64,000 nt of DNA from an uncultured Eubacteriales bacterium (GCA_964415195.1 CAYPYD010000001.1:327378-391377), one strand, 5' to 3'. Counted from the stretch's first letter, positions 1-64,000 are shown. Numbers and translations are program-made. Notes: a model not told the origin generated them from the letters alone.

Positions 1-1
1 T

Positions 2-2746
2 AATTCAATCGTTTTCAATGGTGGTACGATTAATACCAGAGGAGGACAATTATATAATGATTCTGGATCAGGTATTTCTATTGGAGAAAATAGTAGTTTA
101 GTTATTAATGGTGGAAATATTGATACAAAAGGTTCTCAACAAGGATCGGGAATAAGTGGAGCTTCAGCTACCCTCACTATTAATTCAGGAAAAGTCAATG
201 CAACTGGTTATGGATCAAGTGGTGGTATTCAATTCGATAATACAGGAATTGTAAGAATTTATGATGGTCAGATAAATTCTATTGGTAGTAAATTAGGTCA
301 AAGCGGTCATGGCGGTATTGGAATAGGTGCTGGTAAAATAGAAATATTTGGTGGTAATGTTAATGCAACTGGAGGAGATTTTAAAGCTGGTATTGGTAAT
401 GACCTGATGGAAAACTATGACATTAGTATTTTTAATGGATTAATAAACGCAGTTGGTGGAAAAGGTGGTAGTGGCATAGGAGGCAGCTCACAAGGAACAG
501 GAGTAGTTAGAATAATTGGTGGTACAATATCGGCTACTGGTGGATATGGTGCAAATGGCATCGGAGTTGGGCAATATGCATCAGAGGGTATAATTAACAT
601 TGAAGGAGGAATAGTCAAAGCTATTGGTGGAAACGGCGGTGCAGGAATTGGCGGCGGATATAATACAGATGGATGTTTTGTGAAAATAACAGGAGGTACC
701 ATCACCGCCATAGGTGGTTCAAATGGTGCAGGCATTGGGGGTTCTTACAATATTCCTGGTTCACAGGTAATAATAGACGGAGGATCAATCAAAGCTTTAG
801 GTAAAGATGGAGCGCAAAATATTGGGACAGGAAATAATAATACGGATACACCTTTAGATTCAGGAACCTTGACCAATAGCTTTGGAGAATTAATTAGTGA
901 GAGAATAATCAATAATGCTATTGATGCTGAAAATCCTGTCAATGTAGAATATTGCGTTCCAATAATTGAGGAAAATAATTATAATTATTGTTACTCAGGT
1001 AGTGGTCATGATGATAATGATATGAATCTATATTTTTATTTACCTTTAACACTGTCATCTGATGCTAGTCTAAAAGAAATTTTGATTAGTGGTGCCACAC
1101 TGACACCGAGTTTTACATCCGAAAACAAGGACTATGTAGTTACTGTGGCCAATGAGATTGAGAGTATCACGGTGACTCCTAAAATGAACGATTCCAGTGC
1201 AATGGTAAGGTTATATGTTGGTGGGGTAGAAACTGCACAACCGATTTGCCTTTCTGTAGGGATCACCAAGATTATTGTAGAAGTGACCGCTGAAGACGGG
1301 ATTACGAAGCAGAATTATAAAATAGATGTGACTAGAGAGCTGTCATCAGATGCATCACTAGCTAACCTTTCAATCAGCAGAGGTTTATTAAGTCCTAGTT
1401 TTTCCACGGATATACTTAACTACAAAACTTTAGTCATGAACGATATTGACAATATTAAGATTACTCCAACAGTAAGTCAAACAGATGCAAAAATTTATAT
1501 AAATGGAATTTTAGTAGAAAGTGGAATTGAGTCAGAGATTATCAATCTATCAGTGGGTACTAACATTATTAATATAGAAGTAACAGCTCAGGATGGTATA
1601 ACTAAGAAGATTTATACCATTAATATTACTCGTGAGCAGAAAGATTACTCAGGTATCTACAATATACAATCAAAGAAAAGCAATCTACTAATGGATGTAT
1701 ACAATGGTGGAAAAGAAAAGGGTAACAATGTAATACAATGGCCAGCAAATGGTGGAATAAATCAACAATGGAAATTTGAAAGACTAGAAAATGGTTACTA
1801 CAAGATAACTTCTCAACTATCAGGAATGGCTATGGACGTATACAATGCAGGAGCCAGTAATGGTAATCGGGTGATTCAGTGGCCATATCATGGTGGCAAT
1901 AACCAACAATGGAAATTAATTGAAAACTCTGATGGAACAATTACTTTCATATCAAGGCTAAGTGTTGAAAATAGCACAAATTACGCATTGGATGTATTTA
2001 ATGGTGGTATAACAGCTGGAGTAAATGTGATTCAATGGACACTTCATTCAGGGGATAATCAAAGATGGTACCTGCAACCAGTGGAAGAACACACTTTAAA
2101 GTATGAAGTAAATGGTGGAAGCACAATAGCAGATAGCAATCATTTACCAGGAGTACTCCTGACAGAACCTACTACCCCTACAAAGGAAAACTTAGTCTTC
2201 GGAGGCTGGTATAAAGATACAGAACTGACACAAAGATGGAACTTTACTAAAGATAGAATGCCAGAAACCGATTTAACCTTATATGCCAAATGGGAACAAG
2301 ATTTAAGTGGGGTATATAATATAAGATCCAAGAACAGTGACCTTGTAATGGACGTATTTAATGGAGGCTCAGATCAAGGAGTAAACGTTATCCAGTGGAC
2401 CAAACATGGTGGAATTAATCAACAATGGAAATTTGAAGCCCTAAATAATGGCTACTATAAGATAACATCGATGCTATCTGGAATGTCAATTGATGTCTAC
2501 AATGGTGGAACAGAAATTGGAAACAGAGTCATCCAATGGCCATACCATGGTGGAATCAACCAACAATGGAAAATCATAAGAAATGATGATGGTACTGTAT
2601 CCTTAATGTCAAGACTTGCTGAAGAGAGCGGGACTAAATTCCTTCTAGATGTCTATGGAGGAGGTAAGGATATGGGCGTCAATGTGATCCAATGGACATC
2701 CCATTATGGTGACAATCAAAAATGGTATATTGATTCTGTAGAATAA
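2..2746 (+). CDS. Secreted multidomain lectin-like protein, 5' end outside the window. Domains: Gly-rich beta-helix-like repeats, 2x cadherin-like beta-sandwich, ricin-B / Flg_new / ricin-B tail.
   Basis: The frame of the 407..2746 ORF stays open back to nt 2 (NSIVFNGGTINTRGG...), so the ATG at 407 is internal. Repeats of 'I.I.GG.I.A.GG.GG.GIGG'. Two 'SSDASL..L.IS.G.L.P.F...Y.I.VTRE' modules (cadherin-like beta-sandwich type). Two beta-trefoils (~1645-2085, ~2300-2743), each with three QxW motifs (NQQWKF, NQQWKL, NQRWYL). They flank a 'GGWYKD...LYAKW' Listeria-Bacteroides (Flg_new) repeat. Confidence 0.8.
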   Translation, partial: NSIVFNGGTINTRGGQLYNDSGSGISIGENSSLVINGGNIDTKGSQQGSGISGASATLTINSGKVNATGYGSSGGIQFDNTGIVRIYDGQINSIGSKLGQSGHGGIGIGAGKIEIFGGNVNATGGDFKAGIGNDLMENYDISIFNGLINAVGGKGGSGIGGSSQGTGVVRIIGGTISATGGYGANGIGVGQYASEGIINIEGGIVKAIGGNGGAGIGGGYNTDGCFVKITGGTITAIGGSNGAGIGGSYNIPGSQVIIDGGSIKALGKDGAQNIGTGNNNTDTPLDSGTLTNSFGELISERIINNAIDAENPVNVEYCVPIIEENNYNYCYSGSGHDDNDMNLYFYLPLTLSSDASLKEILISGATLTPSFTSENKDYVVTVANEIESITVTPKMNDSSAMVRLYVGGVETAQPICLSVGITKIIVEVTAEDGITKQNYKIDVTRELSSDASLANLSISRGLLSPSFSTDILNYKTLVMNDIDNIKITPTVSQTDAKIYINGILVESGIESEIINLSVGTNIINIEVTAQDGITKKIYTINITREQKDYSGIYNIQSKKSNLLMDVYNGGKEKGNNVIQWPANGGINQQWKFERLENGYYKITSQLSGMAMDVYNAGASNGNRVIQWPYHGGNNQQWKLIENSDGTITFISRLSVENSTNYALDVFNGGITAGVNVIQWTLHSGDNQRWYLQPVEEHTLKYEVNGGSTIADSNHLPGVLLTEPTTPTKENLVFGGWYKDTELTQRWNFTKDRMPETDLTLYAKWEQDLSGVYNIRSKNSDLVMDVFNGGSDQGVNVIQWTKHGGINQQWKFEALNNGYYKITSMLSGMSIDVYNGGTEIGNRVIQWPYHGGINQQWKIIRNDDGTVSLMSRLAEESGTKFLLDVYGGGKDMGVNVIQWTSHYGDNQKWYIDSVE
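2306..2676 (+). repeat. 371-bp tract 100% identical to 5445..5815 (copy 1)
   Basis: Aligned by eye: agtggggtatataatataagatcc...ggtaaggatatggg is identical in both genes, whereas flanking paralogous sequence has scattered substitutions. Confidence 0.85.
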
Positions 2747-2792
2747 AAAGTCATAAATCAGTAATCAACAATGTAATATCAGAAATTGGACA

Positions 2793-2855
2793 GCACCCCA
2801 AAAGTTAGAAAATGTGTTCATAACCACATAGATAATAATTGGGGTGCATTTTTTA
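2793..2855 (+). terminator. Possible intrinsic terminator (long loop)
   Basis: gcaccccaa (2793-2801) pairs with ttggggtgc (2839-2847), followed by attttttatt. The loop is ~37 nt, so this is weaker than the other terminators. Confidence 0.4.
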
Positions 2856-2981
2856 TTAATGAAATAGAAGAAGATGGATTGGATAATATCTGAAAAGAAG
2901 TAGTTTTATAATACACAATAATGTATTATATTAAATATGATAGATACAATATAAATAATATACAATAAAGGAGAAAAGATT

Positions 2982-5885
2982 TTGGTTGCAAAAAAAAGAA
3001 TAACAAAAATATCTTCGATCATTTTATCAATAATAATTAGTACAATGCTAATTATTCCATTTCAGAAGAGTGAGGTATCAGCAGCAATAGGACTAGATAA
3101 CTGGACACTGAAAAACCCACAACCAACATCAAATAATCTTAATAGTAGCACCTATGGAAACGGTTCATTCGTCTCAGTCGGTAGTAAAGGTACTATCTTA
3201 ACATCCACTGACGGGGTATCTTGGACAAACCAAAATTCAGGCATAAATGAAAATCTTAACGATATAGCCTATGGCAATGGAATCTATGTAGCAGTTGGAT
3301 CAAATACAATACGCACATCTACAGATAAAGTAAATTGGGTTGGTAGATACCCTGGCATCAGTGAATCTTATCAACTTGATAGCATAACCTACGGTAATGG
3401 AATCTTCGTTGCAATTGGACTTAATAAAATACTAACCTCAGTAGACGGTATTACATGGACCAAACTAGATTCGGATATATATAACAATATATCCTTATAC
3501 GAAGTAAACTATACTAACAATAACTTTTATGTAGTTGCAGATAATAATGCAATACTTACTTCAACCAATGGTATCAACTGGAACAAATACATGTCTGGAA
3601 TACCAATGTTCTTAAAACTTGACTGTATAACCTATGGAAACGGAATCTATCTTGCAATTAGTTCAAGTGGTTCCCTTACTACTTCCACTGATGGTATAAA
3701 CTGGAATCCTGTTTTTTCAGGTATTACTGATAATATATCAAGCGTTACCTACGGGGATGGATTATTCGTAGCCGTAGGAGAAAATGGAGAAATACTAACA
3801 TCTACTAACGGTCTGAATTGGACTAACCAAAATTCAGGATCAGACGAATATCTTAACGACATAAACTACAGTAATGGGAAATTTGTGGCAGTAGGACAAA
3901 GTGGAGAGATAATAACATCATCAGATAGTGTTAATTGGACTAGCCACAAATCTGGTATTCAGGGGAATATGCAAGGATCAGCATATGGTAATGGAATATT
4001 TGTTATAGTAGGTGATAACGGTAAAATAACAACATCAATAGACAATGTGAACTGGACCAGTCAAAACTCCGGAATAACAGAAGATTTATACAATATAATC
4101 TATAGTAACGGTATCTTCATAGCTGTGGGAGAAAATGGCAAAGTAATAACCTCAACCAATGGCTTGAGCTGGAATAATCAGAATACAGGTACATCAGAAG
4201 TACTAAATGACATAGCCTATGGTAATGGTTACTTTGTAGCAGTTGGACAAAATGGTAAAATAATAACATCATTAAATGGTACCAACTGGAACAACCAAAA
4301 CTCTGGTGCTTCAGGTGATCTTTATGGAATAACCTACGGTAATGGACTCTTTGTTACAGTAGGATCAGCTGGTAAAATATTAACATCTACTAATGGGATA
4401 AATTGGACTTTTCGTGATTCTAGGATTTCTGGATTAATCCTAGACATTACCTACAATAATGGGGTTTTTGCAGCAGTAGGAGGAATTTCACATCCAATAT
4501 CAGGGTATAATGGTATAATTCTTACCTCAACTAATGGTGTGGACTGGAGTTCACATACTGGATTTACAGAATTGCTTTATGGAATTACCTATGCCAATGG
4601 ATTTTTTATTGCAGTAGAGTATGATAAAGGTACTATCATAAGTTCGAAGGACGGTATGAATTGGACTAATCTTAAAAACTCAGGCTATCCTTTAGTTTCT
4701 ATTAACTCTGGCAATGGTGCCGTTGTAGCAGTTGGTGATGGAGGAACAATATACTCATCAACATTATCAACAACCAATACCGATTTTAGTGGAACTTACA
4801 ATATAAAATCAAAGAAAAGCAATTTACTAATGGATGTATATAATGCTGGAAAAGAAAAGGGTAACAATGTAATACAATGGCCAGCTAATGGTGGAATAAA
4901 TCAACAATGGAAATTTGAACGATTAGAAAATGGTTACTACAAGATAACTTCTCAACTATCAGGAATGGCTTTGGATGTGTACAATGCAGGATCTAGTAAT
5001 GGTAATCGGGTGATTCAGTGGCCATATCATGGTGGGACCAACCAACAATGGCATTTGATTGAAAACTCAGATGGAACAATTGGATTCATGTCGAGATTAA
5101 GTGTTGAAAATGGTACAAATTACGCATTGGATGTATTTAATGGTGGTATAACAGCTGGAGTAAATGTGATTCAATGGTCTCTACATTCTGGTGATAACCA
5201 AAAATGGTACCTACAACCAGTAGAAGAACACACTTTAAAGTATGAAACCAATGGTGGAAGTACTATAGCAGACAGCAGTCATTTACCAGGAGTACTCCTG
5301 ACAGAACCTACTACCCCTACAAAAGAAGACTTAGTCTTCGCAGGCTGGTATAGAGATACAGAACTTACACAAAGATGGAACTTTTCTAAAGATAGAATGC
5401 CAGGATCTGATTTAACCCTATATGCTAAATGGGAACAAGACTACAGTGGGGTATATAATATAAGATCCAAGAACAGTGACCTTGTAATGGACGTATTTAA
5501 TGGAGGCTCAGATCAAGGAGTAAACGTTATCCAGTGGACCAAACATGGTGGAATTAATCAACAATGGAAATTTGAAGCCCTAAATAATGGCTACTATAAG
5601 ATAACATCGATGCTATCTGGAATGTCAATTGATGTCTACAATGGTGGAACAGAAATTGGAAACAGAGTCATCCAATGGCCATACCATGGTGGAATCAACC
5701 AACAATGGAAAATCATAAGAAATGATGATGGTACTGTATCCTTAATGTCAAGACTTGCTGAAGAGAGCGGGACTAAATTCCTTCTAGATGTCTATGGAGG
5801 AGGTAAGGATATGGGAGTCAACGTTATTCAATGGACTTCCCATTATGGAGATAACCAGAAATGGTATATGGATTCTATAAAATAG
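2982..5885 (+). CDS. Secreted 14-repeat beta-propeller-like protein with ricin-B / Flg_new / ricin-B tail
   Basis: TTG start 8 nt after AAGGAG. Signal peptide MVAKKRITKISSIILSIIISTMLIIPFQKSEVSAA. About 14 tandem ~40-aa repeats 'W(T/N)..NSG....L.DI.YGNG.FVAVG..G.I.TS.DG..W' (BNR/Ycf48-like propeller blades). C-terminal ~370 aa is near-identical to the tail of the 2..2746 protein (trefoils ~4786-5225 and ~5440-5882). Confidence 0.85.
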   Translation: MVAKKRITKISSIILSIIISTMLIIPFQKSEVSAAIGLDNWTLKNPQPTSNNLNSSTYGNGSFVSVGSKGTILTSTDGVSWTNQNSGINENLNDIAYGNGIYVAVGSNTIRTSTDKVNWVGRYPGISESYQLDSITYGNGIFVAIGLNKILTSVDGITWTKLDSDIYNNISLYEVNYTNNNFYVVADNNAILTSTNGINWNKYMSGIPMFLKLDCITYGNGIYLAISSSGSLTTSTDGINWNPVFSGITDNISSVTYGDGLFVAVGENGEILTSTNGLNWTNQNSGSDEYLNDINYSNGKFVAVGQSGEIITSSDSVNWTSHKSGIQGNMQGSAYGNGIFVIVGDNGKITTSIDNVNWTSQNSGITEDLYNIIYSNGIFIAVGENGKVITSTNGLSWNNQNTGTSEVLNDIAYGNGYFVAVGQNGKIITSLNGTNWNNQNSGASGDLYGITYGNGLFVTVGSAGKILTSTNGINWTFRDSRISGLILDITYNNGVFAAVGGISHPISGYNGIILTSTNGVDWSSHTGFTELLYGITYANGFFIAVEYDKGTIISSKDGMNWTNLKNSGYPLVSINSGNGAVVAVGDGGTIYSSTLSTTNTDFSGTYNIKSKKSNLLMDVYNAGKEKGNNVIQWPANGGINQQWKFERLENGYYKITSQLSGMALDVYNAGSSNGNRVIQWPYHGGTNQQWHLIENSDGTIGFMSRLSVENGTNYALDVFNGGITAGVNVIQWSLHSGDNQKWYLQPVEEHTLKYETNGGSTIADSSHLPGVLLTEPTTPTKEDLVFAGWYRDTELTQRWNFSKDRMPGSDLTLYAKWEQDYSGVYNIRSKNSDLVMDVFNGGSDQGVNVIQWTKHGGINQQWKFEALNNGYYKITSMLSGMSIDVYNGGTEIGNRVIQWPYHGGINQQWKIIRNDDGTVSLMSRLAEESGTKFLLDVYGGGKDMGVNVIQWTSHYGDNQKWYMDSIK
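5445..5815 (+). repeat. 371-bp tract 100% identical to 2306..2676 (copy 2)
   Basis: See copy 1. Confidence 0.85.
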
Positions 5886-6016
5886 TAATTGAAGATAGGA
5901 CATTTAAAGATAAATGAAACAATTGAATTATCAAGAGATGAGGTAGAGAGTTAGCTCAGCAACCTCACACCAACCTGCGAAAAGTAAGGTGGTACAGCTA
6001 ACAACGATAAGGAGAC

Positions 6017-6060
6017 AATAACACAAAAAAACTCCTTAGGGAGTTTTTTGTGTTATTGTT
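6017..6060. terminator. Long near-perfect hairpin terminator
   Basis: aataacacaaaaaaactcc / ttag / ggagttttttgtgttatt gives an ~18-bp stem with one bulged A. A-run and T-run arms make it usable in both directions. Confidence 0.75.
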
Positions 6061-6090
6061 ATATTGTTAAGGAATAAAGGAGGTTTAGTA

Positions 6091-6858
6091 ATGAGTTCTA
6101 AAATACTAATACACATACCACACAGTTCAATGAACATCCCAAAAGAATACAAGAACAGCTTTACTGCCGATGCTAAAACAATAAGGAAGAACATCATAGC
6201 ACTAACAGACTACCAAACCCAGGACCTATACGACCACTCAGAACATCAAAACAAAATAATATTCAATGTAAGCAGATTACTTTGTGATGTAGAAAGATAT
6301 GAAGACGACCAATACGAAATAATGGCAAAATACGGCATGGGAGTAGTCTACACAAAAGGACCATATGGAGAAACACTAAGAACAACCAATAAAAACATAA
6401 GAGAAGAAATAATAGAAAAATACTACAAACCACACCACAAGAAACTACTTGACGAGGTTATTAGTATAATTGAGAATAAAGGAAACTGCATAATAATCGA
6501 TGCACACTCTTTTCCTTCAAAACCATTCCCAGGTGAACCAGACCAAAACATGGAAAGACCAGACTTCTGCATAGGTACAGACAATTTTCATACACCAGAG
6601 TCACTGGTCAATAGTATTACTAACTGCATCAAGGAAATGGGCTACACAATAGAACGAAACAAACCATATGCAGGAACCATAGTACCACTAGAACTCTATA
6701 GAAAAGATAAAAGAGTAATATCAGTCATGATAGAAGTTAATAGAAGACTATACATGAACGAAACTGAACAAAGCCCCTCTGAGAAATATGATGCTACTAA
6801 AAAAGCAATACACAAGATTATAGATACAATAGACAAATGGTCACAGGAAAATGCATAA
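6091..6858 (+). CDS. N-formylglutamate amidohydrolase (FGase) family protein
   Basis: ATG at 6091 lies 7 nt after AAAGGAGG; the TTG at 6064 in the ORF track is probably not the start. Family-like motifs are 'HIPHSS..IP', 'RLLCDVER' and 'IIIDAHSFP'. No other hut genes are nearby. Confidence 0.65.
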   Translation: MSSKILIHIPHSSMNIPKEYKNSFTADAKTIRKNIIALTDYQTQDLYDHSEHQNKIIFNVSRLLCDVERYEDDQYEIMAKYGMGVVYTKGPYGETLRTTNKNIREEIIEKYYKPHHKKLLDEVISIIENKGNCIIIDAHSFPSKPFPGEPDQNMERPDFCIGTDNFHTPESLVNSITNCIKEMGYTIERNKPYAGTIVPLELYRKDKRVISVMIEVNRRLYMNETEQSPSEKYDATKKAIHKIIDTIDKWSQENA

Positions 6859-6875
6859 GGAAACAAGAATAAACA

Positions 6876-6920
6876 GAAAGTCCCGATCATGTCAGTAGAC
6901 AGTTCGGGACTTTCTTTATG
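6876..6920 (+). terminator. Intrinsic terminator
   Basis: gaaagtcccga ... tcgggactttc followed by tttatg. Confidence 0.7.
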
Positions 6921-7053
6921 TTAATTTAAATATAAAATGATATTACAAGATAATATGTAGAGGAGTATTGTATTTATTATACATATATGATATTTTTAAT
7001 GTATCAATTTAAAATTGAATAAATTTTTAACGGATACAAATAAGGATAACAAA

Positions 7054-7614
7054 ATGAAAAGAAAAATCTTAATATTTATGTTGTCGATTATCCTATTCTG
7101 GACAGACTGGATAATAATCGGACTCACCTGGAACAATTTTCACGACAAAATCTACACCATAGTCAATGTAATTATGCTTCCAATATTACTCGCTATGCTC
7201 TTAGCTGGAATTATACTGATAATGAAGATAGTTGGTAGACTAAAAGGAAAAGGCGGAGTATACAAGACTATAGATTTCCTTGGAGCTATATTTGCAATAC
7301 TGGTGATAACAGTTATTCTTTTACTCCATTTTAATGAATACAACAAAGCCATGAATAAGAATCATACCATAGCAGGATTTGGACCAATTATCTCTAAAAG
7401 TATAAATGAGGGAAACTACTACTTCTATATTGGAAAAGAGGCTAGAAATATCAGATTCCAGTGCGACAAGAAAACCTACGAAACATTATTAATTAACGAC
7501 AAAGTACTATACACCTTTGAATACAGACTGGACTTCTTCAATGAAAACCGAGGAATCTTAAAAAGCCTTGATCAGGAAAATTATATTGATAATAGAATTA
7601 AGCATGACGACTAA
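7054..7614 (+). CDS. Hypothetical membrane protein
   Basis: ATG at 7054 lies 6 nt after AAGGA. Three predicted TM helices, then a soluble C-terminal part. No recognisable family motif. Confidence 0.5.
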   Translation: MKRKILIFMLSIILFWTDWIIIGLTWNNFHDKIYTIVNVIMLPILLAMLLAGIILIMKIVGRLKGKGGVYKTIDFLGAIFAILVITVILLLHFNEYNKAMNKNHTIAGFGPIISKSINEGNYYFYIGKEARNIRFQCDKKTYETLLINDKVLYTFEYRLDFFNENRGILKSLDQENYIDNRIKHDD

Positions 7615-7644
7615 GGACCCAGTAATTAGAAATAGAAAAAACTC

Positions 7645-7670
7645 AAGCAGCCATAATGGCTGCTTTTTGT
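7645..7670 (+). terminator. Intrinsic terminator
   Basis: aagcagcc ataat ggctgctt followed by tttgtttc. Confidence 0.7.
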
Positions 7671-7682
7671 TTCAATTAAAAC

Positions 7683-7712
7683 AGTTGCGAACGCAACTAA
7701 TTATGATATAAT
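7683..7712 (+). promoter_or_regulatory. Perfect 16-bp palindrome AGTTGCGAACGCAACT overlapping a putative -35, plus TATAAT -10
   Basis: Palindrome at 7683-7698. TTGCGA (7685-7690), 16 nt spacer, TATAAT (7707-7712), directly upstream of the MarR gene. This is the classic layout of an autoregulated MarR operator. Confidence 0.5.
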
Positions 7713-7732
7713 GCAGATGAGAGGTGAAAACA

Positions 7733-8164
7733 ATGAAAAGCACACACATCGGAGACCTAATATACAAACTAAACAAAGAACTATCAAAACAAATAGACAC
7801 ACTACTAAAAGACGAAAAAATGAGCAACGGACAACTACAAACCCTAATGACAATCAAAAAACTAGAAACCAACGGCCAAGTAACACAAGAAAAAATAACA
7901 AAAGAAATACTACTAGACAAAAGCAACATCTGCAGAAGCCTACAAAAACTAAACGAAGAAAAATACATAACAATAGAAATATCAGAAAATGATGCAAGAA
8001 AAAATATAATACAACTAACACAACATGGCCAACAAGAACTAACAAAACTACAAAAAGACCTCCAAACAATAAACAAACAAATGCTAAAAGACATAAAAAT
8101 AGAGGAACAAAACATCACAAAAAACACCCTACAAAAGATGATAGAAAACCTTAAAGTAGACTAA
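7733..8164 (+). CDS. MarR family transcriptional regulator
   Basis: ATG at 7733 after GAGAGG; the GTG at 7724 is too close to the RBS. Winged-helix region 'NGQLQTLMTIKKLETNGQVTQEKITKEILLDKSNICRSLQKLNEEKYI'. The coding strand is extremely A+C-rich: 46 of 60 nt in 7801-7860. Confidence 0.8.
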   Translation: MKSTHIGDLIYKLNKELSKQIDTLLKDEKMSNGQLQTLMTIKKLETNGQVTQEKITKEILLDKSNICRSLQKLNEEKYITIEISENDARKNIIQLTQHGQQELTKLQKDLQTINKQMLKDIKIEEQNITKNTLQKMIENLKVD

Positions 8165-8224
8165 AAATTTAAATTAGCATTTAAATAGGAAATAAAATAG
8201 AAATAGAGACCAGTAGGAGAAAAA

Positions 8225-9466
8225 ATGAAACAAAAAAACAAATACGCCATACTACCAATATTCTTTACAATATTCCTGGACTTGTTAGGACTCGGTATAG
8301 TAATACCAATACTCCCAGCAGTTCTCCTTGACCCAATGGGGGGAGTACTACCAATACTAACAACCTACACCACCAGAACAATAATATATGGCTTTCTAGT
8401 TGCCTCATACCCACTAGCACAATTCTTTAGCGCACCTATACTAGGAGCTTTAGCAGACCAAAAAGGCAGAAAGAAAATACTAATAATATCACTATTTGGA
8501 ACCTATATAGGCTATCTGATCTTTGCTATAGGTATCCTACAAAAAGACATAAACTTACTATTCATAGGCCGAATAATCGATGGCCTCACAGGAGGCAATA
8601 TTGCCATTGCCCAATCAACCATAGCAGACATCAGCGATGAGAAAAGCAAAGCCAAAAACTTTGGCTTTATAGGCATGGCCTTCGGCCTCGGATTTATTCT
8701 AGGACCATACATCGGAGGAAAAATATCAGACCCAGGCGTAGTCTCCTGGTTCACTTATGCAACACCCTTCTATTTAGCAATGGTCCTTAGCATACTAAAC
8801 ATTATTCTAGTAGTCTTAAAATTCCCAGAAACACTAGCAATAAAAAAACAAATAAAAATAAGCTTGCTAACAGGGGCAAGAAATCTAAAAAAAGCCTTCA
8901 CCAGAAAAGACTTGAAAATAATGTTTCTAGTAGGCTTTCTCTTAGCTATTGGTTTTAACTTTTTTACCCAGTTCTTCCAGGTACTCTTGATTGGTAAATT
9001 CAATTTTACTCAATCTAATATTGGTGATTTTTTTGCCTATATGGGCTTATGGATAGCCATCACCCAAGGCTTAATTTTAAGACCACTTTCCAATAAGTTC
9101 TCACCAGAAAATATTATGAAATATTCCATAATATTGTTAGCTTTAACATTCCCCTTTTTACTAATACCTGACAAAGCGATTTGGCTATTTTTAATAATTC
9201 CTTTTATAGCAATATTCCAAGGATTGACCCAGCCAAATACTACGACAATAGTTTCAAACTTGGCAAGTGAAAAGGACCAAGGAGAAATCTTGGGAATAAA
9301 CCAGTCAGTACAATCCATGGCACAAGCTATACCAGCCATTATTGCAGGTTTTATTACTTCAATTAATATTAATCTACCAACCATACTTGCTGCAATAACA
9401 ACAATTATTGCCTGGATTATATTCAAATTTGTCTTTCTAAAAAAAGATAAGATAGGAGAAAACTAA
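8225..9466 (+). CDS. MFS transporter (drug/H+ antiporter-like)
   Basis: About 12 TM segments. MFS motif-A-like 'GALADQKGRKK' after TM2. Co-oriented with, and 60 nt downstream of, the MarR gene. Confidence 0.85.
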   Translation: MKQKNKYAILPIFFTIFLDLLGLGIVIPILPAVLLDPMGGVLPILTTYTTRTIIYGFLVASYPLAQFFSAPILGALADQKGRKKILIISLFGTYIGYLIFAIGILQKDINLLFIGRIIDGLTGGNIAIAQSTIADISDEKSKAKNFGFIGMAFGLGFILGPYIGGKISDPGVVSWFTYATPFYLAMVLSILNIILVVLKFPETLAIKKQIKISLLTGARNLKKAFTRKDLKIMFLVGFLLAIGFNFFTQFFQVLLIGKFNFTQSNIGDFFAYMGLWIAITQGLILRPLSNKFSPENIMKYSIILLALTFPFLLIPDKAIWLFLIIPFIAIFQGLTQPNTTTIVSNLASEKDQGEILGINQSVQSMAQAIPAIIAGFITSININLPTILAAITTIIAWIIFKFVFLKKDKIGEN

Positions 9467-10392
9467 TGAGCAGTTTTAAGAACCTTCGGATAGTAGACAA
9501 TTTCTATCAGACATCAGCCTTCTTTCCAATGCCTACAGTCATGATAAGCACACTTACACCTGAAGGAGAAACCTCCCTTGGACCATATTCATTAATTCAG
9601 CCCTATTACATTGCAGGACGGGATTATTACGCCATGCTACTATGCACTCGTAATTCCTCAAACACCGCTCAGCATCTATTACAATATGGAAAATGTGCTT
9701 TAAACTTCATCACCGATGAAAAAAAATACTTCAAAGAAGCTGTGCGACTTGGCTTTCCTGGGGATAAGCCCGAGGAGAAAATGAAAAACAGCATCTTTAC
9801 ACTCGAAGATGGTCAGATGACCAGCGAACACCCTGGGGAAAAGTTCCCCAAGGTTATCAAAGAAGCCTATCAGGTAATGGAATGTACCTGGATGAGTGAA
9901 CTTGACAACGCTCAAAACGATAAACCAGGTCTCCTTGAGGGCTACCCAGGACCATATCATGACTTCAACGGAATAACCAGTCAATATGGAGCTCATTTTA
10001 TCCTGCGAGTCGACAAGATACTTATGAAAGAGCGTTACTATAAGGCTATCATCAATGGAGTAAAGGCATCAGACTTTCCTTCAGTTCCAGTGGACTACGG
10101 TTATCGTGACAGCAAGTCCTTCTGGTATACACCCTTTAAAAGACCACGAACAGCGCCTCTAGCCAAGCGAGAGGCTAGTCTGTCATCAGTTAAGTACGCA
10201 GCAGATCGAGCTGATGATACTGTAAAATTTACTGATGAAGCTTGTATGAAACTACTAAAGGTACCTCGCATCTTCCTGCCAACTGCTTTAAAAGGCTGTG
10301 TGCAGTGGGCTAAGGCAAATAACGTTAACCTTATTACCGGAGAACATATGGACATCATTAACGATAAGCGCAGTAAAGAAAAATCCAGATAA
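9466..10392 (+). CDS. Flavin-reductase-like domain protein (tentative)
   Basis: The start overlaps the MFS stop (TAATG). N-terminal 'PMPTVMISTL..EGE.SLGPYS' resembles the FMN-binding split-barrel flavin reductase fold. The rest is unassigned. Confidence 0.4.
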   Translation: MSSFKNLRIVDNFYQTSAFFPMPTVMISTLTPEGETSLGPYSLIQPYYIAGRDYYAMLLCTRNSSNTAQHLLQYGKCALNFITDEKKYFKEAVRLGFPGDKPEEKMKNSIFTLEDGQMTSEHPGEKFPKVIKEAYQVMECTWMSELDNAQNDKPGLLEGYPGPYHDFNGITSQYGAHFILRVDKILMKERYYKAIINGVKASDFPSVPVDYGYRDSKSFWYTPFKRPRTAPLAKREASLSSVKYAADRADDTVKFTDEACMKLLKVPRIFLPTALKGCVQWAKANNVNLITGEHMDIINDKRSKEKSR

Positions 10393-10412
10393 CTGGAGAA
10401 AAGAGGAAGTAT

Positions 10413-10907
10413 ATGAAAACTGTAGTAATTTATTTTTCACTCGAAGGCAATACAAAATATATCGCAGAAGAAATTTCCAAAGAACTAAATGCAGATATAA
10501 TACAATTAATACCAGTAAAAGAATATCCGACAGGCAAAGTAAGTAAGTATTTTTGGGGAGGTAAAAGCACCACTTTTAAGGAGACTCCTAAGCTGGAATC
10601 ATTTAAGTTTGATCCCGATATTTACGACTTAGTTATATTGGGAACACCTATTTGGGCAGGTACATTTACACCACCACTTCGTTCATTTATAAAGAAAACT
10701 AAATTAACAGGTAAAAAAATAGCCATGTTTGCAACTTGTTCCGGTGGCTCAACAGAAAAATGCTTTAAACAATTGGAAAAAGAAATATCTGATGGTACTG
10801 TTCTTGCAACTATGGGATTCATTGATCCTCTTAAGAATGCAAATAGTGAAAATAGTAATAAAGTTGTTGAATTCTGTACGAAGCTAAAAACATATATGTC
10901 TAGATAG
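10413..10907 (+). CDS. Flavodoxin family protein
   Basis: N-terminal 'MKTVVIYFSLEGNTKYIAEEI' (flavodoxin phosphate-binding loop) and 'ILGTPIWAG'; 164 aa. Confidence 0.75.
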   Translation: MKTVVIYFSLEGNTKYIAEEISKELNADIIQLIPVKEYPTGKVSKYFWGGKSTTFKETPKLESFKFDPDIYDLVILGTPIWAGTFTPPLRSFIKKTKLTGKKIAMFATCSGGSTEKCFKQLEKEISDGTVLATMGFIDPLKNANSENSNKVVEFCTKLKTYMSR

Positions 10908-11021
10908 AAGGTTATAAACTCAACACAAAATTAAAAAAAACATCTCATGGAAATATTAAATTTAATTTTAATATCATATTATGTTTGGTATAATTAATTT
11001 AACAAATTTTGGGGGTGGAAT

Positions 11022-12287
11022 ATGAAAAACAATATTATAAAAGAAATAACAACAAAATTATCTGAATATGGAATAGAATACAATGAAGGTGGAGATACAG
11101 ACTTAAGTATTAACAAAGAGTTTCTTGACGCCAAATGGAGTACAGGAGACAAAAAAATAAAATACGAAAGCAATATCCTAATAAATGATCAGGAAAAAAC
11201 AATATATATGTACGAAAAGACCACGGAAATTGGTAAGGGACTATCCCTTGGCGGAGGTGTTGATTCTTCATTCCAAAGTGGTACTACACTCTATCGTAAA
11301 GTGAAGAGTATTCAATATGGACCTGAGGGTAAAGCTTATGATATAGAACTTGACCTTGGCGCAATACCTAAGGCAGTAAAGGATATAGCCAAGAAATATG
11401 AATATAAGTTCAAGACAGTAATCATGAAGAAAAAGGCTATGTATCCAACTGGAAGTGCAGCAGGTAAAAGTGTTGCAAGTAGTGTTGTAAGTAATATTGA
11501 AGGAAGTAACACTAAAGATAGTAAAGTTGTACAAAAATTTGACATAAATAGTATCCCTAAGAGTTCTTTAATAGGTCTTGGAATATTGGGTGTAGTTGTT
11601 GCTCTACTTTATATTTTGATGGAAGTCACAATTATCGGTTGGATTTTAGCTCTTGTTTCATTTGGCTTGTTGTTCTACTATTTTTATTCCCATCCTTTAT
11701 TAAATGTTGTTTTGAAGGTAGTTATTTTGGTAGTTTCCCTGATAGTTCTGTTTATAGTTGGGGCTATGTCTTCAAATATGGATACCAATAGCGTAGCAGA
11801 TAAGAATGGGAACCAAGTTGTTGAAAAGGCTGATGAAGATAAAGAAGAAAGTACTGTTGACAACTCCAAGACAGTTGTTGGCATAAACTTGGCCAAGCCT
11901 GCTAATTGGGATTTAGTAGGTCAAAATGGCAAGGTTCTATATAGTTATCGTAAGAGTGATTTGAGTACTGTTGTTGTTATGAGTCTGACTTCTGTTGATC
12001 AGAAAATTTATAAACAAAAAGAGATATCGAAGGAAGATATTACTAGTACTACTGTTGCTAAGGTTAGTAGTTTTGAGAAGATTAAGATTGGTGATTGGAA
12101 TGCAGTTAAGATACTAGGTGATGATACAACTGGTACTGGTGGAAATTATGTTTATATATATTTTATTGATCTTCCTGGTTATACTGATGTTTCAATTATG
12201 GCTTATGGTCGTACTTTGGAGGAAGCTAATACAGTTGCTAGTGAGTGGGAAGGTTTTCTTCCAGGTTTGCAGTTGGAGTTTCAATAG
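11022..12287 (+). CDS. Hypothetical membrane protein
   Basis: RBS GGGGTGG. Cytoplasmic N-terminal ~180 aa, 2-3 TM helices, then an extracytoplasmic C-terminal domain. No family motif recognised. An extended -10 TGgTATAAT lies at ~10985-10995. Confidence 0.55.
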   Translation: MKNNIIKEITTKLSEYGIEYNEGGDTDLSINKEFLDAKWSTGDKKIKYESNILINDQEKTIYMYEKTTEIGKGLSLGGGVDSSFQSGTTLYRKVKSIQYGPEGKAYDIELDLGAIPKAVKDIAKKYEYKFKTVIMKKKAMYPTGSAAGKSVASSVVSNIEGSNTKDSKVVQKFDINSIPKSSLIGLGILGVVVALLYILMEVTIIGWILALVSFGLLFYYFYSHPLLNVVLKVVILVVSLIVLFIVGAMSSNMDTNSVADKNGNQVVEKADEDKEESTVDNSKTVVGINLAKPANWDLVGQNGKVLYSYRKSDLSTVVVMSLTSVDQKIYKQKEISKEDITSTTVAKVSSFEKIKIGDWNAVKILGDDTTGTGGNYVYIYFIDLPGYTDVSIMAYGRTLEEANTVASEWEGFLPGLQLEFQ

Positions 12288-12839
12288 GTGTTTACATATT
12301 TATATGATCTAGATAAAGGAATATTGTTCTTTATTCATACATATTTGCATTTTCCTTTTTTGGATAAGTTTATGATTCTGGCAACTCATGCAGGTGATAA
12401 GGGTTTGGTATGGTTGTTGATTGTTGCTGTCTTGTTGTTTAATAGGAAGTATAGATATGTTGGGGTTTTGACTTTGGTAGCCTTGGCTTTAAATGCTCTT
12501 ATTGGTGAACAGTTTTTGAAATATATTTTTCAAAGACCAAGGCCTTATACTGATTTTCCTTTTGTTGATTTGTTAGTAGGTAAGTATAGAACTTTTTCCT
12601 TTCCATCTGGACATACCGCATCTTCTTTTGCTGCAGCCTTTATTTTAAGCAAGTACTTGAAGAAGTATTCATTGGTTTTTTGGAGTATGGCTGTTGTGAT
12701 TTCTTTTTCTAGGGTGTATCTTTTTATGCATTATCCTAGTGATGTGCTTGGGGGAATTATTCTTGGGTTGTTTTGTGGGGTGTTGGTTTCATATCTTTTT
12801 GAACACAAATTCAAGGATAAGCATAAGGTATTAGATTAA
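12288..12839 (+). CDS. PAP2-family phosphatase (undecaprenyl-diphosphatase/BcrC-like)
   Basis: PAP2 motifs 'RPRPY', 'PSGHTASS' and 'SRVYLFMHYPSDVLGG'. The GTG start abuts the upstream stop codon. Confidence 0.8.
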   Translation: MFTYLYDLDKGILFFIHTYLHFPFLDKFMILATHAGDKGLVWLLIVAVLLFNRKYRYVGVLTLVALALNALIGEQFLKYIFQRPRPYTDFPFVDLLVGKYRTFSFPSGHTASSFAAAFILSKYLKKYSLVFWSMAVVISFSRVYLFMHYPSDVLGGIILGLFCGVLVSYLFEHKFKDKHKVLD

Positions 12840-12882
12840 ACAAATAAATAAATTAAATAAATGAATTATAAATTTATAATAT

Positions 12883-12920
12883 AGTAGAGCACCTCAGAAT
12901 CTGAGGTGCTCTACTATTTA
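12883..12920. terminator. Strong hairpin terminator
   Basis: tagtagagcacctcag aat ctgaggtgctctacta followed by ttta; 16-bp perfect stem. Confidence 0.8.
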
Positions 12921-13084
12921 GTTGAAATATTTTAAAATTTTTATTGTAATTCCAAATGGTTAAGTCTATAATAAGGTTAGATAGTGATATGGAAATATTC
13001 CATGTATATATGGAATTAATTAATATAAAAAGTGAATAATATATACTATAAGATAATTGTTCAGTAGTGGGGAGTGGTGTATCT

Positions 13085-13279
13085 GTGAAGAATAAAAAGA
13101 TGAAAATAGCAAGGATTGAAAGTGATGTTTCACAAGAGCAGTTGGCGAATATTGTAGGAGTTACCAGGCAGACAATAAGTCTTATAGAATCAGGAACATA
13201 TAATCCGTCATTAAAATTGTGTGTTGATATTTGCAAGGCACTTAATAAAACATTAAATGACTTATTTTGGGAGGTATGA
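13085..13279 (+). CDS. XRE-family HTH transcriptional regulator (small, ~64 aa)
   Basis: 'SQEQLANIVGVTRQTISLIESGTYNPSL' is a Cro/C1-type HTH. The GTG at 13085 gives the family-typical 'MKNKKMKIARIE' N-terminus. Confidence 0.75.
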   Translation: MKNKKMKIARIESDVSQEQLANIVGVTRQTISLIESGTYNPSLKLCVDICKALNKTLNDLFWEV

Positions 13280-13281
13280 TT

Positions 13282-13746
13282 ATGAACGTTAATAAAATAG
13301 TTAAGGAAGCAAGGGTTATTATGATTGTGGGCTTAGTAATTGGTTTTCTATTACTTGGTTTAGGTATTGTTTTTAATATTTTGGATGTGGGCTTTATAGA
13401 GAATAAGAGAGCTTTGATTGGTTTGTCCTTTATACCTTTTAGTATAGCTATAATTTATTTTATTAAGCTTTCAGGAATAAGGAAGACTCCAGATAAGATG
13501 AAGAATATTATCATTACTGAAAATGATGAAAGGCTTGTGGCTTTAAAGAATGAAGCTGATGCTGTAGCTTTTAAGATTGTTCAAGGGGCTATTTTTTTAA
13601 GCTATATGGGTTATACCTTATTGGTTCCTGAGGATATTTTTGAATCTGTGGGTTGGTGGATTTTAATGGGTCTTCTTTTTATTGCCTTCATGTCTCAAGG
13701 TATACTAGCTGCAAGGGCAATGAAGAATCCTAAGTCTGAAGAATAG
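13282..13746 (+). CDS. Membrane protein co-transcribed with the XRE regulator
   Basis: ATG 6 nt after GGAGGT; overlaps the regulator's stop region. Four predicted TM helices. Confidence 0.6.
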   Translation: MNVNKIVKEARVIMIVGLVIGFLLLGLGIVFNILDVGFIENKRALIGLSFIPFSIAIIYFIKLSGIRKTPDKMKNIIITENDERLVALKNEADAVAFKIVQGAIFLSYMGYTLLVPEDIFESVGWWILMGLLFIAFMSQGILAARAMKNPKSEE

Positions 13747-13883
13747 TAAAACTTTTGATAAGTATATATTTAATGAACTTGCATGAATTTAGAATAAAAA
13801 TTGACATTAATAACAGTGATTGTATATTATAAATATATATTCTTTACACAAAATAACAACAATACCATTAGGAGACAGAATCA

Positions 13884-15452
13884 ATGATACTTAACCAGGA
13901 AAAGATTAATAAGAACAAACCCCTTATTTATGCAACATTAGCGTTGACAATATATATGGTAGTTTATTATATAATGCTTAATATCCTGAAAAATCAAGCA
14001 CTGATCATATTTAGTGATATCATGGGAATCTTGGGACTTATACTAAGTCTCCTAATAATGATATATGCCATCAACAGACACACTTCCAAAAGCAAAAAAG
14101 AAATGTGGACTATATTCGCAATTGGCATATTTTTCTATATTCTCGCAGATAGTGTCTGGTTTATAAGTGAAACAATGAACAATCTAGAATCATACTTGCT
14201 TATTACAGACATTTTATATACCATTCAGTCAATATTATTTATTGTAGCTCTATATAAATTTGCCTTCCGAAAAAGTAATCCAAGAAGAATAATTAAGAGC
14301 ATCGATATATTAATAGGATTAATGTTAATAATCATGTTAGAGTTGAAGTATTTAATCATACCAGTATTAAAACTAACCATTCAAAACGGACTATTATCAT
14401 ATCTGTTCCTAATTTATCCAATTACAGATTTAATTATGCTTATCATCCTTATTATGATGGTCATTAGACCCACAGACCAAAAGATGATAAAAATAACTAG
14501 ACTTATGCTAATACCAATTATAATAAATATAATTATTGATCAAGTCTATGTTATAGAAGCAATAAATAATAATTACAGTTCTGGTAGCTGGCTAGATCCC
14601 CTATGGCCACTGGCAACCTGGCTTCTGGCAATAATAGCATTAATTTCATTAGAACAAAACACCATAGTTACAGAAAATGAAGAAGATAATGTAGATATTC
14701 TAGGTGTTAGTCAATCAATAAGAAATGCTACTGTAATAATGTTCTATATCGCTTTTTTACTATTTGGAGTTTATGTTTTCAGCAGGTATTTGATTATTGA
14801 TGTTTTATCAGTCGGTTTCCTTCTAATTGTAGCTATATTAATTATTAGAGATATGTTTTATTCAGTTAATATGGCCAAGTTGTTTGAAAAAATTAAAGTA
14901 GTAAACAAGGATCTGGAAATTGTTAATGAGAAACTTGATGTTGAGTCAAAGACAGACTTTATGACAGGACTGAACAATAGAAGACAGATAATGAATTTAT
15001 ACTCTCATCTAAAAAAACATGCATTAAAAGAAAACAAACTGTTATCAGTTATAATGATTGATATTGATTACTTCAAGAAAATTAATGATAAATATGGACA
15101 CGAAGCAGGAGATAAGGTGTTAAAAAAAGTATCTGAATTACTTCTAGAAAATACTAGAGGAAATGATCATGTTGGCCGCTTTGGTGGAGAGGAATTTATG
15201 ATACTTATGCCTGACTGTAATAGGGATAAGGCTTATGGACTTGCAGAAAGAATCAGGATGAAAATAGAAGAGACTCCTATTACAATTGATAACTCAGGAA
15301 CACAGGTGAATGTTACAATAAGTGTAGGTATATCATGTCTAGATTCAAGAATTCAGAATAATAAAGATACAATAAGCGAAGCAGATAAAGCATTATATGT
15401 TGCTAAGGAAAAAGGTCGTAACCAGGTAATAAACTTTAATGTTGCCACTTAA
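13884..15452 (+). CDS. Membrane-bound diguanylate cyclase (multi-TM sensor plus GGDEF)
   Basis: About 9-10 TM helices, then a GGDEF domain with intact 'RFGGEEF' and an RxxD I-site ('RGND') five residues upstream. Confidence 0.85.
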   Translation: MILNQEKINKNKPLIYATLALTIYMVVYYIMLNILKNQALIIFSDIMGILGLILSLLIMIYAINRHTSKSKKEMWTIFAIGIFFYILADSVWFISETMNNLESYLLITDILYTIQSILFIVALYKFAFRKSNPRRIIKSIDILIGLMLIIMLELKYLIIPVLKLTIQNGLLSYLFLIYPITDLIMLIILIMMVIRPTDQKMIKITRLMLIPIIINIIIDQVYVIEAINNNYSSGSWLDPLWPLATWLLAIIALISLEQNTIVTENEEDNVDILGVSQSIRNATVIMFYIAFLLFGVYVFSRYLIIDVLSVGFLLIVAILIIRDMFYSVNMAKLFEKIKVVNKDLEIVNEKLDVESKTDFMTGLNNRRQIMNLYSHLKKHALKENKLLSVIMIDIDYFKKINDKYGHEAGDKVLKKVSELLLENTRGNDHVGRFGGEEFMILMPDCNRDKAYGLAERIRMKIEETPITIDNSGTQVNVTISVGISCLDSRIQNNKDTISEADKALYVAKEKGRNQVINFNVAT

Positions 15453-15455
15453 AAT

Positions 15456-15493
15456 AATAGCCTCCATGGTATAAACCAAGGAGGCTATTTTAA
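15456..15493. terminator. Bidirectional terminator between convergent genes
   Basis: aatagcctcc ... ggaggctatt, flanked by A/T runs. Confidence 0.75.
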
Positions 15494-15503
15494 TATCCGA
15501 TAA

Positions 15504-16988
15504 TTATTGTTGTAATTCAAACTTCAAATCATTAATAGTTGCTTCTTGCTCTGCTATTTTTGTCTCAAGATTCTGTATCTTGGCTTCATAATCACTGACA
15601 AGATTATAATGAACATTCAAGGCTTCATTATTAGCCTTTAGTTTTTCAATGTTTTCTTTAGTAGTATAGATTTTTATATCCTTTAATTGACTATTCTGAT
15701 TTAGTAATTTCTTATCATTTAAGTAGTTAATTGATTCTTTCATCATCTTGAAGATCTCAGGGCTTTCACTAAAAATATATAGTTGTTTGTATTCAGCTTC
15801 ATCATATATATTATAAGATGAAGTGCTATACCTATTTGTTAAGTATTCGATCTTAATATTTTGGTTGTTGCTTTCAATATATTCAATACTATTACCTATA
15901 GTATTGTTGATAACTAATTTATCATTCATTTCTACTTCCATTGACTGGGTTACCATTAACTCTTTACCGTCACTGATTTCAAAGTCTAAAGAACCAATAA
16001 ACATTAGTCCAGAACCAACTCCGGCAATTATTAAACTTATAAGGAAGGTCCAGATCATTATTTTCTTTTTGTTTTGTCTGTTGAAGACAAAGTTGAGTAG
16101 TATTAGTTCTACTATTACTGTTATTGCTATGGCAGCGAGTAGGGTAACTAAGGTACCGAAGAAGAATACTCCAGTTTTTGCTATTAGAAAGGATAGTACT
16201 ACACCTACTACTAAGCTAATAAGTATAAATGCTATGAATATTAGTGTTATAAGAGCCCAGATTTTTATTAAGCCTACTATTGCCTTTAGTAGTCCGTTAA
16301 TGAATTTATATTCACTATGCTTAGGGTCTCTTAGTATAATTTTTTCACTTTTTTGTTTTGGTTCTAATGTTGTGTTAGTCGATGTTTCTATTTCTATCTC
16401 ATTTACAATTTCAATTTCATTGTTATCTGTAGCAATTTCATAGTAGTCTATGTATCTAGTTTTGAATATATGGAGCCAGATTATGATTCCGATGATTAGG
16501 GTTACTACATCGTAGATTGATTGTGCTATGGAGGATAGTACCTGGTATATTTTGTCTGGTAGTATTTGTATTATGTTATTGAATAGGCTATTAAATACAG
16601 TGCCTATGATGCCAAATGTTATTAGCAGTAATGCTATAATTATGGCTTGTTCGAATAGACATTTTAGTTTTGTTTTTGTATTAAAGCTTAAGAACATGTT
16701 GAAGGTTTTGCTTATAAAGTTTAGGAAGTCATCTATGTATTTGTTAATGTTGTTTTTTGTTTGTTGTTCTGATTTGATTTCTCTTATGTCGTTGTTTAGC
16801 AGGTCATTTATATCCAAATTGAATCTGTTACAAATCTGTAGTATCTTATCCATTTCAGGGTAGGTGTTTCCTGATTCCCATTTGGAGATGGCTTGTCTGG
16901 ATACTTTTAGTTCTTCTGCTAATTGTTCTTGTGAAAGATTATGATCTTTTCTTATCTTCTTGAGATTTTCTGCTAGTTTTTTATTCAT
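15504..16988 (-). CDS. Membrane-anchored XRE-family HTH protein with C-terminal coiled coil
   Basis: RBS AGAAGGAG. N-terminal 'NLKKIRKDHNLSQEQLAEELKVSRQAISKWESG'. At least 5 TM helices. Extracytoplasmic domain and a terminal heptad-like 'LVSDYEAKIQNLETKIAEQEATINDLKFELQQ'. Confidence 0.75.
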   Translation of the reverse strand: MNKKLAENLKKIRKDHNLSQEQLAEELKVSRQAISKWESGNTYPEMDKILQICNRFNLDINDLLNNDIREIKSEQQTKNNINKYIDDFLNFISKTFNMFLSFNTKTKLKCLFEQAIIIALLLITFGIIGTVFNSLFNNIIQILPDKIYQVLSSIAQSIYDVVTLIIGIIIWLHIFKTRYIDYYEIATDNNEIEIVNEIEIETSTNTTLEPKQKSEKIILRDPKHSEYKFINGLLKAIVGLIKIWALITLIFIAFILISLVVGVVLSFLIAKTGVFFFGTLVTLLAAIAITVIVELILLNFVFNRQNKKKIMIWTFLISLIIAGVGSGLMFIGSLDFEISDGKELMVTQSMEVEMNDKLVINNTIGNSIEYIESNNQNIKIEYLTNRYSTSSYNIYDEAEYKQLYIFSESPEIFKMMKESINYLNDKKLLNQNSQLKDIKIYTTKENIEKLKANNEALNVHYNLVSDYEAKIQNLETKIAEQEATINDLKFELQQ

Positions 16989-17218
16989 CTGTTTTCTCCT
17001 TCTATGAGTTATCTTTACAAGACAATAGTATAATTTCTAATGGTTGCAAACTACCAACTTCTGGTTGTTTTTTGTATAAAGTTGGTTGCATCCCACTTAT
17101 TATACTATAAATACAACAAAAACAATCATTTTGAGCTACTTGGAAAAATTTCAGATCCTATTTTTTAATTTGTAAATTCAACTTGCATTTTAAATTTCAT
17201 TGGGTTAATATTGATATA

Positions 17219-17232
17219 TGGAACCGGTTCCA
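17219..17232. promoter_or_regulatory. Perfect 14-bp palindrome TGGAACCGGTTCCA (cre-like / LacI-family operator-like)
   Basis: Fits WTGNAANCGNWNNCW. Lies ~110 nt upstream of the aldehyde dehydrogenase start, in an operon that itself encodes a LacI-family regulator. Confidence 0.5.
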
Positions 17233-17340
17233 AATTACCTCGGCAATCATATTCTAACCAATAGTTATTTAGAAATATTTGAAACAACTATGTATTTAGA
17301 ATATTTAATATACAACAGATGAAAGGAGCTAAAGAAAAAA

Positions 17341-18804
17341 ATGAACTATGTAATCGGAAGTTATCAAAACTATGTAGGCGGAGAATGGGTTGAACCAAAA
17401 AGTGGAGAATACAAAGAACAACACTCCACCATCGACGGAACAGCAGTATCAAAATGCCCAATGTCAGGAATGAAAGACGTGGAGGAGGCAGTAGGAGTTG
17501 CCAAGTCAGCATTCGAAATGGCAGATTGGGCCAATAACCCAAGAAAACGCTCCAAAGCCCTATTATGCTGGGCTGCTAAGATTAAGGAAAATATAAACGA
17601 ACTAGCCACTGCCCTAAGCTGGCAAGTAGGCAAACCATTTAAGGAAAGTTTCGGAGAAATGATGGGAGCCATCGGCTACCTGGAATACTATGCAGGAGCA
17701 ACACGTACCCTGTATGGTGCAACAACCTCCATAGATGAATACACAACCTCAATACTAGCAAGAGAACCAGTAGGAGTAATAGGCGTTATAGTACCATGGA
17801 ACTACCCAATCACCCTCCTAATGAGAGACATGGCCCCAGCACTAGCAGCAGGAAACACCTGCATCGTCAAACCAGCAGAACAAACCTCAGGCATAACCAT
17901 GAAGGTAATTGCTTTATTGGAAGGTATTCCGGAGTTTCCTGCTGGAGTAGTCAATGCCATCTGCGGTAAAGGCTCCCTTATAGGGAACGCTTTGGTTAAA
18001 CACCAAGACGTAGACATGATAGACTTCACCGGAAGTGTAGAAGTCGGCAAAGACATAATGGAACACGCCGCAGCAACAATGAAAAAACTATCCTTAGAAC
18101 TAGGCGGCAAATCAGCCAGCATAATCTTTGCAGACGCTGATCTAGAAAAAGCACTACCATATGCCATAAAAAGCATCTTCACCAACGCAGGACAACTATG
18201 CACCTCAGCCTCAAGGATTCTAGTAGAAGAATCAATAGCCGAGGACTTCATTAGTAGATTAAAAACTATGGCCGAAGCCTTAGTAGTAGGTAACCCCCTA
18301 GATCAAACAACAGAAATGGGAGCAATGAACACCCCGGTCCAAATGGAAACTGTACTAAAATATATTAAGATAGGTAAGAAAGAAGGTAAGTTACTAACTG
18401 GAGGTTATCGTTTAGAAGAAGATGGCTTAGACAAAGGCTACTTTATAGCACCAACCATTTTCTTAGATCTACCATTTAAATCAAAGTTAGTACAAGAAGA
18501 AATCTTTGGACCAGTACTCTGTATCCATACCTTTAGCAGTGAGGCAGAGGCAGTAGAGTTGGCTAACGGAACACGCTTTGGCCTAGCTTCAGGTGTCTGG
18601 ACCAAGGATATCGACAAAGCCATGAGAGTCAGCAGAAAAATGAGAGCAGGAACTACCTGGGTCAACTGCTATAACCGCCTAATGCCTGAATGTGAAACAG
18701 GAGGCTACAAGGAAAGCGGAATAGACAGAGCCGGAGGTATTGAAGGAATAAATAAGTTTACAGAAGTTAAACATGTGTGCATAGACTATGCCCCAGGTGT
18801 TTAA
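17341..18804 (+). CDS. NAD(P)-dependent aldehyde dehydrogenase
   Basis: 'ELGGKSA' and 'FTNAGQLCTSASR' (catalytic Glu and Cys motifs); 487 aa, typical ALDH length. Confidence 0.9.
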   Translation: MNYVIGSYQNYVGGEWVEPKSGEYKEQHSTIDGTAVSKCPMSGMKDVEEAVGVAKSAFEMADWANNPRKRSKALLCWAAKIKENINELATALSWQVGKPFKESFGEMMGAIGYLEYYAGATRTLYGATTSIDEYTTSILAREPVGVIGVIVPWNYPITLLMRDMAPALAAGNTCIVKPAEQTSGITMKVIALLEGIPEFPAGVVNAICGKGSLIGNALVKHQDVDMIDFTGSVEVGKDIMEHAAATMKKLSLELGGKSASIIFADADLEKALPYAIKSIFTNAGQLCTSASRILVEESIAEDFISRLKTMAEALVVGNPLDQTTEMGAMNTPVQMETVLKYIKIGKKEGKLLTGGYRLEEDGLDKGYFIAPTIFLDLPFKSKLVQEEIFGPVLCIHTFSSEAEAVELANGTRFGLASGVWTKDIDKAMRVSRKMRAGTTWVNCYNRLMPECETGGYKESGIDRAGGIEGINKFTEVKHVCIDYAPGV

Positions 18805-18815
18805 AAGGAGAATAG

Positions 18816-19835
18816 ATGAATAAAAAAGCTACCATAATGGATGTGGCTAGACTAGCAGGTGTGGGAAAGACAACTGTCTCCAGAGTATTTAACAAACCGG
18901 AGATGGCTGGCAAGGAAACTGTAGAGAAAGTCATGGCAGCTGCAAGAGAACTTGGCTACAGGCCAAGCCCTATTGCCAGAGCCTTAAATGACACTAAGTC
19001 TAGAACAATCTCTTTAGTAGTACCTAACGTAGAATCATCCACCATGGCCGAAATTATTCGTGGAGCAATGCAATACCTAACAGAAAGGAACTATAGCCTT
19101 CTAGTGTTAGATTCTAGTGAGAACTATGATACAGAAAGGGACTATTTCCATCTCCTACAAGAAAGAATGACAGATGGAGTTATCTTCTGCCATGGTAGCG
19201 CCAAAGAACGAATGGAAGCCCTACGTGATCTAATGCCGGTAGTCTTTGTAGAAAGCAGAGCAAAAAGATCTGATATAGACCAGGTACTAGTTGATGGGAT
19301 TGATGCTTATCGTAAGATGTTCTCCTATCTTTTAGCTAATGGTTTTTTAATGGAGGAGGTTGCTATAGTCTATGGTAAAGAAGATAACTTTTCCAGACTT
19401 CGTATTGGCCAATGTGGGAAGGTACTAGAGGAAATGGGACTGGAACTAAATCCTGATAATGTCCTCTATAGTAACTGGAGAGCAGAGGACGGTTATGATT
19501 CCATGAAAGTTCTACTTGGTAGGTTGAAGAGGCCAAAGGTGGTTATTTACCTATCTGACGTGATGGCCTTAGGTGGTATGAGAGCAGCCCATGATTTAGG
19601 TCTTAATGTACCTGATGATGTTAGTGTGGTTGGTTTTAATGATGCTAGGTTTAGTGCCTTTTATCAACCATCACTTACAACTCTTGACTACAAGCCAGAA
19701 CAGTTAGGAATTGCTGCTGCCAAACAGATTTTAAACAGGTTAAAAAATTCTGAACTACCTGTTCAGATTGATATTTTAACTACAGAATTACTGATTAATG
19801 AAAGTGTTAAGGAATTAAAAGGAAGAAGTAAGTAA
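18816..19835 (+). CDS. LacI family transcriptional regulator
   Basis: N-terminal HTH 'ATIMDVARLAGVGKTTVSRVFN' plus a periplasmic-binding-protein-like C-terminal fold; 339 aa. Confidence 0.9.
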   Translation: MNKKATIMDVARLAGVGKTTVSRVFNKPEMAGKETVEKVMAAARELGYRPSPIARALNDTKSRTISLVVPNVESSTMAEIIRGAMQYLTERNYSLLVLDSSENYDTERDYFHLLQERMTDGVIFCHGSAKERMEALRDLMPVVFVESRAKRSDIDQVLVDGIDAYRKMFSYLLANGFLMEEVAIVYGKEDNFSRLRIGQCGKVLEEMGLELNPDNVLYSNWRAEDGYDSMKVLLGRLKRPKVVIYLSDVMALGGMRAAHDLGLNVPDDVSVVGFNDARFSAFYQPSLTTLDYKPEQLGIAAAKQILNRLKNSELPVQIDILTTELLINESVKELKGRSK

Positions 19836-19854
19836 GAAAGAGAAGGTGTATTTA

Positions 19855-21006
19855 ATGAATAGATTTTTATTGCCAACAGAGGTTATTTCAGGTCCTGGTT
19901 GTCTAGTGGAGTTAAAAAGATTTGTTAAAGCTGGGGATAAGGTTGCCCTAATAACTGATAGCTCATTGGTAAAGTTAGGTCTTGCAGCTAAGGTTGTAGA
20001 GGTACTTGAAGGTATTGGTGCCAGTTCACAAATATTTGATGAAGTACCAGCTAATCCACATGCTGAGGTAGTTACTAAGTGTCGTGCTTTTGTAGAAGGT
20101 ATGGGTGCTAGTGTTGTTGTGTGTCTTGGTGGTGGTAGTCCTATGGACGTTGCTAAAGTTGTGGCTATGCTTGCAACTAATGAAGGTGAGTGGGAAGATT
20201 ATCAGTGGAACATGAAACAACCATCTAATTCACCACTTCCATATATTGCTATTCCAACTACTGCTGGCACTGGCTCTGAGGTAACAAAGACTTCAGTTAT
20301 TATTGATCGTAATACTAAAAAGGGCACTGGTGGGGATTTCTTTTTTGCTAAGGCTGCCCTACTTGATCCTGAACTTATGGTTAGTCTTCCACCTCATTTA
20401 ACTGCAGCTACTGGAATTGATGCCTTGACTCATGCAATTGAAGCATATGTAGGTAAAAACCATCAGGCATTTACTGATGCGCTTGCCTTGGAGGCTATTG
20501 CTATTCTTGCCGAATACCTACCAAGGGCTTTTGCCAATGGTGCTGATTTGGTAGCCAGGGAGAAGGTAGCGGTTGCTGCTGCAATGGCTGGTATGGCTAT
20601 GGATCAAAGTGGACTTGGTGTGGTACATGCTATGAGTGGTCCATTATCAAGTTATTATGATGTACCTCATGGTTTATCTAATGCTGTTGGTCTTCCTTAT
20701 GGTATGGCCTATAACCTAATTGCTGTACCAGAAAGATATGCTCGTATAGCAGAGGCCCTTGGTCTTGATGTGAGTAATTTATCTTTCCGTGAGGCTGCTG
20801 AGGCTAGTGTTCAAATGGTGGAAGAGCTTCTTGATGACTTGCAGATTCCAACTGATCTTAGTGATTATTTCATCAAGTATGGCGCTGATGATGGTGATAT
20901 CTTGAAGTTTGCTGAGGAGTCCTGTAAGATGTTCCTAATGAGGAATAACCCTAGAAATCCTCAGGTAAAGGATATTGAAGAGATATTTGAAGCTATATTT
21001 AAGTAG
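19855..21006 (+). CDS. Iron-containing (group III) alcohol dehydrogenase
   Basis: 'GGGSPMDVAKVVA' and the His-rich metal site 'HAIEAY...VVHAMSGPL...HG'. I prefer the ATG at 19855, which is better spaced from GAAGGTG than the GTG at 19846. Confidence 0.9.
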   Translation: MNRFLLPTEVISGPGCLVELKRFVKAGDKVALITDSSLVKLGLAAKVVEVLEGIGASSQIFDEVPANPHAEVVTKCRAFVEGMGASVVVCLGGGSPMDVAKVVAMLATNEGEWEDYQWNMKQPSNSPLPYIAIPTTAGTGSEVTKTSVIIDRNTKKGTGGDFFFAKAALLDPELMVSLPPHLTAATGIDALTHAIEAYVGKNHQAFTDALALEAIAILAEYLPRAFANGADLVAREKVAVAAAMAGMAMDQSGLGVVHAMSGPLSSYYDVPHGLSNAVGLPYGMAYNLIAVPERYARIAEALGLDVSNLSFREAAEASVQMVEELLDDLQIPTDLSDYFIKYGADDGDILKFAEESCKMFLMRNNPRNPQVKDIEEIFEAIFK

Positions 21007-21023
21007 AATTGATATTAATAAAC

Positions 21024-21061
21024 AAAAAACCAACTCTAAATTATTTGGGTTGGTTTTTTTA
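21024..21061 (+). terminator. Intrinsic terminator
   Basis: aaaaaaccaac ... gttggttttttt. Confidence 0.8.
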
Positions 21062-21232
21062 TTAATACAATTAAAAAAAATTCTATAAGATTGAATAATC
21101 TCAAGAAAAGAGCTTGCTAATAGGCTTGCTTTAACTAAAATCTAAAAAAATATGATTTTATCTTGAAATTGTTGGGTATATAGAACATAATAAAAAAGTA
21201 TAAAGAAAATTTGAAAAAGGAGGCATATCAAA

Positions 21233-23923
21233 ATGAACGACAACCTATACAAGCAGATACTAGACCAATCACCATTAGGATATGCTTATCACGAAATAAT
21301 ATTAGATGAACACAATAAACCTTGTGACTATAAGTTTATTGAAGTAAATAATGCCTTTGAAGACTTAACAGGACTAAAACGAACAGAGGTTATAGGCAAG
21401 AGGATTTCAGAAGTACTTCCAGAAATAAAAAACAGTGAATTTAACTGGATTGCACTATATGGGAAAATTGCAATAAACGGTGGCAGTGAAGAATTTGAAC
21501 AATTTTCTGCTGCTCTTAATAGATGGTACAAAGTAAAAGTATACTCGCCAGAAAAAGGTTCATTTATAACAGCTTTTAGCGATATTACAAATGAGCGTCA
21601 ACAAATAGAGGAACTATATAATCTGGCCGTAATGTCTGAAGAACTATTGGAAGGCATAAAGGAAGAAAATAGTTATCAAATAATTACTGATAATTTATTA
21701 GAAATATCAGAAGCTAAATTCATTTCTTTTAATCTATATGAAGAAGATGGCAAACACTATACAACCAAAATAATAGCAGGAGATAGAGGGATTGCCAACA
21801 AAGCTATGAAAATTATCGGTATGGAACTATATGAAAAAAAATGGCCTCATGATTCCTTAAGAGCAGAAAAAATAAAAGATAAAATGGTAACTCACTTTCT
21901 TAACTTACACGATTTAGCCGGGAAGGTTATACCAAAGACTGTATGCGATTTACTAACAATGAGCTTTGGCATTGGTGAGGTAGTTGTAGTTAAAATTATG
22001 AAAAACAATATTATGCTTGGTGATTTTACATTAATAATGCCAAAGGGTAAGGCTTTTAAAAAAGATAGTATTGTTGAAATATATGCTAACCAGGTAGGTC
22101 TGGCAATAGTTAATATGAGAGAAGAAGAAAAAATAATAAAAAGTGAAGAACAATATAGACTACTAACAACCCAGATGCAACTAGGCATGGTTCTTCATGA
22201 AATAATATGTGATGACCATGGTAATCCAGTAGATTATCGCTTTTTAAGTGTCAATGAAAGCTATGAAAAAATAACTGGTCTCTCCAGAGTAGATATCCTA
22301 GGAAAGACAGTATTAGAAGTCCTGCCAAAGACTGAAAAATATTGGATTGATTTTTATGGAAAAGTAGCACTGACTGGAAAAGAAGACCGTTTTGAAAATT
22401 ATTCTGCAGCTCTTGGAAAGTATTATAGTGTAGTAGTTTATTCCCCGAAAAAGGGACAATTTGCGGTTATTGTTGATGACATAACCGACAGAAAAGCCAT
22501 GGAAAAACAAATATTCAACGAAAAAGAACAATTTAAAACCACGCTTTTATCAGTTGGTGATGGTGTTATATCTGTAGATGCAAATGGTAAGGTACTGATT
22601 CTAAATCAAATTGCCCAACACCTAACAGGATGGACACAAGAAGAAGCCCTAGGAGAATCTATAGAGGAAGTTTTTCATATTATCAATGAATTTACTGGGA
22701 AAAGACGAGATAATCCAGTACAAAAGATTTTAGATAATGATGAAATTATTGAATTGGATAATCATACTATTCTGATTTCTAAAGATGGAACAAAAAGACC
22801 AATTGAAGACAGTGCAGCCCCAATAAAAGACGAGCAAGGAAATATTACAGGTGTAGTCTTAGTATTTAGGGATTTTTCAGAAAAGAAAAAAAGCCTTGAT
22901 GAAATCACTTATCTTAGTTTTCATGATCATTTGACCGGATTATATAATCGTAGTTTTTTTGATGCAGAACTAAACCGCCTCGATACACAAAGAAACCTTC
23001 CTCTGACTATTATCATGGGGGATGTTAATGGCTTGAAATTAATTAATGATACCTTTGGACATTCAGCAGGAGACGAGTTGCTGAAAAAGGTAGGAGGAAT
23101 ATTAAAGAGCTGTTGCAGGAGTGATGATATTATTGCAAGAGTTGGTGGTGATGAGTATTCTATTTTATTACCACAAACCGATGGTATAGAAGCTCAAAAG
23201 CTTATTAAACGAATTCAAGAATCAATGAAACATGAGAAAGTCAGGGATTTAGAGGTGTCTATTTCTTTTGGCTTGGCAACAAAGACTGAGGTTTCACAGA
23301 CTAAGGATTTCATTACTAAAAAGGCTGAAGACTATATGTACAGCAATAAACTATTTGAAGGACCAAGTTTTAGAGGTAGAGTAATTGACAATATTGTTAT
23401 GGCCATTAATGCCAAAAGCCCTAGGGAAGAGGCTCATTCTAAAAGAGTTTCAGCACTGTGTGTCGCCTTAGGTGAAGCACTGGAAGTAGATGAAGGAATG
23501 ATTAAGACCTTGAAAATATTTGGACTACTCCATGATATTGGGAAGATTGCCATAGCGGATGATATATTAAATAAACCAAGTGGATTAACTGATAGAGAAC
23601 ATTATGAAATAAAAAGACATTCAGAAATAGGCTACCGTATTTTAAGTACTGTAAATGATATGGCTGAGATTGCAAATTATGTATTATATCATCATGAAAG
23701 ATGGGATGGTACTGGTTACCCTAAAGGTATGGCTGGAGGCTCAATACCTTTAGCGTCACGAATTTGTACCATAGTTGATGCTTATGACGCTATGACTAGT
23801 GATAGAAGCTATCGACCAGCTATGACAGATGAATATGCAATGAATGAACTGCAAAAAAATGCAGGCACACAGTTTGATCCTTATCTTGTAGATGTATTTT
23901 TAAATAAGGTATTATATATCTAA
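21233..23923 (+). CDS. Cytoplasmic PAS/GAF-rich GGDEF plus HD-GYP c-di-GMP turnover protein
   Basis: Repeated PAS-like modules ('YRFLSVNESYEKITGL', 'LTGWTQEEALG'). GGDEF domain with variant 'RVGGDEY' (nt 23144-23158) and I-site 'RSDD'. HD-GYP domain with 'LLHDIGKIAI' and 'HHERWDGTGYP'. Confidence 0.85.
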   Translation: MNDNLYKQILDQSPLGYAYHEIILDEHNKPCDYKFIEVNNAFEDLTGLKRTEVIGKRISEVLPEIKNSEFNWIALYGKIAINGGSEEFEQFSAALNRWYKVKVYSPEKGSFITAFSDITNERQQIEELYNLAVMSEELLEGIKEENSYQIITDNLLEISEAKFISFNLYEEDGKHYTTKIIAGDRGIANKAMKIIGMELYEKKWPHDSLRAEKIKDKMVTHFLNLHDLAGKVIPKTVCDLLTMSFGIGEVVVVKIMKNNIMLGDFTLIMPKGKAFKKDSIVEIYANQVGLAIVNMREEEKIIKSEEQYRLLTTQMQLGMVLHEIICDDHGNPVDYRFLSVNESYEKITGLSRVDILGKTVLEVLPKTEKYWIDFYGKVALTGKEDRFENYSAALGKYYSVVVYSPKKGQFAVIVDDITDRKAMEKQIFNEKEQFKTTLLSVGDGVISVDANGKVLILNQIAQHLTGWTQEEALGESIEEVFHIINEFTGKRRDNPVQKILDNDEIIELDNHTILISKDGTKRPIEDSAAPIKDEQGNITGVVLVFRDFSEKKKSLDEITYLSFHDHLTGLYNRSFFDAELNRLDTQRNLPLTIIMGDVNGLKLINDTFGHSAGDELLKKVGGILKSCCRSDDIIARVGGDEYSILLPQTDGIEAQKLIKRIQESMKHEKVRDLEVSISFGLATKTEVSQTKDFITKKAEDYMYSNKLFEGPSFRGRVIDNIVMAINAKSPREEAHSKRVSALCVALGEALEVDEGMIKTLKIFGLLHDIGKIAIADDILNKPSGLTDREHYEIKRHSEIGYRILSTVNDMAEIANYVLYHHERWDGTGYPKGMAGGSIPLASRICTIVDAYDAMTSDRSYRPAMTDEYAMNELQKNAGTQFDPYLVDVFLNKVLYI

Positions 23924-23952
23924 AATATGAATAAACCAAAGGAGAGAAAATA

Positions 23953-24342
23953 ATGAAAGAAATAAAAAGCCTTGCCCATGTATGTATTTCAGTGAATGAT
24001 ATGGACGAAACACTGCAATTTTATCTCAATGTTTTAGGATGTAAATTAATAGATCGATTTCCATTAGACTGGGTTAATGTAGAATTAGCCCATGTGGAAA
24101 TAAACGGACAACAAATTGAATTTACACAAAAATCAGATACTCAACGTTTAAGAACAGACCGATGGGAAGTAGGCCATATCGCCTTTAAAGTATCTGATAT
24201 AGACAAAGTCGCAGAAAAATTAAGTTCTGTTTCAAATATTAAATTTATTGATGAAAAACCTAATGTTGTGAATGAAACTTTGACAACCTTCTTTATTGAA
24301 GGTCCAAGTGGTGAAGTTATAGAATTCATGGAATATAAGTAA
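23953..24342 (+). CDS. VOC/glyoxalase-family protein
   Basis: 129 aa. 'LAHVCISVNDMDETLQFY..VLG' and 'GHIAFKV.D' are typical of the beta-alpha-beta-beta-beta VOC fold. Confidence 0.65.
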   Translation: MKEIKSLAHVCISVNDMDETLQFYLNVLGCKLIDRFPLDWVNVELAHVEINGQQIEFTQKSDTQRLRTDRWEVGHIAFKVSDIDKVAEKLSSVSNIKFIDEKPNVVNETLTTFFIEGPSGEVIEFMEYK

Positions 24343-24377
24343 CACAACAAAATATTAATAAAAATTAATAATCATTC

Positions 24378-24406
24378 AAAAGCACCTTTGTTAAGGTGCT
24401 TTTTTG
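24378..24406 (+). terminator. Intrinsic terminator
   Basis: agcacctt tgtt aaggtgct followed by ttttt. Confidence 0.8.
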
Positions 24407-24545
24407 ACTTTAGCCTTTCTTTAAGTTGGTTAATGTTTAATTTAAAAAACTTTATATAAAATATATAAGGAAAATGTTATATAAATATGTTAGAATAAAA
24501 ACAATATGATTACTTTTATATTACATTGAGAGAGGCTCGAAGATA

Positions 24546-26570
24546 ATGGAAAACATACTTTATACAATAGGACTAATACTAGCAATACTATATTTGGCCA
24601 TGGGCCTTGACGATTTCCTGTGGGATCTCTATTCACTAACCAGAAGAAAAAAATACAAAAAAACAAGATTAGACTTTAAAGTATTAAGAACACCACCACC
24701 AAAACTACTAGCAATAACAATCGGAGCCTGGAATGAGGCGACTGTTATTGGAGATGTTATAGAAAACCTAATAACCTCAATACAATACCCAAAATCCATG
24801 TACCACCTCTTTGTAGGTGTATATCCAAATGACCAGGAAACAATGGATGTAGTAAAAGAAATAGAGAAAAAATATTCAAATATCCATATGGTAATTAACG
24901 AAATACCAGGACCAACAACCAAAGCCCAAAATATTAACTACGTAATAAAGAACATAAAAGAATACGAAAAACTAAAAAACTGGAGATTTGCTTCAATAAC
25001 AATTCATGATGCAGAAGATGTTATCCATCCTTATGAGTTAAGAGTAACAAACTATATGATAGACCACTACGATGGCCTACAATTCCCTGTATTTCCTCTA
25101 ATGGAAATGCCAAGATTCAGAAACTTTTTCAAAAACCTGACTGTAGGCACATATGCAGACGAGTTTGCAGAAAACCACTTCTCAACCATGGTAGGAAGGA
25201 CTAGTACAGGAGCATTTGTTCCATCAGCGGGAACAGGTTTTGTACTTTCAAGAAGTGCTATAGATTCCTTTAAAACTGATGAAATACTACCAAATGATAG
25301 CTTAACAGAAGATTATCGCTTATCTTTGACACTATTTGAACAGGGCTTGAAAATCCGTTATGTGTTAGATTTAATACCACGAGTAACAAAAGAAAATAAA
25401 ATAAAATTTGACTATGTTGCGACTAGATCAATGTTTCCGGATAACTTCAAAGCAGCAGTAAAACAAAAAACACGCTGGATACTAGGAATAACAATGCAAT
25501 CAGTACAACTAAAAGACGTATTCGCAAAAAGCAAACTAAACCTAATGGCAAGATACTCAATCTACAGAGACCTAAAAGCAAAGATAGGAAACCTTTTAGT
25601 ATTTGTGGGATACCCAGTGCTAATATACTTTTTCGTATCCCTATTTACACCACTAACACCAATATATCCTTACTTTTCCTTATCTTGGTACTTTAGTTTG
25701 GTGATAACCATAATGATGATAGAAAGACAGATATCAAGATCAGTAGCTATCTATAATGTATATGGATTTAGAAGCATGTTCTTTGCTTGCTTGCTTCCTC
25801 CAATTCTTCCTATACGAATAATTTGGGGAAATATAATAAACCTGTCAGCAACAATAAAAGCTTATATGCAAAGCATAACAGGCAAGAAAGAACAGAAAAA
25901 AAACAAACAAAAACAAAAAAAACTTGCCTGGAGTAAGACGGACCATACCTTCCTCCCAAAGGAAGTTCTTAGCAGATACAAAAGAACCTTCGGTGATGTA
26001 CTAATTGAAAAAGGCATACTTACCCCGGAAGAATTAAAAAAAGTACTAAATAAAAAACCGAACAACATCCAAATAGGCAAATACCTATTAGAAGAACAAA
26101 CTATAACAGAAAAACAACATCTAGAAGTACTATCACATATTAAAGGCATACAATTTGTTAATATGGGTGACTTCTCTAATTATGATTTATCATCACTAGC
26201 TCCAAAATTTGATAAAAAAGTATTAGAAGAGTTAATGGTATTGCCTATAGTCCATTCTGATGGTAGTTATGTAATAGCCTATTGTGAAAAGAGTCCGGAT
26301 AATGCTCAAACTATACTAAGAGAAAAGCTGGGAATAAATATATTGTCTGCCTTCACTACCGATGATATGGTAGTCCAAGGTATAAAGAAGATATATGAAA
26401 AAGACACATCACAATTTATAGAAACCATAGCCCACAAGTTACTGACAGAAAACAAAATCAGTGCAGAACAATATATAATTGTCTGTAACTATGCTATAAA
26501 TACCAATAAATTAGCTGATGAAGTTTTAAAAGAGATGGGCTTAAATGAGCAACAAGGAATGGTAAAATAA
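24546..26570 (+). CDS. Membrane-embedded processive family-2 glycosyltransferase (NrfB/PgaC-like synthase) fused to a C-terminal T2SSE_N/MshEN-like domain
   Basis: GT2 motifs 'HDAEDV', 'TEDYRLS' and the processive-synthase motif 'QKTRW'. Several TM helices after the catalytic domain. Lys-rich linker 'GKKEQKKNKQKQKK'. The C-terminal ~200 aa carry tandem 'FGDVLIEKGILTPEELKKVL' and 'QIGKYLLEEQTITEKQHLEVL' motifs and 'LPIV..DG..VIAY', as in the N-terminal domain of GspE/MshE ATPases. Confidence 0.8.
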   Translation: MENILYTIGLILAILYLAMGLDDFLWDLYSLTRRKKYKKTRLDFKVLRTPPPKLLAITIGAWNEATVIGDVIENLITSIQYPKSMYHLFVGVYPNDQETMDVVKEIEKKYSNIHMVINEIPGPTTKAQNINYVIKNIKEYEKLKNWRFASITIHDAEDVIHPYELRVTNYMIDHYDGLQFPVFPLMEMPRFRNFFKNLTVGTYADEFAENHFSTMVGRTSTGAFVPSAGTGFVLSRSAIDSFKTDEILPNDSLTEDYRLSLTLFEQGLKIRYVLDLIPRVTKENKIKFDYVATRSMFPDNFKAAVKQKTRWILGITMQSVQLKDVFAKSKLNLMARYSIYRDLKAKIGNLLVFVGYPVLIYFFVSLFTPLTPIYPYFSLSWYFSLVITIMMIERQISRSVAIYNVYGFRSMFFACLLPPILPIRIIWGNIINLSATIKAYMQSITGKKEQKKNKQKQKKLAWSKTDHTFLPKEVLSRYKRTFGDVLIEKGILTPEELKKVLNKKPNNIQIGKYLLEEQTITEKQHLEVLSHIKGIQFVNMGDFSNYDLSSLAPKFDKKVLEELMVLPIVHSDGSYVIAYCEKSPDNAQTILREKLGINILSAFTTDDMVVQGIKKIYEKDTSQFIETIAHKLLTENKISAEQYIIVCNYAINTNKLADEVLKEMGLNEQQGMVK

Positions 26571-27697
26571 TGAAGAAAATAAAAGTTTTCCTAGTCTTTG
26601 GCACAAGACCAGAGGCAATAAAGATGGCGCCCTTGTTAAAAGAAATGGAAATGCGTGAGGAGTTTGAGTGTGTCGTTTGCGTATCAGCTCAGCATCGCCA
26701 TATGCTGGATCAAGTTCTATCCTTTTTTAAAATAAAACCCCACTATGACCTTAATATAATGAAGGACAGACAAACACTTGATAGTATAACAGTAAATATC
26801 CTTGAACTTTTAACTCCCATATTAAAAAAGGAGAAGCCAGATATTGTCCTGGTTCATGGTGATACTACCACTTCCTTTGTTGGAGCACTAGCTGCCTTTT
26901 ATGAAAAAATAACCATAGGCCATGTAGAAGCTGGATTACGCACCTGGGATAAATATTCACCCTTTCCGGAAGAAGCAAACAGGATGATGGTTGATAGTAT
27001 TTCAGATATGTTTTTTGCTCCTACACAAAATAGTGCCGACAATCTAAGATGCGAAGGTAAGGAAAAGGGAATATATATTACTGGTAATACAGCAATAGAT
27101 GCTATGAAATATACAGTGCTTGATGATTATCATCATCCAATATTAGCTGAACAAAAAAACAATAGAATTATATTACTAACAGCACACCGTAGAGAAAATC
27201 TGGGAAAACCTATGGAAAATATTTTTGAAGCGGTTTTAAAGATTGTTAATGAGTATGAGGATGTTAGTGTTATTTATCCAATTCATATGAACCCTGCTAT
27301 TAGAGAAATTGCTGATAATATTTTAAGAGGACATAAGCGAATACAAATCATTGAACCACTTGAGGTTTTTGATTTTCATAATTTTATTGCTGGTTCTTAT
27401 CTTGTGTTAACAGATAGTGGCGGGATTCAAGAAGAAGCCCCTTCTCTTGGCAAACCTGTCCTGGTACTTCGTAATACTACTGAAAGACCAGAAGGAGTTG
27501 AATGTGGTACTTTAAAGCTTATAGGTACCAAAAGTGAAGATATATATGATAATATTAAATTGTTATTAGATAATAGTGAGGCATATGAGGAAATGAGCGT
27601 TGCCAAAAATCCTTATGGAGATGGTTTTTCATCTCGCTACATTGCTGATGCTATAAAGAAACATTTCAAAGAAAAAAGCTTGTTATTAGAAATATAA
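26570..27697 (+). CDS. wecB: UDP-N-acetylglucosamine 2-epimerase (non-hydrolysing)
   Basis: 'VFGTRPEAIKMAPL', 'VHGDTTTSF', 'HVEAGLRT' and 'TDSGGIQEEAPSLGKPVLVLR'. The start overlaps the GT2 stop (TAATG), implying translational coupling. Confidence 0.9.
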   Translation: MKKIKVFLVFGTRPEAIKMAPLLKEMEMREEFECVVCVSAQHRHMLDQVLSFFKIKPHYDLNIMKDRQTLDSITVNILELLTPILKKEKPDIVLVHGDTTTSFVGALAAFYEKITIGHVEAGLRTWDKYSPFPEEANRMMVDSISDMFFAPTQNSADNLRCEGKEKGIYITGNTAIDAMKYTVLDDYHHPILAEQKNNRIILLTAHRRENLGKPMENIFEAVLKIVNEYEDVSVIYPIHMNPAIREIADNILRGHKRIQIIEPLEVFDFHNFIAGSYLVLTDSGGIQEEAPSLGKPVLVLRNTTERPEGVECGTLKLIGTKSEDIYDNIKLLLDNSEAYEEMSVAKNPYGDGFSSRYIADAIKKHFKEKSLLLEI

Positions 27698-27720
27698 TTT
27701 TTGATAAATTAGAACTTAAA

Positions 27721-27753
27721 AGGGCATCTCAGTTATCTGAGATGCCCTTGTTG
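27721..27753 (+). terminator. Hairpin terminator (weak T-tract)
   Basis: agggcatctcag ttat ctgagatgccct followed by tgttg. Confidence 0.55.
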
Positions 27754-27837
27754 AACTTTTTTGTATATATAATCTAGAAAAATTTTGTTATGAACCTAAT
27801 ATAATGGTAATATAATAATAAATGACGGAGGTGAAAA

Positions 27838-28710
27838 GTGATAGAATACATAAAGAATAAAATTGAATCAATTCTTAACAGGATTAAGAAAAACCCTGCT
27901 GGAGGATTTATCTTTTCTCTGATAAATAACATAAATGCTGATCGACTGCCGGAACAAGCCGTTGTTATGACTTATTATCTTCTATTCGCCCTTTTCCCCT
28001 TCCTTATATTTGTACTTGGGATATTTTCATATACATCACTATCAATAGAAAACGTTTCGGAAGTTCTAGCTGCTATATTACCTAAGGAAACTGTTGAATT
28101 GATTCTAGGAACTGTTGGAGAAGTATTAAACAATAGTAATTTCACTCTTTACTCCTTTGCAATAATAGGAGCTGTCTGGAGTATGAAAATGGGAGCAACC
28201 TCACTTATTACAGGAGTTAATCGAGCTTATGGGGTTAAGGAAAATAGATCATTTTTAGTTAAACTTTTAATTGATATATTTGTTATAATCAGCATACCTC
28301 TATTTGCAGTAATTAGTTTTTTAATTGTTGGAATGGGTAGTTTGCTGATTAATCAGTTTGATATTTGGTTTGATTTGCCGATGGACTTATTGTCTACTCT
28401 TGCTACTTTAAGGTATTTAATACCGGCTATGATGTTGCTTGTTTATTTCACATTATTTTATAGATTCGTTCCTAATTTGAGACTTTCTTTCAGAAGGATT
28501 TTTGTGGGGGCTTTATTTACTACCTTTGGATGGATAGTTACTTCAATGTTATTTTCGGCTTATATTAACAACTTTGCCAACTATACCCTGATATATGGTA
28601 GTCTTGGTAGTATAGTTGCTCTACTTTTATGGATTAATTTAACCTGTATGATAATTTTAATTGGAGCCGAAATCAATTTCCTAATAGATGATGATAATAG
28701 CACTGAATAA
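27838..28710 (+). CDS. YihY/BrkB-family membrane protein
   Basis: GTG 5 nt after GGAGGTG. 'VMTYYLLFALFPFLIFV' and six TM helices, typical of YihY/virulence factor BrkB proteins. Confidence 0.7.
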   Translation: MIEYIKNKIESILNRIKKNPAGGFIFSLINNINADRLPEQAVVMTYYLLFALFPFLIFVLGIFSYTSLSIENVSEVLAAILPKETVELILGTVGEVLNNSNFTLYSFAIIGAVWSMKMGATSLITGVNRAYGVKENRSFLVKLLIDIFVIISIPLFAVISFLIVGMGSLLINQFDIWFDLPMDLLSTLATLRYLIPAMMLLVYFTLFYRFVPNLRLSFRRIFVGALFTTFGWIVTSMLFSAYINNFANYTLIYGSLGSIVALLLWINLTCMIILIGAEINFLIDDDNSTE

Positions 28711-28744
28711 AAGACATCCCGTAAATATACGAGATGTCTTTTGT
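28709..28744. terminator. Terminator between convergent genes
   Basis: aaagacatc ... gatgtctttt. Confidence 0.6.
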
Positions 28745-28766
28745 AATATTAATTATAAATTTTTTA

Positions 28767-29117
28767 TTATTTATTCTTTGAAAAAACTCTAGATACTATA
28801 TCTATGACGCTTTCAACTATGGTGATAATGGTTGTTATCATATCGTTAGTTGACTTGGTTTCAAAAAAAACATCATTGACTCCATTTAATGTACCGTCTA
28901 CGCTAGTTAGAGTTCTATCTAAACTTTCGGTAAGATGTGGTAGTCTTTCAATTGTTCTTTCTATATTCACTGAATTATCATCTATTATTTTATTGACTTT
29001 ACCTATCGTTTTAATCAAACGAACTTGTGCAACAATCAAGAGTATCAAAATTGTAAGGCCCAAGGAAACGCCAACAAATATGGCCAGAAAAATCAGTATA
29101 TCATTAATACTAAACAT
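28767..29117 (-). CDS. DUF948-like membrane-anchored stress protein
   Basis: Single N-terminal TM 'ILIFLAIFVGVSLGLTILILLIVA' followed by a helical domain. Sits next to a YtxH-like gene, as in Bacillus-type general-stress pairs. Confidence 0.6.
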   Translation of the reverse strand: MFSINDILIFLAIFVGVSLGLTILILLIVAQVRLIKTIGKVNKIIDDNSVNIERTIERLPHLTESLDRTLTSVDGTLNGVNDVFFETKSTNDMITTIITIVESVIDIVSRVFSKNK

Positions 29118-29148
29118 GTGTGACCCCTTTCATTGATTGTTGAAATGA

Positions 29149-29544
29149 TTATTTCTTAGCTTCCTTTTTAACTTCCTCAGCTTTTTCTTCTACAACTTCA
29201 GCTGCATCGGCAACTTTAGCTTTAGCTTTTTCTTTTATTGCTTCGGCTTTTTCTTCTACAGCTTCTGCTGTATCAGCAACTTTAGCTTTGGCTTTTTCTT
29301 TTATTTCTTCAGCAACTTTTGCTACTTCATCAATAGTATGAGTTACTGTTTCTTTTACTTTTTCTGTTGCTTTTTCAGCACCTTTAGCTATGTCTTCTCT
29401 TGTTTCTTTACCAGATTTAGGAGCAAACAATAAACCAGCTACTGCACCGGCAGCTACACCAATTCCTGCTGCAATTGAAGCAGCTACAGTTTTTTCACGT
29501 TTTTGTTTGCGTTTTTTTTGTTCTATTATTTCTTTAATAAACAT
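29149..29544 (-). CDS. YtxH-like general stress protein
   Basis: 'AAGAVAGLLFAPKSGKETREDI' YtxH motif. Lys/Glu/Ala-rich helical tail containing an internal 22-aa duplication. Confidence 0.7.
   Translation of the reverse strand: MFIKEIIEQKKRKQKREKTVAASIAAGIGVAAGAVAGLLFAPKSGKETREDIAKGAEKATEKVKETVTHTIDEVAKVAEEIKEKAKAKVADTAEAVEEKAEAIKEKAKAKVADAAEVVEEKAEEVKKEAKK
29180..29311 (-). repeat. Tandem 2 x 66-bp in-frame repeat inside the YtxH-like gene
   Basis: Units 29180-29245 and 29246-29311 differ at 7 of 66 nt. They encode 'E(A/E)IKEKAKAKVAD.AE.VEEKA' twice. Confidence 0.8.
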
Positions 29545-29711
29545 AATATATTCCTCCTTTTAATGTTAATAGGGATTCCTATCTTATAACAAGTATACGC
29601 CTATATAAAATATTATTCAAGTTTTCAAGCTTATATGATACAGATTAGGTCATACTTATTATATGATTTATTAAATATATTATAACTAGTAAAAATAAAA
29701 AAATCCATACT

Positions 29712-29741
29712 TTGACAATTACTATTGTGCAAAGATATAAT
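29712..29741 (+). promoter_or_regulatory. Sigma-A-type promoter for the hemerythrin-like gene
   Basis: TTGACA (29712-29717), 18 nt spacer, TATAAT (29736-29741). Confidence 0.6.
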
Positions 29742-29795
29742 ATAAGGAAAGGAATTAATTAATAAATAACCGGCTAGACCGGAAGGAGGCCAATA

Positions 29796-30335
29796 ATGGG
29801 AAAAGCGATACATGATTTAGTACAAGAACACGAAAAAATACTCCATGTTTTGGAGATAATAAGGAAAGTACAAGCTAATGATAAAATATCAGTTAATGCT
29901 CTGATTAAATTTTATGCCGAACTGGCGGACTTTATAGAAATTTTTGCTGACAAGTGTCATCATGGTAAAGAAGAAGCTAACTTATACCATACTTTAGCGC
30001 CCCTTGGTGATGAGCTTGAAAGAAATATGATTATATATCTTATTAAGGAGCATGAAGAAGCTAGAGTGATAAATAACCAAATAAGAAGAGCCGCAGAAAG
30101 TGGAAAATTATCAGAAGCCGCAACAGCAGCTGCTAAGTATCGTAAATTACTTTTAGAGCATATTCATAATGAGAATGAGGAATTATTTCCAGCTATAGAT
30201 AAAAGAATTACCATAGAACAGGAAGAAACAATTTTTGAACACTTCAAGGCTGTTGAGAAACGAACTTTAGGAGAAAATGGAGCCACAAGAATTGATGAGA
30301 TAATCAAAAAATGGGAGAATGAACTTCTTTCGTAA
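29796..30335 (+). CDS. Hemerythrin-like (HHE cation-binding) domain protein
   Basis: 'DLVQEHEKILHVLEIIRK', 'FADKCHHGKEE' and 'LLEHIHNENEELFP' give the His/Glu ligand pattern of bacterial hemerythrin-like proteins. Confidence 0.65.
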   Translation: MGKAIHDLVQEHEKILHVLEIIRKVQANDKISVNALIKFYAELADFIEIFADKCHHGKEEANLYHTLAPLGDELERNMIIYLIKEHEEARVINNQIRRAAESGKLSEAATAAAKYRKLLLEHIHNENEELFPAIDKRITIEQEETIFEHFKAVEKRTLGENGATRIDEIIKKWENELLS

Positions 30336-30348
30336 AAAACTAAAAATT

Positions 30349-30392
30349 AAGCCTTGAATTTGCTAAAGATAGCATTTTCAAGGCTTTTATTT
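30349..30392. terminator. Terminator between convergent genes
   Basis: aagccttgaa ... ttcaaggctt followed by ttatttg. Confidence 0.7.
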
Positions 30393-30410
30393 GTTATACA
30401 GATAATTATC

Positions 30411-30824
30411 TTACTTTTCTCTGATATTTTGAACAAAATCTGCGTTTATTAGTTCTTTACCTTTTCTTGTTTGTACTTCAATCCAGTTTTCATTTACTTC
30501 TAATATTGTTCCTTCTATATTGGTTCCATATGATCCTGTGGAGATCTTACAATTTATTCCTATGTATTTTTTGATTATTTCATTGGTCATAGTTCTTACG
30601 CCCTTTCTTTTTTTAATTTTCATTAAGATTAATTTTTGAAATTGTTGTTGATTTGGTATTATAACTAAAAATATTATAAATAGTGGTAAGTATATTGCTA
30701 TCCAAGCTGATGTATCAATTAGTCTCACCTCTTCTTTTGTAATCATTTGTTTAAGTATAGCATAATAGTTAGTTTTATAGGTCGATGACCAACTATAAGA
30801 AAAGCTTTTACTTTTAATTGCCAA
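30411..30824 (-). CDS. Small hypothetical protein (start uncertain; in-frame ATGs also at 30746 and 30590)
   Basis: The C-terminal 59 aa 'MTNEIIKKYIGINCKISTGSYGTNIEGTILEVNENWIEVQTRKGKELINADFVQNI' look like a small beta-barrel domain. The longer forms add one TM helix. No strong RBS at any candidate start. Confidence 0.4.
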   Translation of the reverse strand: MAIKSKSFSYSWSSTYKTNYYAILKQMITKEEVRLIDTSAWIAIYLPLFIIFLVIIPNQQQFQKLILMKIKKRKGVRTMTNEIIKKYIGINCKISTGSYGTNIEGTILEVNENWIEVQTRKGKELINADFVQNIREK

Positions 30825-30952
30825 TAATAATTCCTAAAACTATAAAAAACAGCAATTAATAGCCTAAAACATGAAATATTTCACGAAATGCTTGATTAAA
30901 GTATATAATGGCCATATAATTGAGTAAAAGCTGACCAATAAGGAAATAAACA

Positions 30953-32239
30953 ATGGAAATGATAATTAATGAAATGATATTAAAAAACTTTTTATCATTC
31001 AGAAATTTAGAATATAAACCAGCACCAAACATAAATATAATATTTGGTGAAAATGGTTCCGGAAAAACAAATGTACTTAAAGTATTTAAATTCATAAATG
31101 AAGTATTTTCCAAAGCAACTATAAACTACCAAAAAAAAACAAATACATACAACGAATACCCAATCAATAACCAAGTAGAAATAAACCAAAACCTATACGA
31201 AAAATACTCAACCTATGATAGTAGTGAACCAATAGAAATAAACATCAAAGGAAAATACCAAGGCAAAAACTACGAATACTATATATCCATAAAAGAAAAT
31301 GACTACATCATCAAAGAATACCTCAAATTCTTTGAAAACAGCAGAGGAAAACCAAGAGAATTATTCATAAAAGAAGGTAGTCAATTAGAAGTAAAACTAT
31401 TTAAAAATAAAAAATTCAACAACATAATTGAAAAATCAATAACCAAAAACAACAACACAAGCTTCATTTCCTCATTTAGATTTAGTAATAACGAACTAAA
31501 TGAATACAGTACCATATATGAAGAAAAAACCGAAGAAGATAATCCGGTCTTAAATATCATAGAAGGACTGTTAAAGAACATCTTCATAGAAGGAGAATAC
31601 ACAGAACAACACAATAAAAAAGACAATGCCAACCTAGCAACAAAAGCAATATTTTTTAATCAAAAAGATGAAAATTTAATTAATCCAATTGATGAATACC
31701 TAACAAATGTAGATAGATTCAGTTCCTTTATTCAAAAGTTAGATGAATTCAGTAGGGGGACTATAGTAAAAAGAACCATGCCTGATGAAAGAAACACTAT
31801 ATTAGATCTATACCATAAGAAACTAATAGACGGAGAAGAATTAGAAATTCCCTTTAGACTTGAATCAAATGGCACTAAAAAATTTATAGCTTTCTTTAAT
31901 TCAATTAATAAGGCGAAAAGTGGCTTTTTATCAATATTTGATGAATTTAATGCCTACTTTCATGACAACCTAGTAGAAAAAAGCTTAAACTTACTAAAAA
32001 GAGAGTGTAGTGAAAATCAATTCTTCATTACTACTCATAACTTAAATATATTAAACTATAGCTTCTTGGACAATGAAGAAAAACAAATTATAATTAGAAA
32101 CCAAAAATTAGGAAATACTCAAATAAGAGATCTAAAAGGAACTAACCTTAGAGAAAACAAAGAGACCTATTATAAATTAGGAAAATATGGAGGAGCACCA
32201 AGCACTTCAGATATTTTCCTAAACGGGATTTTAGATTAA
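30953..32239 (+). CDS. AAA_21/COG1106-type ABC-fold ATPase (soluble, SMC/RecF-like head)
   Basis: RBS AAGGA. Walker A 'GENGSGKTN' (nt 31046-31072), signature-like 'ESNGTKKF', Walker B 'LSIFDEF', 'FFITTHN', and the family-typical C-terminal 'YYKLGKYGGAPS'. Candidate -10 boxes at 30904-30909 and 30915-30920. Confidence 0.8.
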   Translation: MEMIINEMILKNFLSFRNLEYKPAPNINIIFGENGSGKTNVLKVFKFINEVFSKATINYQKKTNTYNEYPINNQVEINQNLYEKYSTYDSSEPIEINIKGKYQGKNYEYYISIKENDYIIKEYLKFFENSRGKPRELFIKEGSQLEVKLFKNKKFNNIIEKSITKNNNTSFISSFRFSNNELNEYSTIYEEKTEEDNPVLNIIEGLLKNIFIEGEYTEQHNKKDNANLATKAIFFNQKDENLINPIDEYLTNVDRFSSFIQKLDEFSRGTIVKRTMPDERNTILDLYHKKLIDGEELEIPFRLESNGTKKFIAFFNSINKAKSGFLSIFDEFNAYFHDNLVEKSLNLLKRECSENQFFITTHNLNILNYSFLDNEEKQIIIRNQKLGNTQIRDLKGTNLRENKETYYKLGKYGGAPSTSDIFLNGILD

Positions 32240-32262
32240 ATTATATAGGATTGGAGTAAGAA

Positions 32263-32820
32263 ATGAAAAAGATTAAATTAAGGAGTAAGGGATTCACACT
32301 AATAGAAATAATAACCGTATTAGCTATAGTTGCAATACTAGCGGTTATAGCAATACCAGTATTTTCTGGCTTCATAAATAAATCTAGAGAATCAGTTCTC
32401 AACTACAATCAATCAACACTAGGAACAATAATAGGCATCGGTGATGCACTTGGTGAATTACCTAATATAAATAGTGGTAATCCTACACAAAACAGAAATA
32501 CTATTGCGCAACTAATTATTGAAGGTAATCATACATTTACAAACCCCAAAACCGGATCAACAGAAATAATCAGTACCACACAATCAGGAAGCAAGAACAG
32601 TGCTGCTATTGTTGTTGCCCAAAGAAACGTAACAATCGAAACAGCATACAATAATAGAAATACTAATTTATGGCCATTAAACGCAGCAGAATCCAGTAAG
32701 CTTAAGTATCAAGGGACTTTAATCATACAAATTTGTAATGATGGCTATATAATTTACTCATACCCATCATATGGAGAAGTTAATAACTTAAAAAAATATC
32801 CTGGATTTGGTATTTACTAA
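32263..32820 (+). CDS. Orphan type IV pilin-like protein (prepilin-type N-terminal cleavage/methylation domain)
   Basis: 'MKKIKLRSKG|FTLIEIITVLAIVAILAVIAIPVF' has Gly-1, Phe+1 and Glu+5 plus a hydrophobic helix. Lies 23 nt downstream of the ATPase with a GGAG RBS and no intervening hairpin. Confidence 0.8.
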   Translation: MKKIKLRSKGFTLIEIITVLAIVAILAVIAIPVFSGFINKSRESVLNYNQSTLGTIIGIGDALGELPNINSGNPTQNRNTIAQLIIEGNHTFTNPKTGSTEIISTTQSGSKNSAAIVVAQRNVTIETAYNNRNTNLWPLNAAESSKLKYQGTLIIQICNDGYIIYSYPSYGEVNNLKKYPGFGIY

Positions 32821-33011
32821 TTTAGAATGATTATAAAAATTATAAATGTTAAAACTGCAAACATATACAAACAGAGGATTTAAAGGTGAAAAAACTTGAC
32901 AGTCAGAAAAAAATGGATTAACATAAAATTTACTTATATGTAAAAAATCATATCCAATAATATTTAATTAAGCTATAATAAAAAGTAATCCGATAAATAG
33001 GGAGTTTTGTA

Positions 33012-33560
33012 ATGAATTATTGTATAATTGGCGCGATAAGCTATATACTCTTCTATATATATGATATTAACGAAATCAAGAAATTTCATAAGATAGTTAA
33101 AGGCGCATTTATACTAGGTATTATATTACAAATAGGTGGAACAATAGGTATAGTTATTGACAACTTAGAGTATTTAGAATTATCAATATTGGGAATCGCT
33201 TTTACTCTATTTGGAATAGCCTTCTTAATATACTCACTTTTTTTCGCACTACCCTTTGAAGAAACCTACGTAAATCTTAGCAGAAAACGTAAAGTTTACA
33301 CTAAAGGTGTATATGCAATGTCCAGACACCCAGGTGTCATATTCTACATAATATTCTACACAGGACTTGCTATATTACAACCAACAAAAATAATCATAAG
33401 CACATATATAATATGGTGCCTACTTAATATAAGTTATATAATATTCCAAGACCTTTGGACATTTCCTAGAACCTTTGATGATTATCATAAATATCGTCAA
33501 ACAACACCATTTTTAATACCGACAATAAAAAGCATTAAATCAGCTAAAGAGATAATATAA
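33012..33560 (+). CDS. Polytopic membrane protein, ICMT/PEMT-like methyltransferase family (tentative)
   Basis: Five TM helices. 'VYTKGVYAMSRHPGVIFYIIFYTG' resembles the 'G.Y...RHP.Y' motif of isoprenylcysteine carboxyl / phospholipid methyltransferase-like proteins. Confidence 0.45.
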   Translation: MNYCIIGAISYILFYIYDINEIKKFHKIVKGAFILGIILQIGGTIGIVIDNLEYLELSILGIAFTLFGIAFLIYSLFFALPFEETYVNLSRKRKVYTKGVYAMSRHPGVIFYIIFYTGLAILQPTKIIISTYIIWCLLNISYIIFQDLWTFPRTFDDYHKYRQTTPFLIPTIKSIKSAKEII

Positions 33561-33569
33561 GGGGTAATT

Positions 33570-35186
33570 ATGAATTTAAACGAAATGCTAGAAGAAAGAC
33601 AATTTGATAAAATATGGCAATCTTATTGCGGCTTTCTTGACTTAAGCATGGAATCCTACATGGAGATTCAAAACCGCTTAATGGAAGAGCAGATTGACTT
33701 ATGGTGCAAAAGCCCACTTGGTAAAGGTATATTAAAATCTAAAAGACCAAAGACAATCGATGATTTCAGAAATATGGTGCCACTAACAACTTATGATGAC
33801 TATGCAGACGTTCTACTACAAAAAAGAGCAGAACTACTTCCTGGTAATCCAATCATTTGGATACAAACAACCTGGGAAGGCGGCAAACACCCTGTAAAGG
33901 TAGCGCCATATACTAGAAGCATGTTAGATGTCTATCGTCAAAATGTAACAGCTTGCCTTATTCTATCAACAAGTACAGAAAAGGGTAAATTTGACGTAGA
34001 GAATACAGATAAGTTCCTATATGGATTAGCACCATTACCATATGCAACAGGACTATTTCCTTTAGCTTTATCTGAGGAAATTGAAATACAATTTCTACCA
34101 AAAGTTAAAGATGCAGAAAAAATGACATTTTCAGAGCGTAATAAATTAGGATTTAAACTGGCCATGAAAAATGGGGTAGACTACTTCTTCGGACTAGGAA
34201 GTGTAGCCTTTGCAGTAAGCCAAAGCCTGGCTCAAATGTCCTCAGGCAGTGGTGGACTGAAATCATTACTAAATTGCCATCCGAAAATGGCTTTTCGTAT
34301 TCTAAAAGCAAGAAGAGCAATGAAAAAAGAAAATAGACCACTAATGCCAAAAGATCTATTTAAACTAAAAGGATTTATGGTTGCAGGAACTGATAATCGT
34401 TGCTACAAGGACGACTTGGAGAAACTATGGGGTATTCGACCAATGGAGCTATTTGCAGGCACTGAACCCTCAATTATAGGGACAGAAACCTGGACGAGAA
34501 ATGGCATGTACTTTTTCCCCAATGCCTGTTTCTATGAATTCCTACATGAAGATGATATGCTCAAACTAAATAATGATAAAAACTACAGACCGAAAACCTA
34601 CCTGATGGACGAAGTTATCCCAGGTGAAAAATATGAAATTGTACTAACAGTCCTAAAGGGAGGTGCCTTTGCAAGGTATCGTGTTGGTGATGTTTACAGA
34701 TGTGCTGGATTAACAAACCTTGAAGATAACACAAAAATTCCAAGATTTGAATATATCGATAGAGTTCCAACTATTATTGATATAGCAGGATTTACAAGAA
34801 TATCTGAAAATGGAATCAATGATGCAATCCAGTTATCAAAACTACCAGTAAAAGGTTGGACAGCACAAAAAGAATTTAATGAAGATAACAAACCTTATAT
34901 GCATCTATATATTGAAATTGATAAAAATAAGTTCGCAGAAAATGCAGTAAGCAAGGAAATCATAATGGACATTTTATCAACGTATTTTAGATACATTGAT
35001 CAAGATTATAAAGATTTAAAGAGAATACTAGGGATGGATCCCCTTGTAGTTACCATATTAAAATGTGGCACCTTTGAAGCTTATACAAAACTTAAAGAAA
35101 GACCGATATCTAGGATAACCCCGCCATCTTCTGATTTGAGAGATTTACTTGATCTCCAAACCAATCAGGTGGTAAATAGGAGGTAA
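33570..35186 (+). CDS. GH3-family (auxin-responsive-promoter-like) adenylate-forming enzyme, divergent
   Basis: 'F.NMVPLTTYDDY' near the N-terminus and 'ARYRVGDVYRCAGL....KIPRFEYIDR' match GH3 landmarks. The usual 'SSGTT.GK.K.IP' P-loop is replaced by 'QTTWEGGKHPVKVAPYT'. Confidence 0.55.
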   Translation: MNLNEMLEERQFDKIWQSYCGFLDLSMESYMEIQNRLMEEQIDLWCKSPLGKGILKSKRPKTIDDFRNMVPLTTYDDYADVLLQKRAELLPGNPIIWIQTTWEGGKHPVKVAPYTRSMLDVYRQNVTACLILSTSTEKGKFDVENTDKFLYGLAPLPYATGLFPLALSEEIEIQFLPKVKDAEKMTFSERNKLGFKLAMKNGVDYFFGLGSVAFAVSQSLAQMSSGSGGLKSLLNCHPKMAFRILKARRAMKKENRPLMPKDLFKLKGFMVAGTDNRCYKDDLEKLWGIRPMELFAGTEPSIIGTETWTRNGMYFFPNACFYEFLHEDDMLKLNNDKNYRPKTYLMDEVIPGEKYEIVLTVLKGGAFARYRVGDVYRCAGLTNLEDNTKIPRFEYIDRVPTIIDIAGFTRISENGINDAIQLSKLPVKGWTAQKEFNEDNKPYMHLYIEIDKNKFAENAVSKEIIMDILSTYFRYIDQDYKDLKRILGMDPLVVTILKCGTFEAYTKLKERPISRITPPSSDLRDLLDLQTNQVVNRR

Positions 35187-35191
35187 GCACT

Positions 35192-37723
35192 ATGGAAGGC
35201 ATTTTTGGCTATATATCCAGTTTAGCATTGCTCTGCTATGTGTTTCTCCTCATGGTGTTTATTAATGCTGAGAGAAACAAGATAGTAAAATCATTTTTAT
35301 TGATTTTAGTCTCCATGATTATGTGGACCGGGGGCTCCTTTTTAATGCGCCTACTATTTTGGCCAAGTTATGTCTTATGGTACCATGTTTCCCTAGGTGG
35401 CATATTACTTGTAGCGTATAGCTATTTTAATTTCATTGCTGCTTTTACAGATCAGAAGGTTAAGGTAATTTCAAGGTTATATTTATTTATATTGTTAGGT
35501 TGCTTTATTATTAATATCCCAAATGGAGTATTACTGAAATGGCCATCACTAGTTATATCAAACGGCTTAACAAAAATGGTCTATGATGATATAACATTAG
35601 GAGTTGCAGTTTTATTTATAGTTACAGGATTTATTATCGGACATATGTTATGGCTACTAGTTAAAGCATACAGGCAAAATACTAGATTAAAAAAACAGGT
35701 TACACCAATTATTCTAGGTATTCTAGCAATATTTTTAGGCAATTTAGCTTTAATGTTGCCAATATTTTCTAGTTTTCCAATAGATATAGTAGCTGGTGTA
35801 TTTAATGCTGGATTTCTAATGTATGCTCTGATAGGAAAACATTTATTCAAGCTTAAGTATATGGCAACAGAGAGTATAGGTTATTTGTTTTGTGTATTAT
35901 TAGGCTTTCCGGTATTTTATAAGTTAATACCTTTCCTTGATAATTATATTATTTTAAAAGTTATTGGTGCACAAAGTTTCCAATTACCGATTTATCTATT
36001 AAGTTTTGCCTTGATTGTTTCAGTATTATTTTATGCCTGGAAGAAGTTTATATCGAATATTTTTATTAAGGATGAAGAAGAAATTAACGATATAATCAAA
36101 AATTTCTCTACTGAAGTTTCAAAAACCTTGAAACTAAACGATATTATGCATAAGACCGTAGAGGCTATAGGGCTGGCTACTGGAATTAAAAAATTAGTTA
36201 TTGGTTTAAACGAGTTTAATTCTGATGACTTTAAACTTAGATATAGTGATCAATCCTTAGCTGATTTGTCGTATGTTCTTAAGAAAGATAATCCGATAAT
36301 TAGTTGGTTAAGAGAAAACGATCAGATACTTTACCTAGATGAATTTGAACATACAATAGCCTATAAAAGCCTTTGGGAAGAGGAAAAGTATCAGCTTAGC
36401 CGTCTAGAAGCGAAGTATTGTATAGGATTAAAAGAGAATAGTAAGTTAATAGGTATTGTCTTATTCTCTGACTTTGGAAGGAAAACTAAGCTGAAACAAA
36501 CAGATTTAAACATTATTGAATCTATTTGTTCTGTAGCATCAATCGCTCTAAACAATGCTCATACTTATGAAAAAGCATACCTAGAAGCTAGAACGGATGA
36601 CTTAACAGGCGTTTTGAATAGAAAATATTTCTTTGAAATAGTTGCAGAGGTTTTTGATAAATATAGTAAAAGCTCATTGGCTTTAATTACAGTTAACCTA
36701 GATGACTTCAAGCTATATAATCAGCTTTATGGTGTGAAGCAGGCTGATGAGACTCTTAGAAGAGTTGCAGAAACTATTAAGGCAACCATAGGGGAACAGG
36801 GATATATTGCTAGATACAGCGGTAAAGAATTTTCTATTCTTTTACCTAATTATGATGTTTTTAATGCTAAAAGAATTGCAGAGTCAATAAGAGATCAAAT
36901 TGGTGAGATTGTTTTAAGTGAGACTGGGGATCGACTGAAGCGACTAACAATAAGTGTTGGTATAAGTGTTGCACCTTATGGTGCCAAGTCTGTTAAGGAG
37001 CTTATTGATAATGCTGACCAGGCAGTGTTCCAGGTTAAACGTAAAGGTAAGAATGCTATTCGTGTTTTTGATACTTATATAACTTCTGATAAACTTGAGG
37101 AGGAAGTGGATTATTCACAGGTTTATGATGACTATAAGTCTACTGTTTTGTCATTAATGGCTGCAATTGACGCGAAGGATCATTATACTTTTAATCATTC
37201 TGATAATGTAGCTAAGTATGCAGTAGATCTTGCAAAAGAGCTTAAGTTGAATCAGGTTACAGTTGAGCATATAAGACAGGCTGCCTTATTACATGATATA
37301 GGAAAAATTAGTATCGCAGAGAGTGTTTTAAATAAAACTGGACGTTTAAACAACGAAGAGTTTGAAATTATGAAAGGTCATGTGGAGGCTTCTATTAATA
37401 TTATTAGACATTTGCCTTCTCTTGATTATGTTATTCCAGCTGTTTTGGGTCATCATGAAAGATATGATGGTCAAGGTTATCCAAGAAGAATTGCAGGTGA
37501 GGATATTCCGTTGACTGCCAGGATTCTTTGTATAGCGGATTCTTTTGATGCTATGATTTCAGTGCGTTGTTATAAGCCAGAAATGTCTATTAAGGATGCT
37601 CTTAAAATATTGGATGAAGAATCTGGTAAACAGTTTGATCCTATGTTAGTGGATGTTTTCTCAGATATGATCAAGCGTAATTTCAAAGAAACTATCCATA
37701 AAGAGAAACTTAGAGCTGTTTAA
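35192..37723 (+). CDS. Multi-TM sensor with GAF-like, degenerate GGDEF (SGKEF) and HD-GYP phosphodiesterase domains
   Basis: About 9 TM helices. GGDEF fold with 'RYSGKEF' (nt 36818-36832) instead of GG(D/E)EF and no RxxD. Intact HD-GYP with 'LLHDIGKISI' and 'HHERYDGQGYP'. Confidence 0.85.
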   Translation: MEGIFGYISSLALLCYVFLLMVFINAERNKIVKSFLLILVSMIMWTGGSFLMRLLFWPSYVLWYHVSLGGILLVAYSYFNFIAAFTDQKVKVISRLYLFILLGCFIINIPNGVLLKWPSLVISNGLTKMVYDDITLGVAVLFIVTGFIIGHMLWLLVKAYRQNTRLKKQVTPIILGILAIFLGNLALMLPIFSSFPIDIVAGVFNAGFLMYALIGKHLFKLKYMATESIGYLFCVLLGFPVFYKLIPFLDNYIILKVIGAQSFQLPIYLLSFALIVSVLFYAWKKFISNIFIKDEEEINDIIKNFSTEVSKTLKLNDIMHKTVEAIGLATGIKKLVIGLNEFNSDDFKLRYSDQSLADLSYVLKKDNPIISWLRENDQILYLDEFEHTIAYKSLWEEEKYQLSRLEAKYCIGLKENSKLIGIVLFSDFGRKTKLKQTDLNIIESICSVASIALNNAHTYEKAYLEARTDDLTGVLNRKYFFEIVAEVFDKYSKSSLALITVNLDDFKLYNQLYGVKQADETLRRVAETIKATIGEQGYIARYSGKEFSILLPNYDVFNAKRIAESIRDQIGEIVLSETGDRLKRLTISVGISVAPYGAKSVKELIDNADQAVFQVKRKGKNAIRVFDTYITSDKLEEEVDYSQVYDDYKSTVLSLMAAIDAKDHYTFNHSDNVAKYAVDLAKELKLNQVTVEHIRQAALLHDIGKISIAESVLNKTGRLNNEEFEIMKGHVEASINIIRHLPSLDYVIPAVLGHHERYDGQGYPRRIAGEDIPLTARILCIADSFDAMISVRCYKPEMSIKDALKILDEESGKQFDPMLVDVFSDMIKRNFKETIHKEKLRAV

Positions 37724-37753
37724 AATTCTTAATAAATAACAGATCGTAATAAA

Positions 37754-37795
37754 AAATGACTATATCAAGTCCCTAGGACTTGGCATAGTCATTTT
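37754..37795. terminator. Compound hairpin terminator between convergent operons
   Basis: aaatgactat ... atagtcattt, with nested caagtcc ctag ggacttg. Confidence 0.8.
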
Positions 37796-37824
37796 AACTT
37801 TTAATATATATATTTGTATTTATA

Positions 37825-39141
37825 TTACTTTTCTTCATCAAGTAAAGACTTTAAGATCCTCGCTCCGTAAGTTGCACCACGAGATCTGAGGACACTACTC
37901 CAATACTTTATGGCCTTTAGATCCAAATGATTAATAGCCTTATCTAAAGCAAGATTAATATTCTTATCATCAAGATTATTTGGATCAAGCACAACACCTA
38001 AGCCAAGATGCTCTGCATCATAGGCAATGTTAAACTGATCACTAGAAAAAGGTAGAATAACCATCGGTATACCGTAATAAAGACTCTCAGTAAAAGTATT
38101 ACAACCACCATGATGAACTACTAAATTCATTTGATTAAGAATTGCCTTTTGGGGAACAAAATCACGAATAAGAACCTGATCATTCTTATATCCCGTTAAT
38201 TCCAAACTATGACTACCAGCAGCAACAATAACTAATGCATCAGAATCAAAAGAAATTACTCCATCAACAATCTGCTTTATAACATCAATTCGCTCAGATA
38301 AAAATGTTCCAAAACTAATTAAAACTTTCCTTCTATCATTGTTAAGAATTTTAATCCATTCCTTGTCAGGTATTTCTTCTTTAAAACAACTTCCCAAATA
38401 TATCCTTCTTGGATTTCCTGCTAAATCTTCCATTCCCTCAAAATCAGGATATAGATACATAACAGCCCTGTCAGAGACTAAGCTAAAAGCATCCTCAACT
38501 AAAGGTGCCTGAGAATCAACCTTTTTAATAAAGTTATTGAACGCTGATGTGAAGGTTTCTCTAGTTATATTAGAAACTGCTTTTAAGGTTTCTAATTGGT
38601 CTAGTTCTGGTTCTAGTCCTGATGGCCAGTGTAGGGGAATATTATATGGCAATCCTTTTGTCGGGATACTAGCTGGATGTGGAGGGCAAAAGGTAATGTA
38701 GGGAAGACCCAAACAATGCATGCTTAAAGTAGCACCATATGATAAAAGATCCACAATCCAATAATCTGGCTTAAGTAACTCATTGGTCATCCGAATAGAT
38801 TCAAGAAGTTCTTCCGGATCTGCAAAAGTATCTTCTCTACGATGATTTAACTGGGTAATTAAAGTAGCAACCGGCCCTCTTCTTGTAGCACTGAAAAACT
38901 CTTTGAGACGTATTGTTTCAGAGGATTCCTGAGAGGTCGCTTCAGCTATACCAGTATTTCGATTTCTACTGATATTAAGTTCAATAAACAGTAGACCTTT
39001 TTCTTCTATGTTGGACCTAAACTCCTGACTACAAGCTATAGTAACCTTTAGACCTTGGTCTTTTAATCCAACAGCTAATTCTAAAAGAGGCATAAAATGA
39101 GAATAGAAAGGAGGGCTTAGAATAATGATGTGTTTTATCAT
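37825..39141 (-). CDS. GT1-family (MGT/UDP-glycosyltransferase-like) glycosyltransferase
   Basis: C-terminal nucleotide-sugar motif 'HHGGCNTFTESLYYGIPMVILPFSSDQ'. The start overlaps the upstream gene's stop by 4 nt (ATGA). Confidence 0.75.
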   Translation of the reverse strand: MIKHIIILSPPFYSHFMPLLELAVGLKDQGLKVTIACSQEFRSNIEEKGLLFIELNISRNRNTGIAEATSQESSETIRLKEFFSATRRGPVATLITQLNHRREDTFADPEELLESIRMTNELLKPDYWIVDLLSYGATLSMHCLGLPYITFCPPHPASIPTKGLPYNIPLHWPSGLEPELDQLETLKAVSNITRETFTSAFNNFIKKVDSQAPLVEDAFSLVSDRAVMYLYPDFEGMEDLAGNPRRIYLGSCFKEEIPDKEWIKILNNDRRKVLISFGTFLSERIDVIKQIVDGVISFDSDALVIVAAGSHSLELTGYKNDQVLIRDFVPQKAILNQMNLVVHHGGCNTFTESLYYGIPMVILPFSSDQFNIAYDAEHLGLGVVLDPNNLDDKNINLALDKAINHLDLKAIKYWSSVLRSRGATYGARILKSLLDEEK

Positions 39142-41192
39142 AGTGTCTTTGTCTCCTTTACTTTTTTGTAGAAAGCAAGAATGCTTAAGGCTATTTTTTC
39201 GATAGAATAGCGATTTACTACGGTAGCATGTCCTTTTTTACAGATTTTAGCATAATCATCCATATCTAGTTCGGTATCGTATATAATCTTTTCAATATCT
39301 TGAATCATTGTTTTGGCACTTATGGTATTTATGAAAAATCCATTAATACCTTGTTTTAAATATGTTCTGACTCCACCTTTGATTGGGGCGAAAACTAGCC
39401 AACCTTCATATAAAGCTTCTAAGATTGAAAGACCGAATTCTTCTTTTTTACTTGATGAAACATAAATATTTGGTACATCCCCTTTTTTTTCTAGGAGTGC
39501 TTTTTCAAGACAGCGGATTTTTTCGTTGCTTTGGGCATCCAAGCGTACAAAACTTCCCTCTAAACTGGGGTGTTCTTCCATAAAGGTATCGAAGAAATCT
39601 AACATTTCCTGTTCTTCCTTCGTAGGTTTTTTACTATCACCACCAATTAGTACTAAGTTGTAATTTTGGTTTAGTCTAGAATTCCCCCAGGCTATGAGTA
39701 GTTGGTCCTGGCCTTTAAGTTGGCTGAGCCTACCTACATTTAAAATGGTAGGTCTTTGTAAGTTCTCTTCTGTAATATAATGACGAAGGTTTGGATTACA
39801 AAGAATTTCTTTTATTTCAACTTTATTATATGGTGGTTCAGTATCGATGCCTTCTCCGATCATCCGAAAGAGGAAGTGCTCATGACCGTACCTCAGTTGT
39901 GGGAAATATTGCATTAACTCATTACGAATTTTTGAACCTCCAATACCTAGAATTCCTTGTGCTAGGCAAAGGAGTTTGTCTCCAACATAGATTTTGTTTG
40001 ATAGAGTCAAAGCTTCGGTGGTCGTGAATGATTTTAGTGTTCCGGTTTTTTCGACTAGATTACGGTGAGGATCCGGGGTGATGGTAAATATCAATGTGGA
40101 TTTTAGTTCATTGGCTGCTTCAGCAACTGCAAGTGATGCATTGTCTAGATAACGTATATGAAATATATCCGGACGGATTCCTAGGAAGCTCATTGATTTT
40201 AGGATTGTCCGTTTTATTACTAATTGTTTGGTGGCAAAATCAGCTGGATTGTTTGGGTCGAGATTTAAGGGCATTCTGTAAACATAGTGATTGGGAGCTG
40301 CTTCTTCTAGTAGTTTCCAACCAAATTCCCATTTTTTACTGACAGTTAGGGTGATTATTTTGTCTACTTCTTTGTTCTTTGCCAAGTGGTTTCCTATGCT
40401 TTTTAAAAGTATTCCAAGACCACCACTGTTTCCTAGACCAGTGGTATAGGGGTCGCCATAAAACATAGTTTGAACTATTGTTAGGGTATCTGCTTTTTTT
40501 GGCAATATTGTGTTTAATAGTCTGTAGTCAAGATAGTCATTAAAGACTTGGGGGTTATGTTCGTTAGCGATGATGGTTTTCAAACTCCTTATAAAGGGGG
40601 CATATTTAGCCCTTGGTCCTTTTAAGTTTATTAGGGTATCTATTATAAGGAGCTTCAAGTTCTCATAGTAGGGCTCTTTTAGAAGGCCTTCTAGGTGCTT
40701 TTCTAGCTGTTTAACCTTGAAGCAGTTAATATACTCTACTAGTTGTTTCAATGTATTGTAATTGTAGCGATGTATTTGTATTAGTGTTTGTAATTGATGG
40801 AGATTTAGGAGTTTGGTTTTGGTTTCAATTAGATAGTCCAAAAGGTGAAAAAGGATAATGTGTTCCTGATCCTTTTGGAGTAGTTTTTCTAATATTTTGT
40901 TATCCAAGGATTCCAATCGGTGGTTTTTTTTGTTTTTGATGAGTAAATCTATGATTGCTCGGTTCAAATAGGGATTTGGGCCTAGTTGTTCAAGCCAGGT
41001 GTGTAGTTCTTCTTGTGTTGTGGATGGGTTTTGTAGTTGTTTTCTGATTTTGTTTAGTTGTTGTATTTGGTCATTTTGGCCATAGATGTCCATATTATCA
41101 TAATGGAGCAGGTAGTATTCATTGAATGTTTGTTCTTCTTCTGGAATATATTCTTTTATGCATTTTTTTCTTGCCTTTATGAATCGGTTCAT
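39138..41192 (-). CDS. GT4-family glycosyltransferase (sucrose-phosphate-synthase-like core) with ~230-aa helical N-terminal extension
   Basis: 'TTGLGNSGGLGILLK' near the start of the GT-B fold and 'EEFGLSILEALYEGWLVFAPIKGG' (E-x7-E-type GT4 motif). The N-terminal part is Leu-rich helical repeats with no recognised catalytic motif. Confidence 0.7.
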   Translation of the reverse strand: MNRFIKARKKCIKEYIPEEEQTFNEYYLLHYDNMDIYGQNDQIQQLNKIRKQLQNPSTTQEELHTWLEQLGPNPYLNRAIIDLLIKNKKNHRLESLDNKILEKLLQKDQEHIILFHLLDYLIETKTKLLNLHQLQTLIQIHRYNYNTLKQLVEYINCFKVKQLEKHLEGLLKEPYYENLKLLIIDTLINLKGPRAKYAPFIRSLKTIIANEHNPQVFNDYLDYRLLNTILPKKADTLTIVQTMFYGDPYTTGLGNSGGLGILLKSIGNHLAKNKEVDKIITLTVSKKWEFGWKLLEEAAPNHYVYRMPLNLDPNNPADFATKQLVIKRTILKSMSFLGIRPDIFHIRYLDNASLAVAEAANELKSTLIFTITPDPHRNLVEKTGTLKSFTTTEALTLSNKIYVGDKLLCLAQGILGIGGSKIRNELMQYFPQLRYGHEHFLFRMIGEGIDTEPPYNKVEIKEILCNPNLRHYITEENLQRPTILNVGRLSQLKGQDQLLIAWGNSRLNQNYNLVLIGGDSKKPTKEEQEMLDFFDTFMEEHPSLEGSFVRLDAQSNEKIRCLEKALLEKKGDVPNIYVSSSKKEEFGLSILEALYEGWLVFAPIKGGVRTYLKQGINGFFINTISAKTMIQDIEKIIYDTELDMDDYAKICKKGHATVVNRYSIEKIALSILAFYKKVKETKTL

Positions 41193-41361
41193 GATTGTTC
41201 CTTTCCTTAGGGCCCATTGTAGTGAAATACTGTCTTTGTTTTATTGAATTATATCATGGTGTAGGTTAGAAAACATCCTTTCATAAGCACTAAATAACTA
41301 TTAAATATGTCATCATGGAGGCATGAATGAGTCAATAATTATTTATTTAAACATATTATTA

Positions 41362-41394
41362 TTGTAAAGTATGAATGATGACTGATATAATAAT
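41362..41394 (+). promoter_or_regulatory. Promoter with conserved 17-mer ATGACTGATATAATAAT (copy A)
   Basis: TTGTAA (41362-41367), 18 nt spacer, TATAAT (41386-41391). The 17-mer at 41378-41394 is identical to the copies at 45091-45107 and 49009-49025. Confidence 0.6.
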
Positions 41395-41438
41395 ATTTAA
41401 TAATTAATTTGAATAGTATTTGTCTTGAAGGGAGCCAG

Positions 41439-43409
41439 ATGATGAAAAGAAGGAGCAATTGGACTGTTAAGGTTTTATCGTTAATGATGTCATTGTTTAT
41501 GATGTTAGGTATAGTGTTGTATCTGGGTGGGGGGAAAGTAGAGGCGGCAAATTATCAGCATGATGGAAAATTCGGAAGACTGATTGGGCCAAGTGATATT
41601 GAATTTGATGTTTCAGGTAATATGTATGTAGCTAATTTTAATACTATAAATAAAATTGCACCAGATGGTGAAATAACTATAATTCCAAGTGGTGGGATTT
41701 ATGGTGTTCTAGATAAAGTTTCTGATATAGAATTTGATAGTTATGGAAATATGTATGTTTCCAATTACAACGGAAGAAGCATAAATAAAATTACACCAGA
41801 AGGAGTAATCACAACTGTTAGAAGTGATGGAATATACGGAAGATTTTACTGGATTAATGACATAGCATTCGACAGTGAAGGGAATTTTTATATTGCTGAT
41901 GATAATTTTTATACGGTTAACAAAATAGCTCCTGATGGAACAATAACAGTGATAAAAGGTGGCGCTGAATATGGAGATTTCCATAGAGTTTTTGACATTA
42001 AGTTTGATAATGAAGGAAATATGTGGCTTTCTCACGAAGAGGGTTTCAATATTGTTGAACCAAATGGTAATGTGTATGAATTTGACTATGGTCATTGGAT
42101 AAATGACTTAGAATTTGATAGTAAAGGTAATATAATTTTTGTATCAACAAGCACTGATCAAATAACCAAAATAACGGATGATGAAATAATTACTATTCGA
42201 AATCATGGAGTTTATGGAGAACTTTTCAATCCTTATATGCTAGAATTTGACAGTCAGAATAATATGTATCTTATACCTGGAGATAATTCGATTACGGAAA
42301 TAATTGATTACAGCGGTACATATAACATTGTCTCAAAGAAAAGCAATCTAGTGATGGATGTCTACAATGGGGGTAAAGAGCAAGGTGTCAATGTCATACA
42401 ATGGCCAGAAACTGGTGGATTAAACCAACAATGGAACTTTGAATTATTAGATAATGGTTTCTATAAAATTACTTCGGTTCTATCAGGCATGTCACTAGAT
42501 GTATATAATGCAGGTCTTAATGAAGGAAATCGCGTAATTCAATGGCCATATCATGGGGGCGCAAATCAACAATGGCAATTAATTGAAAATATTGACGGAA
42601 CATTTGGGTTTAAATCTAGATCGTGCTTTGAAAGTTATAATAATTATGTATTAGATGTCTATAATGGAGGAATTACACCTGGAGTCAATGTGATACAATG
42701 GACTGGTCATGATAGTGATAACCAAAAATGGTACCTACAACCAGTAGAAGAACACACCTTGAACTATGAGACTAATGGTGGAAGTACAATTGAAGATAGT
42801 AACCATCTACCAGGAGTAATAATCACAGAACCAACAACCCCAACCAAAGAAAACTCAGTATTCGGAGGCTGGTATAAGGATGCAGAACTAACACAAAAAT
42901 GGTACTTCACCAAAAACAGGATGCCAGCAACAAATCTAACACTATATGCCAAATGGGAAGAAGATATTAGTGGAGTCTACAATATAAGATCCAAGAACAG
43001 CAATCTTGTAATGGATGTATACAATGGAGGCACTGACCAAGGAGTAAACGTAATCCAATGGCCACTCCATGGTAGAAGCAACCAACAATGGAAATTTGAA
43101 ACCCTAAATAATGGCTACTATAAGATAACATCAATGCTTTCTGGAATGTCAATTGATGTCTACAATGGTGGAACTAACCTAGGCAATAGAGTAATTCAAT
43201 GGCCATACCATGGTGGAATCAACCAACAATGGAAAATAATTAAAAATAGTGACGATACCTACTCACTGATGTCAAGACTAGCAGAAGAAAGTGGGACAGG
43301 ATACATTTTAGATGTTTTCGGTGGTGGAATGGACCAAGGGGTTAACGTAATCCAATGGACAGCACACTATGGTAACAATCAAAAATGGATACTAGAATCA
43401 GTTAAATAG
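41439..43409 (+). CDS. Secreted NHL-like six-bladed-propeller protein with ricin-B / Flg_new / ricin-B tail
   Basis: ATG at 41439 after GAAGGGAG; the TTG at 41409 is unlikely. Signal peptide ends 'GGGKVEAA'. About 6 repeats 'DIEFDS.GNMYV.N.....INKI.P.G.IT.I'. Tail (~42305-43406) is homologous to the tails of the first two genes. Confidence 0.85.
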   Translation: MMKRRSNWTVKVLSLMMSLFMMLGIVLYLGGGKVEAANYQHDGKFGRLIGPSDIEFDVSGNMYVANFNTINKIAPDGEITIIPSGGIYGVLDKVSDIEFDSYGNMYVSNYNGRSINKITPEGVITTVRSDGIYGRFYWINDIAFDSEGNFYIADDNFYTVNKIAPDGTITVIKGGAEYGDFHRVFDIKFDNEGNMWLSHEEGFNIVEPNGNVYEFDYGHWINDLEFDSKGNIIFVSTSTDQITKITDDEIITIRNHGVYGELFNPYMLEFDSQNNMYLIPGDNSITEIIDYSGTYNIVSKKSNLVMDVYNGGKEQGVNVIQWPETGGLNQQWNFELLDNGFYKITSVLSGMSLDVYNAGLNEGNRVIQWPYHGGANQQWQLIENIDGTFGFKSRSCFESYNNYVLDVYNGGITPGVNVIQWTGHDSDNQKWYLQPVEEHTLNYETNGGSTIEDSNHLPGVIITEPTTPTKENSVFGGWYKDAELTQKWYFTKNRMPATNLTLYAKWEEDISGVYNIRSKNSNLVMDVYNGGTDQGVNVIQWPLHGRSNQQWKFETLNNGYYKITSMLSGMSIDVYNGGTNLGNRVIQWPYHGGINQQWKIIKNSDDTYSLMSRLAEESGTGYILDVFGGGMDQGVNVIQWTAHYGNNQKWILESVK

Positions 43410-43423
43410 TTGATAAAAAACCA

Positions 43424-43455
43424 AAAAACACCCTCAATAACGAGGGTGTTTTTCT
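43424..43455 (+). terminator. Intrinsic terminator
   Basis: aaaaacaccctc aataac gagggtgttttt. Confidence 0.8.
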
Positions 43456-43551
43456 TACACTTTTTGGCAAAGTTGTTATTTCCCAGGATAAGGCGTATAC
43501 TTGTTGTATGAGAAGCAACGGGACAGAGGCTATAAGCCAGAGGAGATAAAC

Positions 43552-44157
43552 ATGGATAAAATTATAATAAAAGCGCTTGAACGACCTAAGAAAACAGGAA
43601 AATTTAGAGAACAAGGATTCGTAGCAGGTGTACTATACGGAGAAGGCATGGACGCATCAGCATCAGTTAAGTTTGATGCAGCAGTCATAAGAAACCTACT
43701 CTCCCAACACGGTTCTAATGCAAAAATTTGGGTAGACTACAATGGAACAGAAAAATTTGGCTTTATAAAAGCAACACAAAGTGATGCACTATCAAATAAA
43801 CTAATGCACGTTGATATACAAATAATAGCCAAAGACCAAAAAATGAAAATCCAAATTCCAATAAGATTTATTGGCGAAGAAGCATTAAAAGAAAAAGATT
43901 TAGAACTACATATTTCCAAACATGAAGTAACAGTAACGGGAGATATGAATAAAATGCCTGAATCAATAGAAATTGATGTAAGTGCCTTAGAACTTGGTGG
44001 ACAAGTAACTTATGAAGATTTCAAACTGGATGAAAGCCTTATAACCGATGAAAAAGAATTAGCTTATGCAGTAGTCAATCATCTTAAACTGATGAAAGTT
44101 GAAGAAACAGCAACTGAAACTGTAGCTGAAACCGCAGAAACTGCTAAACCAGAATAA
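43552..44157 (+). CDS. ctc: Ribosomal protein L25 / general stress protein Ctc family
   Basis: ATG at 43552, 6 nt after AGGAG. 'KALERPKKTGKFREQGFVAGVLYG', a beta-barrel domain, then an acidic C-terminal tail, as in Ctc-type L25. Confidence 0.75.
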   Translation: MDKIIIKALERPKKTGKFREQGFVAGVLYGEGMDASASVKFDAAVIRNLLSQHGSNAKIWVDYNGTEKFGFIKATQSDALSNKLMHVDIQIIAKDQKMKIQIPIRFIGEEALKEKDLELHISKHEVTVTGDMNKMPESIEIDVSALELGGQVTYEDFKLDESLITDEKELAYAVVNHLKLMKVEETATETVAETAETAKPE

Positions 44158-44191
44158 ATTGACCTAAAAAAATATAGTAAGAATAAGTAAT

Positions 44192-44227
44192 AAAAAAGTA
44201 GAGATTCTTAGAATCTCTACTTTTTTT
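44192..44227. terminator. Bidirectional terminator
   Basis: aaaaaagtagagattc tta gaatctctacttttttt. Confidence 0.85.
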
Positions 44228-44250
44228 ATCCTGAGTTGTAAGATTTTAAT

Positions 44251-44997
44251 TTATTTTAAGTTTATGGCCAAGGTTCTGTAATGATTGTCTTTAGGAGCTG
44301 TCTTAATAAGAAACTCAAAATCCTTTAATCCTAAATCATTTTTATTATTGGCAAGATACAAAGCCCCTCTAAAAAATAAAGCAGTAGCATCAGTAGGATT
44401 AATACCTAGTGCTAAAGTATAGTCAGCTATAGCCATGTCAGTATTACCTAAGGCTTCATATACTCTTCCACGATGAGTGAAAGAACAAGCAAAACCCTGA
44501 CGTACTTTAATAGCCTCAGTAAAATCTGCTATAGCAAGTTGATAATTCCCTAACTTATGATGTAGAAGCCCCCTGTTATTAAAAGCACTTCCATGATTAG
44601 GATCTAATTTAATAGCAGAAGAAAAATCTTTAAGAGCCTTATCATTCTGGTCAAGTTTAGCATATATCAAGCCTCTATTATAGTAGGAATTAACATCATT
44701 TTTATCAATTAAGATTGCTTTAGAAAAATCCTTAATCGCTTCATCATAACGTTCTAGAGTAGCAAGAACATCTCCTCTTGAACTAAATACTTCTGCATCT
44801 TGATCATCAAGTAGAATAGCACTACTGTATGCTTCAAGTGCATTAATATAATCACCAACCTCTTCTAAAAGATTACCTTTTAAGATATATGGTTCCTTAT
44901 TTTTCGGCGCTTCTAAAGCTGCCTTATCGTATTCGGCAATCGCTTCCTTGAAGAGACCTTCTTTTTCTAATCTTAAACCTATTTCTAGTCTTAACAT
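44251..44997 (-). CDS. TPR-repeat protein
   Basis: Seven consecutive 34-aa repeats of the form 'A..D...AI.LDP....A..NRG..Y..LG.Y..A'. Confidence 0.85.
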   Translation of the reverse strand: MLRLEIGLRLEKEGLFKEAIAEYDKAALEAPKNKEPYILKGNLLEEVGDYINALEAYSSAILLDDQDAEVFSSRGDVLATLERYDEAIKDFSKAILIDKNDVNSYYNRGLIYAKLDQNDKALKDFSSAIKLDPNHGSAFNNRGLLHHKLGNYQLAIADFTEAIKVRQGFACSFTHRGRVYEALGNTDMAIADYTLALGINPTDATALFFRGALYLANNKNDLGLKDFEFLIKTAPKDNHYRTLAINLK

Positions 44998-45074
44998 ATA
45001 ATTCCCCGTCTTTCATTTTTTGAATATAGTCTTATGATAGCATACTATATGAATAAACATAGATGAAAAATCAT

Positions 45075-45107
45075 TTGCACTATTTGTAGGATGACTGATA
45101 TAATAAT
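45075..45107 (+). promoter_or_regulatory. Promoter with conserved 17-mer ATGACTGATATAATAAT (copy B)
   Basis: TTGCAC (45075-45080), 18 nt spacer, TATAAT (45099-45104); 17-mer at 45091-45107. Confidence 0.6.
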
Positions 45108-45155
45108 AAAAAACCATTTGCAATAGATAGTTTTAATAAACATAATGAGGTAAAT

Positions 45156-47696
45156 ATGAAACAAAAAAATAAAATATATTTAATAATTACAACTTTGCTA
45201 ATGTTAGGAATACTTTTTTTCACAAAGAGTAATCTTCAAGCAAAAATACTACCCCAGCCCCTACCTGTTTGGAGTCAAGAAATAGGTGGAGAAATACCAA
45301 ACTATTTTAATGATATCCAACAAACAAAAGATGGCGGATATATTGTCGCAGGTAGTCAAGTTGAACTAGGTACTACACAAACTGATGCTTTAATAATGAA
45401 GATTGATGCTTCAGGTAACAAATTATGGAACCAGATATTTAGTGGCGAGGGTAACGATTTATTCAATTCAGTATGGCCAACAGAAGATGGTGGATATATT
45501 GCAGTAGGTGGCGGTACTGCTGGAATTATTGTGAAATTTGATGCTAACGGGGCTAAAGTCTGGGATCAAGTATATGCGAGAGAAAAAGATGATATTTTTA
45601 AATCAGTCCAACAAACATCTGATGGTGGCTTTATTGTTGCAGGTGGTGGCACTGATGGGCTTTTAGTTAAATTTGACTTTAATGGAAATAAAATCTGGGA
45701 TCAAGTTTATGAAAACAAAACCAATGATCATTTCAATTCTGTTATTCAAACAGTTGATGGAGGATACATAGCAGTAGGTGGAAGTACAGAAGGCATTCTT
45801 GTTAAATTTGATTTAAATGGAAATAGAGAGTGGAACAAAGAATTTACTAGTGAAAAATCAGGCTATAAAGATATCAAACAAACACAAGATGGAGGATTTA
45901 TAGTAGTAGGTGATAGTCATCTTGTTAAACTTACTAACGAAGGAACTATAGAATGGGACAAAAAAGCAGATATTTCAAAACTAGAGAATTTTGAGACTGT
46001 ATCTTTAACTAGTGATGATGGCTTTGTATTTGTTGGTAGTAAAGAATCAGAAGTTAGTGGTATTAAAGATGGTCTGTTGGTTAAGTACGATATTGAAGGT
46101 AATAAACAGTGGGAACAAACTTACGGTGGAAAATTAAAGAATGAATTGATGTCAGTGATCCAATCTAGTGATGATGGTTATGTGGCAGTTGGTAATATTG
46201 AGGACTCAAATATTGATGGCAACACTAATGGGCTTATAGTTAAGTTTCAACAAAGTGACTTATTAGAAACAGAGGCAGTTGTTAGTGATTTATCTGGTAT
46301 ATTTACAATCCGTAATAAAAATAGTGGATTGTTAATGGATGTCTATAATAGAGGGATAGAAAAGGGTAATAATATTATTCAATGGTCCGGGACTGAAAGT
46401 ATGAATCAAAAATGGAAGTTCGAGAAGCTGGAAAATGGATTTTATAGGATTACTTCTTTGTTTTCTGGTTTATCTTTGGATTTATATAATGCTGGAGAAA
46501 ACCAAGGTAATCATTTGATTCAATGGCCATATCATGGTGGCATAAACCAACAGTGGCAAATAATTGAAAATTCTGATGGAACAATTACTTTTAAATCTAG
46601 ATTGAATTTAGAAAATGGAGGCAATTTTGTTCTTGATGTATATAATGCTGATTCCACTCCTGGTAATTATGTTATTCAGTGGCCTCTTGATGGGGGAGAT
46701 AGTCAGAAGTGGTATATAGAAGATGCTTATCAAAATCCTGGTAAGGATTTTACGGGTACCTATAATATATTGTCAAAGAATAGTGGAATGGTGATGGATG
46801 TTTATAATGGGGGTAAGGATCAAGGGAATAATATTATACAATGGTATGCCCACGGTGGTATTAATCAACAATGGAGTTTTGAAAAATTAGATAATGGTTA
46901 CTATAAGATTACTTCTGTTTTATCTGGTATGTCTTTAGATGTATATAATGGAGGTTATGATCAAGGAAATCGAGTTATTCAATGGCCATATCATGGCGGT
47001 ACCAATCAACAATGGCGTGTGATTGAGCATTCTGATGGTAGTATTTCTTTAAGATCTAGAATGGCTGAGGAGAATTATACCTATTTTGTTTTAGATGTCT
47101 TTAATGGTGGAACAACAGCCGGTGTAAATGTAATACAGTGGGCAGCTCATTATCGTGATAATCAAAGATGGTTATTAGATGAATCATTCAAAGAGCCTGT
47201 TCCTCCCCTAAAGATTTTGGATGTTCCAATAATTGCCCAAAGACCTGAGCTTCCAACAGGTTGTGAAATTACTGCCACTACTATGTTGTTTAATTATGCT
47301 GGTGCAAATGTTAATAAGGTTACTTTAGCTTATGAGATGCCAAAGCACCCAACTAATCCTAATTTGGGTTTTGTTGGTAGTCCTTTCTTAGCTTCTGGTT
47401 GGACTGTGAATCCTCCTGCATTGATGAATTTGTATAGGAAGTATCTTGGTAGTGCTGTTGATTTGACTGGTTCTGATATGCGAAGTATTGAGTATTATGT
47501 CTCAAGGAACAAGCCGGTTGTGGTTTGGGTTAGTGCTTTTTATGGTTTTAGTGTTCATGCTATTACTGTAACTGGTTATGATAGTAATTATATATTCTAT
47601 AATGATCCTTGGTCAGGTGTTAAGAATGCTAGAATAGATAGAAGTCTTTTCATGATTAGATGGAGCGGTCAAAGTTTTAGGGCAATGTCTTTTTAA
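45156..47696 (+). CDS. Secreted beta-propeller-repeat protein with two ricin-B trefoils and a C-terminal C39-like (YvpB-type) cysteine peptidase domain
   Basis: Signal peptide ends 'SNLQA'. About 7 repeats 'DGGYI.VG.....G.LVKFD.NGNK.W.Q.....D.F.SV.QT'. Trefoils at ~46281-46725 and ~46746-47195. The tail 'LDVPIIAQRPELPTGCEITATTMLFNYAG' has a candidate catalytic Cys. Confidence 0.8.
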   Translation: MKQKNKIYLIITTLLMLGILFFTKSNLQAKILPQPLPVWSQEIGGEIPNYFNDIQQTKDGGYIVAGSQVELGTTQTDALIMKIDASGNKLWNQIFSGEGNDLFNSVWPTEDGGYIAVGGGTAGIIVKFDANGAKVWDQVYAREKDDIFKSVQQTSDGGFIVAGGGTDGLLVKFDFNGNKIWDQVYENKTNDHFNSVIQTVDGGYIAVGGSTEGILVKFDLNGNREWNKEFTSEKSGYKDIKQTQDGGFIVVGDSHLVKLTNEGTIEWDKKADISKLENFETVSLTSDDGFVFVGSKESEVSGIKDGLLVKYDIEGNKQWEQTYGGKLKNELMSVIQSSDDGYVAVGNIEDSNIDGNTNGLIVKFQQSDLLETEAVVSDLSGIFTIRNKNSGLLMDVYNRGIEKGNNIIQWSGTESMNQKWKFEKLENGFYRITSLFSGLSLDLYNAGENQGNHLIQWPYHGGINQQWQIIENSDGTITFKSRLNLENGGNFVLDVYNADSTPGNYVIQWPLDGGDSQKWYIEDAYQNPGKDFTGTYNILSKNSGMVMDVYNGGKDQGNNIIQWYAHGGINQQWSFEKLDNGYYKITSVLSGMSLDVYNGGYDQGNRVIQWPYHGGTNQQWRVIEHSDGSISLRSRMAEENYTYFVLDVFNGGTTAGVNVIQWAAHYRDNQRWLLDESFKEPVPPLKILDVPIIAQRPELPTGCEITATTMLFNYAGANVNKVTLAYEMPKHPTNPNLGFVGSPFLASGWTVNPPALMNLYRKYLGSAVDLTGSDMRSIEYYVSRNKPVVVWVSAFYGFSVHAITVTGYDSNYIFYNDPWSGVKNARIDRSLFMIRWSGQSFRAMSF

Positions 47697-47745
47697 TTAT
47701 GCTGTAATAATTAAAATTAACGCATAAAATATAATACAAGGTAAC

Positions 47746-48582
47746 GTGAACGAAATGGATTTTGTAACTTCTATAACATATTATCGTTTAGGAAAAATAG
47801 AAACGCAAGAAATACCTCTTTTAGCAACAAACGCTTTAGAGCAAGGTTATGACAGCCCTTCTTTGAGAATTCTAGCAGGGTTGTTACCTGGTATAACAAG
47901 TAAGTGGGAAATTGATAGTTATCTGAAAAGCACAATGAAAGAATTAAAAATAGAGGAAACTAGTCAAGGGGTAACATGTTTTGTGATAATAAGATATTTC
48001 TTGGAACAAATAGTTGATGAAGAAATTAGTCCCGTTGAAGGATTGAAGAAAATAGTTGACTCTGTTTTCAATACTACTAGTTTCCAACAGCTAAGATTGC
48101 ATGAAATGAACAAGAAATATGCAAACGATTATTTTGAATTCAATAATCTTTATAGCCTATATTATCAAAGCGATGACCTATATAACACCTACTATTCTGG
48201 TTCGAAAAAGTATAAGCTAAGTGAATTAGAAATTAGTAATAGTATAATAGAAGAAGCAAAAATATATCTAAATAAATATGAAAAAATCTTAAATCTAATT
48301 ATAGCTCATGAAAAGTTTTTGGGAATCATTAAAAACATAAAAGGAAAGAGTAGTGATAGTTGCCAAGAACTGGTTGAAAGGATTAGTAACATAATCCTTA
48401 AATTTGGTATAGTTCCCATAATTTGTGAATCTAGGAAGAAAAAAAGTATCTTTGGCAAACTGAAAAAATATTCAATTGGATATGTAATGAATAAAGAAAT
48501 GAGAATTATCTTATATGTCGTTATAATTGAAGAAAATAAGATATTTATGATTGAGGATATTAACTTGAAAGTGGAGGTGTAA
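47746..48582 (+). CDS. Hypothetical cytoplasmic protein
   Basis: 278 aa with no signal peptide or TM helix and no recognised motif. GTG start (alternative ATG at 47755). Confidence 0.45.
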   Translation: MNEMDFVTSITYYRLGKIETQEIPLLATNALEQGYDSPSLRILAGLLPGITSKWEIDSYLKSTMKELKIEETSQGVTCFVIIRYFLEQIVDEEISPVEGLKKIVDSVFNTTSFQQLRLHEMNKKYANDYFEFNNLYSLYYQSDDLYNTYYSGSKKYKLSELEISNSIIEEAKIYLNKYEKILNLIIAHEKFLGIIKNIKGKSSDSCQELVERISNIILKFGIVPIICESRKKKSIFGKLKKYSIGYVMNKEMRIILYVVIIEENKIFMIEDINLKVEV

Positions 48583-48584
48583 AG

Positions 48585-48929
48585 TTGGAGGCAAACAAAA
48601 ATTATGGTATGCCAGCAATTGCAGTAGTTTCTTTAGTACTTGGTCTTAGTAGTTTTATTTTACCGATCTTTTTATTTATAATAGGTATATTTATTGAACC
48701 CTTTTTTATCTTGAATGGTATTCTTTATTCCCCATTATTGGCAATTCCTTCAATTATATGCGGAACGATTGCCTATAAGAAGATAGCAACAGATAACCAT
48801 CCAGTAAGGATTATTGTTTTTATTGGAATGTTAATAGGCTCATTTGCCTTATTAATACAATTTTCTCTATATCTTTTCCCAGTTATGCTAGGCCATGCTT
48901 TAGAGATGTTATATTTTTGGTTAAATTAA
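48585..48929 (+). CDS. Small polytopic membrane protein (DUF4190-like)
   Basis: TTG start 7 nt after GGAGG. 3-4 TM helices in 114 aa. Confidence 0.5.
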   Translation: MEANKNYGMPAIAVVSLVLGLSSFILPIFLFIIGIFIEPFFILNGILYSPLLAIPSIICGTIAYKKIATDNHPVRIIVFIGMLIGSFALLIQFSLYLFPVMLGHALEMLYFWLN

Positions 48930-48935
48930 TTTTTT

Positions 48936-48970
48936 AAAACCTAGAAGGTTAAAACTTTCTAGGTTTTTTT
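48936..48970 (+). terminator. Intrinsic terminator
   Basis: aaaacctagaa ... ttctaggttttttt. Confidence 0.8.
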
Positions 48971-48992
48971 ATTTCAAAAATTTAAAAAGCAG

Positions 48993-49025
48993 TTGTATAT
49001 TATGATGTATGACTGATATAATAAT
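48993..49025 (+). promoter_or_regulatory. Promoter with conserved 17-mer ATGACTGATATAATAAT (copy C)
   Basis: TTGTAT (48993-48998), 18 nt spacer, TATAAT (49017-49022); 17-mer at 49009-49025. Confidence 0.6.
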
Positions 49026-49093
49026 GTAAAATATGTTCTATTATTGGTGAGTTTTGATTTAGTATATCAAATTTGAAAAGGTGAGGGACAAAG

Positions 49094-51601
49094 ATGGAAA
49101 AAAGAAAATTACTTATACTATTTACAACAATTATTATGATTCTAGGCACGCTTTTCTTTACAAAAAGTCATGTTGAGGCACTAGTATTGCCACAATCATT
49201 TCCTATGTGGGATAAGTTAATTGGCGGAGGAGGTACAGACCAATTTAAAGATATCCAACCGACTAATGATGGAGGATATGTTGTAGTGGGAAGTACATAT
49301 ATGCCTCAAAATGGTGTTTTTACAGATAACAATAATGGTTTAACAGATGCATTGATGATAAAATTTGACGCTTCTGGGAACATAGTGTGGGATCAAGTAT
49401 TTGGTGGAGCTGGTCATGAATCATTTTATGCAGTAATGCCTACGTCTGATGGTGGGTATATTGCAGTCGGTTATACTGATTCTTCTGCGAACGGTGAAAT
49501 CTCAGATGCAAATAATGGATACAATGATGGACTAATGGTTAAATTTGATGCAAATGGCAACAAAGAGTGGGACCAAGTATTTGGAGGAACAAGCCATGAT
49601 AAATTCAACTCAGTACAACAAACAATTGATGGTGGTTATATAGTAGCTGGTTCTACATCCTCAACAACTGGTGGAGAAATATCTGATTCAAACAATACTA
49701 ATTATTATAGTAATGATGGTCTATTAGTAAAATTTGATAAAGATGGCAATAAGCAATGGGATCAATTGTTTGGAAATGATAAAGAGGATACCTTTAATTC
49801 TGTTATACAAACTGCTAACGGAGAATATATTATAGCTGGTAATACAGAATATTCAATTACAGGAGAAATATCTGATCAAAACAATGGTGGTTATGATGGT
49901 CTTATAGTTATGTTTGATACAGAAGGTGATAAAATATGGGATAAAACATATGGTGCTAATAACTCTGATTATTTCAATGATATAGAAAAAACAAAAGATG
50001 GAGGATACATTGTAGTAGGTGGTACTTATTCATCAGAAAATGGTGATATAACACATAAAAATAATGGTGAGCATGATGGTCTTTTAGTAAAATTTGATAT
50101 CAATAATAATAATGAATGGGTACAAGTCACTGGTGGATCAGAAAGTGAGTCATTTATTGCAGTTTCTATAACAAACGATGACGGTTATGTGGTTACAGGT
50201 AGAACTGTTTCACCAATTAGTGGTGATATAACAGATGAAAATAACGGCTATGATGACGGACTTTTAATGAAGTTCGATATTAATGGCAACAAAGAATGGG
50301 ATCAAGTATTTGGTGGTGAAAGAAGTGAAATGCTGAATGGAGTGTGTCAAACAAGTGATGGTGGATACATTGCTGCTGGATATACAAATTCACCTGTAAG
50401 TGGAGAAATAACAGATGTGAAAAATGGTGGAGATGATGGTCTTTTAGTAAAATTTCATAAATTTGGAATAAATCCGATAGAAGTAGGCGCAAATATAATA
50501 ACTGGAATAGGCAATCCAGGTGACACAATAACAGTTATATTGCCAGATGAAAGCGAAACAGAGACCATAGCAGAAGCTGATGGAACATGGAGCATGACTT
50601 TACCAACTAAAGCCAAAGGTGGAGATTTCTTTATTATAGTTAATCAGAATGGATTAACTGCCACAGAATTAGTTGTAAGTGATTTAAATGGTATCTTCAC
50701 TATACGTTCTAAAAATAGTGGGTTATTGATGGATGTTTATAATAGAGGCGTTGATAAAGGTACAAATGTAATTCAATGGGCAGCTACAGGTGGCATAAAT
50801 CAAAAATGGAAATTTGAAAGATTAGATAATGGATTTTATAAGATAACATCAATGTTTTCTGGAATGTCACTTGATGTATATAATGCAGGAAATAGTGAGG
50901 GAAATCATGTAATTCAATGGCCATACCATGGAGGAGCAAATCAACAATGGTATTTAATTGAAAATCCTGATGATGGAACAATAACTTTTATTTCAAGATT
51001 AAGTTTAGAGAATGAGAATGATTATGTTTTAGATGTCTATAATGGCGGAAAAACTGCAGGTGTCAATGTAATTCAATGGTCATACCATGGTGGAGACAAT
51101 CAAAAATGGTACATAGATAAAGTAACTAAAGAATTTCCAGAACCAAGTAAAGACTACACAGGCACCTACAATATACGATCACAAAAGAGCCAATTACTAA
51201 TGGACGTATATAATGAAGGAAAAGATAAAGGAACCAACGTCATACAATGGGAAGCTAACAATGGACTAAACCAAAGATGGAATTTTGAAAAATTAGAAAA
51301 TGGATACTATAAAATAACATCTGTAATGTCAGGAATGTCCTTGGATGTATATAACGGCGGCAGTGATCTAGGCAATCGAGTAATCCAATGGCCTTATCAT
51401 GGAGGAACCAATCAACAATGGAGGATAATAGAAAACGATGATGGAAGTATCTCACTAATGTCAAAACTGGCTGAAGAAAACTACACTTACTATGTACTTG
51501 ATGTATTTAACGGAGGAACAACAGCCGGAGTAAATGTAATACAATGGACACCACTAAACCAAATTAATCAAAAATGGAATTTAGAGGAAATATCAAAATA
51601 A
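49094..51601 (+). CDS. Secreted beta-propeller-repeat protein with an Ig-like spacer and two ricin-B trefoils
   Basis: Signal peptide ends 'SHVEA'. About 8 repeats 'DGGYI.VG.T.S...GEI.D.NNG..DGL.VKFD.NGNKEWDQVFGG'. 'GANIITGIGNPGDTITVILPDESETETIAEADGTWSMTLP' is a Big-like module. Trefoils at ~50672-51125 and ~51151-51598. Confidence 0.85.
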   Translation: MEKRKLLILFTTIIMILGTLFFTKSHVEALVLPQSFPMWDKLIGGGGTDQFKDIQPTNDGGYVVVGSTYMPQNGVFTDNNNGLTDALMIKFDASGNIVWDQVFGGAGHESFYAVMPTSDGGYIAVGYTDSSANGEISDANNGYNDGLMVKFDANGNKEWDQVFGGTSHDKFNSVQQTIDGGYIVAGSTSSTTGGEISDSNNTNYYSNDGLLVKFDKDGNKQWDQLFGNDKEDTFNSVIQTANGEYIIAGNTEYSITGEISDQNNGGYDGLIVMFDTEGDKIWDKTYGANNSDYFNDIEKTKDGGYIVVGGTYSSENGDITHKNNGEHDGLLVKFDINNNNEWVQVTGGSESESFIAVSITNDDGYVVTGRTVSPISGDITDENNGYDDGLLMKFDINGNKEWDQVFGGERSEMLNGVCQTSDGGYIAAGYTNSPVSGEITDVKNGGDDGLLVKFHKFGINPIEVGANIITGIGNPGDTITVILPDESETETIAEADGTWSMTLPTKAKGGDFFIIVNQNGLTATELVVSDLNGIFTIRSKNSGLLMDVYNRGVDKGTNVIQWAATGGINQKWKFERLDNGFYKITSMFSGMSLDVYNAGNSEGNHVIQWPYHGGANQQWYLIENPDDGTITFISRLSLENENDYVLDVYNGGKTAGVNVIQWSYHGGDNQKWYIDKVTKEFPEPSKDYTGTYNIRSQKSQLLMDVYNEGKDKGTNVIQWEANNGLNQRWNFEKLENGYYKITSVMSGMSLDVYNGGSDLGNRVIQWPYHGGTNQQWRIIENDDGSISLMSKLAEENYTYYVLDVFNGGTTAGVNVIQWTPLNQINQKWNLEEISK

Positions 51602-51605
51602 ATAC

Positions 51606-51639
51606 AAAAACCTGGATGGACAAACCATCCAGGTTTTTT
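51606..51639 (+). terminator. Intrinsic terminator
   Basis: aaaaacctggatgg acaaa ccatccaggtttttt. Confidence 0.85.
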
Positions 51640-51910
51640 AATGCATAATTTCTCAAAGAATATTTAACCTATTTCATAAGTTAACCTTAACTTAACCATA
51701 ACTATACTTAAGGTTTAAGATGATATGTATAAAATATATTGAATATACTATAAAAATAATAAATATATGATAATTTGACACTATTTGAGTAATTTTTATC
51801 TGAAAAATAATTAAAAAAATAGTTGTAAGCTACAATATTATGTGGTAAACTGTGGGTAAATTGGAATGAGTATTAGTTTAATTAAAACTTAAAGCAATTA
51901 ATGTTTTAAT

Positions 51911-51946
51911 GTAGAACTGATTTTATAGTAGAACTAATTTTATAAT
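51911..51946 (+). promoter_or_regulatory. Tandem 17-bp direct repeat GTAGAACT(G/A)ATTTTATA x2 overlapping a TATAAT -10
   Basis: Repeats at 51911-51927 and 51928-51944 match at 16 of 17 nt. TATAAT at 51941-51946, 29 nt before the S8 protease start. Confidence 0.5.
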
Positions 51947-51974
51947 CATAATCTGAACATAGGGGGGAAGAAAA

Positions 51975-54074
51975 ATGATTAATGGGAAAAGACACATAAA
52001 AATGCTTATTTTTTCGTTGGTGTTTTTTCTGCCAATATTATTAGGTAGCAATATTTATGCAACTGAAGAAGAAAATGACTATCTAATAATGTTCGACAAT
52101 ACCACATCAAGAGTCGAAGTAACAGCAGAATCGGGCATTCAAAAAGATATAAAAGAAACTCACAAAAACATTAACGTAGTAAAAGCAACTATGACAAATG
52201 ATGAAGCTAAAGAACTAAGAAAAGATGAGGGAGTAAAAGTAGTAATCCAAGATTTAAAAACTGAAGTTTTAGCTGATGAAGTCACATGGAGCACAACAAT
52301 GATGCAAGCACCAGCAGCTTGGAATACAGGATATTCAGGACTAGGTGTAAAAGTGGCAGTACTAGATACAGGTATAGCCAACCATACAGAATTATCTGTT
52401 GTAGGAAGAAAAGACTTTATTACAACAGGAGGAACAGCAACCGATATCCATGGACACGGAACTGCTGTAGCAGGAGTAATAGCCAGTAAAAACAATAATA
52501 CTGGAATAATAGGAGTAGCACCAAACGTACAACTATATGCTGTAAAAGTCATGGATAATAGTGGTGCAGGTTCATTAAGTACTCTAATTTCAGCTATAGA
52601 TTGGTGTATAACAAATGGCATTGAAGTTGCTAACCTATCATTGGGAATAGATTATTCCAAATTATCAGCTTCAGATAAGATATTTTTCACTGACTTTATA
52701 AATAATGTTGGGGAAAAAGCTTTAGCAAACAATCTCCTTTTAGTAGCGGCATCTGGTAATGATGGAAATGCTACAGGAATAGACAACATGTCGATACCGG
52801 CTAGAGGTACAGGCTTCTTGGGAGTCGGAGCGGTTGACTCCAATAAAAACCTAGCATCATTTTCAAGTATTGGACCAAATATGGATGTGGTAGCACCTGG
52901 AGTCAATATAAAAACTCTAGGAACAAGCAACAATTATAAAATAGCAAGTGGAACATCATTCGCAGCACCTAACGTAGCAGGATTAGCAGCTTTATATATG
53001 GAAAGATTTCCAAATTATACTGCTCAGCAAATAACAGAATTAATCACAGGATACGCAGAAGACAGAGGAACTACAGGATTTGATAACTATTACGGAAATG
53101 GATTAGCAAAATTTCAAACAATTATTGGAAACATAGGGGAAGTTTCAAATAAGGATCTAAGTGGTATATATACTATAAGATCAAAAAACAGTGGTTTACT
53201 TATGGATGTCTTTAACGGTGGCCGTGACAAAGGAACAAATGTTATACAATGGCCAGCCACAGGCGGTGTGAACCAAAAATGGAAATTCCAAAAACTAGAA
53301 AATGGTTTCTACCAAATTACATCTGTTTTAAACCCTGACTATAGTCTGGATGTCTATGGTGGAGGAACTAGTTCTGGAACAAAAGTAATACAATGGTCGT
53401 ACCATGGAGGAACTAATCAACAATGGCGTTTGTATGAAAACACAGATGGAACTGTTACCTTCATGTCAAGACTAAGCAGTGAAAACAAAACAAATTACGT
53501 TCTAGATGTCTATGGTGGAGGAAAAACAGCCGGCGTCAATGTTATACAATGGGGAGCACACGGTGGTGATAATCAAAGATGGTACCTAGACAAAGCAGTT
53601 AAAGAACTACCAGTAAACACAAAAGACCACTCAGGAACCTATAATATAAGATCTCTAAATAGCGGTCTACTTATGGACGTATTTAATGGAGGACAGGACC
53701 AAGGCACTAATGTTATACAGTGGGCAGCAACTGGAGGAACAAATCAAAACTGGAAGTTTGAAAAACTAAGCAATGGCTATTACAAAATAACTTCAGAACT
53801 GTCTGGAATGTCACTTGATGTATATGATGGTGGCACTACTCAAGGAAATAAAGTTATTCAATGGCCTTATCATGGTGGGAACAACCAACAATGGAGAATA
53901 GTTGAAAATACCGATGGTAGTATATCATTGATGTCGAAACTATCAGAAGAGAACTACAGTTACTTTATACTCGATGTATTTAATGGTGGAACCACCAAAG
54001 GAGTTAACGTAATACAGTGGTCTTCAATATATAGTCCAAACCAAAAATGGGTATTAGATACAGTTGCTAAATAA
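51975..54074 (+). CDS. Secreted subtilisin-like S8 serine protease (I9-type propeptide) with two ricin-B trefoils
   Basis: Signal peptide ends 'SNIYA'. Propeptide 'YLIMFDN...VKATMTNDEAKELRKDEGVKVV'. Catalytic triad motifs 'VAVLDTGI', 'HGHGTAVAGVIA' and 'SGTSFAAPNVAG'. Trefoils at ~53151-53605 and ~53626-54071. Confidence 0.9.
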   Translation: MINGKRHIKMLIFSLVFFLPILLGSNIYATEEENDYLIMFDNTTSRVEVTAESGIQKDIKETHKNINVVKATMTNDEAKELRKDEGVKVVIQDLKTEVLADEVTWSTTMMQAPAAWNTGYSGLGVKVAVLDTGIANHTELSVVGRKDFITTGGTATDIHGHGTAVAGVIASKNNNTGIIGVAPNVQLYAVKVMDNSGAGSLSTLISAIDWCITNGIEVANLSLGIDYSKLSASDKIFFTDFINNVGEKALANNLLLVAASGNDGNATGIDNMSIPARGTGFLGVGAVDSNKNLASFSSIGPNMDVVAPGVNIKTLGTSNNYKIASGTSFAAPNVAGLAALYMERFPNYTAQQITELITGYAEDRGTTGFDNYYGNGLAKFQTIIGNIGEVSNKDLSGIYTIRSKNSGLLMDVFNGGRDKGTNVIQWPATGGVNQKWKFQKLENGFYQITSVLNPDYSLDVYGGGTSSGTKVIQWSYHGGTNQQWRLYENTDGTVTFMSRLSSENKTNYVLDVYGGGKTAGVNVIQWGAHGGDNQRWYLDKAVKELPVNTKDHSGTYNIRSLNSGLLMDVFNGGQDQGTNVIQWAATGGTNQNWKFEKLSNGYYKITSELSGMSLDVYDGGTTQGNKVIQWPYHGGNNQQWRIVENTDGSISLMSKLSEENYSYFILDVFNGGTTKGVNVIQWSSIYSPNQKWVLDTVAK

Positions 54075-54104
54075 AAATAATATTCAACTGAATAACAATG
54101 AAAC

Positions 54105-54142
54105 AAAAATAGGCGCATTACCAAATGGTAATGCGCCTTAAA
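54105..54142. terminator. Bidirectional terminator
   Basis: aggcgcattacc aaat ggtaatgcgcct, flanked by A- and T-rich runs. Confidence 0.8.
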
Positions 54143-54153
54143 TATCACTATAA

Positions 54154-55491
54154 TTATATATTAGTTCTTTTAAGAAGTGTCGTCATTGCCTCACGAGCAT
54201 CACTTCTTACCTTCTCTTCATCAAAGATAAGACTAGTCCCACCCTTGACCAACTGTTTACCATCTACAAAAACATCCCTTACATCTCTGCCACATAAGGA
54301 ATAAACGACTGATGATGGAAGGTTATAGAACGGAAGCGGAGCAGCATAATCAAGATCTAAAGTTATAAAATCGGCCCTCTTACCAACTTCCAAGGAACCA
54401 ATAATATCCTCGGCAAATATAGAACGAGCTCCAATACAAGTACCCAATCCAAGAGAAAGACTCGCGGATAGAACTTCAGGTCGACCTAATTGATGCTTAT
54501 GAAGCAAAGCCGCCGTTTTAATTTCCGCTAAAAGATCACTCGAGTTATTACAAGCAGGGGCATCAGTACCAATACCCACAGCAACACCCTTATCCAGCAA
54601 ACCAGGAACATCAAGATATCCCATCGCCATTTTCATAGCCGACACAGGACAATGAGCAATTGTAACCTTACCACTACCTAAAATATCTAAATCCCCAGGT
54701 CCAAGACGTGGGCAATGAATTAAAAGATAACGTCTATCCAACATTCCAGAAAGTTTTAAAAACTTACCAGGGGAAGTATAACCATCACCAGCCATAGCAT
54801 CAATATCAGCCAGCTCTTCAGCAAAGTGAATAGTAGAAATAAAACCATCATCATCCATAACTCCATTAACCACTTCAATCAGATGAGGATTATACATCCC
54901 GGTCCATCTGGGACCTAACCAAATATCCACCATATCAGGATTAGTAACCTTACTTCGGCAATTTCTGGCTTCTTTTATACTATCGTCTAACTCTTGAATA
55001 AGCGCAGGAGGCAGTAAACTGCCCTTTCTAGGCTCCATGACAACTTTAGCTAACCGAGCACGCATACCACTACTTGAAACTTCTTCAAATAAGGCATCTA
55101 GACCATAATTTACAACCATAGATTCAACAAAAGTTGTAGTCCCTGATTTACTCATCTCAAGCATAGCTAGTCTGGCTCCAGCAAGGAAAGTATTCTCATC
55201 ATGAGCAGCCTGTAAAGGCCAAATACGCTCAAACAACCAAGGATCAATAGTCATATCATCAGAAAAACCCCTAAACATACTCTGAGCCAAATGGAAGTGG
55301 TTATTAATAAGACCTGGCATCACCAATCTTCCGCCAAGATCTACCCTATCTGAATGAGGATAGGCTTTAAGCATCTCAACTTCAGTCCCAAGTGAAATAA
55401 TCTTACCATTATCAACTACCATAGAACCATCTTTAATTACAGTGTCTTTTTCATCCATGGTGAGTATAGTACAATGTTCATAACGTTTCAT
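54154..55491 (-). CDS. Amidohydrolase-superfamily deaminase/chlorohydrolase (MtaD/SsnA-like)
   Basis: 'MPGLINNHFHLAQS' (HxH metal site), 'IHCP' and 'GIGTDAPACNNS'; 445 aa. Confidence 0.75.
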   Translation of the reverse strand: MKRYEHCTILTMDEKDTVIKDGSMVVDNGKIISLGTEVEMLKAYPHSDRVDLGGRLVMPGLINNHFHLAQSMFRGFSDDMTIDPWLFERIWPLQAAHDENTFLAGARLAMLEMSKSGTTTFVESMVVNYGLDALFEEVSSSGMRARLAKVVMEPRKGSLLPPALIQELDDSIKEARNCRSKVTNPDMVDIWLGPRWTGMYNPHLIEVVNGVMDDDGFISTIHFAEELADIDAMAGDGYTSPGKFLKLSGMLDRRYLLIHCPRLGPGDLDILGSGKVTIAHCPVSAMKMAMGYLDVPGLLDKGVAVGIGTDAPACNNSSDLLAEIKTAALLHKHQLGRPEVLSASLSLGLGTCIGARSIFAEDIIGSLEVGKRADFITLDLDYAAPLPFYNLPSSVVYSLCGRDVRDVFVDGKQLVKGGTSLIFDEEKVRSDAREAMTTLLKRTNI

Positions 55492-55680
55492 GAAGTCTAC
55501 CTCCTAGGTAAATAATTTTATCATTGCATTATATCACCCAAAAATACAAGATTCAAGATATATAAGAAGGAAGTATATACAAACAAATATTAATATGTTA
55601 CTATGCAATGATAAAATATGACAAAGTAAGAGTAAGTAAGGATTGGGAAATAAGTAATTTGATAAAAAAGGAGTAAAGAA

Positions 55681-57381
55681 ATGTATAGTAATATATTAGA
55701 AAAAAACACCAAGGAACTAATAGATGTTGCTACAGGTAAACAAAAAGCCGATTTAATAATTAGCAATCTAAAAATACTAGATGTCTATACAGAGAGAATA
55801 ATAGAAGGGAATATCCTGATAAAAAACGGTAGGATAGTATCCATTAAATCTAGTCATCATAGTGATGAAGCGATTGAACAAATTGATGGCAAGGGGATGT
55901 ATGCCATACCTGGTTTAATTGATCCCCATTTCCATGTGGACTCTTGCCTGGCAACACCGGCAGCCTTAGCTGATGGAATAGTGCCTTGGGGGACGACTAC
56001 TCTGTGTGGAGAGGTTTTAGATATTGCTCACTATGCCTATATACTAGAGAAAGATCCAGTTGAAGTTGCAAAACTATATTTAAAAGAAATTGAGAATCTT
56101 CCCTATAGATTGCTACCAATGGCACCAGGGAAAATGATACCAGTTAACAAAACCAGAGAAATTCTAGATTGGGAATATAATTTTGGATTAGGAGAGATGC
56201 TACCACATAATATTTTAGGGAAAAGAGAAGAGTACCTTAATCTCATTGACTATGCAAGGAAACAAAAAAAATTCATCAGTGGACATGTACTGCATAGAAT
56301 CTGGGATTTCCCTCATGATAATTACGAAGGAAGACCAGATGACTGCCATATGATAACAGAAAATGAAATAGATGTATTTCCAATCGTTGGTTACGCACAT
56401 GATCATGAGATTTTTAACTATAATGACCTGCTTACAATTTTAGGGAGAGGCATGAACGCACTAGTTAGAACACTTGATGGGATGGCCAAGGAGATTCTTC
56501 CAGGGGTAATAAACAATAAGATACCAACAGATAATATAAATTTTTCTATTGATGATTTGCATATACATGATATAAAGAACAACGGACATTTAAACTTTGC
56601 TATTCAAGAAGCTATAAACATGGGTATGTCACCAATTAAGGCCATTAAGATGGCTACAATAAATAATGCCAGACTTATTGGTCTTGAAAGTGAAATGGGG
56701 TCACTAACACCAGGCAGGTATGCTGATATTGTACTTCTATCTTCACTAACAAATATTAAACCTGAATATGTTTTTAAGGCTGGTAGTCTAGTTGCAAAAG
56801 CTGGTAGTTTAGTTAAGGAGCCAGTAATTGACTATAGTGATTTGAAGTGGAAAATTGAGAGTACACTTCAAGAGCTAACAGAAGAGGATTTGAAATATCC
56901 GAGTATTGATGATGAGGTAACAGTTTACGATATAGTTAAAAAAGAGTTCAACTCCCTTAATCTTTCAGCAGTTGAAAATGAAGGTGAAGATGTAATCTAT
57001 GGATATATTCTAGATAGAGCAAGGGATAAAAAAATCATCAGAATACTACTGAAGGGATTTAAGAATAATGAAGGAGCCATGGCTGTGAGCTTTAGTCATA
57101 ATTCCAGTAAAATTATTGCTGCTGGAAAGGACAAGGCCTGTGTCTTAAAAGCCATAAAAGAAATAGATAAACGCCTAGGTGGAATAGTAGCTGTAGATAG
57201 TGAAGGGGTAGTGATTGATTTCTTAGAGCTTGATATTGCTGCAGTTGCAAGTAGTCTTAGCTGTAAGGAAATAGTCGAGAAAATGCAAACCATGGAAGAC
57301 GGTATAAGAAAATATGGCGGGGGAATTGATAATATCTTCATGGTATTATGGTTCGTCGGTTTTCTCTATATCTGGGATTAG
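55681..57381 (+). CDS. Adenine-deaminase-like amidohydrolase
   Basis: RBS AAGGAG. 'IPGLIDPHFHVDS' HxH motif; 566-aa size and a C-terminal extra domain as in Ade-type enzymes. Substrate not inferable from sequence. Confidence 0.6.
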   Translation: MYSNILEKNTKELIDVATGKQKADLIISNLKILDVYTERIIEGNILIKNGRIVSIKSSHHSDEAIEQIDGKGMYAIPGLIDPHFHVDSCLATPAALADGIVPWGTTTLCGEVLDIAHYAYILEKDPVEVAKLYLKEIENLPYRLLPMAPGKMIPVNKTREILDWEYNFGLGEMLPHNILGKREEYLNLIDYARKQKKFISGHVLHRIWDFPHDNYEGRPDDCHMITENEIDVFPIVGYAHDHEIFNYNDLLTILGRGMNALVRTLDGMAKEILPGVINNKIPTDNINFSIDDLHIHDIKNNGHLNFAIQEAINMGMSPIKAIKMATINNARLIGLESEMGSLTPGRYADIVLLSSLTNIKPEYVFKAGSLVAKAGSLVKEPVIDYSDLKWKIESTLQELTEEDLKYPSIDDEVTVYDIVKKEFNSLNLSAVENEGEDVIYGYILDRARDKKIIRILLKGFKNNEGAMAVSFSHNSSKIIAAGKDKACVLKAIKEIDKRLGGIVAVDSEGVVIDFLELDIAAVASSLSCKEIVEKMQTMEDGIRKYGGGIDNIFMVLWFVGFLYIWD

Positions 57382-57386
57382 ATAAG

Positions 57387-57425
57387 AAAAGGACCTATTG
57401 GTTAGTCACCAGTAGGTCCTTTTTT
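57387..57425. terminator. Terminator between convergent genes
   Basis: aaaaggacctattgg ... ccagtaggtccttttt (one G-T pair). Confidence 0.75.
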
Positions 57426-57435
57426 GTAGTATATA

Positions 57436-58641
57436 TTAATTACCAACTAAATTTTTTTTGCGAACGTATTCTCCAGTGAAAATACCAATATAGGCTAGTG
57501 TCAAGATAAAACCGACAATCAGGAAGCCTTGGCTATATCCAAAGGCGGTTACCATTAAGCCAAATATTAGATTTCCGACTGCAAAGCCACCATCGTAGGC
57601 TGACTCCATAATTGAATAGGAAGTTGCTTTTAAATTGTTACTTGTTTCCCTGCCGATTCCTGTAATTGAGCTTATTACCAAACTATTAGTACCAAAGCCC
57701 ATAGTAATAATAACAACAAATAGGGCTAAATTACCAAATGACTCAACAAAAGCCATACTGAAAAAACCGGTTAGAGCAAGAAAAGCCCCTGGGATGATAA
57801 CACTTTTAATGCCATGCTTATCGGTGCGTCTGCCACTGGCTAAGGAGGCTACCATGCCAACACATCCAAATAGAAATAAGAAAGTACTTGGTTTTAAGAC
57901 ACCTTCTAGTCCGCCTAGGAATACTGCTGAATTAGTATTGATTATTCCATAACCTGAAGTTGCAGTCATTATAGCTAGATAATATCTGAGTAATCTTGGG
58001 TTTTTTAATAGATCAAGATAGTCTTTAAGCACATTGTTCTTTTTGACACTTTCCAAATTGTCAAATTCAACTTTTGTTTCTGATATGAAAGTTATTAAAA
58101 TGAATGATATAAATGAGGTTGCCATTATACCTATAAACATTATATTAAAGCCAATGCCTGATAAAGCTAAGCCGTAAACAGGACCTAGGATGACACCGAT
58201 TGAAATAAAACCACGATAAATGCCCATGCAACTTCCAAGAACTTTGTTATGAACAACATCACTGACTACTGAACTAGCTGAGGACATATACATTGCAAGG
58301 CCAATAGCTTGAACAAACCTGGCAATAAGGTGTACCTCAAAGTTTGGGGCAAACCAGATAAACATCCAAGAAATAACAAATGAAAAGGAACTAATTAGCA
58401 AAGCGAATTTTCTACCTTTTCTATCTGCCAGGGGGCCAAGGAAAATCCTAAGAAATATTGCGGATAGGCTATATATTGTTGTTGATATACCAATTTGAGC
58501 CAGGGTAAAATTCTGACTGACTAAATATACTGGGACTACGGAATAGGAAATTGAAATATTCATCATGAATAAAAATGTTCCAAAAAGGAAAAATAGCATC
58601 TTCCTATTTCTAATAAATTCTCTTACACTTTCTATTTTCAT
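57436..58641 (-). CDS. MFS transporter
   Basis: ATG at 58641 lies 8 nt after AAGGAG; the GTG at 58650 abuts the RBS. About 12 TM helices and motif A 'GPLADRKGRKF'. Confidence 0.85.
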   Translation of the reverse strand: MKIESVREFIRNRKMLFFLFGTFLFMMNISISYSVVPVYLVSQNFTLAQIGISTTIYSLSAIFLRIFLGPLADRKGRKFALLISSFSFVISWMFIWFAPNFEVHLIARFVQAIGLAMYMSSASSVVSDVVHNKVLGSCMGIYRGFISIGVILGPVYGLALSGIGFNIMFIGIMATSFISFILITFISETKVEFDNLESVKKNNVLKDYLDLLKNPRLLRYYLAIMTATSGYGIINTNSAVFLGGLEGVLKPSTFLFLFGCVGMVASLASGRRTDKHGIKSVIIPGAFLALTGFFSMAFVESFGNLALFVVIITMGFGTNSLVISSITGIGRETSNNLKATSYSIMESAYDGGFAVGNLIFGLMVTAFGYSQGFLIVGFILTLAYIGIFTGEYVRKKNLVGN

Positions 58642-58899
58642 TACTATCACTCCTTATATAAAAAAGAAGCCATGTTTAGAATTTACACTAAACAAGGCTT
58701 CTTAGTATTCGACTATATTATTTCTAACATATTTTCTTATTTATTTAATATTTTTAAAATTTTGTTTATTGTTAGATCTTAAGTTAATTTAACAGGGGCC
58801 TTTTCTGTTTTATTGAAGTTCTAACATGATAAATATAACATAAATATCTTTAATTTGGAATATAAAAAATATGAATTTATAAAATATGAAACTAAAATA

Positions 58900-58955
58900 T
58901 TGACAACTTTAGATAGGTAATGTATTATCTAAATAGATAACATATTACCTATTTA
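58900..58955 (+). promoter_or_regulatory. Promoter (TTGACA-17-TATTAT) overlapped by a ~46-bp imperfect palindrome (MarR operator candidate)
   Basis: TTGACA at 58900-58905 and TATTAT at 58923-58928. Palindrome tagataggtaatgtattatcta aa tagataacatattacctattta at 58910-58955. Confidence 0.55.
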
Positions 58956-58969
58956 GATTGGAGAAAGAA

Positions 58970-59437
58970 ATGATGAACTATTTTGAAAATATTAACGATC
59001 AAGATTATATCTTCGCATCGATGTTACTAGTCGCCAATAAAATGGATACCTTGTTAGAGAGAGCCTTAAGCAATTACAATATAACAGCGAAACAATGGTT
59101 CATGTTAATTGTAACGGTAAATGCCTTCAAGGAAGCACCTTCTATAAAAGAAATTGCTAAAGTAATGGGCTCATCCCATCAGAATGTCAAACAACTTGCC
59201 TTAAAACTTGAAACCAAAGGCATGATAATTTTAGAAAAAGATAAAACAGATTTAAGAGCAACAAAAGTAATTTTGACCAAGGAATGTTATCAATTATTCA
59301 AGCAATTAGAAAAAGAAGGCCTTGATTTTATGAATAAATTCTATAATGATATAGAAAATATAGAGATGAAAAATACAAGGCTGTTCATATCTAAAATTAT
59401 GGTTAACTTAAAAAATATTGAAGAGGGACAAGAATAA
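58970..59437 (+). CDS. MarR family transcriptional regulator
   Basis: ATG at 58970 after GGAG. 'ITAKQWFMLIVTVNAFKEAPSIKEIAKVMGSSHQNVKQLALKLETKGMI' is a winged helix. Confidence 0.8.
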   Translation: MMNYFENINDQDYIFASMLLVANKMDTLLERALSNYNITAKQWFMLIVTVNAFKEAPSIKEIAKVMGSSHQNVKQLALKLETKGMIILEKDKTDLRATKVILTKECYQLFKQLEKEGLDFMNKFYNDIENIEMKNTRLFISKIMVNLKNIEEGQE

Positions 59438-60303
59438 TGAAAAACCAAAAAACTATAAAATACCTAATAATTACAATTTTAATACTTGCAACAATAACTT
59501 CACTAATCGGATTATTTTCAAGTAAAGGGAACGGACCTTATGATTACACTTCAATTAATGGAGAACTGGTAGAAATATATGGAAAAGGTATATATAAGAA
59601 TGATTCAGTGTCTGTAGTCGCTCAGGGAAAGGCTTCTGACCTTGTTACCTTATTACTTGCTATTCCTCTATTAACCTTTGCCACAATGCTCTCACTAAAA
59701 GGCTCCATAAGAGGAAGATTGCTCCTTACAGGAACTTTGGGCTATTTTCTCTATACATACATGTCCTACTGCTTCTTATGGAACTATAATCCTTTATTTA
59801 TAGTCTATGTCCTATTAATGTCTGCAAGTATGTTTGCCTTTATATTAAGTCTAACGAGTTTTGATCTTGAAAAAATACCAAATATGTTCAAAGAAAAATT
59901 ACCAATCAGATTTTTAGCAGGCTTTCAATTTTTCATTGCTTTGATGTTAGGCCTTCTGTGGCTTGGTAAAATAAGCCCGTCAATATTAAGTGGTGCAATT
60001 CCTATAGGACTAGAACATTATACAACCTTAGTTATTCAAGCAATGGATTTAGGCTTTATTGTGCCTATTGCAGTAATTTCAGGAGTGCTACTTCTAAAAA
60101 AGAAACCTTTTGGATATCTGTTCACATCAATCATCATAATTAAAGCAATAACAATGCTAACTAGTATTTCAGCTATGATGATTAATTCCTACACCAGTGG
60201 CGTTTTAGTTAGTCCTATAGAAATAATAGTATTCTCAGCTTTCGATTTATTGGCTATTGTAGCTTTTATAATATTGATTAAGAATACCATTGAGCTTAAA
60301 TAG
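59437..60303 (+). CDS. Hypothetical polytopic membrane protein co-transcribed with MarR
   Basis: The start overlaps the MarR stop (TAATG). About 7 TM helices; no family motif recognised. Confidence 0.6.
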   Translation: MKNQKTIKYLIITILILATITSLIGLFSSKGNGPYDYTSINGELVEIYGKGIYKNDSVSVVAQGKASDLVTLLLAIPLLTFATMLSLKGSIRGRLLLTGTLGYFLYTYMSYCFLWNYNPLFIVYVLLMSASMFAFILSLTSFDLEKIPNMFKEKLPIRFLAGFQFFIALMLGLLWLGKISPSILSGAIPIGLEHYTTLVIQAMDLGFIVPIAVISGVLLLKKKPFGYLFTSIIIIKAITMLTSISAMMINSYTSGVLVSPIEIIVFSAFDLLAIVAFIILIKNTIELK

Positions 60304-60433
60304 GTATGATTATAAAAGTTCGTAGCTTAACAATTATTTACATATAATATAATGGAAATTGATTGTGGGTTATGATAGGATTAAATTACTTAAAAGAGTA
60401 GATTAGTTGTATATATAGTAAAGGGATAATTAA

Positions 60434-61843
60434 ATGGAGTATCCACCATCACACAAGAGAAAAAACTACCATATTATAAGCACAGTTATTGTCAGTATTA
60501 TTTTGCTGACAATACTTTTTCTTGGGTTGGTAAGTTATGGTGAGAGTATAAAGCGAGATAATAAACAAGAAGTTACTAATAGGTTCATTGCTTTTGAGAA
60601 TAGTTTTAAGAGTTTTATTAATGACAATGCTATGTTATTATCTGGTTTTTCTGCATATATAGATACTTTTGATGAGTATAAGGATGATGAGGTTTATTCA
60701 TATCTAAATAATCTTATGGAAGAAAATGGTGAATATATTAATAATGTGGCAATAGTCCAAGATACAACCATTAAGTGGAACTATCCACTTGAAGGTAATG
60801 AAGCAACAATAGGCATTGATATGCTGACAATTCCAGGACAAGCTGATGATATAGCCTACGTTAAAGAAACATTAGAAAAAGATTTTAGTGGTCCGGTAGA
60901 GCTAATTCAAGGCGGCAAAGGATATATTATAAGAGCCCCAATATTAAAAAATGGTTCTTTTTGGGGTATTGCTAGTTTAATTCTTAAAGAAGAAAAAATT
61001 ATCGAATTATTTGATACTTTTGCTAAAGAAAATAACCTAGAAGTGAATATTTTTAAGAATGACGCCGATGAATGTTTAATCTATGGGACCAAATATAATG
61101 ATAATAACAATATGTATAAATTTGAAAGGGATTTGCTAGGTGAGGATTTAACTTATTGTGTCAAAGCTATTGATAACACGTTAATTAATCGATTGCCATA
61201 CTTTATTATAATTGTTATAAGCGGTCTAATAATAGTAGCTTTTACAACGTACCAGGCATATTTGTTTTTTAAAGGCCACGAAGAAATTCTGCATAAAAAC
61301 TTTATTCTTAAATCCTCATCTATACGAGACAAGCTTACTGGCATATTCAATCGAGACTATCTGGACATAAGTATCAGTGAAGAAATGAAATTCGCTAATA
61401 ACAATAATATTGCAGTTTCTTTAATATATTTTGATATAAATAGTTTTAAGAATATTAATGATACATATGGTCATGCCTTCGGTGATAGTGTTCTAAAAGA
61501 TATTGCTACAGCTATTAAGGGTGAATTAAGAAAACGGGATGTTTTTGCCAGATGGGGTGGTGATGAGTTTACTATTCTTATGCCTAATACTAATATTAAT
61601 GGAGCTGAAATTACAGCTGAGAAAGTTAGAGTTACTATTGAGTCTATATCATATGATGATACACTTGTGTTGTCAGCTAGTATAGGTGTTGCTGAGTATC
61701 GTTTAGGTGAATCTGCAGATAGCTGGTTTAAAAGAGTAGATAAGGCACTATATAAAGCTAAAGAAAATAAGGACAACAGGTTTTGCACCTGTGATCAAGA
61801 AGGAAATATAAATTGCTACAAGAAATATCAGATTATCGCCTAA
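60434..61843 (+). CDS. Diguanylate cyclase with extracytoplasmic Cache-like sensor domain
   Basis: TM helix, ~230-aa periplasmic-type domain, second TM helix, then GGDEF. Intact 'RWGGDEF' and I-site 'RKRD'. Confidence 0.8.
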   Translation: MEYPPSHKRKNYHIISTVIVSIILLTILFLGLVSYGESIKRDNKQEVTNRFIAFENSFKSFINDNAMLLSGFSAYIDTFDEYKDDEVYSYLNNLMEENGEYINNVAIVQDTTIKWNYPLEGNEATIGIDMLTIPGQADDIAYVKETLEKDFSGPVELIQGGKGYIIRAPILKNGSFWGIASLILKEEKIIELFDTFAKENNLEVNIFKNDADECLIYGTKYNDNNNMYKFERDLLGEDLTYCVKAIDNTLINRLPYFIIIVISGLIIVAFTTYQAYLFFKGHEEILHKNFILKSSSIRDKLTGIFNRDYLDISISEEMKFANNNNIAVSLIYFDINSFKNINDTYGHAFGDSVLKDIATAIKGELRKRDVFARWGGDEFTILMPNTNINGAEITAEKVRVTIESISYDDTLVLSASIGVAEYRLGESADSWFKRVDKALYKAKENKDNRFCTCDQEGNINCYKKYQIIA

Positions 61844-61897
61844 ATATCACTAAGAATTAATAGTTATAAATAGAATTTATTTGTATATTGGTAAATT

Positions 61898-61928
61898 AGC
61901 ATCTCGCTATAGTGGGGTGCTTTTTTTG
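61898..61928 (+). terminator. Intrinsic terminator
   Basis: agcatctc gctatagt ggggtgct (two G-U pairs) followed by ttttttt. Confidence 0.6.
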
Positions 61929-61964
61929 TTTCTAAAAAAGATTATAAAAAATATTCTTAAATAT

Positions 61965-62112
61965 ATTGTATAATTTGCGCATTAATGATACATTTAAAAT
62001 GTAATTGAATGATACAGTTCAATATTAAATAAATAGGCATTCATAATAAAATCATTGGAATCTAAAAAATGTATTGTATAAATAGTACATTAATGATAAC
62101 ATTAGAAATGTA
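61965..62112 (+). repeat. Two ~40-bp direct repeats spaced 108 bp apart in a 512-bp intergenic region
   Basis: attgtataatttgcgcattaatgatacatttaaaatgta (61965-62003) versus attgtataaatagtacattaatgataacattagaaatgta (62073-62112). Each begins with a TTGTATAAT/TTGTATAAA -10-like box. Confidence 0.6.
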
Positions 62113-62149
62113 TTTTTTACTATTATAAATTTATGAAAGGTATGATGTT

Positions 62150-62299
62150 ATGCAAAAGAAAATTTTTATTATTTTTTTTGGGTTGATTATAATAGCTGCC
62201 TTAAGGTTCTATTATATAGAATGCAAGAGAGGTTTTGATCAATCTCCCGTATTAACTAATAAAGAAAGAACAGTAAAAATTGTACCTCAAGCAGACTAG
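62150..62299 (+). CDS. Possible small membrane protein (49 aa), not in the ORF track
   Basis: ATG 9 nt after GAAAGG. Translates as MQKKIFIIFFGLIIIAALRFYYIECKRGFDQSPVLTNKERTVKIVPQAD, with one TM helix. Short and unsupported by homology. Confidence 0.25.
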   Translation: MQKKIFIIFFGLIIIAALRFYYIECKRGFDQSPVLTNKERTVKIVPQAD

Positions 62300-62355
62300 A
62301 ATTTGCCCTACTTGATGAAATCTGCTAGAATCAAGATAATAATGGAGGTAATAAC

Positions 62356-62787
62356 ATGATTAAGAAATTAGCTATATCATTAGTTATCTTAACAGCATTT
62401 TTTGTAGTAGCCTGTTCTAGTTCCAATAAAGATCTTGAAGATGGAACTTATAAAGCTCAAGTTGATGATGCATATGTAGAAACTGAAGGTCTAGGTTGGC
62501 GTGAATTTTTGGAAGTAACCATACAAGATGGTAAGATAATAGATGTAACATTTAATGCGATAAATAAGGATGGACAATTCAAAACAGATCCAGGAGTCTA
62601 CAAAATGATACCCTCTCCAACTATTTGGATGCCAGTATTAGAACAAAATATAAGGAACAATGTTGCTGGAAAAATTGACGCATTAACTGGAGCAACCTCC
62701 ACTTCAAAAAATGCCCAAAAATTACTTGACGCTATCTATAAAAATGGGAAACCAGGACAAACAATTGATGTATCCATAAAAAAGTAA
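62356..62787 (+). CDS. FMN-binding domain lipoprotein
   Basis: Lipobox 'FFVVAC|SS'. 'IDALTGATSTS' is the FMN_bind-type flavinylation Thr/Ser motif. Confidence 0.65.
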   Translation: MIKKLAISLVILTAFFVVACSSSNKDLEDGTYKAQVDDAYVETEGLGWREFLEVTIQDGKIIDVTFNAINKDGQFKTDPGVYKMIPSPTIWMPVLEQNIRNNVAGKIDALTGATSTSKNAQKLLDAIYKNGKPGQTIDVSIKK

Positions 62788-62798
62788 ATGAATATACG

Positions 62799-62824
62799 AA
62801 AGCCTTCTTGAAGAAGGCTTTTTG
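62799..62824 (+). terminator. Intrinsic terminator
   Basis: aaagccttctt g aagaaggcttt followed by ttgg. It lies inside the N-terminal extension proposed by the ORF track for the next gene. Confidence 0.75.
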
Positions 62825-62843
62825 GTTAAGTAAAGGTAATACA

Positions 62844-63500
62844 ATGAGTAGAAAATGTAAGATCTGTAATTCAAATACAACAATAATAAGTCATCCTAAA
62901 TTTGGGAATTATTTATATTGTAGCAATTGTGAGTTTATATCCAAGAACAATCTAGAAAGATTAAATAAAGAAGAAGAAAAACAAAGATATAGCCATCATC
63001 ATAACTCTATTGAAGATAAAAGCTATGTTGATTATTTCTGCAAATATCTCAATGAAGCAGTAATCCCTTATGTTGGAGAAGGGAAAAAAGGACTGGATTT
63101 TGGGAGTGGTCCATCTCCTGTACTAGCTGAATTACTTGAGTTAGAATTTAAATTTAAAATGGATATTTATGATTATTACTTCTCTCCGGAAAAAATCTAT
63201 AATGGGAGAAAATATGATCTGGTTACCTCAACTGAAGTTGTTGAACATTTAGATGACCCTCTGGAATATTTTGATCTTTTTTCGAAACTGCTTAAACCAA
63301 AAGGGGTTTTAGCTATAATGACCCATTTTCATAGAAATGATAAAACCCATTTTTTAGAATGGCCATATATTAGAGATAGAAGCCATATATCCTTTTATAC
63401 ACCCAAAACCATGGAATATATTGCTAATAAAGTAGGCTTGAAAGTAATCTACACCAACAATGATAAATATATAACTTTCATTTTGGTAGATATGATATAA
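62844..63500 (+). CDS. Class I SAM-dependent methyltransferase with N-terminal Zn-ribbon
   Basis: ATG at 62844, downstream of the terminator hairpin. 'CKICNS...CSNCEF' has four Cys. Motif I 'GLDFGSGPSPVLAELL' and 'DLVTSTEVVEHL'. Confidence 0.75.
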   Translation: MSRKCKICNSNTTIISHPKFGNYLYCSNCEFISKNNLERLNKEEEKQRYSHHHNSIEDKSYVDYFCKYLNEAVIPYVGEGKKGLDFGSGPSPVLAELLELEFKFKMDIYDYYFSPEKIYNGRKYDLVTSTEVVEHLDDPLEYFDLFSKLLKPKGVLAIMTHFHRNDKTHFLEWPYIRDRSHISFYTPKTMEYIANKVGLKVIYTNNDKYITFILVDMI

Positions 63501-63531
63501 TGATGGCAAAACATAAAGGAGTTGATTCCAA

Positions 63532-64000
63532 ATGAAATTAAAAGATAAAATTGTAGTTGTTACTGGAGCAAGTTCCGGTATGGGTAAAGAAATAACTAGA
63601 CTCTTTTTAAATGAAGGTGCCATTGTAGCAGGAATAGATATAAGAAAAGATCGACTTGATGGCTTGAAGATTGAGATTGAGGCTGGAGATAAATTATTAA
63701 CTTATGTAGGTGATGTTTCAAACAGAGCTCAAATGGATCAAATTATTGATGATATTATTTTAAAAAAAGGCAGGCTTGATGTTTTAGTAAACAATGCTGG
63801 AATCATGGATGAAATGATGCCAGTTAATGAAGTTAGCGATGAACTTTGGAATAAGGTATTAGCAGTTAATTTAAATGGACCGATGTACCTCTCTCGTAAA
63901 GCAGTCAATCAGATGATAATTCAAGGTGGAGGTAATATTATTAATATTGCTTCAGTTGGTGGTCTGTTTGGATCTAGAGCTGGGGTCGCCTATACTGCAT
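63532..64000 (+). CDS. Short-chain dehydrogenase/reductase (SDR), 3' end outside the window
   Basis: RBS AAAGGAG. Translated by hand as MKLKDKIVVVTGASSGMGKEI...VLVNNAGI...NIASVGG, giving the TGxxxGxG and NNAG motifs. Open to nt 64000. Confidence 0.85.
   Translation, partial: MKLKDKIVVVTGASSGMGKEITRLFLNEGAIVAGIDIRKDRLDGLKIEIEAGDKLLTYVGDVSNRAQMDQIIDDIILKKGRLDVLVNNAGIMDEMMPVNEVSDELWNKVLAVNLNGPMYLSRKAVNQMIIQGGGNIINIASVGGLFGSRAGVAYTA

Follow-up and report, generated by a model that had tools for sequence, protein, structure and literature searches.

A double ricin-B trefoil cassette shared by exported proteins of an uncultured Eubacteriales bacterium: a candidate cell-surface anchor

Nine genes in the 1.69 Mb genome of an uncultured Eubacteriales bacterium encode proteins of 629-1358 aa that carry a common cassette of ~300 aa, made of two ricin-B/CBM13 beta-trefoils that in some members are separated by a Flg_new spacer. 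They form a lineage-specific family, predicted to be exported through Sec. Six lie in the window (the whole 64,000-nt stretch of DNA that was analysed) and three on other contigs, giving 18 trefoils genome-wide; three further genes have distant trefoils. The original prediction had listed the six window genes, which stand, and the family is larger by the three others. Evidence from sister species suggests, short of proof, that this module keeps the proteins on the bacterium's own cell surface. We give about even chances to the reading that it does so non-covalently, on a glycopolymer of the cell envelope, and we infer a cell-bound location for the cassette proteins.

The source is rock metagenomes; relatives come from biofilm, digester and wastewater samples. 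The six cassette ORFs of the window (P1-P6) are all on the + strand, with coordinates unchanged from the original prediction:

2-2746, + strand: P1, the 3′ part of a 1358-aa gene starting 1332 bp before the window; head of Gly-rich beta-helix plus two cadherin-like domains (Pfam)
1649-2743, + strand: P1 cassette, Flg_new insert at about 2090-2290 (Pfam)
2982-5885, + strand: P2, signal peptide and multi-blade propeller-like repeat head (DUF6242/HVO_0234-like)
4788-5882, + strand: P2 cassette, Flg_new insert at about 5229-5429 (Pfam)
41439-43409, + strand: P3, signal peptide and NHL-like propeller head
42312-43406, + strand: P3 cassette, Flg_new insert at about 42753-42953 (Pfam)
45156-47696, + strand: P4, signal peptide and PQQ_2/BamB-like repeat head
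46293-47180, + strand: P4 cassette, internal, followed by a C39-like cysteine peptidase at about 47217-47612
49094-51601, + strand: P5, signal peptide, repeat head (a paralogue of the P4 head) and Big_6-like domain
50687-51598, + strand: P5 cassette
51975-54074, + strand: P6, signal peptide, I9-like propeptide and S8 subtilase
53160-54071, + strand: P6 cassette

A P3 start at TTG 41409 was rejected; the ATG at 41439 has a ribosome-binding site (GAAGGGAG) 5′ of it. The window edge cuts P1, which at full length has a predicted signal peptide. Window neighbours are housekeeping genes (ribosomal protein L25, a TPR protein, amidohydrolases, glycosyltransferases).

The trefoils themselves are securely identified. 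Pfam finds RicinB_lectin_2 (PF14200) in all six proteins, in 5-7 stretches each (E 1.9e-62 to 5.4e-88; 208-290 bits against a cut-off of 25.6), and Ricin_B_lectin (PF00652) in two or three stretches of each (102-115 bits, cut-off 29), which confirms the predicted two trefoils per gene. A one-trefoil tblastn search returned exactly 12 strong copies in the window, the number expected, with 56-73% amino acid identity to the query trefoils, and the Flg_new domain falls between the trefoils of the three genes P1, P2 and P3, as had been proposed. Every trefoil consists of three sub-repeats, each showing the motif D-[VLI]..[IL]QW..(N/S)QxW; the three Q-x-W motifs described per trefoil are kept in 54/54 sub-repeats of the 18 trefoils. 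The best PDB sequence matches are ThreeFoil (3PG0; 9e-33) and the Clostridium thermocellum CBM13 of 3VSF (2e-21), and the other closest solved relatives are CBM13 modules of alpha-galactosidase, arabinofuranosidase and xylanases. An AF2 model of the cassette, of moderate quality (pLDDT 66), has only beta-trefoil proteins as its leading Foldseek matches and falls among double-trefoil lectins; a single trefoil of this model aligns to ThreeFoil with a TM of 0.79, normalised to the target. With Pfam, PDB sequence matches and Foldseek all backing the predicted ricin-B/CBM13-type fold, the tails are true trefoils of this kind. We infer carbohydrate binding only from the intact site signature. No cassette has lost any of its six sugar-site signatures, so the likeliest reading is a hexavalent lectin binding a repetitive glycan by avidity.

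The heads, said originally to differ completely, are in fact not all unrelated. Those of P4 and P5 are paralogues, the P5 head being 38-46% identical to the orthologue of P4 in the related genome G005, and the P3 head is resembled by those of C2a and C5a, two genes elsewhere in the genome. Pfam also reassigns two heads, from a BNR type to a DUF6242/HVO_0234-like propeller in P2 and from an SBBP type to PQQ_2/BamB-like in P4. The cassette may be C-terminal, internal (P4) or N-terminal (C5b), and none of the nine cassette proteins of the genome has a glycoside hydrolase head by Pfam. Distant trefoils are borne by a glucosaminidase/amidase_3 autolysin of the same genome; elsewhere in it a small trefoil protein adjoins an RHS-repeat protein.

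Unrelated heads, three positions and near-identical P1 and P2 tails uphold the original view of a portable cassette. The P1/P2 similarity (93.6% nucleotide identity) begins at the first trefoil, the heads being unrelated, and includes one tract without any difference:

2306-2676 (P1) and 5445-5815 (P2), + strand: 371-bp tract, base-for-base identical, in the C-terminal trefoils

Around it, mismatches number 59 in the aligned 5′ stretch, which is counted from 1657, and 13 in the 70 bp on the 3′ side; the tract marks recent gene conversion. In a trefoil tree, N- and C-terminal trefoils mostly group by position (2 label changes, against 6.3 when shuffled). The cassette behaves as a unit that passes from gene to gene, by gene duplication and conversion and by domain shuffling. 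It is also under purifying selection, as shown by cassette dN/dS values of 0.08 (P3) and 0.07 (P6) against the G005 orthologues; P3 and its orthologue are 54% identical in the head and 91% in the cassette, and P6 is 84% identical to its own. P5 is missing at the syntenic locus of G005.

Three of the genes share an upstream element:

41378-41394, + strand: 17-mer ATGACTGATATAATAAT upstream of P3, containing an extended -10 box (TGATATAAT)
45091-45107: identical copy upstream of P4
49009-49025: identical copy upstream of P5

The 17-mer occurs three times in the genome, each time upstream of one of these genes, and 16/17 and 17/17 of its positions are kept in the G005 orthologues.

All nine cassette proteins were flagged as signal-peptide-bearing in a genome-wide ORF scan that uses a crude heuristic rule, in keeping with the export that the original prediction presupposed. 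Of the 19 flagged ORFs that reach 600 aa, nine belong to the cassette family. In the flagged set as a whole no more than two LPXTG-like sortase substrates were noticed, and Pfam and the ORF scan found no LPXTG motif, transmembrane segment or other wall-binding module in the cassette proteins. Pfam matches to SLH, CWB2 and ChW are likewise absent from the six window proteins; the likeness to these wall modules is one of functional analogy.

The distribution of such modules among relatives speaks for a surface role. Across the genus, in seven genomes, SLH has no match, whereas genomes of the same order have 16-49; CWB2 also has none in the genus. ChW has 14, 9, 7 and 12 matches in four congeners that lack the cassette but only one in each of two that bear it. 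ChW is a non-covalent surface anchor, as shown experimentally (PMC6700490), and is counted among wall-binding modules (PMC5817068). Cargo follows the same division: G006, G001 and G002 have Peptidase_C39_2 fused to ChW, whereas in G000 and G005 its fusion partner is the double trefoil. P4 is the sole C39_2 peptidase of its genome, G000. The ChW-fused C39 domains are 44-54% identical to that of P4, but their genes show no synteny with it, and the exchange reads as a family-level replacement with no in-place swap. P6 is the only S8 protease of its type in the genome; S8 subtilase and SLH share one ORF in G009 and G010, while the S8 homologue of G001 is unfused to ChW, with a ChW gene only adjacent. 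The complementarity of ChW and cassette is drawn from six related genomes and may represent only one or two evolutionary events.

Foreign proteins point in part the same way. Among the 117 closest foreign cassette homologues, the commonest cargo is peptidoglycan-acting enzymes: 35 (about 30%) bear GH25, Amidase_3, Glucosaminidase, M23 or YkuD, and one of these also bears ChW. A Parasporobacterium protein has the order GH25-Big_2-trefoil-Flg_new-trefoil. Other homologues carry GH59 (10 of the 117) or GH43, GH76 or pectate lyase domains.

The original proposal of an SLH- or CWB2-like anchor thus gains real but circumstantial support from the absence of SLH and CWB2 in the genus, the ChW complementarity, the C39 fusions and the homologue cargo. 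Its candidate ligand, a polymer made by the GT2-WecB pair at 24546-27697, finds no support, the presence of GT2 failing to track the cassette. GT2 is found in two cassette-less congeners and is absent from the cassette-bearing G008; the G005 copy has an in-frame stop. Across congeners, no co-distribution with the cassette was seen for any of three candidate glycan synthases, namely the GT2-MshEN gene (24546-26570), the GT4-type gene (39138-41192) and the GH94 glucan-synthase-like gene beside C2a.

External ligands offer competing explanations. The ligand of the cassette might be a secreted exopolysaccharide or else glycans of adjacent microbes or surfaces, making these proteins biofilm-matrix cross-linkers or co-aggregation adhesins and not wall-anchored proteins. 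Vibrio RbmC/Bap1, a beta-propeller plus a lectin, is the model, and several heads here are beta-propellers or adhesin-like beta-helix and cadherin-like arrays. The rock source, the relatives from biofilm, digester and wastewater samples, and a hexavalency that fits a polymeric ligand all agree with it; the GT2 synthase with WecB in the window would too, but synthase and cassette do not co-occur. An external-binding tail would also leave nothing else to keep the proteins on the cell, and the replacement of ChW in congeners and the peptidoglycan hydrolases among the homologues point to the wall. We consider this reading rather unlikely, though more probable than the other rivals. Binding of external polysaccharide is plausible because the nearest proteins of solved structure are classical CBM13 modules of glycosidases (exo-beta-1,3-galactanase, alpha-galactosidase, arabinofuranosidase, xylanase) and 10 of the 117 homologues have GH59, with GH43, GH76 or pectate lyase in others. 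Classical CBM13 targeting to galactan, xylan or arabinan of plants, algae or fungi is nevertheless improbable in a rock or subsurface habitat for a family in which 0/9 heads are glycoside hydrolases; for its proteases and interaction scaffolds, proximity to plant glycans makes little sense.

We hold it very improbable that the pair is the B-moiety (MTX/HA33-like) of offensive effectors, bringing the heads to target cells that may be eukaryotic or bacterial. Although mosquitocidal holotoxin 2VSA and HA33 proteins are the top whole-cassette Foldseek matches, and an RHS-repeat protein with its small trefoil neighbour might fit, the sequence relation to HA33/MTX (E 1e-6 to 4.5e-11) is weak compared with that to CBM13 and ThreeFoil. 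Neither a toxin-type catalytic domain nor a toxin-complex neighbour turned up among the six proteins and their window neighbours, which are housekeeping genes, and the environmental source gives no sign of a host. As for the host glycans raised originally as an alternative ligand, an animal host is unlikely because the sequence comes from rock metagenomes.

In the envelope-anchor reading, which we prefer, the pair would bind the cell's own envelope glycopolymer through six sugar sites, by avidity, and would display the S8 protease, the C39-like peptidase, the beta-propellers and the beta-helix/cadherin-like adhesin-type head, taking the role that ChW has in sister species and SLH in order-level relatives. 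More tentatively, the double trefoil could be a general, previously undescribed non-covalent wall anchor in some monoderm Bacillota, interchangeable in evolution with ChW and SLH and displaying, beyond autolysins, the whole large surface proteome of a lineage. Surface anchors of Gram-positive bacteria include LPXTG, SLH, CWB1/2, LysM, SH3b, GW, WxL and ChW. Two broad reviews that cover surface display and wall hydrolases (PMC5817068, PMC6403190) make no mention of ricin-type trefoils. If a hexavalent lectin pair does replace ChW and SLH in a lineage and carries the bulk of its large exported proteins, it would extend the list of anchor classes, point to an undescribed wall glycan and offer a compact ~300-aa module for surface display. 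Cultured carriers (Parasporobacterium paucivorans, Youngiibacter multivorans) make the idea directly testable. If the ligand is external, the family still illustrates clearly how gene conversion and domain shuffling can proceed rapidly in a small genome.

Among known systems, HA33/HA1 likewise has two tandem beta-trefoils (Foldseek probability 1.0), and the likeness first proposed holds at the level of fold but not of sequence (E 1.7e-6 to 1.9e-4; 16-22% identity, TM about 0.4). HA33 is free-standing, about 290 aa, and encoded in a toxin gene cluster; the cassette is a domain of larger proteins with housekeeping neighbours and is, unlike HA33, sometimes split by Flg_new. An HA33/HA1-type haemagglutinin was rejected on three grounds: the cassette is not free-standing, is not closest to HA33 in sequence and has no toxin-complex cluster. 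With CBM13/R-type modules (Ct1,3Gal43A 3VSF, Streptomyces xylanase 10A, the designed ThreeFoil 3PG0) it has in common the fold, PF14200/PF00652, three sub-repeats with Asp, aromatic and Asn-Gln site residues, and a place on secreted proteins. Unlike them, it is always a conserved pair, common to nine proteins in a 1.7-Mb genome; its cargo in this genome is proteases, propellers and adhesin-like heads, never glycoside hydrolases; and in congeners ChW repeats stand in its place. A sequence-network survey of CBM13/ricin-B records ricin-B on peptidases and on beta-1,4-N-acetylmuramidase (PMC11212257), as single examples without a genome-wide common cassette or a wall-anchor role. ChW (PF07538), SLH (PF00395), CWB2 (PF04122) and the pneumococcal choline-binding repeats are unrelated to the cassette in sequence and fold. 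They share with it the use of one module on many unrelated exported proteins and its presence on peptidoglycan hydrolases in relatives, and the distribution of the cassette is complementary to that of ChW and SLH.

All six cassette genes of the original prediction, here P1 to P6, lie on the plus strand and have translations that are open throughout. Their ricin-B identity was borne out by Pfam, which found RicinB_lectin_2 (PF14200) in six of six proteins (E-values from 1.9e-62 to 5.4e-88) and two or three stretches of Ricin_B_lectin (PF00652) in each of the six. The figure of 12 trefoils in 64 kb was also exact, being the number of strong copies that a tblastn search with a single trefoil query returned in the window. 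Pfam gave the following architectures.

P1, 2-2746, plus strand: Beta_helix_3 and two Cadherin-like domains as head; Flg_new between the trefoils.
P2, 2982-5885, plus strand: propeller-like repeat head, DUF6242/HVO_0234-like; Flg_new between the trefoils.
P3, 41439-43409, plus strand: NHL-like head; Flg_new between the trefoils.
P4, plus strand: PQQ_2/BamB-like repeat head; cassette, then Peptidase_C39_2.
P5, plus strand: repeat head and a Big_6-like domain.
P6, plus strand: Peptidase_S8 head.

The Flg_new insert is thus present in three genes (P1, P2, P3), as predicted. The claim that the heads differ completely needs a small correction, as the heads of P4 and P5 are paralogous. P1 is truncated by the window edge, the full gene encoding 1358 aa with a signal peptide, and the P3 start at 41439 is preceded by a good ribosome-binding site. 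Two small genes lie 3′ of P4 (window 47746-48929). One encodes a 278-aa protein that has no Pfam match and no evident signal sequence at its N-terminus, the other a 114-aa multi-pass membrane protein.

The source genome, G000, is a 1.69 Mb assembly (33% G+C, 98% complete) in which the window spans C1:327378-391377. Four rock-metagenome runs contain the window sequence in its entirety. A genome-wide count gave nine cassette genes with 18 trefoils, adding three on contigs C2 and C5.

C2:21619-23617: NHL-like head, Flg_new insert.
C5:93233-91344: NHL/SBBP-like head.
C5:91042-87545: N-terminal cassette; signal peptide, then cassette, then repeats and Big_2/Big_3 domains.

A crude signal-peptide and hydrophobicity rule flagged a signal peptide in all nine proteins, which make up 9 of the 19 flagged G000 ORFs of at least 600 aa; the remaining ten include several PBPs or membrane sensors. 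A single sortase is encoded, for which only two LPXTG-like substrates turned up among the flagged ORFs. Three further genes have distant trefoils; they encode a 191-aa secreted protein, a membrane-anchored protein and a large autolysin.

C15:4188-7571: bifunctional autolysin, 1112 aa as scanned; ChW, Glucosaminidase, two distant ricin trefoils, Amidase_3.

Its orthologue in the cassette-less congener G001 has five ChW repeats, against a single ChW match in G000. The gene for the 191-aa single-trefoil protein directly precedes one for a secreted RHS-repeat protein of 2058 aa whose C-terminal region is distinct (both within C3:25994-32813), and the two are possibly a lectin-assisted polymorphic toxin.

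The motif D-[VLI]..[IL]QW..(N/S)QxW is kept in 54 of 54 sub-repeats, with Asn at the variable position in 53. Because the motif positions correspond to the sugar-site residues of R-type lectins such as the ricin B chain (Asp, aromatic, Asn-Gln), the six sites of each cassette look intact. Between P3 and its orthologue in G005, a cassette-bearing congener, the cassette is 91% identical with a dN/dS of 0.08, against 54% and 0.30 for the head; the P6 cassette gave a dN/dS of 0.07 with its own G005 orthologue. In a tree of the 18 trefoils the N- and C-position labels change 2 times, compared with 6.3 when labels are shuffled, and an AU test did not reject a monophyletic N-trefoil group (p-AU 0.44). 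The two positions are therefore largely separate and the pair has mostly been copied as a unit, with the exception of the C2 gene, whose two trefoils group together. P1 and P2 have unrelated heads and tails of 93.6% nucleotide identity over 1088 nt from the first trefoil onward. Within these otherwise ~91% identical tails a 371-bp tract is identical (window 2306-2676 and 5445-5815), indicating recent gene conversion. There is thus good support for the proposal that a portable glycan-binding cassette has been shuffled among different heads of exported proteins.

Three of the genes also have an upstream element in common, a 17-mer containing an extended -10 box.

41378-41394: ATGACTGATATAATAAT upstream of P3.
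45091-45107: the same 17-mer upstream of P4.
49009-49025: the same 17-mer upstream of P5.

These are its only occurrences in the genome, and it is kept at the same place in G005 (16/17 for the P3 orthologue, 17/17 for the P4 orthologue) in spacers that have otherwise diverged, which suggests that P3, P4 and P5 probably share a promoter type or regulator.

Among 40 relatives, close cassette copies were found only in G005 (13 matches) and in G008, from another genus of the same family; the four other congeners have distant trefoils only. Synteny at the locus is clear-cut. In G005 it reads GT28-like, GT4-type, P3, L25, TPR, P4, P6, amidohydrolase; P6 directly follows P4, and both P5 and the pair of small genes between P4 and P5 are missing. 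The corresponding locus of cassette-less G002 (GT4-type, L25, TPR, amidohydrolase, adenine deaminase) has no lectin gene at all. Across six flanking proteins, G000, G005 and G002 lie at about the same distance from one another, a pattern compatible with either gain or loss of the cassette. The G005 orthologue of P4 (L048, contig C34, 7335-9872) is interrupted once, by an in-frame stop at codon 179 within the propeller head, and the G005 copy of the gene for the candidate glycan synthase GT2-MshEN has one such stop too; either MAG errors or pseudogenes may account for this.

In this order the set of wall-binding modules (SLH, ChW and putatively the ricin trefoil) changes rapidly. None of the seven genomes of the genus has an SLH match, versus 16, 38 and 49 in three same-order genomes, and CWB2 had no match in any genome tested. 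In the four congeners without the cassette ChW matches number 14, 9, 7 and 12, against one in each of the two genomes with it, a complementarity seen across six related genomes; the sole G000 match sits in the C15 autolysin. P4 has the sole C39-like peptidase domain of G000, and congener homologues of this domain (44-54% identical) are, by Pfam, built as ChWx7-C39 in G006 and as ChW-C39 in G001 and G002, so that the same enzyme family carries ChW or the double trefoil depending on the species. The G002 gene (L052, G002:C4:45000-47700) consists of a 400-aa ChW ORF and a 225-aa ChW-C39 ORF overlapping in different frames, and was likely split by a frameshift. S8 and SLH matches fall in the same ORF in the relatives G009 and G010, and G008 encodes an S8-trefoil protein. 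A candidate S8-ChW fusion in G001 was not confirmed, as the S8 gene there is a separate one with a small ChW gene after it. No homologues of the NHL, P5 and P2 heads were found at E 1e-6 in the cassette-less congeners or order-level relatives searched.

With the cassette as query against 5.8 billion proteins, the matches listed numbered 120, of which 3 came from G000 itself. Peptidoglycan-acting enzymes carry it in 35 (30%) of the 117 foreign matches listed (GH25, 18; Glucosaminidase, 7; Amidase_3, 5; YkuD, 4; M23, 1), and others carry SH3_3, PG_binding_1 or ChW; GH59 was found on 10 of the 117 and S8 on 9. The Pfam names GH25, Amidase_3, Glucosaminidase and ChW in this tally were confirmed directly, some of the others being provisional. 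A GH25 - Big_2 - trefoil - Flg_new - trefoil protein occurs in Parasporobacterium paucivorans, and a BspA-type LRR/Big_2 protein with the cassette in Youngiibacter multivorans.

The best single reading, to which we give about half of our credence on circumstantial evidence, is that the cassette would serve as a non-covalent anchor on the cell's own envelope. In architecture and in phyletic distribution it takes the place of ChW and SLH, the nearest homologues in other organisms, among the matches listed, are most often on enzymes that must find a bacterial wall, and the cassette proteins lack any other feature to keep them cell-bound. Against this, the ChW-C39 genes of the congeners are not syntenic with P4, and the ligand source originally proposed, the GT2-MshEN/WecB pair, fails a co-occurrence test: GT2 is present in cassette-less G001 and G004, absent from cassette-bearing G008, and interrupted by the stop in G005. 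Binding to EPS, matrix or neighbouring cells is a possible but clearly weaker candidate. A classical CBM13 role in substrate targeting is unlikely; the GH59 matches would speak for it. Much less likely than either is a toxin-like B-moiety, which we consider very improbable.

Other candidate ligand sources fared no better. The following pair is divergent from P3 and kept beside its orthologue in G005.

37825-41192, minus strand: glycosyltransferase pair, Glycos_transf_1-type overlapping GT28/MGT-like.

The first gene of the pair is also found in lectin-less G002. The GT4-type gene divergent from P3 (39138-41192), which falls within that span, was rejected, as it occurs in both G002 and G006, which lack the cassette. 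Next to the C2 cassette gene, from C2:23957 onward (L055 10957-18000), a giant open frame of 2931 aa has GH94 supersandwich and glucoamylase-like domains resembling cyclic beta-1,2-glucan synthase; found in G000, G002, G005 and G006, it was rejected on the same grounds. Linkage of the cassette genes outside the window to wall-polysaccharide loci was likewise discarded, the scanned C2 and C5 neighbours being housekeeping genes, Pfam-less ORFs or the GH94 gene.

No report of ricin-type trefoils as wall anchors was found in the literature searched. Two broad reviews of surface display and wall hydrolases do not mention ricin, trefoil or CBM13 (PMC5817068, PMC6403190), and a CBM13/ricin-B survey describes single cases of fusion to peptidases and to a muramidase (PMC11212257). 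ChW is described as a wall-binding module, mostly on endolysins, with its ligand given as unknown (PMC5817068), and the C-terminus of a ChW-containing endolysin gave non-covalent surface display on Lactococcus (PMC6700490).

By sequence, the closest solved relatives of the cassette are ThreeFoil (9e-33) and, at 2e-21, the CBM13 from C. thermocellum in 3VSF. The likeness noted to HA33-type haemagglutinins holds for the fold but not for the sequence, where E is only ~1e-6, and membership of that family was rejected. An AF2 model, built from a six-sequence alignment with a moderate pLDDT of 66 and not used for site geometry, matched MTX holotoxin, HA33 proteins and ThreeFoil in Foldseek. The modularity of ricin-B domains is in itself not surprising; what we describe is genuine and sharply bounded, a known domain type that has expanded within one lineage in a putatively unusual role, and its apparent replacement of ChW and SLH provides a directly testable case for a new class of wall anchor.
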